A stretch of 64,000 nucleotides of DNA from Cyanophora paradoxa CCMP329 (GCA_004431415.1 QPMI01000210.1:62001-126000); one strand, 5' to 3'; positions 1 through 64,000 are shown, counted from the first letter of the stretch. Notes: generated from the sequence alone by a model not told the origin. Numbers and translations: made by a program.

Positions 1-1231
1 GGCGCCGGGGGCGGGGCCGAGGGGCGGGCAGAGCGTGGATATCGCGCCGGCGCGGGGCAGCCGCCAGGCCGACGAGGCGTCCAGCCCCTCAAGCATGACC
101 GTCTCCGTCGGCCCACCCGAGCCGCCCCCGCGCTCCCGCGCCGGAGCCGGCCCCGGGCCCCGCGGCCGGCCTCGAGAGTGCCCCGGCCTTGGACCGCGCC
201 GCCCTCGACTGGCTGCTTCGGGCCGGCTCCGAGAGGGCAGCGCTCCGCGCCTGGGCCGCCGAGCCGCCGCCGCCGACCTCGCCGCCGCCGGCGTCAGCCG
301 CCAGCTCGCCATCGGGACGGCGCGGCGGGAGCCCGGCCAAGAGCCACTCGGCCTTCGATCCCGACCGCGAGCTCCAGAGCTACCGCGCCAACGTGCGCGC
401 CGCCCTCGCCGGTGCCGCCCGCCCCTCCCCCGCCCCTCGCCCGCCCCGCACCGGCCGCCGAGCCGGCCCCGGCAGCGCTGCAGCGGGGCCAGGCGGCGGA
501 GACGGACCCCCTGGACGAGGCGGAGGAGGCCGGCGGCGAGGCGGCCGCCGCACTGCGCTGGGCCACGCGGGCGCGCCCGGCCGGCGCCGGCTCGCAGTCC
601 ACCCTCCTTCGCTCCTCGCTCGAGCGCTCCGAGGTGCGCCCCGCCGGCGCCCCGGCCCGCCGGCCGCCGTCCGCCAACCTCAGGCCGGGCGGCAGCGGCC
701 GGCGCGGCCCCCGTCGCCATCAGCGCGGGCGCGGGCGCGGGGCTCTCCGGTCCGAGCCGCCTCTCTCGAGCGGTGCGCGCGCGCCGCTGCCAGCCGCCGG
801 CGGGTGGCCTGAGCGGGTCGCGCAGGCTGGGGGCGGCGGAGTGGCGGCGGGAGGAGACGGGGCGGGGCCTGGCGCTAGAGCGGGGCAGGCCGGGGCGGGG
901 GCGGCGGGGCGGGGGCGGCGGGCACGTGTCGTCGGACCTGGGGGCGGCGGAGACGTGGAACTGCCTGCGGGCGCTTGCCGACGGCCTCGCCCGCCCCTGG
1001 CTGCCCCTCCGCGACCAGGCCCGGGTGCCGTGCCCCGCCCCCTGCTCCCGCTCTCGGCGGCTGAGGGCGGGGGCGGGGCAGGGCTGGGAGGAGCGGGTGG
1101 AGGGGGCGCGGGCCAGCGTGAGCGCGCGCCGGCTCGCCGACATCGAGTCCTACTTCGTCGCCCGCGCCCGCGAGTCCTTCGGGAGCCCCGCCTACCCCCG
1201 CCCCCACGCCTCCCGGCCCCTAGCCCTCTAG
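1..1231 (+). CDS. 3' part of a spliced hypothetical protein gene (5' end outside the window)
   Basis: Protein-like segments (DRAALDWLLRAGSERAALRAW; AETWNCLRALADGLARPWLPLRDQ; ARRLADIESYFVARARESFG) are separated by C-rich/G-rich intron-like stretches. Stop TAG at 1229-1231 is followed by AT-richer sequence. Confidence 0.4.
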   Translation, partial: APGAGPRGGQSVDIAPARGSRQADEASSPSSMTVSVGPPEPPPRSRAGAGPGPRGRPRECPGLGPRRPRLAASGRLREGSAPRLGRRAAAADLAAAGVSRQLAIGTARREPGQEPLGLRSRPRAPELPRQRARRPRRCRPPLPRPSPAPHRPPSRPRQRCSGARRRRRTPWTRRRRPAARRPPHCAGPRGRARPAPARSPPSFAPRSSAPRCAPPAPRPAGRRPPTSGRAAAAGAAPVAISAGAGAGLSGPSRLSRAVRARRCQPPAGGLSGSRRLGAAEWRREETGRGLALERGRPGRGRRGGGGGHVSSDLGAAETWNCLRALADGLARPWLPLRDQARVPCPAPCSRSRRLRAGAGQGWEERVEGARASVSARRLADIESYFVARARESFGSPAYPRPHASRPLAL

Positions 1232-2085
1232 ATCTGCTTCATTTCGCCCCCTTCCTTCATTTAATTTATCCGCGTGGCAAATAGTCATCAGTACTCAGTG
1301 ACTATTACTGGTTCCGCGCGTACTGCAAATTCGAATTCTGGCGAAAGGGCGAGGCTAATCCGATATCGATGATCTTTTTGACGGGGCCGTGCGACCGGCG
1401 CCGGCAGGCTGGCTGCAGATCCGGAGTCCGGAATCGGACCCTGCAGGTCCCTGCTGCGGCGCCGCGCCCCCGCGGGCCGGGGGGCCGCCGGGCCGGGGGC
1501 CGGGCCGGGGCCGGGCCGGGCCGGGCCGGGGCCCGGTCTGCTGGTCGCTTCCGTCTTAATTTCACTTGCTAACATGCATGCATATATATGCAGCTGGCTT
1601 TGCTAGCTTAATAATAATTTGCAAAAATCAAGTATAAAACATCTCTATATTTTCGAATTCTTGATATAATATTGTTCCATGCGCATATGCATATTTCTAA
1701 TTAATTAAGTTTCTTAAAAGATATTCAAGTGATCATGCTGGCGCCCCGTCCGCGCTAGCGCTAGCTAGCTAGCCCGGCGGCCCCGAGCCTCCGGCGATCG
1801 CGAGCCCCGCGCCGGCGCCGGCCGGCCGGCGCGCGGCCGCCGGCCGGGCGCCGGCCGCGGGCCGCGGGCCCCGCGTCGGATCGGACGGTCCGGCAGGCAT
1901 AGGGCCTAGGCCCTGCTGATCATGAGGGAGACATCGAACTTGATCGAAGGCTTTGCAAATTGCAAACCGCAGAAGCAGCCGGCTCAGCTGCAGCTGCGCC
2001 GTCATCTTGGGCCCGGCCGATGCATATGCTGCCCCTGCTCCTGCAGCTGCAGTTGGAGGAGGCGCCAGCTGCAGCGACAGGGACG

Positions 2086-3146
2086 ATGTACGTCCGCGTC
2101 CAGTTCGTGGTGCGCTGCGCCTCTACGGGCTACGGGGACGGCCTTGTCTTGGTCGGGGAGACCGAGGAGCTCGGTCAGTGGCGGCCGGAGCGCGGCCTCC
2201 GCCTCGAACCTGCCCCTTTCCCGACATGGCGCGGCGACTTCGCCATGCCCGTGCCCGCCTCCTGCGACGACTACACCGTCCGTTTCAAAGCGTGCGCGCC
2301 CCCCAATCTCGCAGCGCGCACGGGGCCGGCGCCTGACGTGCACGTGTACGTAGGGTGATTGTGCGGTCGGGGGGGCGGGTCGAGTGGGAGGCCTTCGCCG
2401 GGAACCGCGAGCTGCGCGTCTGCCTGGACCCGGACGCCGCCTGCGCCTGCGAGCCGCCCGCTGCCGCCCGCTTCTCGGTCCCCCTTGTTTTCGGTGCGGC
2501 CGGGGATCTCCACACCCGCCTCGCCCTGCCGGCGCCGCCAGGGCTCTCCCCCGGCGCCTCCTTCGGTTCGAGCTCGAGCGCCTCGTCCGAGGCCGGCGCG
2601 GGGCCCTCCCGCTGGGGCCCCTCGCCCCCCGCCTCCCCCTCCTCCTCGGGCTCCGACTGCGGCTCCCCGTCCCCCTCCGCCTCGCCCCGCCGGATCGACT
2701 GCACCGGCCTCGAGCCCGAGCCCGAGCCCGAGCCGTCGCGCCGGCCCCCGCCGCCCGGGCTCGGCAGTGCGGTCGCCGCCGGCTTTCTGGGCCTCGGCCT
2801 CGCCCCACGGCACGCGGAGGCGTACGCAGGGGCCCCGCTGGCAGCGCCCGCCCCGCGCCCCGCCACCATCCACCTGGGGGCCCTGGGGCGCTGCGGCCTC
2901 GTCGCCCTGCCGCCGGCCGCCGCGCCGAGCCTCGCCCTCGCCGGCTGCCGGGCGGGCCCGGCGCCTCAGGCGTACACGTACCGGCGGCCCATGCCGCGGC
3001 GCTCGCGGAGCATGAACCTGCCGCGCATTGCCGAAGAGGGGCCCCTCGAGGCCGACCGCCTCGCCTCCTCCAAGGCCTTGCGTCCCCTCCTCGCCCCGCC
3101 CCCGCCCCCGCCGCCCCACGACCCCTGCCTCGTTCTCTCCTTCTGA
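2086..3146 (+). CDS. CBM20 (starch-binding domain) protein with a Ser/Pro-rich C-terminal tail
   Basis: MYVRVQFVVRCASTGYGDGLVLVGETEELGQWRPERGLRL..FPTW, then a GT-AG intron (~2293-2353), then VIVRSGGRVEWEAFAGNREL. This matches the CBM20 pattern LG.W...W...K......WE....NR. Confidence 0.75.
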
Positions 3147-3840
3147 TTGCCATCCTCGCCCCGGGCCCGCCCGCATATGCATGCGCTCGTGTAGATTTCT
3201 GCATCATATCGCTTTGTTTCCATTTTCTTTCGGTCGTTCGCATATCGCAGTGTCGTGAATTTGTACAGTTGACGTGCACGCAAGCAGTTTCTTTTTCGCT
3301 TCTAAATGCTTCTTTGAGGATACAGATTTTTTTCAATTGCAAGTGCAAGTTGAGCTGCGAGCTCGAGAAACTTGAAATGTAGGCATACGCTTAAGTGGCC
3401 ATAGCTTCAGTATCATATAGTATTACTAGTTCTACGTATACGAACCGTATCTAGATCTGGACTCCGAGATCATTGGATCTGTATTAGGTTTACGCCAAAA
3501 ATCATGATGCCTTGATCATGATTTTTTTTTCTACTTATAGTGCCATGGCCATGCTGTGTTTTCGTCATCGCCGAATCGCGACTGTACATGTACGTATACG
3601 CGTCGGACGATCTACAGCAGCTCTCAAACAGCTTGCAAATTTGGCCCTCATGATCCGATGATCAGCTGCAGGAACTTCAAGTTCAGCCGCACATTGGTTC
3701 CAAATTCATGCAAGAGTCCACTAGTACTAGGCTATGAGGCGAGATCCCCCATGCATATATATAATACTAAACAATGATCACGCCTTTCGGCGGCGGCGGC
3801 GGGCGGGCGGGCAAGCAGGGCGGGGCAAGGCGGGGCGGGC

Positions 3841-4793
3841 CTAGTCGTCGAAGGAGCGGGAGCGGAGCTGCTTCTTGGCGGCGGTGGCCTTCTTGTCGGC
3901 GATGCGGCGCTCCTTGGCGGCCCGCGGCTCCTTCGTGCTCACCTTGCGCTCCTTGGGCTCCCGCGCCGCCGCCACCACCGCCTCCTCCACCCGCCGGAAG
4001 CACTCCTCCAGGTTCCGCTGCTGCGAGCGGTGCACCTGGCCCGGCAGCGGCCCCCTCGCGTGGGCCGCGGGGCGAGGGGCCGGGGGCGGGGCACCTCGGA
4101 GGCGAAGATGAGCTCGCCGGCCTTGTTGACGCGGGCGGCCTGCTGCACCGCGAGGCGCTGCCGCACCGCCGCCGGCAGCCACGCCGCCGACTCCACGTGG
4201 AAGCGCACCTCCGCCTTCGACTCCACTTTGTTCACGTTCTGGCCCCCGGCCCCCGACGACCGAGCGAACCGCATCTCCAGCAGGTGCCTGCCCCGCCCCG
4301 CCCCCGCCCCATGCGCACCGTGAGCTCTGCGCCCTCGAGCGCGCCGCGGCGCGTATATGCATGGGCCAAGCGCTCACCGCGGCAGCTCAAACGTGTCCGG
4401 GTTGAAGCCCGGCGCCCACTCTCGCTCCGGCCGAGGCTCGCTGCGTGGCGCGCCGTCCTCGTTCCGCCGCGGCCATGACGATGTAAACGTCGCGCGCCGT
4501 TGGGCGCCCGCGGGCGATCCGCTGCCGGCCTGGAAGGCGCCGGTCGGCGTGCGTGTTGGCGGCGCTTGCGGCTGGCCACCGGGAGCTGGCCTCGCACGCG
4601 CGGGTCCTCTGCCGCGCTCCTGCGAGCATGTGATGGCGCCGACGGCCGGCCGGGGCAGCGAAGGCGGCAGGAGCGCCCGCAGTGCGTATGCGCCGCAGCT
4701 TGAAAGTTGGGGGGCAGCGGGGACAGCGGTGAAGGCGGCGGGCCGCTCCCACAGCGACGCGATCCGACCCCGCAAGACGGCGAGGAGGGACAT
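3841..4793 (-). CDS. Organellar peptidyl-tRNA hydrolase / ribosome rescue factor, ICT1 (mL62)/ArfB(YaeJ) family
   Basis: RFARSSGAGGQNVNKVESKAEVRF (GGQ motif), GELIFASE|VHRSQQRNLEEC and a basic C-terminal tail. The N-terminal extension resembles a transit peptide. Confidence 0.9.
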
Positions 4794-4882
4794 CGCCAGC
4801 ACGCCTCGGGGGGGAGGGGAACTGGCCGGGTACTGCGCAAGACGTTGCAAACAAAAACCTCGACCGGACCAGCTGAGCGCGA

Positions 4883-5869
4883 ATGGCCTCGGAAGCGTTG
4901 TATCCTATGCCGGTGCGCGTTTACGAGGATTGGGCGTCGCCGCCTGACCTCCCCGAACAGGGCGGCGAACCAACCTTGCCCGGCGCACAAGCAGCGAAAG
5001 CGGCGCCCGCGCGACTCATCTCTTCCGCTCCATCGGCGTTTGAATCCGCACCTGCGGCGGCTGCGCCGGCTTCTTCCTATGTCTCGCCGCCTGTTTCCTA
5101 CGTCGCGCCACCTCCGCCTCCGCCACAGGCGATGCGCTCTTTCGCTGCGCCTACGGTTGCCGCGCCCGCGTACACCACGCCCATGTACGCCGTGCCGGTC
5201 TCGACTGCCTACGCGATGCCGGCCTCGAACGTCGCGCCGTACTCGGCCGGCGCCCCCCTCGTCGGTACGATGAGTTTCTGCATCGGTATATCTTCTTACA
5301 GACTGACGGGCCGCGCGGCGCCCCGGAAGCGCCCTTCATGCACAAGCGCTACCACATTTCGACGGGTGCGTGCCGCGGCGCGCGCCTGGGGGCCGCGGTG
5401 CCCGACGTGACCTTGTCCCAGCTTATCTCCTCTGGATGGTCAGCTGGTTCGGTGCGAGGCGGCGCCCGCGCTCGTGGCCCGCCGCGCGAGTGACACTTGC
5501 GCCGCAGGCGTTGCCGGCCTCCACAGGCTGTACGTCGGGAAGATCTGCACGGCGCGCCGCCGTCCCAATCCCTCGCGCCCTCCGCGCGCTGACCTTGGCC
5601 CCAACAGGGTCTGCTTTGGCTCTTCACCCTCGGTGCACGGCCGCGCCGCGGCCGCATGTGCGGACCGCCGCGCCGTGAGCGCGCGTGCAGGGCTCTTTAT
5701 GGTCGGAACAATCGTCGATGCGTTCCTGGCACGCAACCTCCCCGCCGCGCCCCACCATCGCGCCGCCGCCGCCGGCCGTGAATCAGCGCCGCAGATCCCA
5801 GGGATGGTTGAACGGGAGAACGCGCGCCACCCGCACGCCCACGGCGCGGGCCACGCCACCCGCACCTAG
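4883..5869 (+). CDS. TM2-domain membrane protein with a Pro/Ala-rich N-terminus (spliced)
   Basis: Exons RDLVPAYLLW / GVAGLHRLYVGKICT / GLLWLFT / LFMVGTIVDAFL match the TM2 consensus AYLLW....G.HRFY.G. Confidence 0.75.
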
Positions 5870-6445
5870 CTATTCATCGAGGTGCACGCCTTTCCAATCG
5901 AAGCTCCAGGCCCGGCTAGCGCTTTTCGCAAGCCGGCGCCTGGAGCTGCCCTGCAGCTGAACTGATGGGGCCACAGACATCTTGTCCGGAGCTGGGAGGC
6001 ATCTCTCTCCGAGCCCGTAGACTCGTCGGAGCTTGCACGACGTCGGCAGGTCTTCGGCCGCGTCGACGTCGGCGCCGCGGCGGTGCACGTGCACCCTCGG
6101 CCTTCGTGAGGCGCGCGCCAGCTGCGCATGCAGGCGCCGCGCCGTCGCAGCTGTACATGTACATGAGGCTTTAGAGCAGCTCTGCCGGACTCTTCATCGG
6201 ATCGCCAATAAACTAGTACGTATACGCGTCTAGCTATAGCGCTAGCTATCGAGGAACCCAAGGGCGAACGGTTCTGAAAGGGTCGCTGGGCTGCAGCTGG
6301 GGACGTTCAGTGGGGAGTGCAGACATAGTATTGAATATATTGTCTGTAGTCTGTACGTGACTCGCCTAGGCCTTGCGCATGCGTGCTGTACCCCGGCAGG
6401 CGCATCGTGAAGTCCGCCGCCGGCGCATCGTGCCTTGTGTTTATA

Positions 6446-8636
6446 ATGTTGCCGGCGAGGCACGTGGTCCGGCTTCTCCCCGGCCGGCTCGCGACGCCAG
6501 CAAACGCCGGACTCGTCATCCAGCGAAGCATCCACTTGTCACGACCGCTTGCTCGCTTCGAGTATGACAACGCGCCGATGCCGCCGTCGCGGCGCCGGGG
6601 TCAGGACGAGCTGCCAATGAACTACGTCCGCCGCCCCATTCCGCCGCTGCACGCCATTCCCTCCATTTGCTGACGCCGGCTTGCGCGCAGGGGATTCGAA
6701 TAGGTACGGCCGACGAGCTGCGCCAGCGAACCGTCGCGCGGCGCCTGCGCCGACGGACGTGCATCGGGCCCTCTGGCTTTGCTCGCGGGGACTGACGCTT
6801 TGCGGCAGTGCCGCAGCAGTCGGCGTACCTCATCGAGCGTTTCGGGCGCTTCCACAGGACCCTCGAGCCAGGTGCCCCTCGCCGCGCGCCCCGCGCTCAC
6901 CGCCCCGCGCTCACCGCCCCGCGCTCACGGCCCCGCGCCAGGCCTCCACTTCCTCATCCCCCTCGTCGACCGCATTGCGTACATCCACAGCCTCGTGCGC
7001 CCGCCGCCCGCGCCCCGCCGCCGCCCCGCCGGAGGCCCGCGCGAGCCCCGCCGCCCCAGAAAGAGGAGGCGGTGCCCGTGCAAAAGCAGGTGCGCCGGCG
7101 AGCGCCGGGACGGGCGCCGGGGCGGCCGGTGCGGCGCGGGTGACCCACTGCGGGGGGCAGACGGCGATCACGCACGACAACGTGACGCTGGAGATCGACG
7201 GCGTCCTCTACTACCGCATTACCGACCCCGTCAAGGGCGAGGCCCCGCCCGCCCCTGGAGCCCTCTCCGCTCGGAGGCCGGCCGCTGAGGGGCGCGCCGC
7301 GCAGCCTCGTACGGGATCGAGGACCCGCTGTACGCCGTGACGCAGCTCGCGCAGACCACCATGCGCTCCGAGCTCGGTGCGCCCCGCCCGCGCCCCGCCC
7401 TCCCTGCGCCTCCCGCCTCGGGCGCTCGAGGAAGAATCGTGCGGGAGCTGAGGGGGAGGTCGGGGCGGCAGGGAAGATCACGCTGGACATGTCGATGCGG
7501 GAGCGCGAGATGCTCAACCAGGCCATCGTCCAGGCCCGCCCGCCCCGCCCCGCCCCGCCCCGCTGGCGCTCTGACAAGACGGGGACGCAGAGCATCAACC
7601 AGGCGGCCGCCGCGTGGGGCATCGAGTGCCTCCGCTACGAGATCAGGTGCCCTCGCGAGGCGCGCTCACGCGGGGCCCCCCGCCCGGGCCGAGGGGGGCG
7701 GGGCGGGGCAGGGACATCACGCCGCCGGCCAAGGTCAAGCAGGCGATGGACCTCCAGGCGCGCCCCGCGCCCCCCCGCCCCTCCCCGCCCCCCGCCCCTC
7801 CCCCTGAGCCCCGGGGGCGCGCGCAGGCCGAGGCCGAGCGGCGCAAGCGCGCCCTCATCCTCGAGTCCGAGGGTGCGCCCCGCCGGCCGCTCTCGCGCCG
7901 CGCGGGGGGTTGACTTCGCGGGTGCAGGGGAGAAGGAGAGCGAGATCAACCGGGCGGAGGGCCTGAAGCAGTCCACCGTCCTCGCCTCCGAGGCCCTCCG
8001 CCAGGAGGCCATCAACCGCGCCCACGGCCCGCCCGCCCCGCCCCGCCCCGCCCCGCCCCGCGCCGAGGCCGGGCCGGGGCGGGGCGGCGCGCAGGAGAGG
8101 CGGAGGCGATCGCGGTGAAGGCGCGGGCGACGGCGGAGGGGATCGCGGTGCTCTCGGAGGCGATCGGGCGGGAGGGGGGCAGGAGGCGGTGGGCCTGCGG
8201 GTCGCCGAGCAGTACGTCGCCGCCTTCCGCGAGATCGCCCAGAAGGGCAACACCGTGCGCTCCGCCCCCGCCCCCGCCCCCGCCCCCCGCCCCCTGACGG
8301 CGGCCTCGCGCCGGCGGGGCGCAGCTGCTGCTGCCGGCGAACGTGCAGTCGCCGGCCGCGATGGTCGCCGAGGCCCTCTCCATCTACTCCGCCGTCGCCG
8401 CCGGCCGGTGCCCCCGGCCCCGCCCCGCCCCGCCCCTCCCCCGCGCCCCTCACCCCCTCCCCGCCCCTCCAGCAGCCCCGCGCCGGCGGGTGCGGCGGGG
8501 GGCGCGGGGGTGGCGCGGGCGGGGCCTCGGCGGGAAGGCGGCGGAGGCGCCGGAGTCGTACGTCGAGGCGTACTCCTCGGGGCCCCAGGGGGCCGAGCGC
8601 GAGGCCAAGGCACCCGCCCGCGCCAAGCGCTCTTGA
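6446..8636 (+). CDS. Stomatin-like protein 2 (SPFH/band 7), mitochondrial; many short introns
   Basis: VPQQSAYLIERFGRFHRTLEPGLHFLIPLVDRIAY; AITHDNVTLEIDGVLYYRI; AVTQLAQTTMRSELG; WGIECLRYEIRDI; QAEAERRKRALILESEG. Confidence 0.93.
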
Positions 8637-8828
8637 CTCTCGAGTGGCCCTTTTTGTGGTTTTCTTCCGTGACCCCCCGCCCCGTCGTCGTGAAACGACC
8701 TCATCTCAAAGTCGTGAGCGGCCCGTTATCGTTGCACTGATCACGAGCTAGGGGACAATTGAAATGCCATGATGGCGACTAATCAGCTCGACAAACCGAT
8801 CGCGAGTGGTGATCGATATCGGTGGGGC

Positions 8829-8830
<2 letters not shown>

Positions 8831-8862
<32 letters not shown>
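8831..8862 (+). repeat. Poly-G tract (~32 nt) in intergenic DNA
   Basis: Uninterrupted G run read directly from the sequence. Confidence 0.85.
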
Positions 8863-8863
<1 letters not shown>

Positions 8864-9569
8864 TCGCTACACTGCGCATGCGGCATGTGCATGTGCAGAC
8901 CCTGAGGTCTAGATCTAGAGCCTGAGAGCGGCCGCGGGGTGCAACGGTCAGGGGGGTGCCACGGTGTTCGGATTCGAATTCGCCCTTAGCCGCCCCGCTT
9001 GCAGCTGGCCGAGGGCAGCTCCGCCTGCCAGGCTGGCCAGGCCTTCGAATTCCGAAGTTCAGACTCTGAGCTCGAGAAGCCTTGCAACTTGGCAAGTTGA
9101 CTTTGTGAGGTTCGTGTTCCGATCATGAGGCCCGGGCCCGGGCTTCGCCGCGCCGAGTCAACGTTACCCCGGGCCCTTCCGATTGCAATTGCAAGATTTC
9201 ACCGTACGCGCGCGTGGCACGGTGCGACGGTCACCGTGGCACACCGGTACCGTGTTTCAGAACCTTTCAAGTTTCAAGTTTAATTTGCAAGTCGAATTCA
9301 TCTTGGCAATGATTCACCGAGTCAAATTAAAGTTCATCGCGTACGGAAGCTTAAGGTTTCGAAAGGTTTCAAGTTTTCCCAATGCTTCGACTTTAACGGG
9401 CAAGCCGTGCCACAGCTCAAGGTAGCCTAGTAGCCTAGTAGAGCTTTAGAGCTTCACTGCTCAAGGCTTTAGACAGCAGGGCCGCCCGGGCTTGAACAAC
9501 CGTGGAACACGGGTTCGAAGCCATTGAAAAACACAGCGTGAGTGATCATCACCGTGACAGCACGAACGT

Positions 9570-12485
9570 TCACATAGCAATGGCTACGGCACAGGGCGGG
9601 GTGTTCGGGCTGGTGGGCAACGCTAGAGCTGCGCTACTGGGGGGAGGGGGCCTCGCGGGGGGAGTCGGGGCCCTCGAGCTCGGCCTCCTCGTCGCCCGGG
9701 GCGAGGGCGAGGCCGCGGAGGCCCTCCCCGAGGGCGGAGGCCCCCGCCCCGGGCGGCTCCACGGCGCTCTGGCGGCCCGCGTAGAGGCGGAGCCAGCCGG
9801 CGGCGCGGGGCGCGGGGCGAAGGCGGCGCCGCCGGCGAGGACGCGGGCGAGGCGGGGGCAGTCGGCGAGCTCGAGGGCGTCCGGGGCGGGGCCGGCGACG
9901 GCGAGGGTCCGCAGGGCGGGGCACTCTGAGAGGGCGAGGCGGCAGAGGCCGCGCGGGTTCGCCGGCTCGAGGCTCGGCTCGCGCAGCTCGGGGCAGCGGG
10001 CGAGCTCGAGGGAGGCGAGGCGGGGGAGGTGGGCGACGAGGGCGGCGAGGGCGGCGTCCGTGAGGCCGAGGGGCTTGTGCAGCACGAGGGCCTCCAGGAG
10101 GGCCCCCGCGGGGGGGCGCCACGGCGGGGCGCGAGGGGCGCGAGCTTGGGGCGCCGCAGGTCGAGGCGGCGCAGGGGCGCCGAGGGGAGCTCGAGGGGCC
10201 CCGCCCCGAGGGGCCGCTCGCAGGCGAGGCTCCCGAGGCGGGGCGCGAGGCGGAGGACGGCGGCGAGCCAGGCCCCCGTGTTGCACTCCGCCGTCGAGTG
10301 CAGCCGCAGCGCCTCCAGCCGCCCGCACGTCGACTCGGAGAGGGCGAGGGCCGGCCGCGGGGCCGCCGCGGGGCCCCGGTACGAGAGGGAGCGCAGCGCG
10401 GGGCAGTGGACGTGGACGACGGGGTACGGGACGGAGCGGGCGATGGGGGCGTCGGCGGGGGTGCAGGGCGTGCCGGGCGAGGCCGGGGCGGGGCCGCGCT
10501 GGCAGGGGGTACAGGGCGACTGCTGGGTCGGGGAGAGGGGCGAGTGGGGGTCCGCGAGCGCCTCCCGCGGCGCCCGCTTCATCGGGGTCGTGAAGGGGGC
10601 GCCCGGCGAGGGGAAGGGCGGGGCGAGGGGCGCCGGGGCGAAGTCCGTCGGCTCGACGGTCCAGGTGGCCGGCACGCGGATCTCGGCGACCGTCACGCGC
10701 AGCTCGCGCAGCGCCGCGTGCGCCACCCGCAGCTGCGCGGGCGCGAGCTTAGCCCGAGCTTGCTCGGCACCTTCCTCGCTCGAGCGAGGCGAGGCGAGGC
10801 GAAGCCACGGGCCGGCAGCTGGGGGCGGGGCGGGGCGGGGCGGGGCGGGGCGGGGGCGCACGTCGGGCTGGGCGGTGGAGGCGTGCTCGAGGGCGAGGAG
10901 GGCGAGGCGGGGCAGGCTGCGAGGACGTGCTGCAGGCCGACGACCTCGACCCCGCGCGTCCCCGCCGCCCGCGCGAACTCCAGCCGCGCCAGCCCCGGGC
11001 AGGCCGCGGCCGGGTCCCCCTCGAGCAGGAGCCCGGCCTCGCGTCCCGCCAGCCGCACCGACTCCAGCCGCGCGCACCCCGAGACCCGCACGAGGGTCCC
11101 AGCCCCGGCCCCCGCCGCCGCGCTCGACACCGAGACCTCCCTGAGCGACCCGCACTGCCGCCGGGCTCAGAGCGCGCGCGAAGCAGAGCGGAGCGGCTGT
11201 CGGGGAAGCGCACGGCGAGGAGGGAGACGTGGAGCGGGGCGGCGGTGCCCTGGGGGTCGGTGGCGGCGACGGAGAGGCGCTCGAGGGCGGGGTGGTGGCG
11301 GCCGGCGAGGACGAGGGGCGCGTGGAGGGCGTGGATGTGGGCGGCGAGGGCGAGGGAGCGCAGGCCGAGGTCGCCGAGGGCGTCCAGCGCGCCCTCGGCG
11401 AGGGCCACGTGCTCGAGGCGCAGATCCGCGAGCTGCCGCAGCGCCGCCAGCCCCGCAAAGGTCCCCGCCGTCACCTCCGCCGGCGCCGCCTGCGCGCCGC
11501 GCCCCGTCGGCGCGAGGCGGGGCGGGCGGGCGGGCGGGTGGGGGGCGCACGCGGGGGCTGAGGGAGGGGAACTCGATCGCGAAAGCGCAGAGCAGCGGGC
11601 AGCGGGCGGCGAGGAGGCCGCAGTCGAGCCCCAGCTCCTCCAGCGCCCGCCCCTCCCCGCCCGCCCCGAGCCGCCCCATGATCGAGACCCTGCCCCGCCC
11701 CCGCTCAGCGCCGCCGAGGAGGGCGCGGGGCGGGCGGGCGGGCGGACGTGGAGAGGTCGTGCTGCTGGGCGGGGGGCACGGCAGACTCGAGGAGGGCCTG
11801 GTGGGCGGCCACCTGCGGGCTCGCCTGCATCCCCGAGGCCGGCGGGAAGCGCGCCACGAGCCGCTCGAGCAGCGGCGTCGCCGCTACCGCCGCGAGCATC
11901 GACGCCGGCGACGAGAAGGCGATCGTCAGCTCGCGCAGGTTGCCCAGCGCCGGAAGCGGCTCCACATCCGCGCGGAGGCAGACGTGCGGCGCCGTCCACT
12001 TCCGCAGCCGCGGCGCGAGCTCCCCGACGGAGATCATCATGCGATCGAAGGCGAACTTGCTCCCGAAGTACCTGCACGGTACCCGATCAGCGCCCATCGC
12101 TGGATCCCGGGCAGGGACGCCGCTGGTGCGCGTTCACTTCGTGCCGGGATGGCGCGCGGACTCACAGGCTATCGGCGCGCGAAAATATCTTGAGAAGGTG
12201 CATATCGCGCTCCACGCCGTCCTTCTGGCTTCCATCCTTGTAGAAAGGGACCGTTGAGAGGAGCGCGCGGTCATCGGCCGTTTCGAGCATCGCCAGGATC
12301 GCCTTGTTCAGCGAGAGGTTCTGAGAAGCCAGCGGCAGGCCGATGATGCTCCAGAGCGCAGCGCTGCGAGCTGCGCGGCGCCAGCGGGAGTTTACGAGGC
12401 TCGCGCTGGAGAGGAGGTCCAGCGGCGGCAGCCGCGCCAGCACGCCGCATAGCACGTCGTCCGGCAACTCCTCGAACGGGTCCAT
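9570..12485 (-). CDS. F-box / leucine-rich-repeat protein (spliced, with apparent frameshifts)
   Basis: N-terminal F-box MDPFEELPDDVLCGVLARLPPLDLLSSASLVNSRWRRAA, followed by LxxLxL repeats (LGNLRELTI, LRQLADLRL, CPALRSLSY, LPRLASLELARCPELREP). The 3' end is approximate. Confidence 0.75.
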
Positions 12486-12643
12486 ATTCCGAAGAGTCGA
12501 TACCCCTGCTGAGCTCGTTCCCTCCACTAAAAACAATACGAATCCGCCAGCCTAGCCAATACGTGCGTACACAGCGTAGCTAAGCTCGTCGACGCTGCCA
12601 TGGACTCGCGCGTGAGGTAGCCGAGCACCTCAAGCCGAGGTCG

Positions 12644-15600
12644 ATGCACGGCCGTCGGGCATCACCGGCCCCGCCGGCAAGCGGGCCTAGCAGCGGCAAG
12701 ACGACGCCACGCGCTGGGTCGTTTTCCGTAGCGTCGACCTCAGCGTCTCCCATGAAGGCGCCTCAGCCGCCGGAGGAGGCGCACACGCCGGGCTCGGGCC
12801 GGCCGCCCCGCTCGCGCTCGATCGAGCCCAAGGGGCACGCTATCTCGGACTGGAAGAAACTTCCCCACGTCAGGCGCGACCGCGTGCGGCGCCGCGCGCC
12901 GGGAGCGCTGACGGCGAACGCGGCAGGACGGACAGCGGCGTGGACTTCGACAGCGCCCTGCAGGAGCTCCTCGCCTCCCTCCCGCCGCAGGCGCCCCAGG
13001 TGCAGGCGGGTCTGCCCGCCTCGCCGCTGCGCCCGCGCCCGCCCCGCGAGGCGGCCGCGGCGGAGGAGCCGGCCCCGCCCCCGGAGGCGCCCCCGCCGCC
13101 CGCCCTGCCGCACCCCCCTCCGGAGGCGGACGACGCGGCGCGATACGAACCCTTTCCGCTGCGCGCCAAGTCGCGGCGGCAGCGGAAGAAGGAGGAGCCC
13201 GAAGCCGCCGGCGCGCCGCCCCCCGCCGCACACCCGCCGGCCCTCACGTCCCCCCCCCCCCCCCCCCCAGCAGAGGCGGCGGTGCTGGCGTGGGGGTACA
13301 ACGGCTTCGGGCAGGCGGGGGCGGAGCCGCCGGAAAGCGTGGCGACACCGCGGGCGGTGGCGGTGGCGCTGGGGGCGGGGTGCGGGTGCGGGCGGTGGCG
13401 GCGGGCCAGTTCCACTCTGCCCTCCTCGCCGAGGACGGGGCCGTGTGGACCTGGGGCCGCGGCTCCGCCGGCCAGCTCGGCCACGGGCCCTACCCCGGCG
13501 ACCTCCCCGCGCCCCGCCGCGTCGCCCTCCCCGCGCCGCACGCCGGGGCGCGGGTGCGGCAGGTGGCGTGCGGGGCGTTCCACACGGTGGCGCTGCTGCC
13601 GCGGGCCCTCCTCGCCTGGGGCTCCTCCTCCCACGGCCAGCTCGGCCTCGGCTCCTCCGACACCGAGTGGGCCCCGCGCCCCGTCCCCGCTCTCTCCTCC
13701 GGCCTCCTCGTCCGCCCCGCCCCCGGCCCCGCCCCGCGAAGCGCTTCGGACTGAGCGGGGCGGCAGCTGAAGGGGGCGGCGTGCGGGTTCCGGCACACGC
13801 TGGTGCTGGCGGCGGCCGGCGACTCGAGCCGCGTCTTCGCCTTCGGGGACGGCTCCGGGGGCCAGCTGGGCCTCGGCTCGGCCCCCGAGCGGGTGCTGGA
13901 GCCGGCGGCCGTGGCCTCGCTGGCGGCGCACCGCGTGGTGGCCCTCGCCGCCGGGGACCGCCACTCGGTCGCCGTCACCGAGGCCGGCCTCGTCCTCACC
14001 TGCGGGGACGGCACCTACGGCCGCCTCGGGCTCGGCCCCGGGGCCCCGCGCCAGCAGAACACCTTCCGCCTCGTCGAGGCCCTCGAGCGCGCCTCGCCGG
14101 CCGGCGGCGCCGTCCTCGTCGCGCAGGCCGCCGCCGGGGGCGCCACCACCGCCCTCCTCTCCCGTCCGCCCCGCCCGCCCCGCCCGCCCCGCCTCCGCCG
14201 CGTCTCCCAGGGCGAGCTCGTGCGCAGGCGAGGGCCGCCTCTACTGCTTCGGCTCCGGCACGCACGGGCAGGTGGGGGACGGGGCGGGGGCCGACCGCCC
14301 GGAGCCCGTCCCCGTGGCGACCCCGCCCGACGCCGGCCGCGTCGCCCGCGTCGCAGTCGGCGAGGACCACGCCCTCGCCCTCACCGGCGCGCCCTTTCCT
14401 CCTCCCCCCGCCCCTGGCGCCCCTCACGCCGCGCTGCCGCCTCAGAGTCGGGTCGGCTCCTCGTCTGGGGCCGCGGGGCGAACGGGCGGCTGGGGCTCAG
14501 GCCCGAGGGGCCGGCCTCGTGCCCGCGCCCCGCCCCCGTGCCGGATCTCGTGGGGGCGCGCCTCGCCGACGTGGCGGCCGGCGGGGGCCACTCCCTCGCC
14601 CTCGCCCTCGCCCCCGGGGGCGGGGCGGAGCGGGGGGCCCGAGGAGGCGGGGCGGAGGCGGGCGCCGGGGCGGCGTTCGAGGGGCCGGGCCTCTCGCGGG
14701 CGGCGTGCGGCGCGGAGGCCTCCTTCCTCGTGCGCCCCGCCTCCGAGCGCGCCCGCCGCGCCCTCGCCGCCGGCTCCCTCCGCTTCGCCCTCGAGCCGCC
14801 CCCGCCGCCCCCGCCCGAGCCCGGGGCGCCCCGCGCGCCCGCCCTCGCCGCCGCCGGCGGTGCGGCTGGTGGAGCGGCCAGACGGGACGCTGCGGGGCTC
14901 GTACGTCGCCCGGCGCCCGGGGGCGCACGTCCTGCGCCTGCTGGCCCGGAGGGGAGCCCCTCGCCGAGTTCCTCGTGGCCGCCGAGCCGGGCCCCCGCGC
15001 GGCCCGCCTCCGAGGCCTCCGGGCCCGGCCTCCTCGCCGCCGCCCCCGCCGGCCGCTGGTCCCACTTCTCCCTCCTCCTCCGAGACGCCTGCGGCAACGC
15101 GCGCCCCAGCGGCCGCCCCGGCGAGCGCCCGCCGGCGCTCCTTGTGACGGCCGGCGAGCGGGGGGCGGAGGCGCGGGTGGCCCCCGGGGCGGAGGGGCGC
15201 TGGGCGTGCTCCTACCGCTGCCCGGCCCCCGGCGTCTACCGCCTCGCCCTCGCCGTCGGGGGCGAGGCCGGGGAGGCGGTCGCGGGGAGCCCCTTCTACG
15301 TGACCTGCGAGCAGGGCGGCGTCGAGCCGCTGCGCTGCACCGCCTCCGGCCCCGGCCTCGCCCGCGCCGTCGCCGGCCAGGAGGCCCGCTTCTCCATCGC
15401 CGCCGCCGACGCCGCCGGCTGCCCCATGTCTGCCCTCCCCCCCTCCCCCTCCTCGGCCCGGCTGAGGCGGCGCAGGGCCCAGGGCGGGGAGGTCTTCGAG
15501 GTGGCCGTGGAGGCGGTGGAGGCGGCCCCCGAGGGGAGCGCCTGGGAGGGGCCCGCCGCCGTCCCCGCCGCCGTCCAGGACCGCGGGGACGGCAACTACG

Positions 15601-17299
15601 CCGTGACCTTCGTCCCCCGCCGCGCCGCCCGGTCCCTTCGCCCCGCCCTCGCCCTGGCCCCGCTCACGGGCGGGCGCGCAGGCACGAGGTGCGGGTGCGG
15701 GCGGGGGGCGGGGGCGAGATCGCCGGCTCGCCCTTCTTCTGCGCGGTGGCCCCGGGGCCGCTCTGCGGGGCGCGCTGCGGGGCGGCCGGCCCCGGGCTCG
15801 AGGCCTGCCTCGCCGGCGGGCCGGCATCCCGGGCCCCGAGGCCGCCTTCGAGATCGTCGCCCGGGACGCCTTCGTGCGCCCGCGCGCCCCCCGCTTCCCC
15901 CGCGCTGCGCTGAGCGGGGCCAGGGGAACGTGCGGGGGCGGGGGGCGACGCCTTCTCCCTGCGCGTCCTCCTCGAGGCGGCCGGCGAGCCCGGCCGCCCC
16001 GCCCCGGCGCCCGAGCCCGAGGCCGCCGTCGCCGACGCGGGCAACGGCCGCTACCGCGCGAGCTTCCGCGTCGGCCGCCCCGGCGTCTACACGGTCGAGG
16101 CCCGCCCCCGCGCCCCCGCCTCTCCTCCCGCCCCGCCCCTCAGGCGCGCCGCTCGCGCAGGTCGCGGCGATCCCGTCGGGAGAGGCGGTGGCGGGGGCCC
16201 CTTCCGCGTCCCCGCCGCCCTCGCCGCCGCCCGCCGCTGGCACGACTGCGGCGAACTCGGGTGCGCTCTGCCTTTCTCCCCGGCCCCCGCCCGCCGGCCC
16301 GACGCCGGGGGCCAGCTTCGACGAGGAGCTGCCGGACGGCTTCGCGGAGGTGCCCCCGGGGGCGCCCTTCCGCCTCTGGGGCGGGGGCAGCGCGCCGGGC
16401 TTCGAGGCGCTGCGGGCCGCCGAGCTCGGCCCCGCCGCCCGCCCCCGCCCCTCGTCCTCTGCGTCGAGGCGGCGCGCGACGGGCCCCTCGCGGCGGCCCT
16501 CGCCTGCGCCGCGGCGCTGCTGCCCGCCGTCTCCCGCCCCGAGGCCCGCGCCGCCCTCCTCGCCCTCCTCGTCGCCGCCTGGACCGGCGGATGCGCCCCC
16601 TCCGCCCCGCCCGCCCGGCCCCCGCCCGGTGCCGGCCCCGCCGGCCCCGCCCCGCGCCCTCTCCCGCTCCCGCTCCCCGTCGCCCCCAACGGCGCCCGTG
16701 CCGCCCCTCCCGCTGGCCCTCGACGGCCTCGCCGCCCCTCCCCGCCCGCCGAGCGGCCGGTTCGCTGCCGCGCGCTCGGCGCGCTCGGGGGGCCGGCGGC
16801 GCCCTCGCCGCCCTCGCCGGCCCCGTGGCGGAGCGGGAGCCTCGCCCTGGGGGCCCCCGACGAGGGCGGCCCCGCCCTCGCCCCTTCCTCCTCCACCGCC
16901 GCCCTCCTTGGCCTAGGCCTCTCCCCCGCACCCTCCGCTCCAGATTCCGCGGCCAGCGCTTCCCCACCTGCGCCGCCCCCTTTGAGGCCCCGCGGCCCGC
17001 CGCTTCACGGGGCCTGGGCCCTCGGAGCGGCGGCGGCGGAGGACCGGCCGGAGCTGCGGCCCCGGCTGCGGGCGCTCCTCTTCAAATTCCTGGCAGACCG
17101 CTGCGGCCTCGCCTGCCGCCTTTCGCGCCCTGCCGGCCCCGGCCCCGGTCCGCCCTGCGTCGCCGTGCAGGCTCCCGGCGGGCCCATCCTTCTCGTCGAC
17201 CTCGCCTCCGCCCCGGGCAGCCTCCTCCCGCTCCCCTCCGCGGCCGCTGACGCTGCACTCGCCGCCGCCCGTACTTTCTCCAGCCCGGAGCATGCATAG
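12644..17299 (+). CDS. Large protein with RCC1 repeats followed by filamin/ABP280 Ig-like repeats
   Basis: RCC1 motifs VLAWGYNGFGQ, AAGQFHSALLAEDGAVWTWGRGSAGQLGHG, VFAFGDGSGGQLGLG. Filamin motifs CTASGPGLARAVAGQEARFSI, VQDRGDGNYAVTFVP, IAGSPF. Start and end are approximate. Confidence 0.75.
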
Positions 17300-17622
17300 C
17301 GGGCCGGGAGTACTGTTATACGCACGACTACGGTATACGTAGGCACGTGCACTAGAACTAGTACTGGTACCGCGGGTAGCGCGGGTATACGTAGCGGGCG
17401 CGGAATTCGGGATTTCATCGAAATCCCCCGGCCGCGGGGTACACCGGGCTCGCGATCGGCATCTTCTACCCCAAATGCGCCGCCTCGGCGGGCCGGCCGG
17501 CAGCTGCGCCGCGGCCCGTACGCGCTATACGCATGCAGCGCGAGTCAAAGCGCCGCACGCGCGCAAATCGAGCCAGCTGCAGCTAGCTAGCATGTGACTC
17601 AGTGAGCTGCAAAGCGCTTTCC

Positions 17623-20181
17623 ATGCGTCCAAAACGCTCGCGGGACGGCGAGGAGCCGGAGCTGCAACTGCCCGCGACCAGCGCCGATCCGGAACCGGAG
17701 CGGCTACAGCTTCGCGGACCCCGGCAGGTGCACGAAGCGCTCGAAAATGTGGCGCGCACAATCGACCTCATCATCGCCGCCCTCGTCTCGTTCCGCGTCG
17801 TTGACCTCAACGTTGACCTCGATGCCGTCCAGCCTCTCGCTCCCGTGCCCGACACGCTGCTCGACTCGTTCGAGCCGCGTCTATCCGTCATGGACGACTC
17901 CGACGCAGCCAGCGCGCCGCAGCCGCCGCCGCCGCGCTCGTGGAGGCTCTGGCCGCCGCCGGCGGCCGCGGAGGGCCTGATCGTGCTGTGCGCAACGCAG
18001 TGGGCCCTGCCGCCCTACCGCGTGCGCTTTTTCGAGGCGGAGCGCATTCTCGCCAACGTCGCGGCGGCCGCCGAGACTCTCCGCATCTGCCCGTCCTCCG
18101 ACCCCGAGCTGCCCTTTTGCCGCTCCCGCCTCGCCAACGCCCTCGCCGACGCCCGCCTCCTCGGCACATCTCTCTTCCGCACCCTCGCCGGCCGCTCCCG
18201 CCTGCGCGACCACTTCCGCGTCCTGCGCGAGTCCTCCCGTGCCGAGGGCAGCCCCGTGGGGGCCCGCATGGCGCGCCGCCCCGCCCCGTGCGCGCCCGCC
18301 GCGCTGAAGAGGGCGCGGCAGGTACGGGCGGTGGTGCGGGCGCTGGCGGAGAGCCTCCTGCAGCCGCTGCCTGCCCCGCCCGACGCGCCCGGGCTGCCCG
18401 GGCCCGGCTGGACCGCCTCGGACGCCGAGGTCCGGCCCCGCGCGCCCCCGCCGCCGCCCCCGCCGCCCCCGCCGCCGACGCCGAGCGCGCCGCAGGTGCT
18501 CGTCGACCATTGCTTCGCCCTCGCTCGGGTGCGTGCGCCCCGCGAGCGCGGCGCGGCGCGGCGCGGCGCCGACCGGGCGGGGCGGGGCGGTAGGGGGCGA
18601 CGTGGGAGGCCCCGAGCGCGCCGCCCGACCTGTTCGAGCTGGAATGGGCCGATGCCGAGCGGGCGCGCCCCGGGCCCCGCCGCGCGCCCCCTCCCGGCCG
18701 CCCTGACGGCCCGCCCGCGCAGCTCGCGAGGCGGGCGGACGAGCTCTCGCTGCCGTACGCGGCGGACGTCGACAGGGGCTGCCGGCAGCTGCGCGCCAAG
18801 GCGCTGTGCCTGCGGGCGTTCCTGTGGGACCAGTTCTGGCGGGGCGAGGAGGCGCTGGATGCGGCGTGCGGGGCGCTGGCGGAGCTGCGGCGGCGGCAGC
18901 TCGCCCCGGGGCCCCTCGAGGCCGAGCTCCTCTCCCGCCGCGCCATGCTCCAGCGTACGCGCCCCCGCGCCGCCCCCGCAGCCCTTCGCCTTCGCTCTTA
19001 CGCGCGCGGGCGCGCAGTGCGGCTGAGCGACTTCGCCGGCGGCTTCGCGGCGGCGGAGGAGGTCTACAGCGCGGGGGAGACCGAAGAGGAGGCCCTCTAC
19101 AGCGCCTACCTCCAGCACCGCGCCACCGGTGCCCTCCTCGCCGGCCCCCGCTGCCCCGCCCCGCCCGGCGAAGGGAGCCGCGTTCCGGCAGCGTGGGCGG
19201 CGCTGCTGAACAACGAGGGGGAGCGGGGCGTGCGCGCGGCCGACGCCGTCCTCGAAGCCGCGGAGCGCCTCGGAGAGGCGGGTCGGTGCGCGCCGCCCGC
19301 GCCGCGACCCGCGCTGGCCGGCCTCGCCCACTCCCGCCCCGCCTCGCGATGGGACGGGGGCGGCAGGCTGCTGCTGCCGTCGGCGCTGCAGGAGCTGAGC
19401 CTGGGGTGCGAGCTGGAGGGGAGCTGGCGCCGCGTCATCGGCGTCTTCCGCCGCAATCTGGCCAGCTTCGAGCAGGCGCCCGCCCGCCCGCGCCCGCGCG
19501 GCCCCCGCGCCCCCCGCCCCCACTCCGCCTCACCCCACGCCGCGCACCGCGCGCAGCTCGAGGACCCGTCGCTTCCCGTGCACGACATGTGCGCCCCCTA
19601 CAGCTTCATGAAGTGGATCGTGCGCCCCGGCGTCTGCTGCCGCCCGCCCCCCCCGCCCCGCCCCGCCCCGCGCTCACCCGCCCTCCCGCGGCAGTCGCCC
19701 AGGGCGAACCTCTCGGCGACGCGCGTCATCATTTTCCTCCTGCCCAAGGTGCGCAGGCCAAGGGGCGCGGGGGCGGGACGGCGGTCCACATCGCGAACGA
19801 CGCACGGCTCTGCGCGGGCGCGTAGGGCTGGGAGGGCCGCCGCGTCTCCCCCATCGTCGCCCACGCGCACATGTACGCCGCCGAGCTCCTCGCCGACGCA
19901 GGTACCCCCCTGCGCTTGCTTCCCCCCGAGCGGCGTGCTGAGCGGGGGCGGCAGGGAGGACGGCTGAGGCGGCGCAGCACCTGCGGGCGGCTGTGGACGA
20001 GTACGAGACGCGCTTCCCGCACATCTACTTCGATGAGCACCCGCGGATGCGGCGCCTGCGCGAAGCCATGAGCGCCCTGCGCGCCCCGAAGGCATCCCGC
20101 CCCTCCCGCGGTCTCTCGCGTGCCCCCTGCCGCTGGCGCCTCTCCACACCCCACGCCGAGGAGGCAGAGGAGGCGGACTAA
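17623..20181 (+). CDS. Spliced hypothetical protein
   Basis: Long protein-like first exon (VHEALENVARTIDLIIAALVSFRVV..), further exons split by typical short introns, last exon DEYETRFPHIYFDEHPRMRRLREAM, stop at 20179-20181. No family recognised. Confidence 0.5.
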
Positions 20182-20330
20182 TTATGTAATAAGTATATAT
20201 ATAGGAGGGCCATCAATGGGCCAAACGCGAAAAGTCAACTCCGAGAGCTCGAGACTCGGAAGTGACGCTTGGATTGCGGAGGTTCTTATAACCGCCGCAA
20301 CAGCTGTGGGGGTACCCCCTCCGAGGCTGG

Positions 20331-20440
20331 CGATCGCGGCGATCACGAGCCGATCGCGACCCTGGTGATCGCGATTTTCTCCCGATCGCGACCCTTTTCG
20401 ATCGCGATTTCGAGATCGGGGGCATTTCTGCGATCGCGAG
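20331..20440. repeat. Array of GATCGCG motifs with ~16-bp periodicity
   Basis: GATCGCG at 20332, 20352, 20367, 20384, 20400 and 20432. Confidence 0.75.
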
Positions 20441-20582
20441 AAAGGAAAAATCGGAAAAGGCCGAAAAGTGCGTTTTTCACGCGTGAAATCGATCGAAAAC
20501 GAGGGTTCGAATCCGTGGTCCGGATTTGGACTTGGGCAAAATCTCGAGTCAAAATGGGAGAAAATGGGACCTAGGACCTTGG

Positions 20583-20617
20583 TGCTTGATGCTTGGTGCT
20601 TGATGCTTGGGGCTTGG
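20583..20617 (+). repeat. Heptamer tandem repeat (K)GCTTG(R) x5
   Basis: tgcttga tgcttgg tgcttga tgcttgg ggcttgg. Confidence 0.8.
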
Positions 20618-20676
20618 GAAGAGTTGGAATCAGAGTCTGGACCCAAAAGCGGGGAAATTTTCGGACGGGGAGAAAA

Positions 20677-21147
20677 ATGTCAGGCAATCTCTATTACGAT
20701 TTTCCCTTTGAGTTGAATATGGCATTCGAGAGGTTGCGCGAGTTCTGGCGTTGGCACCTCACAGGACATGACATTCCCGACATAACACCAGAGCCCAACA
20801 CACAGGGCGTGCTTGAAGTCATCCGTCAATATCCGCGTCGATTCAATGAATGGATTGAGTTCCACGCAACGAACCGTTTCCAGAGTCTCCCCGAGGCCAT
20901 ACGCGAAAATTTCGTGAGGCTGGTGGGACCAGGCTACGACAACCCTAACAATCATAGACCACGCCCAGCTGGCGTGACGCGCGAAGCTCGAGAAGACCGT
21001 AGACTTTTCCGCAGGGAATTGAGAGAGGATAGACGGAGGCTTTCAATGGGGCTCCCGCAGATTGTGAGGGGGTACAGCCCGGATTACGAGACTTACCAAG
21101 AATTGTACGGCTTCGAAAATCCCTTTGAGAGGGTACTACCAGGGTGA
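20677..21147 (+). CDS. Intronless hypothetical protein (156 aa) in the viral-like island
   Basis: ATG at 20677 follows an A-rich context. Balanced composition (MSGNLYYDFPFELNMAFERLREFWRWHL..) and codon use that is AT-richer than host genes. Confidence 0.6.
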   Translation: MSGNLYYDFPFELNMAFERLREFWRWHLTGHDIPDITPEPNTQGVLEVIRQYPRRFNEWIEFHATNRFQSLPEAIRENFVRLVGPGYDNPNNHRPRPAGVTREAREDRRLFRRELREDRRRLSMGLPQIVRGYSPDYETYQELYGFENPFERVLPG

Positions 21148-21487
21148 GGGGCCAGGGGGGGCCCCTGAGGGTGTACCCCCGGCCCGAGACTCGACCTTCG
21201 GCGGACGCACTCGGGCGATTTCCGTCAGGCCGGCTCCCTTTTTCTGCCTTCGGCCCAACGCTAAATTTGGCTTTTTTCAGGCCAGTTGGCAACGTTTTCC
21301 GTTGCGAACTAGACCGCGAAAAAAATCGCCCACAAAACCGCGGTCCGCCGCCATTTTGGCTCACTCTTGAAACGGGTTCGCCGCCTTCTCTCAGCCCAAG
21401 GAATCCCCGCCTCTCCGAATTTTCACAAGTCCGCTCTCTCAGTCACCTCACGTTTTGCCTTTGCTGATCTCTCTTCCCTTTGCGCAG

Positions 21488-21810
21488 ATGTCGATTCCCT
21501 CTGAGCTTGTCGAGGACCTTGCCAAGGCCCGTGAGATGTGGGCTAAGTCCCGCGATTGGCCTACCCGTGAAATGGAGAAGCGTGCCCGCAAGCTGGGGTA
21601 CCTCTACCAAGCTCACAGCGGAGAAGGCTTCCATACCATCAACCTCAACTTTGTATCCATACCACTGCATCGCAGACTGCAATTCAGACAGCCTTCCAGG
21701 CCATCGTCCGGAACACGGAGAACAGGCAGATTGCCATGCTCGCGGAAACGAACGCCCGGAAGGCGGAGATGTTCGACCAAGCAGCCCAGGCGCTCCGACT
21801 CGGCCAGTAA
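21488..21810 (+). CDS. Hypothetical helical protein (~99 aa) requiring a 23-nt intron or a frameshift
   Basis: MSIPSELVEDLAKAREMW..NLNF joins in frame to TAIQTAFQAIVRNTENRQIAMLAE..LRLGQ* if 21653-21675 (GT..AG) is removed. Confidence 0.4.
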
Positions 21811-21832
21811 TTTCTGAGGCACGCGCAAGCAC

Positions 21833-22162
21833 ATGGCAGCGGTGGAGGCGACGCTGGGCGAGCAGATCGAGGTGCGCTGGGGTCGCTTCCTCGACCTGCT
21901 GGAGCCGGAGGCCAAGGAGCCGGGGGTACGGGCACAGATTCAGTCCCTGCGCGGCATAGGCGCCACGGCGGTCATCGTTCTATTTAGGAGGCACATCAAC
22001 GCGGAGGCCGAATTCATTAAGGCACGGGACGATCAAGTTTTCGCGAAACTGCCGCAGGAGTACGCCTCGGCCGTGCGCTCGCTCTTCTACGGGAGCGGGC
22101 CCGAGCTGCGCGAGAAGCTGTGGCTTTACATCGAGCTCTTCGTCGAGCTGACGTCGGAGTAA
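21833..22162 (+). CDS. Small helical protein resembling a conserved Nucleocytoviricota hypothetical family
   Basis: Intronless 109 aa. The FIKARDDQVF...ELREKLWLYIELFVEL pattern recalls the I..RDE.FF...KE.IW.YL..L family of large DNA viruses (recognised from memory). Confidence 0.6.
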   Translation: MAAVEATLGEQIEVRWGRFLDLLEPEAKEPGVRAQIQSLRGIGATAVIVLFRRHINAEAEFIKARDDQVFAKLPQEYASAVRSLFYGSGPELREKLWLYIELFVELTSE

Positions 22163-22185
22163 ATTTCTAAGGGGCAAGCGTAACC

Positions 22186-22989
22186 ATGGACCCCTCTTCC
22201 ATGCTGGGCTTCGACGCGCTGGCCGTGGACGGGCCGAACCCCGTGGGGATCCCGCAGCCTCGGAAGAAGGGCCGCCCCGCGAAGGAAGGCAAGGAAAAGG
22301 GCGAGAAGGCGCCGAAGGCCGACAAGACGGCGCTGCCGGGCGACGGGCCCACGGTGCCGCCGACGGCGCCGAGCAAGGGGGCGAGCTTCAGCGTGCAGGA
22401 GCACATCGAAATGACGAAGAAGAAAGAGCAGAGCGTGAAAAAGGCGCTGGGGATCGACCTGCAGGAGAAGCCGCGCGACGAGGCGCAGACGGATGTGGAC
22501 GAGAAGAAGCAGGTTCTGCGTCAGATCGCGCAGTACAGGCGCTCGTTCGGGGGCGAGCTTACGTCCACGAAGAAGCTGAGCCTCGCGACGCCGCTGGACG
22601 AGCTGAAGGAAGAGTACGAGGAAATTCAGCGCGAGCTGAGCACGCGGGGTTCGCTGGAGGCGGCGCGCCTCTTTCTGATCGCGGGCATGCACTCGCTGGA
22701 GCACCTCAACAAGGCGTACGATCCGATCGGCCTGAAGCTCGACGGGCTCGGGCAGGCGACGCTCTCTTCGATGGACCAGGTGCAGCCGATCTTAGAGGAG
22801 CTGGTGATCAAGTACTCGCGCTACGTGACCCTGGGGCCCGAGGCGCGCCTGGGGATGGCCCTGGTGCAGACGGTGCTGGCGGTGCACGCGGCCAACGCGA
22901 ACCCGGAGATGATAAAAGAGGTGACGGAGGCGGCGGCCTCGACGGCGGCGGAGCCCAAGGCGGTGGGCGGCAAGTTCAACGGCCTTTGA
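22186..22989 (+). CDS. Nucleocytoviricota conserved protein, DUF5767-like
   Basis: Intronless 267 aa. LDELKEEYEEI..SLEHLNKAYDPIGLKLDGL..ILEELVIKYS..LGPEARLGMAL..VHAAN parallels the NCLDV motif series EM..EYE..IEFLN..FDPF..KLDGW..FEEL..KY...PE.RL...H (from memory). Confidence 0.7.
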   Translation: MDPSSMLGFDALAVDGPNPVGIPQPRKKGRPAKEGKEKGEKAPKADKTALPGDGPTVPPTAPSKGASFSVQEHIEMTKKKEQSVKKALGIDLQEKPRDEAQTDVDEKKQVLRQIAQYRRSFGGELTSTKKLSLATPLDELKEEYEEIQRELSTRGSLEAARLFLIAGMHSLEHLNKAYDPIGLKLDGLGQATLSSMDQVQPILEELVIKYSRYVTLGPEARLGMALVQTVLAVHAANANPEMIKEVTEAAASTAAEPKAVGGKFNGL

Positions 22990-23043
22990 TTGTAAACGCT
23001 TGTAATCAATTGCACCAGAGAATTTACAATTTATTCGTCTAAA

Positions 23044-23826
23044 CTACTGCATGGGGGTGGTGTACATAGACTCGGGGTTTAGGTAGGGCTCGAAATCGGC
23101 CTCGTTGTCGTAGGGCTTGAAGGCCAGCTCGGGCGTGCGGCCGGCGAAGCGAAAGGCGCCGACCTTGCACTGCTGCACTGCGAGGAAGGACCACTTGAGG
23201 CCGAACTTGCCCTCGGGGATGGCGTAGGCGGTGTCGATTTTAACGAGGGCCGCCACCAGGTCTCCGGTGCCGATGGTGGCGCGCTCGGTGATGAGGTAGT
23301 TGGACATGTCGACGACTGGGATCGTCTTGCGCTTGCCCGCCATCGTCTGCGTGCGGATGCGCATGTTGAGGTACTTGTAGAAGGCCTGGCCCGACTCCTT
23401 GTCGACCTTGATGCGCACGCTGGGCGTCTGCAGCACCGAGATCTGATCCTTGGAGAGGGCGCGCCCGGGCGAGACCTTGAGCTTGGCCTGGTTCTGCTGC
23501 ACGAACTCGCAGAATTTCGCGTCCAGGGCCTCCAGCAGCTTGAGGAACTCGTCCGCGGCTGGGTTCGTCTGGCCGTCGACGGCGCTGAGATCGGTGAGGT
23601 CCAGCGTGTAAAATCCGCCGTTTTCTTCCATGACGAAGGCCTTCTTCTCGTCGCTCCAAGCCTTGCCTTGCTCGGTGTTGATGCAGGGGTTGATGGTGAC
23701 CATGGGCGGCGCGTACATCATGAGGCCCTGCAGGCCGTCGTACTTGGCCTTGATGCGGCCGTTGGCATCGATTTCGAAGGCGAGCTTGGCGGGGTCGATC
23801 TCGGTGGCGCTGCGGACGGTGGCCAT
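23044..23826 (-). CDS. NCLDV-type single-stranded DNA-binding protein (DUF2738 / T7 gp2.5-like OB fold)
   Basis: Intronless 260 aa with FLKLLEALDAKF, PSVRIKVDKESGQAFY, GDLVAALVKI..GKFGLKWSFLAVQ and an acidic/aromatic C-terminal tail, the motif order typical of this SSB family. Confidence 0.75.
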   Translation of the reverse strand: MATVRSATEIDPAKLAFEIDANGRIKAKYDGLQGLMMYAPPMVTINPCINTEQGKAWSDEKKAFVMEENGGFYTLDLTDLSAVDGQTNPAADEFLKLLEALDAKFCEFVQQNQAKLKVSPGRALSKDQISVLQTPSVRIKVDKESGQAFYKYLNMRIRTQTMAGKRKTIPVVDMSNYLITERATIGTGDLVAALVKIDTAYAIPEGKFGLKWSFLAVQQCKVGAFRFAGRTPELAFKPYDNEADFEPYLNPESMYTTPMQ

Positions 23827-23936
23827 GGTTGCGTTAGCTTAGAGTGTGCTTCAGCCTAAGGCTAGAAAATATTTGAGGTCGCCCCGCCCGACTTCAGCTG
23901 AGCGCTCAGGTGATTCAGGTAAAACACGTGTTCAAT

Positions 23937-24221
23937 TCAGCTCACTGGGGAGGGGAGGGCCTCGATCACGGCTACGCGAATATTCGAGAGTCTAAATCTG
24001 GCGCTGGGGCTGGCGACGGCGTACAGGGTGATCTCGTTCTTGGCGGGATTGAGCATGATGTGCTGGAAGCAGTCGCCCTTGCGGCACTCCAGCGAGATGT
24101 TGCGCAGCAGCCTGCAGTAGTTGAAGCAGATCTCGCCGTTCTCGTCGAGATCCTCGTCCATGGCCTCGTACTCGAAGATGCCGAAGGTGAGGCAGCAGGT
24201 GAAGTACTTGGGGGCGCACAT
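23937..24221 (-). CDS. Small intronless hypothetical protein (94 aa), viral-like island
   Basis: Clean ORF with consistent codon use, preceded by the same upstream motifs as its neighbours. Confidence 0.6.
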   Translation of the reverse strand: MCAPKYFTCCLTFGIFEYEAMDEDLDENGEICFNYCRLLRNISLECRKGDCFQHIMLNPAKNEITLYAVASPSARFRLSNIRVAVIEALPSPVS

Positions 24222-24352
24222 TCTCTCGTTTGCTTGCTGATAAAGTGTGAGGAAACGAGGCCCCGCGCACCCTCTTAAGGCCCCGCGTCAGGTGAGCTTC
24301 AGACAAAGCCAGAAAACACGTGTTCAATTTCAGAGGGGCTACACTGTCAATT

Positions 24353-24835
24353 TCAGCACGGCTGCGGGATCTTGGCCTCGAGATCAAAGGTAATCGACCT
24401 ATCGTCTATGCTAAAGGGATAATCGCACTGCTGGTGCAGCTGGTCGCGCTTGACGACCATCGAGCCCATCGCCCTGCGCGTCACCCAGATGTCGCACTCG
24501 TCGTGCTTGCCGAAGAAGGTGTAGGCAAGGGCGCGGCCCGAGGGCGAGATCGCCGCCCAGAACGCGGCCCACTCCGGCACGACGACGGTGTCGGAATTCA
24601 GGCGCCCCGCGGCGAAGGTGATGATGCCGGCCGTGTGCCCAACGTGGGTCTTGATGCAGGAGATGAGGGTGAAGGAGAGGCCATCGTCGGCGAGCTTCAT
24701 GAGGAGGGTCTTGCCGGGGCAGTCCCTGCAGTCGTAAACTACGCCGTGCTTGAGAACTTCCACCTCGCGTTCGATGGGCTCGCCGATCACGCGCACGGTG
24801 TATTCCTCGACGTTGAACTGGGCGACAAGGGCCAT
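24353..24835 (-). CDS. Intronless hypothetical protein (160 aa), viral-like island
   Basis: Clean ORF with beta-rich composition, preceded by a TATA-like element and TCAGGTGA repeats. Confidence 0.65.
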   Translation of the reverse strand: MALVAQFNVEEYTVRVIGEPIEREVEVLKHGVVYDCRDCPGKTLLMKLADDGLSFTLISCIKTHVGHTAGIITFAAGRLNSDTVVVPEWAAFWAAISPSGRALAYTFFGKHDECDIWVTRRAMGSMVVKRDQLHQQCDYPFSIDDRSITFDLEAKIPQPC

Positions 24836-24867
24836 GTTGCCTGCTGGTTGCGTTGAGAGAGATTGAG

Positions 24868-24964
24868 AGTGTGAGGGGAACGCCGCGTGCCGCGCGCTTA
24901 TAAAGGCCGTTCAGGTGAGCGCTCAGCTGAGGGTCAGGTGAGCGCTCAGCTGACGTTCAGGTGA
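24868..24964 (-). promoter_or_regulatory. Putative island promoter: TCAGGTGA/TCAGCTGA repeats, TATA-like element and CACACT
   Basis: tcaggtgagcgctcagctga at 24911-24930 and 24934-24953, a third TCAGGTGA at 24957, and TTATAA near 24898-24903. The same motifs occur upstream of 24221 and 23826. Confidence 0.55.
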
Positions 24965-24982
24965 GGGCAACTTGAAAATTCG

Positions 24983-25034
24983 GCGTCATTTACGTCCGCG
25001 TCATTTACGTCAGCGTCATTTACGTCACGGAGTT
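24983..25034 (+). repeat. 52-bp direct repeat copy 1 (3 x GCGTCATTTACGTC, 15-bp period)
   Basis: Identical to 25814-25865. Confidence 0.92.
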
Positions 25035-25121
25035 GGGACTCGGCCCTGGCCCCGGGCCCAGGCCTCGCCCGTAAAAAAAAGGACTTGGACTTGGCGCCAT
25101 TTTCTAAAGCTCTGCTGTACC

Positions 25122-25505
25122 ATGGAGCCCGCTATCTCCCAGCTAGTCTCTCAGGGCGCCAAGCTCGACAAGGCCCTGAACATCTACCTTCAGCTGATCG
25201 AGCTGGCCTGGCCCGAGCCAATGATAGCTCAGGCCTGCAAATCGCTCCACGTGGCGTTCGATGCGCCGTTCTCAGGTGACCCGGATCAGGTGACATCCTG
25301 GACCAAGGAGGAGATAAAGGCCGACTTCGAGGCGCTTTTCTCATTTATGAGCAAGAAGTATGCCGAAATCGAAGCAGCTAAGGCCTCAGCAGCCGAAGGC
25401 GGTGAAGCCCCAGCCGAAGGCCCTGCCGGCGACGAAGGCACCGAAGTTCAAGGCGCTGGGCCCTCTGCAGAGGGCGAAGGCCAAGGCAGACCTGCGTCCG
25501 CGTAG
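25122..25505 (+). CDS. Hypothetical protein (127 aa) with an acidic tail, between the 52-bp repeats
   Basis: MEPAISQLVSQGAKLDKALNIYLQLIELAWPE..; intronless; starts ~90 nt after repeat copy 1. Confidence 0.55.
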   Translation: MEPAISQLVSQGAKLDKALNIYLQLIELAWPEPMIAQACKSLHVAFDAPFSGDPDQVTSWTKEEIKADFEALFSFMSKKYAEIEAAKASAAEGGEAPAEGPAGDEGTEVQGAGPSAEGEGQGRPASA

Positions 25506-25767
25506 CCCCAAGGAGATAGCCAAGGAGGCCAGCAGCCACAGGCCCGACTGGCCGGCGCCGGCGCCCTACCGCTACCTCAAGCTGGACAAGAGCAACGATA
25601 CGGGCTTCACCAGGAGGAGGTGGCCTGAGCCCCTCAGGTGGCTGGAGCCAAGGGAGATCAAGTCCGGAGGCGGTATCGAGCTAGCGCTAGCGCTGGGCGG
25701 CGGCGGTGCAGACTTGGAAGAGCAGGCCCTGCTAGATACCATCAACTTGGGCCAGGTAGAGCTGTGA
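25360..25767 (+). CDS. Possible overlapping basic (Lys/Pro-rich) protein (135 aa)
   Basis: ATG-initiated ORF overlapping the previous ORF by 146 nt in another frame. Its unique 3' part (RPDWPAPAPYRYLKLDKSNDTGF) looks protein-like. Confidence 0.35.
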   Translation: MPKSKQLRPQQPKAVKPQPKALPATKAPKFKALGPLQRAKAKADLRPRSPKEIAKEASSHRPDWPAPAPYRYLKLDKSNDTGFTRRRWPEPLRWLEPREIKSGGGIELALALGGGGADLEEQALLDTINLGQVEL

Positions 25768-25813
25768 TATCTAGCTAGCGCTAGCGCTTGCTGAATTAAT
25801 TAACCGAAGGGTC

Positions 25814-25865
25814 GCGTCATTTACGTCCGCGTCATTTACGTCAGCGTCATTTACGTCACGGAGTT
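25814..25865 (+). repeat. 52-bp direct repeat copy 2 (3 x GCGTCATTTACGTC)
   Basis: Identical to 24983-25034, with degenerate similarity continuing ~55 nt downstream. Confidence 0.92.
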
Positions 25866-25939
25866 TGCCGGCGACTCGGGACCTGGGCCAGGGCCCGAGA
25901 AAAAAAATTCGAGACTTGGAAAAATAGGGTATCCCTAAT

Positions 25940-26083
25940 ACCGCTAGTACCAGTTAGTACCAGTAGCTACTAGTACCGCTAGTACTACGTAGTACTACTT
26001 AGTACTACTACTGTACTACTTAGTACTACTACTGTACTACTTAGTACTACTTGCTCAGTACTACTAGCTACCGGTACTGGTAC
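25940..26083. repeat. GTAC/TAGTACTAC low-complexity minisatellite
   Basis: Repeated agtactac units, including a 21-bp tandem unit (gtactacttagtactactact). Confidence 0.8.
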
Positions 26084-27108
26084 ACCTTTTTGGCAGGAGT
26101 CGTTGTCCATGGAGCGCATGCCGGGGCGCCGCCGCCTTGAGCTTCGGCCTCCGCCCTCCTGGGCCTCTGGCCCCCCGGCCCCCGGCCCGCGGCAGCCGTC
26201 GCCCCGGCCCCCATCCGGATCGCGGGGCGGGATGCCATGATGCCTATAGACCCGGGGCGGGATGCCTCATGATCACCGAGTCAGCTGCGCACGCCCGTGC
26301 GCTCGACAGCGTTAGCGCTAGCGCTAGCGCAATACAGCGCTCGCCCGCCGCCCAGTCGCTCGAAGCGCTAGCGCATCTAGCGCTGCGCTAGCGCTTGCGC
26401 ATGCATGCAATTGTCCCCGCGCCGGCTCGAGCTTGACTCAGTGAGCTTGAGTGCCGTCACGGCTTGATATTTCCTCTACCCCCACTTCGGGCTTCACCTC
26501 CCTACCCCTGCGTCCAACTTTTCAAACTTTCTCTGCGCATTCCTCCCGGGCATGGTGCAGATGGCGATCACACCATCATGCGTGCCATTGATGGTGTGAT
26601 GGCGCGCGCAGGGCATCTACGTTCGTCAGCCTCGGAGCTGCGTCCCGCGCCTGCGGATTCGCTGTCTCGAGAACAAGCCTCAGCTCAGCACCTCGGCGAA
26701 GAAGGCCCTGCGGTGCACGGAGGACGCGTGCAGGGGCGCGATGATGCTGCTCGCTTCGGGGCAGCAGGCTCGTGCTGCGGCGCTTCTGCGGGTTCGTGGA
26801 GAAAGAGTTTTAAATTCCAACCCGCCCGCTGCGCCGATCAAATCGGGCTCGCATTGACTTTCGCGGCGTCGCGCAGCGCGCGCTAGGCTTGGGCGCGGAC
26901 GAGGCCGCTTCTGCCGTGAACCGGCTTGGTGAGCAGCTCAGCGGCCTGATCGTCGGCGGACACGGCCAACGCGCCTGATCATCTCTCATGATCACCTTTC
27001 AGCTCATTTCCTTGCTCTTTGTACTTCACACGTCAAGCTAGGCCGTTTGTATAAAATGTACAGTTGAATATCTGCCTTCGAACGTAGCTTCGGCGGGCAG
27101 CTGCAGCC

Positions 27109-28870
27109 TCAGCGGACGGGCCGCACGGCGACTGCGGCGTCGCCCCAGGCGGCGAGGGCTGCGCGCAGCGAGGCCTCGGGGAGGCCCGGGCGGGCGTGGG
27201 CGACCAGCGCCGGCCGGGGGCGGCGCTCGGCGAGGCGCGCGAGGGCGGCGTAGGGCTCCGGGCCGGCGAAGATGTGGTCCACCTCGACGCGCTCCAGGGG
27301 CCCCGCCACCGAGGCGAGGCCCGCCGCCTCCTCCACGCTCAGCGCCCGCTCGCAGGCGGAAAAGAAGCGGCGGAGGGCGCGCGCGCCGGCGGCGATGAGG
27401 CGGGCGGCGGCGGGGGCGGGGCCGGCTCGCGGCCGGGCCGGCAGACGAGCTCGAGGTCGAGGACGGCGAGCCGGGGGAAGGAGCCCTCGAGGAGGGCGGC
27501 GGCCGCCTCGGCGAGGGCGGGGCCGGCGAGCAGGCGGAGGGCGAGGCGGCGCAGCGGCAGCGGGGCCAGGCACGCCACCCGCCCCGCCGAGCCCTCGTCC
27601 AGCTGCGGCCCGCTCTTTAGGGGCGGGGGCGGGGGGGCGGGGGGTACGGCGCACGCAGAGGTCGAGTGCCTCGAGGGAGGAGAAGCGGGGCAGGGAGGGG
27701 AGGACGTCGGGGGGCAGGGGCGGCGAGGGCGCCTCGTCGAAGCCGCGGAGGGCGAGGGAGAGGAGGCGCGGGGCGGCGGGGCCGGCGGCGAGGGCGGAGA
27801 GCCCCTCGAGGGGCTCGGCGCTGGGGCCGCCCGGGCGGAGGGAGAGGTGGAGGGAGAGGCGGAGCTCCTGGAGGCGGGGGAAGCGGGCCACGGCCGCCAC
27901 GGAGGCCGGCGAGGCGGCGGGGAGGGCCAGCGCGGAGAGGGAGGGGAGGGCGGCGGCGAGGGCGGCGACGGCCTCGGGCGGGGTGCAGAGCTGGCTGGGG
28001 GCGAGGGCGAGCTCGCGGAGGGCGGGGAGGCGGGCGAGGAGGGCGGCGAGGGCGTCCCCGGGCAGCAGGCAGGCCGCGGAGGCGAGGGGCCCCAGGAGGG
28101 CGAGGGAGCGCAGGCGCGGCGCCCGCTCTAGGGCGGCGACGAGGGCGGCGGCGAGGGCGCCGAGGGAGGGCAGGCGGGGGCGGAGGGCGTCGGGGTCGAG
28201 GCCGGCGTCGCGCTGCAGGTCCTCGTGCGGCCAGACGCCCCCGAAGGCGCCCAGCTCCGCCCCCTCCAGGTGCCCCGCGAGGCCCGCGAGGAGCAGGCAC
28301 CCCCCCGCGCCCGCCCTCACCACCGCCGCCCGCCTGCACTCGCCGAGAGCGAACTCGTCACGGGCTGTTCGACCCTAGCTGTGGGATCGCGCGCCCTAGC
28401 TCATCGTCACGTACCGTGCGCGCCGCGCGGCGTCGCTACCGCTGCTGTAAAAGCTGTCGCAGGCGAGCACGAGGGAGACACGCCGCACGCCGAGCAGCGC
28501 GCCAATCTCCACGCGCTGCCCGCGCCGCGGCGATCAGGCGCAACGCATTAGGCGTCCGCAAAGCGCACCGTCAGCCACGATCGTACGCAAGCCTCGAAGA
28601 ACGCAGGCTCGCCAGGGTGGGCGCCGATGCTGGCCGGGAGGCGCAGCTCAGGGAATACGACGGTCCGCACCGCCGCGCAGAAGCGCCTGCTGACGAGCGC
28701 AAGCTTGCCGGTTTCGAAGGCGTCGTGCAGGGAGAGTCGGCCCAAAATCTCGACCAGGAGAGCGTCGGGCAGCCGATCGAGCGGCGATGTCGGCGCCAGT
28801 TTGCGGCGCGACGAGCTACGATATCGATCGCTTGTGCGGCGCCGGCGCCCGCTCGCCGGACTGCGCTACA
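27109..28870 (-). CDS. F-box / LRR-like protein (spliced; 5' exon not located)
   Basis: PLDRLPDALLVEILGRLSLHDAFETGKLALVSRRF (F-box), then APRLRSLAL, LPALRELAL, FPRLQELRL, FSSLEALDL repeats. Confidence 0.7.
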
Positions 28871-29234
28871 GCTTGTACATATGCATGTACGTGTAGTTTT
28901 TCGCCGTCGACGTCCTTGTCCGATACCCCCCATAGCCAGCGAACGAAGGGCTTCTCCCCCGGCCCTGGACTCCAGCCAGGCTTAAAAAAGCTTGGATCAA
29001 ATTGGACTGTCAAATTCGCCAGTGAGCTCGAGCCGGCAGTGTCGCGCGCGGCGCAAAATCGCACTGCCGGTTTTATGGACCGACATCCTACAGGCTTGCT
29101 TCAGAGGCCCAACGGAGGCCAAGAATCGGTCAATCGAAGGGCCCATGGCCATGACCAGCGGAGGCCAAGCCCGTCACAGCTCCCGGGCCAGGCCGGGACG
29201 TCGACGATTGAGAAAAGAAAGGCCGCGCCCATAG

Positions 29235-32200
29235 CTAGGGATCACCCCGACTTGGCGCGGCGGCGCTTGGTGGGGGCGGCCCCGCCGGCGGGGGCCTCCC
29301 CGCCGGGCTCCTCGCTGGCGCCCTCGGGGGCGGCCGGCCGCTTGCCGTTGCCCTCGCGCCGCTGCTTCGTGCCGCTCTTCTCGCGGCGCCTGCGGGAGGG
29401 CTCCTCCCCCGCCTCGGGCTCGCGCTCCTCGGGGGCCGAGGCCGGGGGCGGCGTCTCCTCCGAGGGCGGCACGTCGAAGTGCACCCGCTTCGCCGTCCCC
29501 TGCGCCCGCCCCCCGCCCCCTCCTTCTCCTCCTCCTCGTCCTGCGCGGCGACCCGCACGCCGACGACCGCCCGCACGACCGAGGCCGCCCCGCCGGCCAC
29601 GGCGCTCGCCGCCGCCACGATCGCCGCCTGTGCCGCCGCCGCCCCGCCGGGAGTCCCGCCCGCCTCGCGCTCCCCGGCGCGCTTGTGCCGGGCGCTCCCG
29701 GGCGAGCTGGCGGCGGGGGATGGGCGGGCGGCCGAGGAGGCCGAGGGGGAGCCGCGGCTGGAGCCCCCGATCGAGAGCACGAACTGCGGCGTCGTCGGCG
29801 GCGCTGAAGCGGCGCGCAGGCCAGGGCGGGGCGGGGCGGACGCTGTCCCAGGAGAAGGCGCGGGCGTCGCCCCCGAAGGCGGCCCGGTCCTCCCGCTCGT
29901 GGACCACCACGAGGTCCGCCCCGGCCACCTCCTCGGCGGCGCTCAGCAGCCGCCCGCCCCCGAACTGCCCGCGCGTCACACCGGGGCGGGGCGCGGGAGA
30001 GGGGGGAGGGAGGGGGCAGGGCGCACGTCCTGGACGAGGACGCGGAGGGTGCGCCACTTATCGCGGTGCTGCTCGCGGAAGCGCTGCGTCGCCGCCACCC
30101 GCTTCCCCTTCAGGGCCGACTCCTGCGGCGCCTCCCCGTACCGCGTCTCCTCCAGGAAGCTGCGGGGCGCTGAGGGGCGGCAGGGGCGCCGGCTCGAGGC
30201 GGGCGCACCGGCCGGCGCGGTGCGAGGCCTCGAGCCACTCGACGGGGAGGAGCCAGCGGCCCGTGAGCACCCCCGCGAGCGTCTTCACTGCGCGCGCCAG
30301 CGCGCCTCGAGGCCGGCGGGAGGAGGCAGGGGCGGCGGGGCCGGCGGGCGGGGCGCGGCGCACGCGTGCGGGCGCCCGGCGGGGCGACGAAGTGCGTGGC
30401 GCGCTCGTCGATGGTCTGCCCGCTCGTCTCCGCGGCGACCTGCGCCGCCATCGGGCGGCCGCTGGGGAAAGGAGCGGGAAGGGTGCGGACCTCGCCGCCG
30501 AGGTCCCGGACCATGCGCTGGAGGCGCGCCTTGGCCTCCGCGGGGAGACCCCGCCCTCCCCTTCATCCCCGTCACCAGCACCACTGCCCGCCCCGTCAGC
30601 GCCCCGGCGTTCGGCGAAGGGCGGCGGCGCGGCGCACCCGGGACCCGCCCGCGCGAGCGGCGGAAGCTGCTGGCGGCGGCGGCGGCCGACTCGGCCGCAG
30701 ACGCCGGGCTCGCGCGCAGGCCTGCCACCGGGTGCCCGAGCCGCCGGCCGCGCTGCCCCGCCCGCCCCCCGCCGCCCGCGGGGCGCGCCTCGGGGCCCCC
30801 TCCGCATCGCCCTCCGCCCCCTCCGCCTCGTCGGAGGGGCCTCCCTCCTCCGCGCCCTCGCCCTCGCCCTCGCCCTCGTTCTCGCCGTCGCCCTCCTCGT
30901 CGGCGTCGGCGGCGTGCGCGTCGGAGCGCCGCATAGAGCGCCGGTCGATCTCCAGCACCTCCGGTGCCGCCCCCGGCCGCACGGGCGTCCGCGTGCCCTC
31001 CACGGACCCCTCCGCGCCACCCTTCTTCGCCGCCGCCGCAGCTGCGAGGCGCGCGCGGGTCTCCGCCGCCTCTGCCTCCGCCTTCGCAACGGCGGCCTCG
31101 AGGAGAGTCACCTGCGGCCCGTCAGCGCACCAGCCGCGCGCTGCGGAGGGGCGGCACGGCGCGCCTGCTCGGCCGCCGCCGTCCGTGCCGCCTGTGCCTC
31201 GGCGAGCGCGGCGATGCGGGCGGCGTCGGCCTCGGCGGCGACTGCGGCCGAGCGCTGCGCCTCGGCCTGCGCGAGGAGGAGCGCCTCGGCCGCCTGCCCC
31301 GCCGCCGCCTCCGCGAGCCGCGCCTCCTCCCGCGCCCTCGACGCCGCTCCTCCGCCTCCTCGCCCGCCGCCGCAGCTCCCCGCGCTCCTCCCCCGCCGCC
31401 GCCGCCGCCGTTGCCGCCTCCTCCTCGGCCCTCGCGGCCCGCTGCTCGGCCTCCCGCAGGCGCCCCTCCAGCTCCTCCACGCGGGCCGCCGCCTCTCTCG
31501 CGCGCGCCTCCGCCGCCTCCGCCTCCGCCGCCCGCCGCTCGGCCGCCGCCAGCGCCTCCGCCTGCGCCGCCTCGCGCTCCCGGGCCTCCTGCAGCGCCGC
31601 CTCCGCCGCCGCGCGCAGGGCCTCCGCCTCCTCCGCCGACAGCCGTGCAATGTCCGCCGCCTCCTCTGCCGCTGTAGCGCGCCCGTCCGCCTCGCGCGCC
31701 GCCCGCTCCGCATCCTCCAGCGCGGCCTCAGCGGCCGCGGCGCGCTCGGCGGCCGCGGTGCTGGCCGCCTCGGCCTCCTCCGCGGCGAGGCGGGCCGACT
31801 CCAGCGCCGCAGCGAGCGCCCCGAGGCGCGCCTGGGCGTCCAGCAGGGCTCCCTCCGCGTCCAGAGCGCGCTCCTCGGCGGCGGCCTGCGCGGCCTCCGC
31901 CTGGGCGCGCCCGGCGGCGGCGGCTTCGGCACGCGCCTCGGCCTCCGCCAGCGCCTCCTGCGCGAGCTCCTTCCCGGCCGCGAGGCCCCGAGGCGCTCCT
32001 CCAGCGCCGCCCGCTCCTTCAGCGCCGCCGCCTCCGCCGCCTCCGCCGCGCCTCCGCCTCGGCCGCCCGCCGCTCGGCCGCCGCCAGCGTCTCCGCCTGC
32101 GCCGCCTCGCGCTCCCGGGCCTCCTGCAGCGCCGCCTCCGCCGCCGCGCGCTGGGCCTCCGCCTCCTCCGCAGCGAGCCGCGCTGCGTCCGCCGCCTCCG

Positions 32201-35200
32201 CTGCCGCCGCGGCGCGCCCATCCGCCTCGCCCGCCGCCCGCTCCGCAGTCTCCGCGCGCTCGGTCGCCCGGCCCGCCGCGGCGGCGGCCTCGGCGGCCGC
32301 TGCCTCGGCCTGCTCGCGGGCGGCTTCGGCGGCGGCGCGCCGATCCTCGGCGGCCGCGAGCTGCGCGGCGGCCTCCTCCAGCGCCGCCTGAGCCGCCGCG
32401 AGGGCCGCGGCGTGCGCCGCCGCCTCCTCTTCGGCCGCCCGGTCGGCCGCCGCCCGCGCCTCCGCCTCCTCGCGCGACGCCTCCGCCGCAGCCCGCTCGC
32501 TTGCGGCGGCCGCCCGCACCGCCTCTGCCGCCGATCGGTCCGCGGCGGCCGATGCGGCGAGCGCCTCCGCGTCGGCCCGAGCGGCCTCCGCCAACTCGCG
32601 GTCCGCAGCTGCCTCCGAGGCGAGGGCCTCGGCGGCGACCCGCGCCCCCTCGGCCGCCACGCGCGCCTCCTCCGCGCCCCGCATCTGCCTTGCCGCCTCT
32701 TCCGCCGCCTGCCGCGCCACCCGCGCTGCCTCCGCCTCCTGCGGGGGGCGATCGGCGTAAGGGGGGCCACGCGGCGCCGCGGCTGCGCCGGACCCGCGCG
32801 TCGGCCTCGGAAAGCGCCTCGCGAGCCTCTGCAAGCGCCTGCGGCCGGGTCAGAGAAAAGCCGGGGAGGAGAATTCCGCCCCGGCGCACCGCCCTCGCGT
32901 CCCGCGCGTCGGCAGCTGCCTCGTCACGCGCCGCCTCCGCTGCCGCCAGCGACTCCCGAAGGCTTCCGGCGACCTGCCGCCGCGTCACGCCGGAGCCGAG
33001 AGCGCTCAGGAGGGGCGCCGCGCCTGCTGGGCGGTCTCCGTGCGGGCGCGCTCGGCGTCGAGGGCGCGGCGGGCGGCCTCCGCCTCGCCCAGGGCCGCCC
33101 GCAGCGCCTCCGCCGCCTGCAGGGCGCGGGACTCCGCCTCCCGCAGCGCCGCCCGCGCCGCCTCGAGCTCCTCTGCCGAGGGCCCCTGCGCAGCCTCCGC
33201 CTGCCCCTCCGAGGCCGGCTGCGAGGCCTGCAGCGGCGCCAGCGCCGACCCCGACGCCGACGCGGCCGGCCACTGAATGTCCTGCGTCGCGTCCTGAGGC
33301 GCGGCGGGGTCGGCGGCGCGGGCGAGCGAGGGGTTGCGCGAGAGAAGTCGAACCGAATCCAGGAGCGGGGCGCTCGGCTGCAGAAGCGCCCCCGAGCTGG
33401 CCTGCGTGCCGCTCTGGGCGGCCCCTTGGGACTGGGCGGACCCGCCAGCGTGCAAGGCCTCCAGCGCCCGCAGGCGCGCCACCTCGCCCCGCAGCTCCTG
33501 CAGCTCCTGACGGGGCGTGAGGCGGGCGGCGCGGCGCGAGCCGGAGGCCGCCCGGCCCGCGCACCGTCTGGGCCGAGACGAGCCCCTGAGCGGCGCTCTG
33601 GTTCGCTTCCTCCCGCGCCCGCAGCGCCGCCCGCGCCTCGGCGGCCTCTTTCGTGGCGTCCTCGAGGGCGGCCGCCGCCGCCTGCGCCTCGCCCCGGGCG
33701 GTCTGCAGCTCCTGCCGTGCGGTGATGTAAGGGAACCAGAGGGAATGCGAGAGGAGCGGGCCACGCACCCCCTCGAGGCGAGCAATGCAGGCCCGCAGCG
33801 ACGTCGACTCCTGCAAGGCAACCATCAGCGAGACAGGGGCGCTCGGGCCGGGCCGGCTGCGCACGGCGCCGTTGCCCTGCGCGGCGGCCCGCGCGGCGGC
33901 CGCGTCTGCGGCGGCCTGCTCGGCGGCGGTGCGGGCGGCGTTGAAGTTGCTGGCCGCGGCCGCCGCCATCTCCTCCGCCACCCGCAGCTCCGCACGAAGC
34001 CGCTCCGCTTCGTCCTGCAGCGCGGCGGCCGGCTCCGCCGCGGCCGCGGCCGCCTGCTCTGCCTCCTGCGCCCTCCGGCGCGCTTCGGCCGCCTCGTTCT
34101 CCGCGGCTGAGGCCCTCGCGAGGGCCGCCGCGAGGCGTGCATTCAGCTCCGCCCGCTCCGCGTCCGCGGCCTCCGCCGCGGCCGCCGCCTCGGGCCCGCC
34201 GTGCAGGGCCGCCTCGGCGCGCCTCAGCCGATCCTGGGACTCCTGCAGGAGCATCTGCGTGCGGAAGAGCGTCTCCTCCGCGTCCCGCCTCCCGCACGCC
34301 TCTGCGCGCGCCCGCCGCTCCGCTTCCTGCAGTTGCAGGCGTACAGCCGCGTCCACCACAGCGTCCTCGCCAGCGGGCGCGGGCTCCGTCTGCGCTTCCG
34401 CTTCTTGCACGACGCATCTAGTGCGGGCCGCGGACTCGAGCACCAAGTCCGCCGTGGCGGCGGCGACCTTCGCTTCGGCTTCCGAAAGAGCAGCCTGAAA
34501 AAGCGAAGATACAGTTACGCGCGGAGCTTGGAGAATACGACCGGGACGTACCTGGGCCAACGCAAGAGCGTCCTGCAGCGACCGTGCTTGGGAATCCGCA
34601 GTGTGCAGTTGTTCCTGAGGCGGCGCTTAGCGGCCGGGACAAAACCGCGGGGGATTGAAGGGCACCTTTAGCGCGGAATCGCTCTCTTCCTGCTGAGCTT
34701 TGAAGCGAGAAAGAGCCTCTTCCAGCTCCGCGCGAACCGCTTCGACGGCGGAATCGCGCTCCGTGGTCATCCGCGCGGTCAAGGCGTCGAGCTCGCCGCG
34801 GAGGCGCGCAGCGATCCCTCGCTCATGCTCCAGCTGACTCTTCAACTCTTGCACGCGACTTTCATCGCGTTCTTCGCCGGAGCTGCGCCTGTGTTATCAA
34901 CGCACACCAGGCGAAGGATCATCTGCCGCGGGAACTGCCCGGGCGAGGCCACACTGAACGCACTCTGCTGATCGGAACGTAGATCGCAAGGTTTAGGAGG
35001 GCGCAGCGGCGGCGGGGGAAAGGTCAGCCGATTTGAATGGATTGCGGGCGCGGCTGCGCACCGGCGAGCCTGGGGAGGTTCGCGAAAGCCAGCTGGAACT
35101 GTAGCTCTGCGAGCCGCTGCCTCAGCAACGCGCTTCACTGCGTGATTTGCGATGCACACCTGCACAGCTCTCGCGAAGTTTGTCGTTGTCTGCGAGGACC

Positions 35201-35400
35201 TGTTTGTAGAGTCGCAGCGAGACGACTTCATCTTTGCTGGAGGCCGGCATCGCGTTTCGCCGCGTGCCACGGTGCTTGCCAACACAGTGTACCCCACACT
35301 GCGAACGCAGCGCGGCTTCCTGCGCCGCACTGCGAGCCTCCGGAGCGGGAGAGCTGCCTCAAAACGATCCAGTGGTGGTTGCAAATGTCTTAGAGCATCC
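29235..35400 (-). CDS. Very long Ala/Glu-rich coiled-coil protein with C-terminal tandem BRCT domains
   Basis: EAA-rich heptad exons at 31-35 kb, then VVLVTGM..MVRDLGGE..ATHFVAP..SVKTLAGVLTGRWLLPVEWLEASHRAGRF (BRCT signature) and a second degenerate repeat (QFGGGRLL..ADLVVV..FSWD). Start approximate. Confidence 0.7.
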
Positions 35401-35525
35401 CTCCCGAACGTTGTCCCGCGGGAATCGAACGGCGCCCCGCAAGACGCCTTCACGCGAGCGCCCGTACCCCTCACTTGCAAGTTCGTAGGGGCTCGCGGCT
35501 CGCCGGGCTCCCTGTATCAGCTGCA

Positions 35526-38500
35526 ATGCTAGCCGCCGGAGGTACCGCACGTCTGAGGGTTCGTACATGTCCGCGGACCCGAGCCGATGGCGCCAGCGAT
35601 TGCGCCAGCCCCACGTGTGCCTTCGGGCGCATGTGGCGCATTTCCCTGTTGGGGGAGGCCACGCTAGGCGGAATGCTTGAGCTTTAGAGCATCCCCTTCT
35701 CTCCGCCTGACCCGCCCTCGCAGAGCGCCCATGCGGCGTCCGCAGCGAGACGCGCGATGGCGACCAAGGTCCCCATGAGCCGTTTTGAGAAGGACAAGTA
35801 TATCGACGATGCGTACGCCAAGATCGAGACAAGGCTCGGCGTCGTCCGCAAGAGGCTCGCGCGGCCTCTGACTCTGGCCGAAAAGGTCAGCACGAGTGTC
35901 GCGTCCCTACGGCGTTGGGTGTATCTATCGCCTCCTGAAGCTCGCCGTAGGTTGTATATGGGCATCTCGATGAGCCCGACAAGGCTGAGATCGTCCGCGG
36001 GAAGTCGTACCTCAAGCTGCGGCCCGACCGCGTGGCCATGCAGGACGCCACCGCCCAGATGGCTGTGCTGCAGTTCATCTCTTCTGGCCTCCCGAGAACC
36101 GCTGTCCCGACCACAATTCACTGCGACCACCTCATCCAGGCCCAGCTCGGCGCCGACAAGGACCTGCAGACCGCCGTCGACCTTAACCGCGAAGTCTACG
36201 ACTTCCTCGCCTCGGCCGCAGCGAAGTACGGCATGGGCTTTTGGCGTCCGGGCTCGGGCATCATCCACCAGGTCGGCGAAACCAGGCGACCGATCCTCCA
36301 TGCGCCGCGCGCCCTTGACGCGCCCCGCGCCCGCGCGCAGATTGTGCTGGAGAACTACGGATTCCCCGGTGGCATGATGATCGGCACGGACTCGCACACG
36401 CCGAACGCGGGCGGCCTGGGCATGGTCGCGGTCGGCGTGGGCGGCGCGGACGCTGTGGACGTCATGGCGGGGATCCCCTGGGAGCTCAAGGCGCCAAAGG
36501 TCATCGGCGTGAAGCTCACGGGCAAGCTGAGCAGCTGGACGAGCCCTAAGGACGTGATCCTGAAGCTCGCCGGCATGCTCACCGTGAAGGGCGGCACGGG
36601 CGCGATCGTCGAGTACTTCGGCCCGGGCGTCGAGAGCATGTCCTGCACCGGTGCGCGGCGCGCGTTGCGGGGCTCCGGGCCGCCTCCCTCTTCCATCCGT
36701 GACCGTTCTTCCGCAGGCATGGCCACCATCTGCAACATGGGCGCCGAGGCAAGCGCGGGAGCCGCGCGCAAGTTGCGCACAAGCCGCCTTTGCTGACGCG
36801 GCGCCGCAGATCGGAGCGACGACGTCGATTTTCCCTTACAACCAGCGCATGGCGGATTACCTGAGATGCACAGAGCGCGCCGGCATCGCCAGGTGCCGTC
36901 CCGCGCCCTCCCTTCCTTTTTGTTCCTTTACCGAGAACGGCGCAGCCTGGCGGACGCGTTCAAGGCGAACCTGGTGGCGGACGCCGGCTCGCAGTACGAC
37001 GAGACCTACGAGATCGACCTCTCCACGCTCGAGCCGCACATCAACGGTGCCTGCCCGCCGCCTTCGCGCCCGCCCGCGGCGCTTGCCGACGGGGCCGCCG
37101 GCAGGCCCGTTCACGCCGGACCTGGCGCACCCGCTCTCGAAGTTCGCGGAGGCGGTGAAGGCGAACGACTGGCCGGAGAAGCTGACGGTCGGGCTCATCG
37201 GGTCGTGCACGAACTCGTCGTACGAGGACATGAGCCGGGCGGCCTCGGTGGCGCAGCAGGCCCTCCAGCACGGCGTCAAGGCCCAGGCCATCCTCTCCGT
37301 CACCCCGGGCTCCGAGCAGATCCGCGCCACCATCGAGCGCGACGGCCAGCTCAAGACCTTCGAGGACGCCGGTCCGCCCCGCCGCCCCCCTCCCCTGCTT
37401 TCCCTGACCCCGCCGGCGCAGGCGGCATGGTGATGGCGAACGCGTGCGGCCCCTGCATCGGCCAGTGGAAGCGCACGGACCTGCCGCCCAACGAGAAGGT
37501 GCGGGGGGCGTCGCCCCGGGCGGGCGGCCGCCCGCTCAGCGCTCTGCAGAACTCGATCATCACGTCGTTCAACCGGAACTTCACGGCGCGGAACGACGGG
37601 AACCCGAACACGCACGCCTTCGTGGCCTCGCCGGAGATCGTGACGGCCTTTGCCATCGCGGGGCGCATCACCTTCAACCCCGAGAAGGACGAGCTCGTCG
37701 GCAAGGACGGCAAGAAGTTCAAGCTCAAGGCGCCCCCGCCCGCCTCGTCCCCCTCCAGCTCCCTGCTGACGCGGCGGGGCCGGTAGAGCCCGTTCGGGGA
37801 CGAGCTGCCGAAGCGCGGCTTCGATGAGGGCCGCAACACCTTCCAGGCGCCCCCCGCCGATGGCAGCTCCGTCTCCGTCAAGGTTCCCGCTCCCCGCTCC
37901 CCTTCTCCCCCCCCCCCGCCTCCGCCCCCCGGCTTCCTGACGGGGCAGGGCAGGTGGACCCGAAGTCGGACCGGCTGCAGCTGCTGGCGCCGTTCGCCGC
38001 GTGGGACGGGAAGGACCCAGCGGACCTGCCCATCCTGCTGAAGATCAAGGGCAAGTGCACGACAGACCACATCTCGATGGCCGGCCCCTGGCTGAAGTAC
38101 CGGGGCCACCTGGACAACATCTCGAACAACATGTTCATCGGGGCGATCAACTTCGAGAACGGGAAGGCGAACAGCGTGAAGAACCTGCTGACGGGGCAGT
38201 ACGACACGGTGCCGGCGGTGGCGCGGGCGTACAAGGCGGCCGGCCTGCGCTGGGTGGTGGTGGGGGACGAGAACTACGGGGAGGGGAGCTCGCGCGAGCA
38301 CGCCGCCCTTGAGCCGCGCCACCTCGGCGGCTGCGCCATCATCGTCAAGTCCTTCGCCCGCATCCACGAGACGAACCTCAAGAAGCAGGGCCCGCCCGCC
38401 CCGCGCCCCCTCCCACCTCCTCCCTCTCAATGCATTTCCGCAGGCATGCTCGCGCTCACCTTCGCGAACCCCGCCGACTACGACAAGATCGACCCGACGG

Positions 38501-38763
38501 ACAAGATCACGATCAAGGGCGTCACGAGCTTCGCGCCGGGCAAGCCCCTGGCGCTCCTCGTGAAAAAGGCGGACGGGCGGACGGTCGAGATTCCCGTCAA
38601 CCACACGTACAACGAGCAGCAGATAGAGTGGTTCAAGAGCGGGTACGTCTGCGCCCGCCGCGCCCCCTAGCCCCCCTGACCGGAGGTCCTCACCGGGGTC
38701 TGGGTACTGCGGTACAGGTCGGCCTTGAATCGAATGAACGCCGTCAACGCCGCACGGAAGTGA
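35526..38763 (+). CDS. ACO2: Aconitate hydratase, mitochondrial type
   Basis: [95 protein letters not shown]. The first exon is uncertain. Confidence 0.97.
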
Positions 38764-39044
38764 GGGCCTGGCCCGGAGGCGCGCGCTTTCTTGCTCGCTC
38801 TGCATTTTTCATGTGCTAGAAGCAGTTAATTTTGTCTCTTTCTCCCGTTCGCGCGTCCGGCTGTAAGTAGGGCTTCAAACCGGCGCCCTGTGTATACGTA
38901 CGAATTCAAATTCAATGCAGTTCTCTATGCAGGAACTTCGGAAGGCTGCGATCATCGCATGCAGTTACCACGTTGATTAAATCAAATGGCGCGGCGCGCG
39001 CGTGCCGGGGCCTGAAGCTACAGGCGGGGGCGGGGCGGGGCGAG

Positions 39045-40832
39045 TCAGAGCTTGGCGAGGACGGCGTCGGCGCCGGAGGCGACGAGGGCGGGGGAGCCCG
39101 GCTGCTCGATGCCCATGTACTTGACGACGCCGTCCTCCACGATCATCGCGTACCGCGACGAGCGCATCCCCATCCCTGCCCCGCGCCCCCTCAGAGCCCT
39201 GCCGGCGCCTTCCCGGCGGGCGCCGCACCGTTGGGGATGAGGTTCTTGTCGAGTCCGATCGCGGTGGCGAAGTCGGCGGAGCCGTCGGCGAGCATGAGGA
39301 GGCCCTTGGCGCCGGCCGCGACGCCCCAGTTGGCCATCACTGCCGGGGGCGCCCGTCAGCGGGGCGGCGGGGCGGGAGGGGGCGGCGGGGCGGGCCGTAG
39401 GCGTCGTTGACGGCGATGCAGGCGACGGTGTCGACGCCCTTGGCCTTGATCTGCTCGTACTTCTCCACGAAGCCCGGCAGGTGCGCCAGCGAGCACGTCG
39501 GCGTGTACTGCCCCCTCCCCCGTCACTCACCAAGCAACGCCCCAATCCAAGCCACTCACCGCCCCCGGCACCGCAAAGACCACCACCTTCTTGCCCTTGA
39601 AGATCTGCCCCAGTGTCCCCGGCTCAGCGGCGCCGCATGCGAGCGGGCGGGGGTCCGACAGTCGGGGCGGGGCGGGGGGCGCCTGGTCGGTGGTGAGCTC
39701 CTCGGCCTTGGCGGGTTTGCCCTCCAGCGAGCAGGCCTCCAGGGCGTCCGCCGAGATCGTCTTCAGCTTAATGCCCTGCGGGGCGCGGCGAGGAGGCTCA
39801 GCGGAGGGCGCAGGTGCGTGGGGCAGAGGAAGCAGGGGGCGCGCCATGGGGATGGCCTCGCCCTCCTTGATGGGCGCGCTGCGGACGAGGCCCGGGACCT
39901 TCTTCGCGAACTCCTCGATCGCCTTCGCGAGGTCGACGTCCAGCTGCGAGAGGCCCCCGCAGTCGTGCGTGCTCAGCGTGATCTCCACCCTCTGCTCGCA
40001 CCGCGCTTAGCCCCGCCGGCGCCCGCCACCCCGCCGCGCGCGGCGTCCGGCGCACGTTCCAGACGTTGAACCACTCGGGGTGATGGCACATGGCCTCCGC
40101 CTTGTCAGCGACCTGCGTGCGCAGCGCGTCGAAACCGGGGCCCGCGGTTGTTGACCCCAGGCGTGCGCGGCGGCGGGCCGCACGCGGTTCATGAAGTTCC
40201 ACGCCTGCTTGAAATCGCTGAACTGGAACGTCTTCTTGATCGCGTCCCGCCCTGCGCACGCCGCGAGCAACTCCGGTTAGGAAAGGCCAGGGCTAGATTC
40301 TGAGCTCAAGCGCTGGGCTGAAGCTACGGACCGGGAACAAGCTCCCAGCCGGGCAGACCAGTGAGCGCGGACTTCTTGGCCTCAGCGTCGAGAAGAGTGG
40401 GCCTATGCGCACGCGTGAGTGGTGCTAAACGAGCGCGCGCGCACGCTAACGTAGCAGCACCCGCGCACCGAGCCATGGCCACGACGGAGAACGAGCGCCG
40501 AGAGAAGACGGGTGCGACGTCGAACGATCTCTGCGAGAAGAAGGAATTCCCGCTCTTCACAGACGCGCCGCGGAACGAGGACTTGGCGACTGCGCGTGGC
40601 CATGGATAAGCGACGCGCGCGAGCGCGTACGCACGCAGCGCGCACCTGCCCGAACGACCTTGCACGCGGTGCGGCTGGCAAGAGGAAGAGAGCGCCGGGC
40701 CTGCGAGGCAGCTAGCGGACGCGTAATGATGAGGTCGGCGTAAGCCAGCCGGCGCAGCGCGCGGAGGCTAGGCTCAGCTCGGCACGCTCGCGCACCAACC
40801 GAGGCGACGGCGAAGGCAGTCTCAGTGTTCAT
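39045..40832 (-). CDS. Fusion protein: transit peptide + pterin-4a-carbinolamine dehydratase (PCD) + type II (Prx5-like) peroxiredoxin
   Basis: PCD: [61 protein letters not shown]. Prx: [41 protein letters not shown]. The junction lies inside one exon. Confidence 0.88.
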
Positions 40833-41047
40833 GGAGTTCACACAGCCGGATGATCGCGGGTACGGGAGCCTTCAAGAGAAAGGGGTACCCCAGTTCGCTC
40901 AATCAACCCATATCGCTCGACCACCGTGCGTCTGTGCCCTTCCCGCTCGCTCGCGGGCCCAGCACTCGCGTTCTTAGCACTCCTGAGGTGGACTGGGTGT
41001 GGGAGCTTGTAACCGCTGGACCGGTCGCTGACTAGTGCGCGCCCAGA

Positions 41048-41918
41048 TGGCCTTCGTCGCCTCGACCCCCGTCGTTGCCCGCAAGGCGTTCGCCGGCAAG
41101 CAGATCGCCTCGGCCTCGTGCCCGGCGACCGCCCCGGTTTCGACGGTGAGCTGGGAGCTGGATGGCGACCGAGGGTCCAGTCCGGCGGCAGCTGACCGGC
41201 ACGTCTTTTTCCCGCGAGTAGGTCGTGAAGGCCGAGGCCGCGCAGCCCAAGAACACCCGCCGGTCCGTCGGAAGTCTCGGAACTTCGAGAAACCTTCCGA
41301 TGGATTTACTGAATATGGCGCGCGCAGTGAGTTCTTCTCGGCGGCGGCTGCCGTGACCACCTTCCTCGCCCTTCCCTCGGCCTCGTTCGCCGCTTTCGGT
41401 TCGTCGAATCTTCGTTGATTGCCTGCTTTCGAACCATCCGACATTTTCTGACCGTGCTTTCAGGCGAGGGCGCCCAGATCCGCGTCTTCGAGCAGTACGT
41501 TGGCGGCAAGGAGAGCCAGGGCGAGCCCCTCGCTGAGCGCGATGCGGCCGCCGCGGTTGAGCGGTGAGCGAAGTCTTCGAAGGCGAAACGCGCCGGCATC
41601 TTACTCGAGTCTCGCAGCATCAACGCCACCCGCAAGAAGGTTGAGCGCGCGGTGAAGAAGGCCGAGAAGGGCTTCTGGGCTGACCTCCGTGGCGACCTCC
41701 GTCTCTTCACTGCCAGCCTCGGCAACGACGTCAAGATCGTTGCCGCGGCGCAGCCCGAGAACGCGGAGCGCCTTGATTCCCTGAAGAAGGAGGTGTACGC
41801 GGCTTTCGTCGATGCCGACAACGTCGCGAAGGCGGAGGCGTCGCCCTTCGAGGCTGCGGGCCACGTGTCGAAGGCGCTTAAGGCGCTCGACGCCCTCATC
41901 GATGCCATCCGCGCGTAA
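41048..41918 (+). CDS. psbQ: PsbQ-like thylakoid-lumen protein with bipartite (stromal + Tat) targeting peptide
   Basis: MAFVASTPVVARKAF transit peptide, TRREF twin-arginine motif, hydrophobic stretch ending SFA, and a four-helix mature domain (FWADLRGDLRLFTASLGNDV..ALKALDALI). Confidence 0.65.
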
Positions 41919-42538
41919 GCGCTTCGCGAAGGCGCGGGGCGCATAGGGCCAGCCGGTTAGCCTGCTCCCGCGTTTGGTCGTCGCCTCCTTTCTTTTTCCT
42001 TCCGATAGAGCGGGGTTTGTGCTGTACCTGTATCTAGTTGAGGACCATTCTGCAGTTTCGCAGACGCATAATAACTTGGACCACTTTCAATTCTCTTGCT
42101 GCTGGAGGGCGATGGCATGTTGCACGGTCTTAGCAGATAAACTCCTGGGATGAGCAAGCTTTAAGCTATGGCATGCGCATATCGAAGCACAAAATCCGGA
42201 ATTAGAAGGTGATGCCATGATCATGTCATGATAGCGCGGTGGGTACTTTCTCGATAACGTTAGAATTCAGGTTGGCAGTTACGTTGATTCAGTTAGAATT
42301 CAGCAGAAAGCGCAGCCAGCGGCGAGCGATTCGCCGTCGCCGATGCGCGCGTACGCGGTTTAATCGAGTATAGCTAGTCCATGCCGTACGACAGCCGGGC
42401 GCATCATCCGACCTAGCTATGGTCTGGAGGGGTACGGGTGCGCATGCCGGCTCGCTTACGGCTCGCATCGTGGCGCGGTTTCTCAGCTACCTTCGCGTGC
42501 GAGAACTGCATCTACGTCGTTTGGCATCAGCGGCGATC

Positions 42539-44369
42539 ATGCCCCCGAACGCCTTGACCATGGAGGACCGGCTGCGCGGCGCTCTTTGGGCTTTTTTCAT
42601 CGGAGACGCGCTGTCGATGCCCGTACATTGGTACTACAACACTGCTGCGCTCCGGCAAGGTGCCCAAGAAGCTCGCTCCGTCCAGCGCTCCGACCAGCGC
42701 GGCATGGCCAGCGCTGCAGCTGACGCGTATGCTGGCAGATTATGGCGTCGTAAAAGACTACTTCGCGCCGAAGAACCCGCATCCCGGTGCGCTTGTCGCC
42801 CTCAGCGGCTCGCACGTGCACGCGGCACGCTGGAACATCGCACGCCGGTCGAGCTTTTACTATTCCAGTGCTCACGCTCGCGCGTGCCGCAGACTCGATT
42901 CTCTGGCGCTCCAAGATCATGGACGCGCAATCAATTCGTGCGCCGCGGCCCCAGCCAGGCCCCAGGCCCCCAGCCGCTGCTCTGACTTTGCGACGAAGTC
43001 GGCGACCAAGCCAAGTTCTACGGCATGCGTGGGGCGCACTATCACCAAATCTTATCCAAGGGGGACAACACGCTCAACCTGCAGGTTCGTGGCGGCGGGG
43101 CCGGCGAGCCCTTGCGCTCCAAGCTCAGCCTCTGCCGGGCAGGTGGCGCGCGTCTTCCTGCGCTCGGTGGTGGGCGCCGGGTCGTACGATCCCGACGCTT
43201 TTTTGAAGGACTACAAGGACTACATGCTGGTTCGTTCATTTCCGCATCCCTACGCCCGGATCGCGCTCAATTTACGGCAGGAGACGCCCAACAAGGACAC
43301 GTACGCGGAGGTCTACCACCGCGAGTTCTTCACGAACGTCGCCCGCGGGCTCCCTCTGAGGAAGTGCGCCGGGCCCGAGGGCCACGACACGGGTGCGCGG
43401 TCGCCCCGCGCGTCCCGTCCGCTCCTCTCGTCGACCCTGATTATGAGAGGCGCGCAGCGAGCGTCGGGGGGCTGGTCGCCATCGCGCCCCTCGCGCTGTA
43501 CCTCGCCGGCGGGCGCGTCGCGGCGCCCAACAGCGAGCGGCTCGTCTCGACGCACCTCGCGCTGACCCACCGGAGCGCCCGCCTCGACGCCGTCGCCCGC
43601 ACGTGCGCCCGTGCTTCGAACCCTCGTCTGCGCGCCGCGCCGCCTGCGAACCCTGAGCCCGTTTTGGCAGCTTCGCGAGGCTCGTCCACAGCCTGGTGGG
43701 CGGCGCAGACCCCGTCGCCGCCGTGCGGGAGGCCGCCCGCGCCGTTGGTGAGCTCCCCCGGGCGGCCCCCGTCTGCTTGGCCCGCCGCCGCCTCAGCTGC
43801 CGGCAGGGGAGGAGCGGATCGGGGGTCTGACGAGCCGGGAGCCCGGGGACGTCGTCGGCGGCCTCTATTCCACCGCATGGTCCGCCCCGCCCCGCCCTCC
43901 CCTCCCGCCCCTCGCCCCGCCCCCGACCCCCCTGCCCGCCCCGCCCGCCAGCTACATCGAGCACTCGTACCCCTCCCTCCTCTTCCTCGCGCTCAAGAAC
44001 CTGGGCGATCCCGAGAACGGTGCTTCTCACCGCCGCGTTCGCCGCGCGCCCGCCGGGCCCCTGCTCCCGACCCTGACCCGCCCCGGGCCGGCAGGCCTGG
44101 AGGCGGCGCTGGTGCAGAACGCGAACGTGGGGGGGGACAACTGCCACCGCGGAGCCGTCCTGGGCATGATCATGGGCGCCGCCTTCGGCATCCGCGCCAT
44201 CCCCCAGCGGTGCCCCGCCCGTCTCGCACCCGTCGCCCCGCGGCGGGGCCGAGCGGGTGCCGGGGGCAGGTGGATCGCCGGGCTGGCGCGGCGTGCGGAG
44301 ATCGAGAAGGAGATCGACGCGTTCGTGAAGGCCGCCCTCGCCGGCGCCCCCGTGGCCCCGGGCGTTTGA
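42539..44369 (+). CDS. ADP-ribosylglycohydrolase family protein
   Basis: RLRGALWAFFIGDALSMPVHWYY, GDNTLNLQ, DTYAEVYHREFF, NANVGGDNCHRGAVLGMIMGA. Confidence 0.88.
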
Positions 44370-44799
44370 GCCACGGGCCCATTCGCGCGCGCGCTCAGCA
44401 GGCTTCGCTATAGACGGAATTTGCGGATCCGAGGACGGACGCCAAGGTAGCATTCTCAGTGAATTCAAATACTACTATAGCGATGCGTGCCGCAGGCCCG
44501 CAGCGCGATGCGATTATTCAATTATTTTGATAGGGAACGCGATGTGTGCCGCAGCGTACGTACGCGTACGATCTATATCTATAGCTGCAGCGTGCTGGTA
44601 CAGCTTCAGGCGAATTGACTCAGCGGGGGGAGTACACAAACATCAAGGGCCTGGGTCGGCATGCGCACGCGCGCGAGCAGCTGAGCTGCAGAAGTCGAAG
44701 CAGATTCTCGATCATAACGAGCGTGAAGCGCTTCACGTTCGCGCGCTCGACTTCCAGCCGGCGGGGTTTGTCGTGGCTCGTACATGCGCCGGCCCAGAG

Positions 44800-47251
44800 A
44801 TGGCTATGGCGGGCCTAGCAGCTATGGCGGATGAGCCTGCAAGTCCAAGGAGAGTAGACGAGACGGCCCCGCTTCTCAGGGTGTTAACCGCGGCGACGAA
44901 AAGGCAACCGCGGAGAGCGAGTGTGCAGCACAAGTACGTGCTCGCAGCTGAGCCCAAGGAGGCCGTTGATACGTCGTGGAGAGCCGTCGTGGTCCTCCTG
45001 TGCGCCTTCAGTATAGCCGTGGCCTACGCAGACAGGTGCGGCCCTTCTCGGGCGCTTGCGCGTTTGCGCGTGCAGCGCTGACGCGCAGCCCCTCGCACAG
45101 GTCAAATCTCTCCGTAGCTATCGTGCGTCGCTCCCGCACCCTCAGCTTGCCTTGTATGTCGCTCTCTCAAGGACGCGGCAGATTGCGATCCGCGCGGAGC
45201 TGCACTGGAGCCAGCAGACAGTCGGCCTCATCCTGGGGGCCTTCTGGTGGGGCTACCTGGCGACGCAGGTCCTGGGCGGGTGGCTCTCGCACCGCGTCGG
45301 CGGCCGCCGCGTGCTGGCGGGCGGGATCGCGCTCTGCAGCGCGGCGGCCTTCCTGCACCGGCCTGCGGCGGCGCTGGGAGCGCCCTGCTTCTTCGGCGTG
45401 CGCGTGCTGGTGGGGCTCGCGGAGGGCGTCGCCTTCCCCGCCATCCACGCGCTCCTCGCCGACTGGGTTCCCCAAGCCGAGTCCTCCCGCGCCGTCGCGG
45501 TGGTAACCTCGGCCTCCTACCTCGGCACCATCGCCGCCAACGCCGCCTCTCCGCCCCTCCTCGCCGCCCACGGCTGGCCCTCCGTCTTCTACCTCTTCGG
45601 CGCCGTCCGGCCGCCCCGCCCGCCCCGCCCGGCGCCGCCTGACGGGGGCCGCAGGTCGGGCTCGCCTGGCTGCCCCCCTGGCTCTGGCTCAGCTCGGACA
45701 AGCCGGAGCATCACCCGCGGATCGGCCCCGGCGAGCTCGCCCGCATCACCTCCGAGCGGCCCTCGAGCCGCCCCGGCACGCCCGTCCGCGGCCGGGACTC
45801 CCCCGCCCGCTCCCGCTCGAGCTCGCCGGCGCCCCTCATCGGCACACCCGTGCACGAGCGCGTGCAGCTCCTCAAGCGGCCCGTCCCCGTCCGCGCCTCG
45901 CCCCCGACCACCCCGCGCTCCTCCTCCCTCGCCGGCGACCCCGCGGCCGGCTACGGGACGCCCCGCAAGGGGAGCCTGGAGCAGGCGAAGACCCCGGCGA
46001 AGGTGCCGTGGCGGGGCCTGCTGGCCGCCCCCGAGGTCTGGGCCATCATCCTCAACCAGTTCACCAACAGCTGGGGCTTCTACGTCCTCCTCTCCTGGTG
46101 CCCGCCCTGGCCCCCATCTCTCTCTTCCCGCCCCCCCCCCCCCCCCCCCCACCCCCCCACCCCGCACCCCCCACTCCCTCCACGCCTCACCATCATCCCC
46201 TCCTCCGCGCCCTTCCCGGCAGGCTGCCGGCGTACTTCTTCGACCGCTTCAAGACGCGCATCGAGGAGCTGCCGTTCTTCGTCGTCGCACCCTACGTCGC
46301 CCAGGCCGGCGCCGGCCTCGCCGCCGGTGACCTTGTCGTCTAATCCTCCGGATACCTCCTACGACCCCTCGCTCACTCTTCTTTCTGTGCAGGCTTCGCG
46401 GCGGACGCCCTGGTCAAGCGCGGGGCCCCGCTCCTCGCCGTCCGCCGCGTCTTCCAGGCACGCCCTGCGGCCCCCGCGCCCTCGCCCCGCCCCTCGCTCA
46501 CTTATTCTCGTGTCAGGTCGTGGGGATGGTGGGCCCCGCCGTCTTCACCCTCCTCGCCGCTTTCCACGCAGACACCCCGGGGCTCGGCGCCGGTCCGCCT
46601 TCCCCCCCACTCCCCACCCCTTGCCCCTCTCCCGTACCCCCGACTCACCCTTCACCCCACAGCGTACATCACGGCGGGCCTGGGCCTGAATGCCTTCACG
46701 TTGGCAGGCGTCTCGGTCAAGTCCGCCCCGCCCGTTCCCGCCCCGCCCGCTCCCGCCCCGGCCCCGCCCCCGCCTGTGCTTGACGCGGGAGGGACGGGTC
46801 TGGTTGGGCAGCCACCTGGACATCGCGCCGTTGCACGCCGGGCTTGTCTTCGCGATGGGCAACTCCGCCGGCCAGCTTGCCGGCCTCGTCGCGTGCGCCC
46901 CACCCCATCTCATCCTCCCTTCTCCCTCCAACCCCCGGCAGGGTGCCGCTGACGGGGACGATGCTGAGCCGAGGCTGGCCGTGGGCGTCGGTCTTCGCGC
47001 TGGGGGCGGCGCTGTACGTCGTCGGGGCGGCGGCCTGGCTGCTCCTCGCCGGTGCCGAGGTCTTGCCCCTCGAGGAGGCCGAGCCCGCGCCCGAGGCCTC
47101 CCCGCCCCCGCCCCCCGCCCTCCACCCCCACCCCCACCCGCACTTGCACGCGCACCCCAACCCCCACCTCCTCCACCACAACTGCAAGCCCCCGGGTGCG
47201 GCCGCGCGCCCCTCCTTCCAGCGCCCTCCCGCCGGTCTGGGCTCGAGGTGA
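44800..47251 (+). CDS. MFS anion/phosphate transporter, SLC17 (ACS)/PHT4 family
   Basis: IAVAYADRSNLSVAI, GLILGAFWWGYLATQVLGGWLS, RVLVGLAEGVAFPAIHALL, VPWRGLL..VWAII, HLDIAPLHAGLVFAMGNSAG. Confidence 0.9.
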
Positions 47252-47811
47252 CGCCGGCTTCCGATCCGCAGGCACGTTCGGCTCGGGCACTGTCCACCCC
47301 CACCCTGGCGCCCTCGCGATCGAGCACGCCTCCGAATCCCCCGTCTGACGTCCAAGCGTCTGAGGCGACGGCCCCGGATCTGGAGCTCACGAGTTCGCTG
47401 GGCTACTATAGCTAGTAGTCGCCTGTTCTTTGACCGTTACTGAAGGACAGATTCGCGAATACGCTGCCACAGCCTGCCAGGCGCCGGCGCCGCCGGCTGC
47501 GCGATATGCGCGTGCTCGAGCTCAGCGCGCGGCGGTTGACGCGAATTGCGCGATCAATTTGAGGGGGGACAGATCTAACCCGGGTACATACACCTCGATC
47601 GTAGAAGCACGTGCAAGAGCGCGCGTGGAACTTGAGCGCTTCGTGGCAGCCGGAGAGTGTTCGCGTCACACAGCACAAATCGAGGCGCCCCGGTTCTAAG
47701 GTGTGCGCGCGCGCAACGCAAAACTCGGCAAGCACGCGAACATACGTCAAGCCCAGCAGCGGCTCACCACGGTCGCGGGCGCAGAATCACTGAGATCACT
47801 AGTTGTGCATC

Positions 47812-50800
47812 ATGCCTCCTTTCCCTGGCCGCGAGTACGTGGCCGGCCCAGAAGCCGTGGTGGACGTGCCCGTGCGAGGTAACCCACGCGAGCGCGTTGC
47901 GCGTGCCTGGCTGCTCGGGCTAACTTTCCGCGCCCGATCCCTCAGAGGTGGGGAAGAAGGAGTGGCAGCGCGTTACGAACCCGCCGCGGGTCTCGGGCGC
48001 CCCATGGCTGTTCGGGGACGCCGATCTCTCCCTGTGCCAGCCAAACCTGCGCACAGCCACCAGGCAGGACCTCCTCACGTACCTGGAGAACACCTGGGTC
48101 CGCGCGCGCGACAGATGCGACGCGCACGCACTGCCGAATCGGTGGCGCCGGTTCGTGCCTGACACCGCTTTCTGCGCACAGGCACTTTACGAGACGCTGT
48201 TTCGTTCGATCAAGGAGGGTCTGTCCGTTTTTGTTGTAGTGCCCCCGATCTCCCTTGCGCACTCACACGACCCGCAGAAGCGTTGTTCGTCATCGCGAAT
48301 CCGCTGCGGCGGCCGCTGATCTTCTACCTCTGCCACACGGCTGTTCTCTACATCAACAAGGTCTGCAAGCTGGTCGATCGCGCCCCGGACTCCTTCCGCC
48401 GGTAACGCTCGCGGCAGATGCACCTGGCGAAGCTTTGCGATCGGATCAACCCGCACTTCGAGAACATCTTCCAGACGGGCGTAGACGAGATGAGCTGGGA
48501 CGATATGGACCTCAACAAGTGCCCGCCGGCGATCGTTCCTCTTTCGTTTCCTTTCCTCACCGCCCTCTTTCCTTCCTTCTCGCAGCTACGACTGGCCGAG
48601 CGCGGCGGAGGTGTGGGACTACCGCCGGAAGACTTTCGAGACGCTCGAAAACGTCATCCTCAACCACCCCGCCTACAAGCTCCCCATCACCATGGACGAC
48701 CCCTTCTGGGGTGCGCCACGCCCCGCCCGAGCCGCCCGGCCCCGCCTCGGCGCCGATCAGAGCTTTCCCCCTCCGCAGCCGTCGTCATGGGCTTCGAACA
48801 CGACCGCAGTGCGCCCGGGCCCCGCCCCGCCGCCGCCCTCCGCGCGCGCTGCGCCGCCGCTGACGCCTCATTCCCGACCGGCCCCGCAGTCCACCTGGAG
48901 ACGAGCGCGGTGCTGATCCGGGAGCTGCCGCTGAAGTACGTGGCGAAGCCGCTCTCGTGGCGCTACGGACCGAACAACGCGGATAGGCCCCAGGACGCCC
49001 CCAAGAACGAGGCGCGCCGCGCCCCGCCGCGCCCCGCAGCTGCCCGGGTCACGCCGGCAGCAGATGATCGAGGTGCCGGAGGGGATCGTGGACATCGGGA
49101 AGCCGCGGGACTTCCCGACGTACGGGTGGGACAACGAGTACGGGCGGAAGCTCGTGGCCGTCCCCGCCTTCAAGGCGGCCAAGTTCCTCGTCACCAACGC
49201 CGAGTTCCTCGCCTTCGTCGAGGCCGGCGGCTACAAGGAGCGCCGCCTCTGGGACGAGGAGGGCTGGCGCTGGGTCACCTACAAGAAGGCCGAGCACCCC
49301 GTCTTCTGGGTGAGGCGCGACGACGGCGGCTACGCGTACCGCGCGACCTACGACGTCATCGAGATGCCGTGGAGCTGGCCCGTCGACGTCAACTGCCTCG
49401 AGGCGAAGGCCTTCTGCCGCTGGAAGGGCCCCGAGTACCGCCTCGTCTCGGAGGCGGAGCACCACCGGATGCGGGACCCCGTGCCCGACGGCCTCAAGCC
49501 CAAGGTCGAGCGGGACATCCAGTTCCGCCCCGAGGTGCCCCCGCCCCGCCCCTCGCCCCTCGCCCGGCCCGCGCCCCCACGAGCTGAGCGCGGGCGGGGC
49601 AGGTGCCGGGGAACCTGAACATGCGGTGGCACAGCGCGACGCCGGTGGACATGTACCCGCGGACCTCGCAGGGCTTCCACGACGCGCACGGCAACGTGTG
49701 GGAGTGGACCGAGGACTGGTTCCACCCGCTCCCGGGCTTCCAGATCCACCCCCTCTACGACGACTTCTCCACCCCCTGCTTCGACAACCGCCACAACATG
49801 GTACCGCCGCCCATCGCCCTTTCCTGTGGAGGGCGCCGGCTCAGGGGGCCCCCGGGCAGATCATGGGCGGGTCGTGGGTCTCGACGGGCGACGAGGCCTC
49901 GAGCTTCGCCCGCTTCCACTTCCGCCGCCACTTCTTCCAGAACCTCGGTGCGCCCGCCCGGCGCCCCTCGCGCTCGCGCGCGGCGCCTCACGCCGGGAGC
50001 TCGCGTGCAGGCTTCCGGTACTGCGTGGGCCCCGAGCCGAAGCAGAGCGCGACGCTGCAGCAGTCGGTGTACGAGTCGGGCAAGTCGCTGGCGGAGTACC
50101 TGCTCTTCCACTTCGGGCGGCGGGAGGAGGTGGTGGCCATCGAGGCCCCCGTCGACTTCGCCCTCGAGTTCCCGCGCCGCTGCGCCGAGGAGTGCATCGC
50201 GGCCCTGCGCGCCGCGCGGGGCCCCGGGGCCGGCCTCGCCGAGGCGACGGCGCTGGACGTCGGCTGCGCGGTGGGGCGCTCGACGTTCGAGCTGGCGCGG
50301 CACGTGCGGAGCGCCTTGGGCGTCGACTTCAGCGCCCGCTTCATCGCCGCCGCCGACCGCCTCCGCGAGCGCGGCTGGGAGGAGTACCCCCGCACCGAGG
50401 AGGGCGCCATCGAGGTCCCCGCGCGCGCCGAGGTCGACCCCGCCATCGACCGCGCCCGCGTCAAGTTCGCCCAGGGCGACGCGTGCAACCTGCCGGCGAC
50501 GCTGCCGGCGTACGACGTGGTGCTCGCGGCGAACCTGATCGACCGCCTGCACCACCCGCTCGACTTCCTGAACCGCCTGCCGGACCTGGTCAAGCCCGGC
50601 GGCGTCGCGGTGATCACCTCGCCCTACACGTGGCTGGAGGAGTTCACGCAGCGGGAGTTCTGGCTCGGGGGCAAGGAGGAGGGGCGGGGCACGGCGGAGG
50701 GCCTGCGGGAGGCGATGCGGGAGCGCGGCTTCGCGCCCCTCTTCGAGAAGGACCTCCCCTTCCTCATCGTGCGCCCCCCCGCCCCCGCCCCCGCCACGCC

Positions 50801-50902
50801 CCCCGCCAGCTCACCCCGGCACCCCAGCGCGAGCACCGCCGCAAGTACCAGCTCTCCTTCGCCCACTGCACCGCCTGGAAGCGCGTCCCCGCCTCCCAGT
50901 GA
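47812..50902 (+). CDS. ovoA: OvoA, 5-histidylcysteine sulfoxide synthase / methyltransferase (ovothiol biosynthesis)
   Basis: PLRRPLIFYLCHTAVLYINK, GVDEMSWDD, MGFEHDRVHLETSAVLIREL (HX3HXE iron motif), FGE-like domain (YGWDNEYG, GNVWEW, FRRHFFQ) and a C-terminal SAM-MTase (ALDVGCAVGRSTFELA, QGDACNL, AANLIDRL). Confidence 0.93.
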
Positions 50903-51407
50903 GGGGCCCCCGGAGCCCCGCGTCCCCCAAACCGGCCCCGCCGCGCACGTGCACTCGCCTCCTCTACAGAGTTTTTCACGCAGTTTTTCGCTCAGGCTCG
51001 CCAATTCGTTTACAGTTTCAATTTCAGGCTCCTTATCGTATCGATGCAATAGCCCCCCGCGGACCCGTCCGGGTCCCGCAGCAGTTCTATACTCTAATAA
51101 ATATATGTCAAACCATGCGCAAGCCCTCAATTGCAAGAATTTGCAACGCAAACCGCCGGGGAGCACTAGTACTGCGCGCGGGGCAGATATCGACTCGGCG
51201 ATGGATATCTATAGCTATAGCTAGCCTTTAGCTAGTAGGCTAGGAACCGGCCCGGTGGTGGGCTGATCGGGCGGTCGGACAGTCTCGTAGCACATTTTCG
51301 CGAGCCACGGTGCACATGAATCGTCGCCGCGGCGCAGCAATTGCAATTGAAGTCCAGCACAGATCTAGAAGCGGTGCGTACCCGGCCCAGCTGCAAAGTC
51401 GGTGCAG

Positions 51408-53419
51408 ATGGCTCTTCGGCCGATGCCGGCGCACCGCTGGGCACTCGCGTGCCTGCTGGCGCTGGCGGCGCTGCAGGTCGCAGCTGCGCAGCGCCAGGTC
51501 GTCATCTTCGATACGGACGTCGGTGCGGCGCGCCCAGCCCCGCGCTAGCGCGCGTACGCGCACGAGACGCGACTGCAGACCACGAAGACCTCTTTGGGAT
51601 GCTCTTCCTCGCGCGGTCGCCCCTCGTCGACATGCGGCTCGTCGTCATACACGGCGGCGGCTTCGGCGAGGTCACCTGGGGCGTGGACCACGCCAGCAAG
51701 CTTCTCTCGGTGCGCCATGCGTCCAGCTGCGCGCCGCAGTTGGATCGCCAGCTCCTGCAGGGCGCTTTGTCGGCTCGGGTCGCGGCTTGACCGGCCCGCC
51801 GCTCACGCCCCTCCCGCGACGCACAGCACGTCGGAATGACGCACGTACGCGTGTGCGCGGGGCCGGAGAAGGCCCTCACTGCCCTCGGCGTGGCGAACAA
51901 GGAGAAGATCCCCAAGCTCTGGCTCGCGGGCCTGCGAAACATGTTCGGCGCGCCTGCGCCGGCCGGAGCGCTCCTGCGTTCCCGTCCGCGCCGCTGACTG
52001 CGCGCCGGGTGTCGCAGGGCTGATGGACGAGCTGCCTCCCGGGAAGGCGCGGGCGTGCCCGACGGGCGGCGTGGAGGCGATGGCGGCCCTCATCAAATCT
52101 TCCAAGACGCGCGTCAAGGCGCGCGGGGCGCGGCGCGCAGCTCAGCTCGGCCGAAGCTTGAGCGCGCGCGGCCTCAGATCGTGTCGACGGGGGGCCTGAC
52201 GGCGATCGCGGAGCTCTTCCGGCGGCACCCCGAGCTGCGGACGGCGGTGGACGTCGTCGCGATGGGCGGCGCCGTCTACCACCCGGGCAACCTCAACGTC
52301 GGCGACTTCCAGAGCGTCCCCGACAACCGCGTCGCCGAGTGGAACGGCCCGCCCGCCCGCCGCCCGCCGCCGCGCCGCCGTCCGACGCGCTGGGCAGTGT
52401 TCCTGGACCCGGTGGCGGCGCGGGAGGTGCTGCAGGACGCGACGGCGGCGGGCGCGCGCGTGCTGCTCGTGCCCCTCGACGCCACGCGCGACGTGCCGAT
52501 GACGCCGGCCTTCCACCGCCGCCTGGGGGCCATCGCGAGCGGGGGCGGCATGCCCGGCACGAGCGCCTCGCCCCACGCCGTCTTCCTCCACCGCCTCATG
52601 TCCGCCTTCCGCGGCGTCGAGGGCAGGGACTTCGAGAACCTGTGCCCGCTCCCCCGCCTCCCCCCCCCCCCCCCCCCCCCCCCCCGCCCCGCCAGCAACT
52701 GCGAGCGGCGCAGGTACTTCTGGGACACGCTGACGTGCGTGGCGGCGGTGAAGCCGACGGTGGTGGCGGCGCGGACGGTGCGGCTGCGCGTGGACGTCTC
52801 CGACGGCCCCGCCTCGGGGCAGACGGCGGAGGACCGGGACGGGACCTTCGGGGGCGGGCCCCTCCAGGTCAGCCCTCCCGGGCCCCCGCCCGCTGCCCTC
52901 CGCCGGCCCCCAGGAGGCGGCCCCTGCGGCCACGAGCGCTGCCCTCGTCCTCCCTCGCCCCCCGCCTTCGCTCACGGCGGGGGCGGGCAGGTGGCGGTGG
53001 CGGCGGACACGCCCTTCTTCGAGGAGGAGTTCTTCACCACCCTCGGGCCCTTCGTCCGCCCCGCCCTCCCCCCGCCCCCTGCCCCCGCCTCCACATACGC
53101 CTCCGAAGGCTCTCCATGGGCCGGGCCGGCCAGGCCGCCGATCGCGAGCGCCCCCGCGCGGGACCCTAGGCTAGACGGCGCGGACGCCGGCGCTTGATGT
53201 AGACCTAGACGTGGGGGCAGCGCATGCCCTCCTCGCGGCCCCCTGACGCCGGGGCCGCTGCAGTCGCACGGGGCGGAGTACGCGGCGGCGGGCCTGAGCG
53301 CCGGGGTGGACGCCGCCGAGGAGGAGCTCCTCCGCGCCGCCGCCGCCGCCGCCGCAGACGCCGACGAGGCGACGCAGGGGGCCCAGGCGGCCCAGGGGGA
53401 GGCCGCCCCCGCCGCGTAG
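51408..53419 (+). CDS. Inosine/uridine-preferring nucleoside hydrolase family protein with signal peptide
   Basis: Hydrophobic leader, VVIFDTDVDHED, TGGLTAIA, VAMGGAVYHPGN, AEWNVFLDPVAA, VPLDAT, YFWD. The 3' end is either 53197 or a further exon ending at 53419. Confidence 0.8.
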
Positions 53420-53566
53420 CTCGGGGCAACTGTACAGCGCGAATTCGAACCAGAGGCGCTTGGATCGGAGGCTGGGGTACAGAATGGGGAGGGGAGGAGA
53501 GGAGAGGGGCCGGCCACTGTGCAGCACGGCCAGAGAGGCTCGGATCGAATTGAGGGGTAGGGGGCG

Positions 53567-55376
53567 TCAGGGGAAGGGGGCGCGGGGGGCGAGGAGGGGC
53601 ACGAAGCCGCAGGCGGGGCACTCGGAGGCGGGGCCCTCGCGCTCGAACATGCAGCTCGGGCACGCCAGCCCCAGCCCCCCGCCCGCCCCCGCCGCCCCCA
53701 CCGCCAGCGCTCCACCCGGCCGCCGGCCGGCGAGCTGGGGGGTGGCAGGGTCCATTCAGCTGTCTGCGCGGGGACGTGTGGGGGGCGTGCGGGCGGACCT
53801 GGGAGGGGGGGTCGTGGCCGGGGCCGCCGCCGCCGTCGTCGTCGTCTTCCGAGAGGTCGATCACCGCCGGCGCCCCAGCCGCCGCCCCCGCCCGGCCTGC
53901 CGCGGGGGGGCCCGGCCCCCGCGGCCGGCGGGGGCCCGCCGCCCCGCGGCCGCACCGCCTCGCACATCTGCGGCGGGCCGGGCGTCGCGGGCGCCCCGGG
54001 CGTCTGGGACGGGGCGGGGGCGGGCGGGCGCGCCTCGCAGTAGTCGCTCCGCCCCTCGTTTGCGTACGTGCAGGAAGGGCAGTCCCACTTGGGCCGCTCC
54101 GACGGCGACGGCGAGCGCGAGCGGCCCCGCGGCACTGCAGCGCGGCGGCGCGGGGCCGGCGTGGGCGCGAGGCGGCGCTGGCGGCGCTGGCGGCGAGCCG
54201 AGGCGCGCACGCGGCGGGCGGTCGTAGGACGGTGCGCTCGAGCTGCCGCCGCTTCCGCTGCCACTGCCGCTGGGCCCCGCCTGTGGCCCGTTGGCGCCGC
54301 GCCACTGCGGCGCCGGCCCTGCGCGCCTCCGTCGGGAAGACGGGCTGCGGGGAGGGCGTGGGGGACGGCACGGGGCGCACGGTTGGACTGCCCGCCGGCG
54401 CGGTCCCTCCGCATGCCCTTCGTGATGTGCTCGTCGAGCCAGTGGACCTGCGCGGCAGCGCGCGGTGAGGGCGCCGGCAGCCGGCGGGGGCGGGGGCGGG
54501 GGCGGGGGGGGCGTGCCTCGGAGACGAAGGACTGGAGGGTGCTGGAGACGGTGTTGTTGCGGAAGCCGAGGAGGACGGTGGTCTTGCCCAGGTCCGACGC
54601 CACCGTCACCGCGTCCTCGAAGTCCACGTCCCCCGTCAGCAGAGCGACCTCGTCCGCCTTCCCCTGGAAGCACGCCTTCACCAGCGCCACCGCGATCCTG
54701 CCCGCGCACCCCCGCCCCGCTCGGAGGCTACCGGCGGTCGGGCCGGCGGCGAGCGGGGCGGGCGCAGCGCACCCGACGTCGACGCCGGCCTGCTCCTGCC
54801 CCTGCGTCTGCTGCTTGCAGTGGCGGCAGAAGACGCTCTTCGCTTTCATCCGGTGCCGGCTGACTCGGAACTGCGGCCCATCCGGCGGCGCGCGGGAGAG
54901 CAGGTTTTCGAACTAGGTTGGAGGCGTGAGCGGCGGCGGGTTGCCCGCGCCGGCGTGGAGAGGAAGGCCCGCACCCTCCTGAAATTTTCTTTTGCGTCAG
55001 GCCTATCCGGCGACGCAGTGAAGTACAGGCGCTCGTAGAAGCTCCCCTTGCACAGGTGCTCGAGCAGCTTGCGGAAGGCTATCCAGTCGAACTGCGCGAC
55101 GGATCAGGGCATAGGGATGATCGTTCGCATCTCGCAGCAAACCTCCTCGCGCGGGATCTTGTAGTGCCGTTCGAGGCACTGTTCGAGGTACGCGCCGTCG
55201 ATTATGAGCAGGCGCTTCTTTGATCCTGACGCGGCTGCTGCAGCCGCAGGCGCCGGCGAAACGTGGGCTGCCGGTGCCCCCTGCATCGCTCCGGGCCCAT
55301 CGCCCCACGCCTGAGCATGAGTTCAGCAAGCGGGCCGGCCCTCGCGCGCTCCAGCGGCAGCGCGCACCTCCGCCAT
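53567..55376 (-). CDS. NYN (LabA/DUF88, PIN-like) domain protein with two RanBP2-type zinc fingers
   Basis: LLIIDGAYL, EQAGVDVGIAVAL, VALLTGDVDF..GKTTVLLGF; zinc fingers WDCPSCTYANE...CEMCE and ACPSCMFE....ECPAC. Confidence 0.8.
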
Positions 55377-55539
55377 GTCCAGACTCTAGCGCTGTTCCTG
55401 TCGATCGTTCGCGCAGTTGGAGTTGCTGAAGTGGCTGAACTTCAGCTGCTGAACTACAGCTGACCGCTGCTCAGCGGCTGCTCAGCCGCTGCTCAGCGGC
55501 TGCTGCGGGCGCGGGGTACAAGTGCCCGAAAAACTTTCG

Positions 55540-58134
55540 ATGCGGGCGTTCCAGCGGCTCGCGCGGGCTGCTGGCGCGTCGCTGGCGTCCGCCACGACCG
55601 TGCGGCGGGTCGGCGCCGTCGCCGGGGCCGCTGCCGTCGCGGCCGGCGCGTGGGCGGCTTCCGACGGCTGGATCGCCCTGCCGTGGCCGGTCCGCGCCGC
55701 CTCTCTGCCGCCGCCTCGAAGAGAGATCGCGGGCTGACGTGCGGGTGTCGCGCAGGTCGCCGTCACGTACGCAGAGGCCAAGAGTGCGCCGCGCCGGGCT
55801 TGACACCGCCGCGGCGGGGCCCCTAAGCGCGCCGCGTGCAGGGGCTCCGCGGCACGTGAGTGCGGCGGCGGTGAAGGAGCTGCAGCAGCTGCTCGGGGAC
55901 CGCCTGTCGCTGGACGAGGGCGAGCGGGAGCACCACGGGAAGGACGTCTCCTGGTGCGGCGCCCCGCGCGGCGCGGCGCCGGCGCCGCGCCGACGGAGCT
56001 CGGCGCGACAGGCACGAGGGCCACCCGCCGCACGCGGTGGCGTACCCGCGGACGACGGAGGAGGTGAGCGGGATCGTGAAGATCTGCTCGAAGCACGGTG
56101 TGCCGATCATCCCCTACGGCTCCGGCACCTCCCTCGAGGGCCACACCACCGCCCTCGTCGGCGGTGCGCCCCGCGCCCTCCACCCGCGCAGCCCCCGCCT
56201 CGCTCAAACCTTGCGCGACGGCGGGCAGGGCTGTGCGTGGACATGTCGGGGATGAACAAGGTGCTGGCCGTCAACGTGGACGACCAGGACTGCGTCGTCG
56301 AGGCGCGCCTTTCTTTTCCACGCGACTCGGTCGACTGCTCAAATTTGACGCGCGGGGCGCGGCAGGCGGGGGTGCCCTGGCAGGACCTCAACGAGCACCT
56401 CGCCCCCTACGGCCTCTTCTTCCCCATGGCCCGCCCGCCCACCCGCCCCCTTCCTCTCGCCCCCGCCACGCGGCTCAGGCCCCCGCAGGACCCCGGGCCG
56501 AACGCCTCCATCGGCGGCATGGTGCCGGCCCGCCAGCCCCGCCCCGCCCCGCGGGGCCGAGCGTGGCCGGCGGGCCGCAGGTGGGGACGAGCTGCAGCGG
56601 CCCCAACGCGGTGCGCTACGGCACGATGAAGGCCAACGTCCTCGGCCTCAAGGCGCGCCTCTGCGCACCCCGGCTCCGCGCTCGTGTACCCCGCCGCCTG
56701 ACGCCCGGGCGGCGGGCGCCCCGGCAGGTCGTGCTCCCCTCGGGCGACGTCATCAAGGCGCGGCGCACTCCCCCTCCCCATCAGACGGCGCTCCGCTCAT
56801 GGAACGCCCCTCACCCCCCTCCCCCCAGACGGCGAACCGGGCGCGGAAGAGCTCGGCGGGGTACGACCTGACGCGGCTGTTCGTGGGGTCGGAGGGGACG
56901 CTGGGCCTGGTGACGGAGGCGACGCTGAAGCTGCAGCGGGTGCCGGCCGCCTCGAGCGTTGCCGTCTGCGACTTCCCCTCCGTGGAGGCCGCCTCGCGCG
57001 CCGTCATCGCCCTCTTCAAGCGCGGCGTCGTCGTCGGCAAGGCCCGCCCCCGCCCCGCCCCCGCCCCACCCCCGCCCCGGCCCGCGGCGCCGGTGACGGG
57101 GCGGCAGGTGGAGCTGCTGGACGCGCCGATGGTCAAGGCCATCAACCTCCACGCCGGCTTCTCCTTCCCCCGCCCGCCCCCGGCCCCGCCCCGGCCCCGC
57201 CCGCCCCCGCCCCCCTGACGCCCACGGCGGGCCTCGCAGAGCGGCCGCACATCTTCTTCGAGTTCACGGGGACGCCGGCGACGGTGGAGGAGTCGGCGGC
57301 GATCACGCGGGGCATCGCGGGGGAGCACGGCGGCGGCGCCTTCGCGTACGCCACCGACCCCGAGGAGAAGAGGCGCCTCTGGAGGGCCCGCAAGGAGGCC
57401 TTCTGGGCCGCCGGCACCCTCCGCCCGGGCTCCCAGGCGAGCGAGCGAGCCGGCGGGGGCCCCTCGCGCCCCCCCCGGGGCGCCGCGCGCTGAGGGGCCC
57501 GCAGGTGTGGACGACGGACGTGTGCGTGCCGGTGTCGCGCCTCGCCGACTGCATCCACGAGACGGCCGAGGACCTCGCCCGCTCCTCCCTCATCGCCCCC
57601 CTCGTCGGCCCGCCCCGCCCCGCCCCGCCCCGGCCCCTCCTCGTCGCCCCCGGCGACATCCTCTCGCGACGCGCAGGGCACGTGGGGGACGGCAACTTCC
57701 ACCTCCTCGTCCTCCTCGACCCCGAGTGCGCTGCGGGGGCCCGGGGCGCCTCCCCGCCCCCTCCGCCCCGCCCCGCCTCACCCGCCCCAGGAACCCCGCC
57801 GAGCTCGCCGAGGCCCGCCGCATCAACGGGCGTCTCATCCGCAGGTCCCCTCCCCCGCCCCGGCTCTCCAATCCCCTGCTCCTCTGAGCGGCGGGGCCGC
57901 GCAGGGCGATCGCGATGGACGGGACGTGCACGGGCGAGCACGGCATCGGCATCGGCAAGATGGTGCCGCCGCCCCCCACGGCGCCCGCCGCCGCCCCCGC
58001 GGCTCATCCCCCGCTGGCAGGAGTTCCTGGCTGAGGAGCTGGGGCCCGGGGCCGTGGATCTCATGCGCACGATCAAGCGCGCCGTGGACCCCAAGGGCAT
58101 CATGAACCCCGGCAAGATCTTCACCGACAACTGA
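55540..58134 (+). CDS. LDHD: D-lactate dehydrogenase (cytochrome), FAD-linked oxidase family, mitochondrial
   Basis: PIIPYGSGTSLEGH, DPGPNASIGGM, RYGTMKANV, ARKSSAGYDLTRLFVGSEGTLG, TTDVCVPVSRL, GHVGDGNFH, GTCTGEHGIGIGK, DPKGIMNPGK. Confidence 0.93.
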
Positions 58135-58569
58135 GCGTCCCGCCCCAGCCCCCGGCCCCCCGCCCGTTCCTCTGAGCTAGCATCCCGGCCCACCGCGTGT
58201 CGCCCAGCCGCTAGGGAAGGAGGGAATCCAGCAGCGGGTCGGAAAACGGATCCCGGTCGCCCGCCCGCGGGGGCTGCCGAGGCGGAAACCGGCCCAGACC
58301 GCAGAGCTAGAGGCCAGCGTGCCGTTCGTCCCGTCCAGATCGCCGCCCGGTACTGCTGCTTAGAGCCGGCTGGGGCTAGCGATATCGATAGCGAGCGAAC
58401 TGCAGCGGGACTCGAGCGGCGTCATGCGTTCAGATCAGAAGGTAGTACACGACATGCCGACGAGTTGGGGACATGTGCAACGATGGGTTTGAACGAGCAG
58501 GCGGGCAGAACGCTGCTGTGGGCAGGCGATCCCAACCGAGCTCCAGCGCTCGTCGAGCGGGCTGGAAGC

Positions 58570-58915
58570 TTAGCGGTACTGCGAGAAGGATCCCATATAT
58601 GCGTCAGCAAAGCGCAAGGGCTTGAGGGCTCCTGCGCCTGCCCACCTTGATGAAGCCGATGTTCGCGGAGTGGTCGCGGAAGCAGCGGCGGCACATCATC
58701 AGGCCGTACTTGCGGATCAGGCCGTGGTGGTTGTTGCACACACGGCTGCCCCGCAGCGCGTCAGCGGAGCCAAGATACGCGATCGCACGCCACAGCTCCC
58801 TCACCACTGGCGGGAGCCAGCGCCGTACTTCTTCGGGTGCGAGTTCCAAATCGCCTGCGCCCCGCGGTCAGAGCGCCCGGAGGGGCGGGGCCGCCGAGCG
58901 TGCCTGGTGGCCCAT
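58570..58915 (-). CDS. RPS29: 40S ribosomal protein S29 (uS14), 4 exons
   Basis: Spliced product MGHQ|[17 protein letters not shown]|[33 protein letters not shown]|YR*. Confidence 0.97.
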
Positions 58916-59146
58916 GTTGTTGCAGAGTACCCGTGCCGGGCCGGGTACGGCGGTACGCGCGGGTTAGTGCCTGAAGCCGTTGCAGGGGTACAAGCTCACG
59001 ATTTTCGTGCCTTTCTTTTTGCTTTCAGCCATTCCCAACCGCTCCCAAACGCCCGAACACACCGCGGTGAGCGCATCTGCCGCGGTGACGCGCCCCCCGC
59101 GGCCCGGCAGCCAGCGCCGCCGGCTGGCAAAGCAGCAACAGCAGCA

Positions 59147-60232
59147 ATGTTCTTATTCGAGTGCGGCGGGTGCGGAGCCGCCGCAGCCGCCCCGGAGGAT
59201 CCAGCCAGCTGCAGCCCGGCGAGCCCTCTCTCGCTGCCATCCGATCTAATCGTTTCCGTCCTCGAGTTACTGGGCGCCGTGGACCTTTTCCGCGCAGGAC
59301 AGGTGAGCTTGCATGACGTACGCCTGATATGTATCCACGTCCGCTTGTTCCTGCCACTGCCGGACGAGAACGCGTACGGCGGGAACAGCCAGTTCTAGTT
59401 CTCCGCCGCGCCGCGGCGCCGTCGCTCCGTCCGATTAAGAATTGTCTGTATGCAGGTCTGCCGCGAGTTCCGTTCGGCGGCGCAAAATCCGCGGCTGTGG
59501 AGGACCGCCCGTGTCTCCAGCAAACTGCCGCAGGACCTGTACAGGGCGAACGTGGCGACTCTGCAGATCAGCTCTCTCGTCCCTCTGTGCGTTTTGCAGC
59601 GGGCCGCCTCCTGGAGGAATCGGGAGGCGCTCTGGCTACTTGGGCGGATGCACTTGATCGGCTCCCCCATGATGGCTCTGCTGCCTGACGAGGCGCACGG
59701 CATGTCCCTTCTCCTTGAGGCGGTGAGTCTCCTCCTGAGGAGGTGAGCGGCGTGCTCTCCGTGACACTCCCGGCCCGCCTGCGCAGGCGCAGATGGGACA
59801 CGCGCAGGCCCAGTACGAACTCGCGCTCGCCCACGCCCGCCGCGGCGACGACCGCAGCTACATCTACTGTACGCTTACTCTTTTATGCCATTTCCTTCGA
59901 ATTCTCTTCAGCTCACCCTCTGTCTCAAGGGACTCAACGGGCGGCGAACCAGGGGCACTCGCTGGCGCAGATCGCGCTCGGACTCGCATTCGCCTGCGGG
60001 CGGCGCGGCCTGCCCCAAGACCTCGCCGCGTTCCAGAAGTGGCGCCTGTGCGCGCTGCCCTCGCCCTTGCCCTCGAGCTCCGAGGCCGCGGGCTGAGCTG
60101 CCCCCGCGCAGGCTCTCGGGGTGCACGCAGGAGTACCACGTGAACCCGAACATGACCGAGGAGCAGGCGCGGGAGGGCGCACGGCAGGCCGCCCTCTGGC
60201 GGCCCGCCGTCGAGCTCGAGCGCGAGGACTAG
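59147..60232 (+). CDS. F-box protein with Sel1-like repeats
   Basis: LSLPSDLIVSVLELLGAVDLFRAGQVCREF (F-box); AQMGHAQAQYELA and RAANQGHSLAQIALG..GLPQD (Sel1). Confidence 0.8.
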
Positions 60233-60421
60233 CAACAGCGCGGCATGTCGGACGATTGCTTTACAGACGCGTACCGTAGTACTCTTCGGATTCGCATTTC
60301 AAGTTTAGATCAAACTAGCTCGGAGCTGATTAAATGAGTAGCTCGGGTGAAAATTCATGTACAGTTGTCGCCAGCGGGGGATCAGAATCGATATCGTTTC
60401 CACTAGAACCAACGTTGACTG

Positions 60422-60583
60422 CTCGAACCTATGTGAGCGTCAGCGTAGCATAGGGCAGTGTATGGCTGCCAAATAAAGGCAGCCTTGCTTACGCACATAT
60501 GTACAAGGGGCGCACTTACAAGTTATAAGTGCGCCCCTGGGGTACAAGCCTCAGTCTTGCTTCGCAGCCAAGGCCTCTAAGCT
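60422..60583 (+). repeat. 162-bp direct repeat copy 1 (hairpin-rich, LTR-like)
   Basis: Identical to 62468-62629. Contains AATAAA in a 7-bp stem-loop and TATAA overlapping a 13-bp hairpin. Confidence 0.95.
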
Positions 60584-60589
60584 GAGGTC

Positions 60590-61680
60590 ATGGCTCGCTC
60601 GCGGAGGAGCCCATCGTGGGCCCCTCTGTTCGTAGTCGTCTTGACCATCATTCTGCTCGTCGCCTGTGCCGAGGCGGCGCAGAAACGCAAGTCAACGGCC
60701 ACTGGTGCGCGCAAGTCGGCCAAACCCAAGACGGCGACGACCCCCGCGCCCCAGGCCCGGAGGTCGTCATCTCGTCTTCAAGCTCCGGCCAACGACAGTG
60801 CGGAGGAGGAGCAGCCTGCACCTCCGCCGACGCGATCTCGCAAAGGCAAGGAGAAAGCCGTGTCGCCGGATCCGGACCAGCAGCAGTCCGACCCAGAAGA
60901 TGAACCTGAGGACGACGTTGCCGTTAGACTGGCACAGCGTGAGCAGTTCGGTGGCGCCTACGACGAGGAAGAGCAAGTGGCTGCGCGCAACTTTCCGAAC
61001 TTGGCGCAAGTGGATCCGGGCGCGGCTGGCCCGTCAACCGGCTTCACCCGTCACCTTCAAGGCCCTTATGCTGTACCCGCTGGCAACTCGACTGCCCCAA
61101 CGTCGACCAAACCGGCAGCGGGTGCGCTTCCGCCAGCGTGGGCTGAGCTACTTCAGCGTGGGATAGATAGCGCGGTCATCAAGCTTCAAGAGCAGCAGCA
61201 GCAGCAGCTCGGCGAGCAGCAGAAAGACAACCATGAGGCTATGCAGCTCAAAAACCCGTGGCTTCGTGAGCTTGCCCTGCAGCTATCGCAGCTTAAGTTT
61301 CAGCTCAAGAGATGCTCTTCGTGCACTGCGTGCTACGATCACGTAAAGCAGAGCCTCAAAATCCTCGACGAGCTCCGGAAGCGGATCGACATTCGCGACA
61401 AGGGCGGCGACAAGCTTGCCGAGCGGCTGGCAGGTGTGCCAGAGGAGTATCGGGGCACGGCTGCGGCGCTGGCGCACGCGCTCAACATTGCTGGCCCGGA
61501 GGCCGCCGGCGGGCGCCCGTATGTGCAGCACGCCAACCCGCGCCCCAGCACCAGGGCCGCGATCGCCCGCCGTCGCAGCGCAACAGCGGGATGTGTTTCC
61601 GCTGCAACAAGCCCGGGCATGTCGTGAAGGATTGCCCGAACGAGCCGCGCCCCGGCTGGCGCGACCCCCCAAGTAGACGT
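60590..61680 (+). CDS. gag-like ORF1; zinc knuckle in the -1 frame
   Basis: 345-aa ORF 60590-61627. CFRCNKPGHVVKDC (CX2CX4HX4C) at ~61594-61635 is in the alternative frame. Confidence 0.7.
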
Positions 61681-62467
61681 GCGCGCCCTTGTGTGGACGC
61701 GCAGTTTTCGTTTCGCATTTCGCTAGATACTAGTGTTTCGGTGTGTTCTTGCAAGCATAAGTATTGCTAGCATATGCAAGTGCAGTCTTCAGAAGATCTA
61801 GAGTGTGCGTGTATGCTTCCCTAAACATGCAATACATGTATTATGCTTCCATTTCATGTGATGGTGTACATGTGGCCGGGTGCGGCATTGTGGCCGGGTG
61901 CGGCATAGTCATTACCAGCCGTGGTGGCGCCGGCGTGCTGTGGCTTTATGCATTGGTCCTGTGTGCATTTGCATGTGTTAACACTGTGAAGTGTGACTGT
62001 GATTGTAGTCTACTTTTCTTTTCAATGCTAGTGGCATATATTGCCGTCTGGATGACTCCAACCTGGCAGAGCCCCAGCTGACTCCCGGCAACTGACCTGT
62101 TTCCAGCACAGGTCAGGAGTGCTGCTGGCTGTCGAGCTCCTGGCCCCTCCGGCCTTCCCGTGTGTCGCTATCGCATACTGGGCGCTCTGAAATTAACCTA
62201 GTGCATTTTGCAGGTGAGGAGTACACAAGGGTACGAAGATTCCATGATGCCAACTGTTCCCGCTGATATCGCAGGTTGGCGCATTCATCCAGAAAGTCCA
62301 TGCCTGTGCAAATGTGTTGTGGCACTGTGGGTGCATTGTGGCACTGTGTGTGCATGTGAGCTCAAGACTTGAACCAACAAGCACATTGACACGCTCACTC
62401 TTATATTCTTCATGACAAGACATGTTGTGCTTAGCTTGCTGTAAGCAAGGCTGCCGTGGCAGCCATA

Positions 62468-62629
62468 CTCGAACCTATGTGAGCGTCAGCGTAGCATAGG
62501 GCAGTGTATGGCTGCCAAATAAAGGCAGCCTTGCTTACGCACATATGTACAAGGGGCGCACTTACAAGTTATAAGTGCGCCCCTGGGGTACAAGCCTCAG
62601 TCTTGCTTCGCAGCCAAGGCCTCTAAGCT
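62468..62629 (+). repeat. 162-bp direct repeat copy 2
   Basis: Identical to 60422-60583 (offset 2046). Confidence 0.95.
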
Positions 62630-62697
62630 TCTTCCCGTTCGCGTGTCACCATCTTCAAGCCAGCGGCTGCATGGACCATCAGCTGTAGCAGTGCTAG

Positions 62698-64000
62698 ATG
62701 GGCACCGCGATAATTGGGCATGTCTGCCAATGCAAGGCCTCACCTCACTTTGCAGGAGGCTTTGTTGCATCCTGCATTCAAGCTGCAGTCCAACAGTGGA
62801 GAGCGATTGGAGCCAATGATGTCGTGCTCAACTGGATCTTGCGTGGTTTCCCTTTGTCAGGAGCGAGGCGGCTGCCAGCAGAGCGCCGGGCCAACCACAA
62901 GTCTGCGGCTGTGGACCATCAGGACTTTGTGAGAACCGAAATTCAGAAGCTTTTGCGCACGGGAGCGATCAGAGAAGTTGAAGAAGCTCAAGTGAACATT
63001 GTCTGCTCACTGTCCGTGGTGCCCAAGAAGACTGGATCCAAGTTGCGGCTCATCTGGGATGGCCGGCCTACCAATAAAGGCCTTCCGGACATCCCCTTCA
63101 AGTATGAGACTCTTGAGCATGTTGCAGCCATGCTGCGCCAAGGCTGGTACATGTTCACTATTGACCTTGAATCTGGATACCACCACGTGCCAGTCTCACC
63201 GCAAGACTGGCGGAACATGGGCTTTGAGTTTGACAGCAAATTCTATGTGTACACAGTTTTGCCCTTCGGCCTCAAGCACTCACCGTTTGCATTCGTCAAG
63301 ATCATGCGACAAGTGGTCAACTACTTCCGCCGCTTTGGCATCTTCGTGGTGAACTATGTTGACGACTGGTGGTTTGCTGCTCCAACCTACGAGAAGGCCT
63401 GTGAATTGCGGGATTTCGTCCTCAAAACATTTGCTGCCCTCAAGCTTGTGGTCAACAGCAAATCTGAGCTCACCCCAGCACAGTCGGTGGCTTTCTTGGG
63501 CTTCATAGTGGACTCCGCCCGCATGTTGTTTGAAGTACCCCAAGACAAGCTTGGTCGTCTGCTTGCTTTGATCAAAGGGCTTCTGAAGAAAAAGAAATCA
63601 GCATCTGCACGTGAAATGGCCAAGGTCGCCGGCACCCTTGTGTCCATGGCACGGGGCTTGGCTCCAGCTCGCATCAAGACCAGGTCCCTCTTTCGATACA
63701 TCAATGTCGTGGCAAGAGAATGGCATTGGAATCATCCAGTGGAGCTCACCAATGAGACTCGTCGGGAACTTGAGTGGTGGCTGGCCAACATCCACCGATA
63801 CAATGGCCGCTGCCCTATTCGGCCTGAAAGGCTCCTTGTGTTGACTACGGATGCAAGCCATGTTGGTGCAGGAGCCTGGATCACTACCCGAATTGGTGAT
63901 GCTCAACCTGTGGCTTGGGAGCTTGAGCCTGCCCCATTCCAGTGCCTGTGGAACCAAGAAGAAGCTCAGCAAATTTCGTCGTGGCGCGAGTTAATGGCAG
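62698..64000 (+). CDS. Reverse transcriptase / RNase H (DIRS-type pol), open to the window end
   Basis: Hand translation from ATG 62698 gives VVPKK..KLRLIWDGR, FKYETL, TIDLESGYHHV, VLPFGLKHSPFAF, NYVDDW, FLGFIVDS, ELEWW, LTTDAS..GA, SSWRELMA, with no stop. Confidence 0.93.
   Translation, partial: MGTAIIGHVCQCKASPHFAGGFVASCIQAAVQQWRAIGANDVVLNWILRGFPLSGARRLPAERRANHKSAAVDHQDFVRTEIQKLLRTGAIREVEEAQVNIVCSLSVVPKKTGSKLRLIWDGRPTNKGLPDIPFKYETLEHVAAMLRQGWYMFTIDLESGYHHVPVSPQDWRNMGFEFDSKFYVYTVLPFGLKHSPFAFVKIMRQVVNYFRRFGIFVVNYVDDWWFAAPTYEKACELRDFVLKTFAALKLVVNSKSELTPAQSVAFLGFIVDSARMLFEVPQDKLGRLLALIKGLLKKKKSASAREMAKVAGTLVSMARGLAPARIKTRSLFRYINVVAREWHWNHPVELTNETRRELEWWLANIHRYNGRCPIRPERLLVLTTDASHVGAGAWITTRIGDAQPVAWELEPAPFQCLWNQEEAQQISSWRELMA

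Follow-up and report, generated by a model that had tools for sequence, protein, structure and literature searches.

Known Relatives of the Element

Mriyaviruses, all of which encode HUH, have been proposed to stand closer than any other living group to the ancestors of giant viruses (PMC11253617). Genomes of the Mriyaviricetes measure 35–45 kb and carry no DNA polymerase, and the group is said to lack integration genes (10.64898/2026.06.19.733378). Within it, the Gamadviridae comprise the Pleurochrysis endemic viruses of haptophytes as well as metagenomic relatives; two genes, PEV_20 and PEV_26, are given as specific to gamadviruses, and Mriya_48 is a predicted virion envelope protein (PMC11253617). 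The element described here is an insertion of about 5.9 kb (about 20195–26090) in a window of 64,000 nucleotides from the glaucophyte Cyanophora paradoxa CCMP329 (QPMI01000210.1:62001-126000). It has homologues of Mriya_51, PEV_20, Mriya_48, and PEV_26 in common with the Gamadviridae, the first three arranged as they are there, and its inferred parent, estimated at 25–35 kb, would be similar in size or somewhat smaller. However, its DUF5767 protein is only 28% identical to those of the family and falls outside it, its single-stranded DNA-binding protein (SSB) is about 27–32% identical, relocated and inverted, the Mriya_50 slot is empty, six genes are orphans, and tens of copies are integrated in the host.

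Mriyaviricetes-related regions in a Glaucocystophyceae assembly have been mentioned in one sentence and in Fig. 5f of a preprint (bioRxiv 10.1101/2025.04.19.649669). Judged from the accessible part of that report, these regions are very likely full-length members of the same family as the element. Its accessible text is silent on copy number, termini, and deletion derivatives and reads the insertions as mainly accidental, and our literature search found no description of the family's copy number, ends, or deletions. Given this report and PMC12344493, as far as their accessible text goes, the word "undescribed", applied to the virus in an earlier note on this DNA, is too strong. The NCLDV-like dwarf viruses of Phaeocystis, including Phaglo-G (10.1101/2022.07.28.501842), are gamadvirus-related, occur in an algal assembly, and are described as having short tandem repeats on their flanks. 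Phaglo_G (24.6 kb) was reported as one scaffold of unclear origin and was scored without Mriya_48 and PEV_20, both of which are in the element; the accessible text describes no deletion family.

Two groups of mobile elements also invite comparison. Helitron-like elements (PMC11417382, accessible part) resemble the element in that they leave the target unduplicated, insert at A^T or T^T, carry a terminal hairpin, and have shortened copies that keep both ends, but the 5'-TC and 3'-CTRR ends, short terminal inverted repeats, and RepHel of HLE1/HLE2 are absent from the element, whose cargo consists of viral structural and replication genes. Polinton-like viruses (PLVs) with a retroviral integrase have long terminal inverted repeats and a 5–6 bp target duplication, whereas the element has no inverted repeat and a single 5-bp candidate duplication at chance level.

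Extent and Integration

The features of the element and of its left junction are as follows.

20195..26090, no strand: whole inserted element (single-copy contigs 19680–20224 and from 26061; depth jump inside; GC 59%)
20179..20203, plus: stop codon of a likely upstream host exon, then AT-rich (TA)n patch, left junction (open frame ends TAA at 20179–20181)
20204..20300, no strand: left terminus with three predicted ssDNA hairpins (folding z)
20329..20440, no strand: short-repeat array containing GATCGC, left non-coding arm (sequence, tandem unit, folding z −2.4)
20677..21147, plus: 156-aa orphan ORF, high-copy left arm (GC3 0.58)
21488..21659, plus: 5' remnant (57 codons) of an element gene of about 350 aa, cut by deletion (identical to the start of P0086 through residue 57)
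21667..21810, plus: 3' remnant (47 codons) of the 374-aa Mriya_51-like gene (matches the P0029 C-terminus)
21833..22162, plus: 109-aa PEV_20-like gene (family f1 profile, E 7e-5, weak)
22186..22989, plus: DUF5767, homologue of Mriya_48 (Pfam E 2e-13; family f3 E 3e-32)
23044..23826, minus: T7 gp2.5-type OB-fold SSB, homologue of PEV_26 (family f8 E 2e-24; fold)
23937..24221, minus: 94-aa Cys-containing orphan (no family match in Pfam, PHROG, or NCBIfam)
24353..24835, minus: 160-aa orphan, low-copy variable slot (depth 3–6x flanks)
24911..25027, no strand: palindromic 23-nt repeats and 3 x 15-nt array, recurring at 25814–25858 (folding z −5.4)
25122..25505, plus: 127-aa orphan ORF with a 146-nt overlap with the next ORF (no family match in Pfam, PHROG, or NCBIfam)
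25360..25767, plus: 135-aa basic orphan ORF, multicopy in the host proteome (cluster of 7 members)
25935..26090, no strand: right terminus, TAGTACTA-type quasi-palindromic tandem tract, end CACC, then T run (folding z)

The block is genuine: it is of viral origin and sits integrated in an algal chromosome. Both outer junctions are bridged by single-copy contigs at flank depth in four of four runs, which bears out the endogenous state proposed in the earlier note and speaks against misassembly or contamination. The boundaries rest on 31-letter words, and contig breakpoints place the start at about 20195–20204; the extent of 20182..25925 proposed earlier therefore gives way to one from about 20195–20204 to about 26090. 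The ORFs lie where that note had placed them, and the lower GC (59% in 20195–26090, with 79% and 75% in the flanking 10-kb stretches) and the element's own internal repeats were recovered as well. Tight packing held only in part, as 64% of the element is taken up by the eight complete ORFs and its left 1.6 kb is largely non-coding. CpG is indeed not eroded, with an observed/expected ratio of 1.06, but the flanks are nearly equal at 1.07–1.13, so the ratio is uninformative on the element's age or activity, and CpG content was dropped as an age marker.

Gene Content and Kinship

The DUF5767-like call made earlier for 22186–22989 was confirmed by a Pfam match above the cut-off, and its product is a predicted virion envelope protein by homology with Mriya_48. 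The OB-fold call for 23044–23826 likewise agrees with the predicted fold, which resembles the SSBs T7 gp2.5 and ASFV CP312R (model from 31 sequences, pLDDT 75; Foldseek E 1.4e-7; Z 13.0 and 12.9); it supersedes a first model from 4 sequences (pLDDT 43), which had no PDB match. Searching the PDB by sequence alone gave no match. The small conserved protein at 21833–22162 matched, if weakly, a small gamadvirus family (19.4 bits, against 11.1 for the best among 1000 shuffles) and stands immediately before Mriya_48, the position it has in gamadviruses. P0029, the 374-aa protein, matched gamadvirus family f0 (E 1.5e-8; 27.4 bits against 8.8 for the best shuffle), and host copies of its gene gave E 6e-9 to 1.5e-8 with the family profile; the label Mriya_51 is taken from gene order (Yutin Table S1). 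The Mriyaviricetes core genes Mriya_48 and Mriya_51 (the latter here as a 3' remnant) are present, and so are matches to both gamadvirus-specific genes, PEV_26 and, weakly, PEV_20. Profile hits for two other families (f15, f18) fell on the strand opposite the SSB and DUF5767 genes, as mere shadows of these, and were set aside. For neither P0029 nor the 160-aa ORF did the ESM Atlas yield a useful lead.

The nearest DUF5767 relatives outside the host are on 38 IMG/VR contigs of 9–44 kb, one of which (L037) carries MCP, A32 ATPase, VLTF3, and YqaJ. Across these 38 loci, matches were found to DUF5767 in all, to the 374-aa protein in 37, and to the SSB in 32, and the order Mriya_51, small gene, PEV_20, Mriya_48 is kept in 36. 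In 35 of 35 loci the SSB is found upstream and in the same orientation, whereas here it is downstream and convergent, and the gamadvirus order (SSB, ATPase, VLTF3, mCP, Mriya_51) is not followed by the element. In a quick DUF5767 tree (one gene, 181 columns), the sampled gamadviruses form a clade (SH-aLRT 100) without the window lineage; Gamadviridae is defined on MCP, and nesting was tried here on DUF5767 only. This placement of the window's DUF5767 outside the Gamadviridae points to a separate deep lineage.

Six element genes had no match in 80 viral loci, and PHROG, NCBIfam, and Rfam returned nothing meaningful for the element. The 156-aa ORF matched nothing in Pfam, PHROG, NCBIfam, or those loci, and its coding status is uncertain because of its GC3 of 0.58. 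The 94-aa orphan has a second variant, about 50% identical, in other copies. The earlier note had stated that capsid and ATPase are missing; in line with this, scanning all six reading frames of the window against 30 + 23 family profiles gave neither of them, nor VLTF3 or any further gamadvirus gene. VLTF3 and YqaJ/PDDEXK profiles and all other locus families were also without a match in the window, as were the HUH families (f19 and f27, HUH and HUH_long by gene order) and the family in the Mriya_50 position (f2), whose slot is empty; Mriya_50, a further Mriyaviricetes core gene, may lie elsewhere in full copies. No DNA polymerase is present in the 5.9-kb copy, and RepHel had no Pfam match among its ORFs.

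Termini and Target Site

The left junction lies in AT-rich DNA, 20182–20203 being the joint most AT-rich 22-mer within the window. Hairpins are predicted at both ends, with folding z of −4.84 (plus strand) and −3.14 (minus strand) against 200 shuffles for 20195–20300, and of −2.1 (plus) and −4.2 (minus) for the right terminus. The ends read GGAG...CACC as observed in this one copy, the target is AT-rich (A^T or T^T), and there are no inverted repeats at the ends, the best 30-nt inverted identity being 13/30. A 5-bp AGGAG at 20203–20207 and 26095–26099 was a candidate target duplication; with about 320 end pairs scanned, it was judged to be chance, and it clashes with the contig breakpoints. 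Taken together, these ends would fit an insertion mediated by an HUH endonuclease or a tyrosine recombinase. The internal repeats at 24911..25027 would likely be promoter or origin elements.

Copies in the Host and the Probable Internal Deletion

The element is one among tens of near-identical copies. In the C. paradoxa proteome, its genes occur on at least 43 contigs for the right arm, at least 21 for the left gene, and at least 35 for the SSB, and for all arms on at least 62 named contigs, where they are entered as host genes in the reference proteome. Relative to the flanks, read depth, which does not equal copy number, is 35–100x in the arms, 3–6x in the 160-aa slot, and about 24–32x in the inner remnants in three runs (46–62x in the fourth). 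Full-length gene copies differ from the window by 1–9 residues, which we read as youth. Searches of viral contigs (near alignments, P0029, P0265), metagenome contigs, and phage records turned up no close relatives. Neither the multicopy state nor the internal deletion had been noticed in the earlier note.

That note had also taken all frames to be intact, whereas 21488–21817 consists of two broken genes fused by a deletion: the gene of about 350 aa is truncated after codon 57 and fused to the Mriya_51 tail at a join at 21659/21667. Contigs from other copies follow 21443–21659 and then diverge into different sequence. On tig00000114, 20 models separate g6054 (the left gene) from g6075 (Mriya_51 fused to the 109-aa gene). 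Because two genes are joined here that elsewhere have 20 models between them, the present copy is likely internally deleted; about twenty central genes would likely have been lost, with both ends retained. Our own estimate from about 20–30 gene models between the arms suggests a parent provirus of roughly 25–35 kb. VLTF3/VLTF2, RuvC, PDDEXK, and helicase would be expected in the deleted middle; MCP, ATPase, VLTF3, HUH, and helicase are putative genes of the family, the copy at hand being a deleted one.

Origin and Mechanism of Insertion

In our judgment the locus, one copy of a multicopy integrated element with four gamadvirus-homologous genes, is probably an internally deleted remnant of a provirus of about 25–35 kb from a deep-branching mriyavirus lineage. 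The earlier proposal of a non-autonomous element derived from a mriyavirus-like virus is supported by these findings. A quite improbable alternative is that the parent was no true mriyavirus but belonged to a PLV-sized, Mriya48-carrying group (Zoravirus/VC102, VC134, VC218) and integrated by means of a tyrosine recombinase or retroviral integrase that it encoded itself. Mriya48 is reported in 47–100% of the members of these groups, which measure 20–30 kb and commonly have integrases (10.64898/2026.06.19.733378, accessible part); tyrosine recombinases leave the target unduplicated (PMC12220804), PLVs are on record in C. paradoxa, and the position of the window's DUF5767 outside the Gamadviridae would also suit such a parent. 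However, PEV_20-, PEV_26-, and Mriya_51-like genes are present as well, in gamadvirus order, and the lack of inverted repeats argues against the retroviral-integrase type. Two viral records searched for tyrosine recombinase, rve, and P0086 gave no match, a number too small to weigh. Less probable again is a chimeric join at 21659/21667, the two arms coming from different elements or a collapsed assembly: the join is spanned by none of the contigs listed, only two of 21 named left-gene contigs among the matches listed also bear a right-arm gene, one of them (tig00000443) with the left gene after the SSB, the wrong order for a single colinear copy, and the left-arm genes have no viral match in the 80 loci. 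Yet tig00000114 bears both arms in the correct order, 8 of 21 left-gene models have a right-arm gene no more than 35 gene numbers away, against 2.3–2.8 expected (p 0.001–0.003), the two inner remnants have similar depth, and both outer junctions run into single-copy host DNA.

An accidental fragment of a giant virus (a Megaviricetes-type endogenous element), later duplicated by the host, is very unlikely. DUF5767 and this type of SSB are known in giant viruses, the top Foldseek hits are nucleocytovirus proteins, and giant-virus-type endogenous elements are on record in C. paradoxa (PMC12344493, accessible part), but the window's DUF5767 groups with short forms against long ones (support 100; 1.0), the long forms being assumed to be the giant-virus type, and sharp shared ends with single-copy flanks are unlike segmental duplication. 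The large-virus source offered as an option in the earlier note is disfavoured on the same DUF5767 grouping. That the block is a contaminant or an ordinary host gene family is largely refuted: the closest database matches are the host's own gene models and the core-gene GC3 is 0.84–0.92, but the bridged junctions stand against this, and relatives that could be placed beyond the copies sit on viral contigs, so the best outside homologues are viral rather than cellular eukaryotic.

For a provirus of the mriyavirus type, the parent would have been a virus replicating in the nucleus with host DNA polymerase and its own SSB, and it would have used its own ends to insert at AT-rich spots, leaving the target unduplicated. 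The most likely cutter, though we hold this tentatively, is its HUH rolling-circle endonuclease, which would act on the terminal hairpins; a tyrosine recombinase encoded in the lost middle is a possible second, and insertion by host repair seems the least likely of the three. Many copies would then have shed the core of capsid, packaging, and replication genes while the arms were retained. The present copy has no gene for making particles or for moving itself and is probably silenced. A bolder extension, which we consider rather unlikely, is that the deep glaucophyte mriyavirus acts as a rolling-circle transposon (HUH, AT-rich sites, no duplication), and that shortened copies like the present one, retaining only the two hairpin ends along with SSB and envelope genes, serve as non-autonomous satellites, mobilised or packaged in trans.

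Significance

The single copy studied here is a dead remnant, and its interest rests with the family. Tens of near-identical copies and sharp ends, the latter seen in one copy, speak for integration that happened repeatedly and was directed by the ends, and comparison of junctions across copies makes the mechanism testable. The family points to a glaucophyte-infecting lineage outside the Gamadviridae, and it could show how viruses reported to be without integration genes enter chromosomes.

Composition and Coding Content

The open reading frames (ORFs) of the earlier note were found in the window where it had placed them, and the lower GC content that it described also holds, at 59% over 20195–26090 vs. 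79% and 75% in the 10 kb on either side. CpG observed/expected is 1.06 in the block and 1.07–1.13 in the flanks; these values are nearly equal, and therefore uneroded CpG, previously read as an age signal, is uninformative. The block holds eight complete ORFs, which together make up 64% of its length, and one of nine ORFs scanned has a Pfam match above the cut-off (DUF5767, E 2e-13). The features discussed below are as follows:

from 21488: 5′ remnant of the left gene, residues 1–57 of a family of ~350-aa proteins
from 21667: Mriya_51 remnant, the C-terminal 47 residues of a 374-aa protein
21833–22162: 109-aa gene of the right arm
22186–22989: DUF5767 gene
23044–23826: SSB gene

The reported lack of capsid and ATPase genes was borne out, as profiles of the other locus families (30 + 23, with MCP, ATPase and VLTF3) gave no real match in the window; particle-making or movement genes are absent from this copy. 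Six element proteins had no match in 80 viral loci. The ORF at 23044–23826, recognised earlier as an OB-fold SSB, gave a poor predicted fold from 4 sequences, and the top Foldseek matches of that model were nucleocytovirus proteins. A model from 31 sequences (pLDDT 75) resembles T7 gp2.5, ASFV CP312R and Enc34 SSB, so that by its fold the protein is a T7-type OB-fold SSB, for which a DNA-binding role is predicted.

Viral Relatives and Placement

The DUF5767 profile search returned 1748 proteins at E ≤0.001, the best outside matches being short forms of ~225–260 aa. An alignment of 24 short forms and 4 near sequences was used to retrieve 38 IMG/VR loci on contigs of 9–44 kb, one of which (L037) encodes MCP, YqaJ, A32 ATPase and VLTF3. 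Six of the 38 were taken as gamadvirus representatives of Table S1 of PMC11253617, and the family labels PEV_26 SSB, Mriya_51, PEV_20 and Mriya_48 follow its gene numbering for one such locus. The four gamadvirus-type genes of the element are matched by profile (SSB, E 2e-24; DUF5767, E 3e-32; 109-aa, E 7e-5; 374-aa protein in its host copies, E 6e-9 to 1.5e-8), and shuffle controls were run for the two weak matches (109-aa and 374-aa). The order Mriya_51, small gene, PEV_20, Mriya_48 is kept in 36 of the 38 loci; the window keeps this order minus the small gene, with the SSB relocated and inverted. In DUF5767 trees (FastTree, 174 rows; IQ-TREE quick, 45 of those rows; 181 columns; midpoint root), the window and its near relatives fall on the short-form side, apart from the long forms, and the window lineage lies outside the fully supported gamadvirus clade. 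The element would function in the manner of a gamadvirus, but membership in Gamadviridae is not supported, and it probably represents a separate deep lineage.

Integration and Copy Number

Integration was confirmed at both junctions, where contigs at flank depth cover 19680–20224 and 26061 onward in all four read runs; depth inside the block is far above that of these junction contigs in all four. Five of the eight window ORFs looked up have identical entries in a eukaryote proteome set, with cluster mates labelled Cyanophora paradoxa, which points to this species as the host. The span common to other copies, derived with 31-letter words, is 20195–26090. Depth ratios against the flanks, which do not equal copy numbers, are 35–100 for the arms, 24–32 in three runs and 46–62 in the fourth for the inner remnants, and 3–6 for a 160-aa ORF. 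Named host contigs carry copies of the SSB (at least 35), right-arm genes (at least 43) and the left gene (at least 21), at least 62 in all; these tallies are minima, with 15 of 22 members listed for two clusters. Full-length copies of the proteins show 1–9 residue differences from those of the window. Beyond the C. paradoxa proteome, relatives of the SSB (89% and 72% identity) and of DUF5767 (75%, 60% and 56%) may come from other glaucophytes or free viruses. The SSB at 89% (P0003) and the DUF5767 protein at 75% (P0075) each lie on a 3422-bp ENA contig, probably one and the same, and represent a close relative beyond the reference proteome.

Internal Deletion and Variability

Judged by its gene remnants, this copy is internally deleted. 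In other copies, the 374-aa gene stands upstream of the 109-aa gene. Contigs from other copies align up to 21659 and diverge beyond. On host contig tig00000114, the left gene is g6054, the 374-aa gene g6075 and the SSB g6077, with 20 models between g6054 and g6075; in 8 of 21 cases, a left-gene model has a right-arm gene no more than 35 gene numbers away (2.3–2.8 expected), with a distance of 15–34 in 7 of the 8. The parent element is estimated at roughly 25–35 kb. Against deletion from a single parent, both arms occur on only 2 of the 21 left-gene contigs listed, one in the wrong order, a scarcity tentatively attributed to assembly breaks within long repeats. No contig among those listed crosses the 21659/21667 join of this copy.

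Immediately 5′ of the ATG at 21488, the stretch 21450–21487 holds a CTGAT that resembles a branch point, followed by a pyrimidine tract and CAG, which suggests that the leader of the 350-aa viral gene contains an intron. Some copies of this gene (P0094 and P0096) carry an entirely different N-terminus on the shared C-terminal part, a sign of recombination between subfamilies. The segment 24224–24835 is a variable slot whose 160-aa ORF occurs in few copies, and the 94-aa ORF beside it has a second variant, ~50% identical, in other copies; the family is therefore mosaic. An 82-nt repeat with a 3 × 15-nt array lies at 24983–25064, 5′ of a 127-aa ORF, and at 25814–25895, where it closely precedes the right terminal tract with no ORF after it.

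Elsewhere in the window, a 205-nt repeat (31514–31718 and 32049–32253, 91% identical) in a long GC-rich host region is probably repetitive coding sequence. A retrotransposon-like element at 60422–64000 has a perfect 162-nt direct repeat (60422–60583 = 62468–62629), a CCHC zinc-knuckle motif spotted by eye near 61600 and a reverse transcriptase ORF running past the window end (RVT_1, E 4e-19); we take its layout to resemble DIRS/Ngaro tyrosine-recombinase retroelements, and a recombinase was not seen there.

Ends and Insertion Mechanism

The insertion point lies 13–22 nt past the likely host stop codon, within a 22-mer whose AT content is the joint highest in the 64-kb window. No terminal inverted repeat was found (best identity 13/30), and a 5-bp candidate target duplication was rejected, being at chance level among ~320 end pairs and in conflict with the contig breakpoints. 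The target is A^T or T^T, according to which side, host or element, the (TA)n and T runs are assigned to. Hairpins in ssDNA are predicted at both ends (z −4.8/−3.1 left, −2.1/−4.2 right).

Helitron-like HUH elements are reported to use A^T or T^T targets with no duplication (PMC11417382), and all mriyaviruses are reported to encode an HUH endonuclease (PMC11253617). End-directed insertion by the HUH protein of the parent is tentatively favoured, as judged, like the alternatives, from one copy. Tyrosine recombinases leave no target duplication either (PMC12220804), and some Mriya48-carrying groups encode them (10.64898/2026.06.19.733378), so that insertion by such an enzyme is quite possible; insertion via host repair appears less likely. 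This copy is likely silenced, since viral genes are over-represented among the methylated genes of C. paradoxa (PMC12344493).

Published Record and Implications

Giant-virus-type elements have been reported in C. paradoxa (PMC12344493), and Mriyaviricetes-related regions in a Glaucocystophyceae assembly (bioRxiv 10.1101/2025.04.19.649669), whose figures or supplements may describe the same family. In the accessible parts of PMC11253617, Cyanophora is absent from the two supplements and integration from the text; the accessible text of PMC6704402 contains neither "virus" nor "viral". No account of the copy number, ends or deletions of this family was found in the literature covered, most subscription papers lying outside it. 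The element is a genuine copy, recent and internally deleted, from a mriyavirus-related endogenous family with many members, and it raises the issue of how a virus class with no known integrase attained tens of copies.
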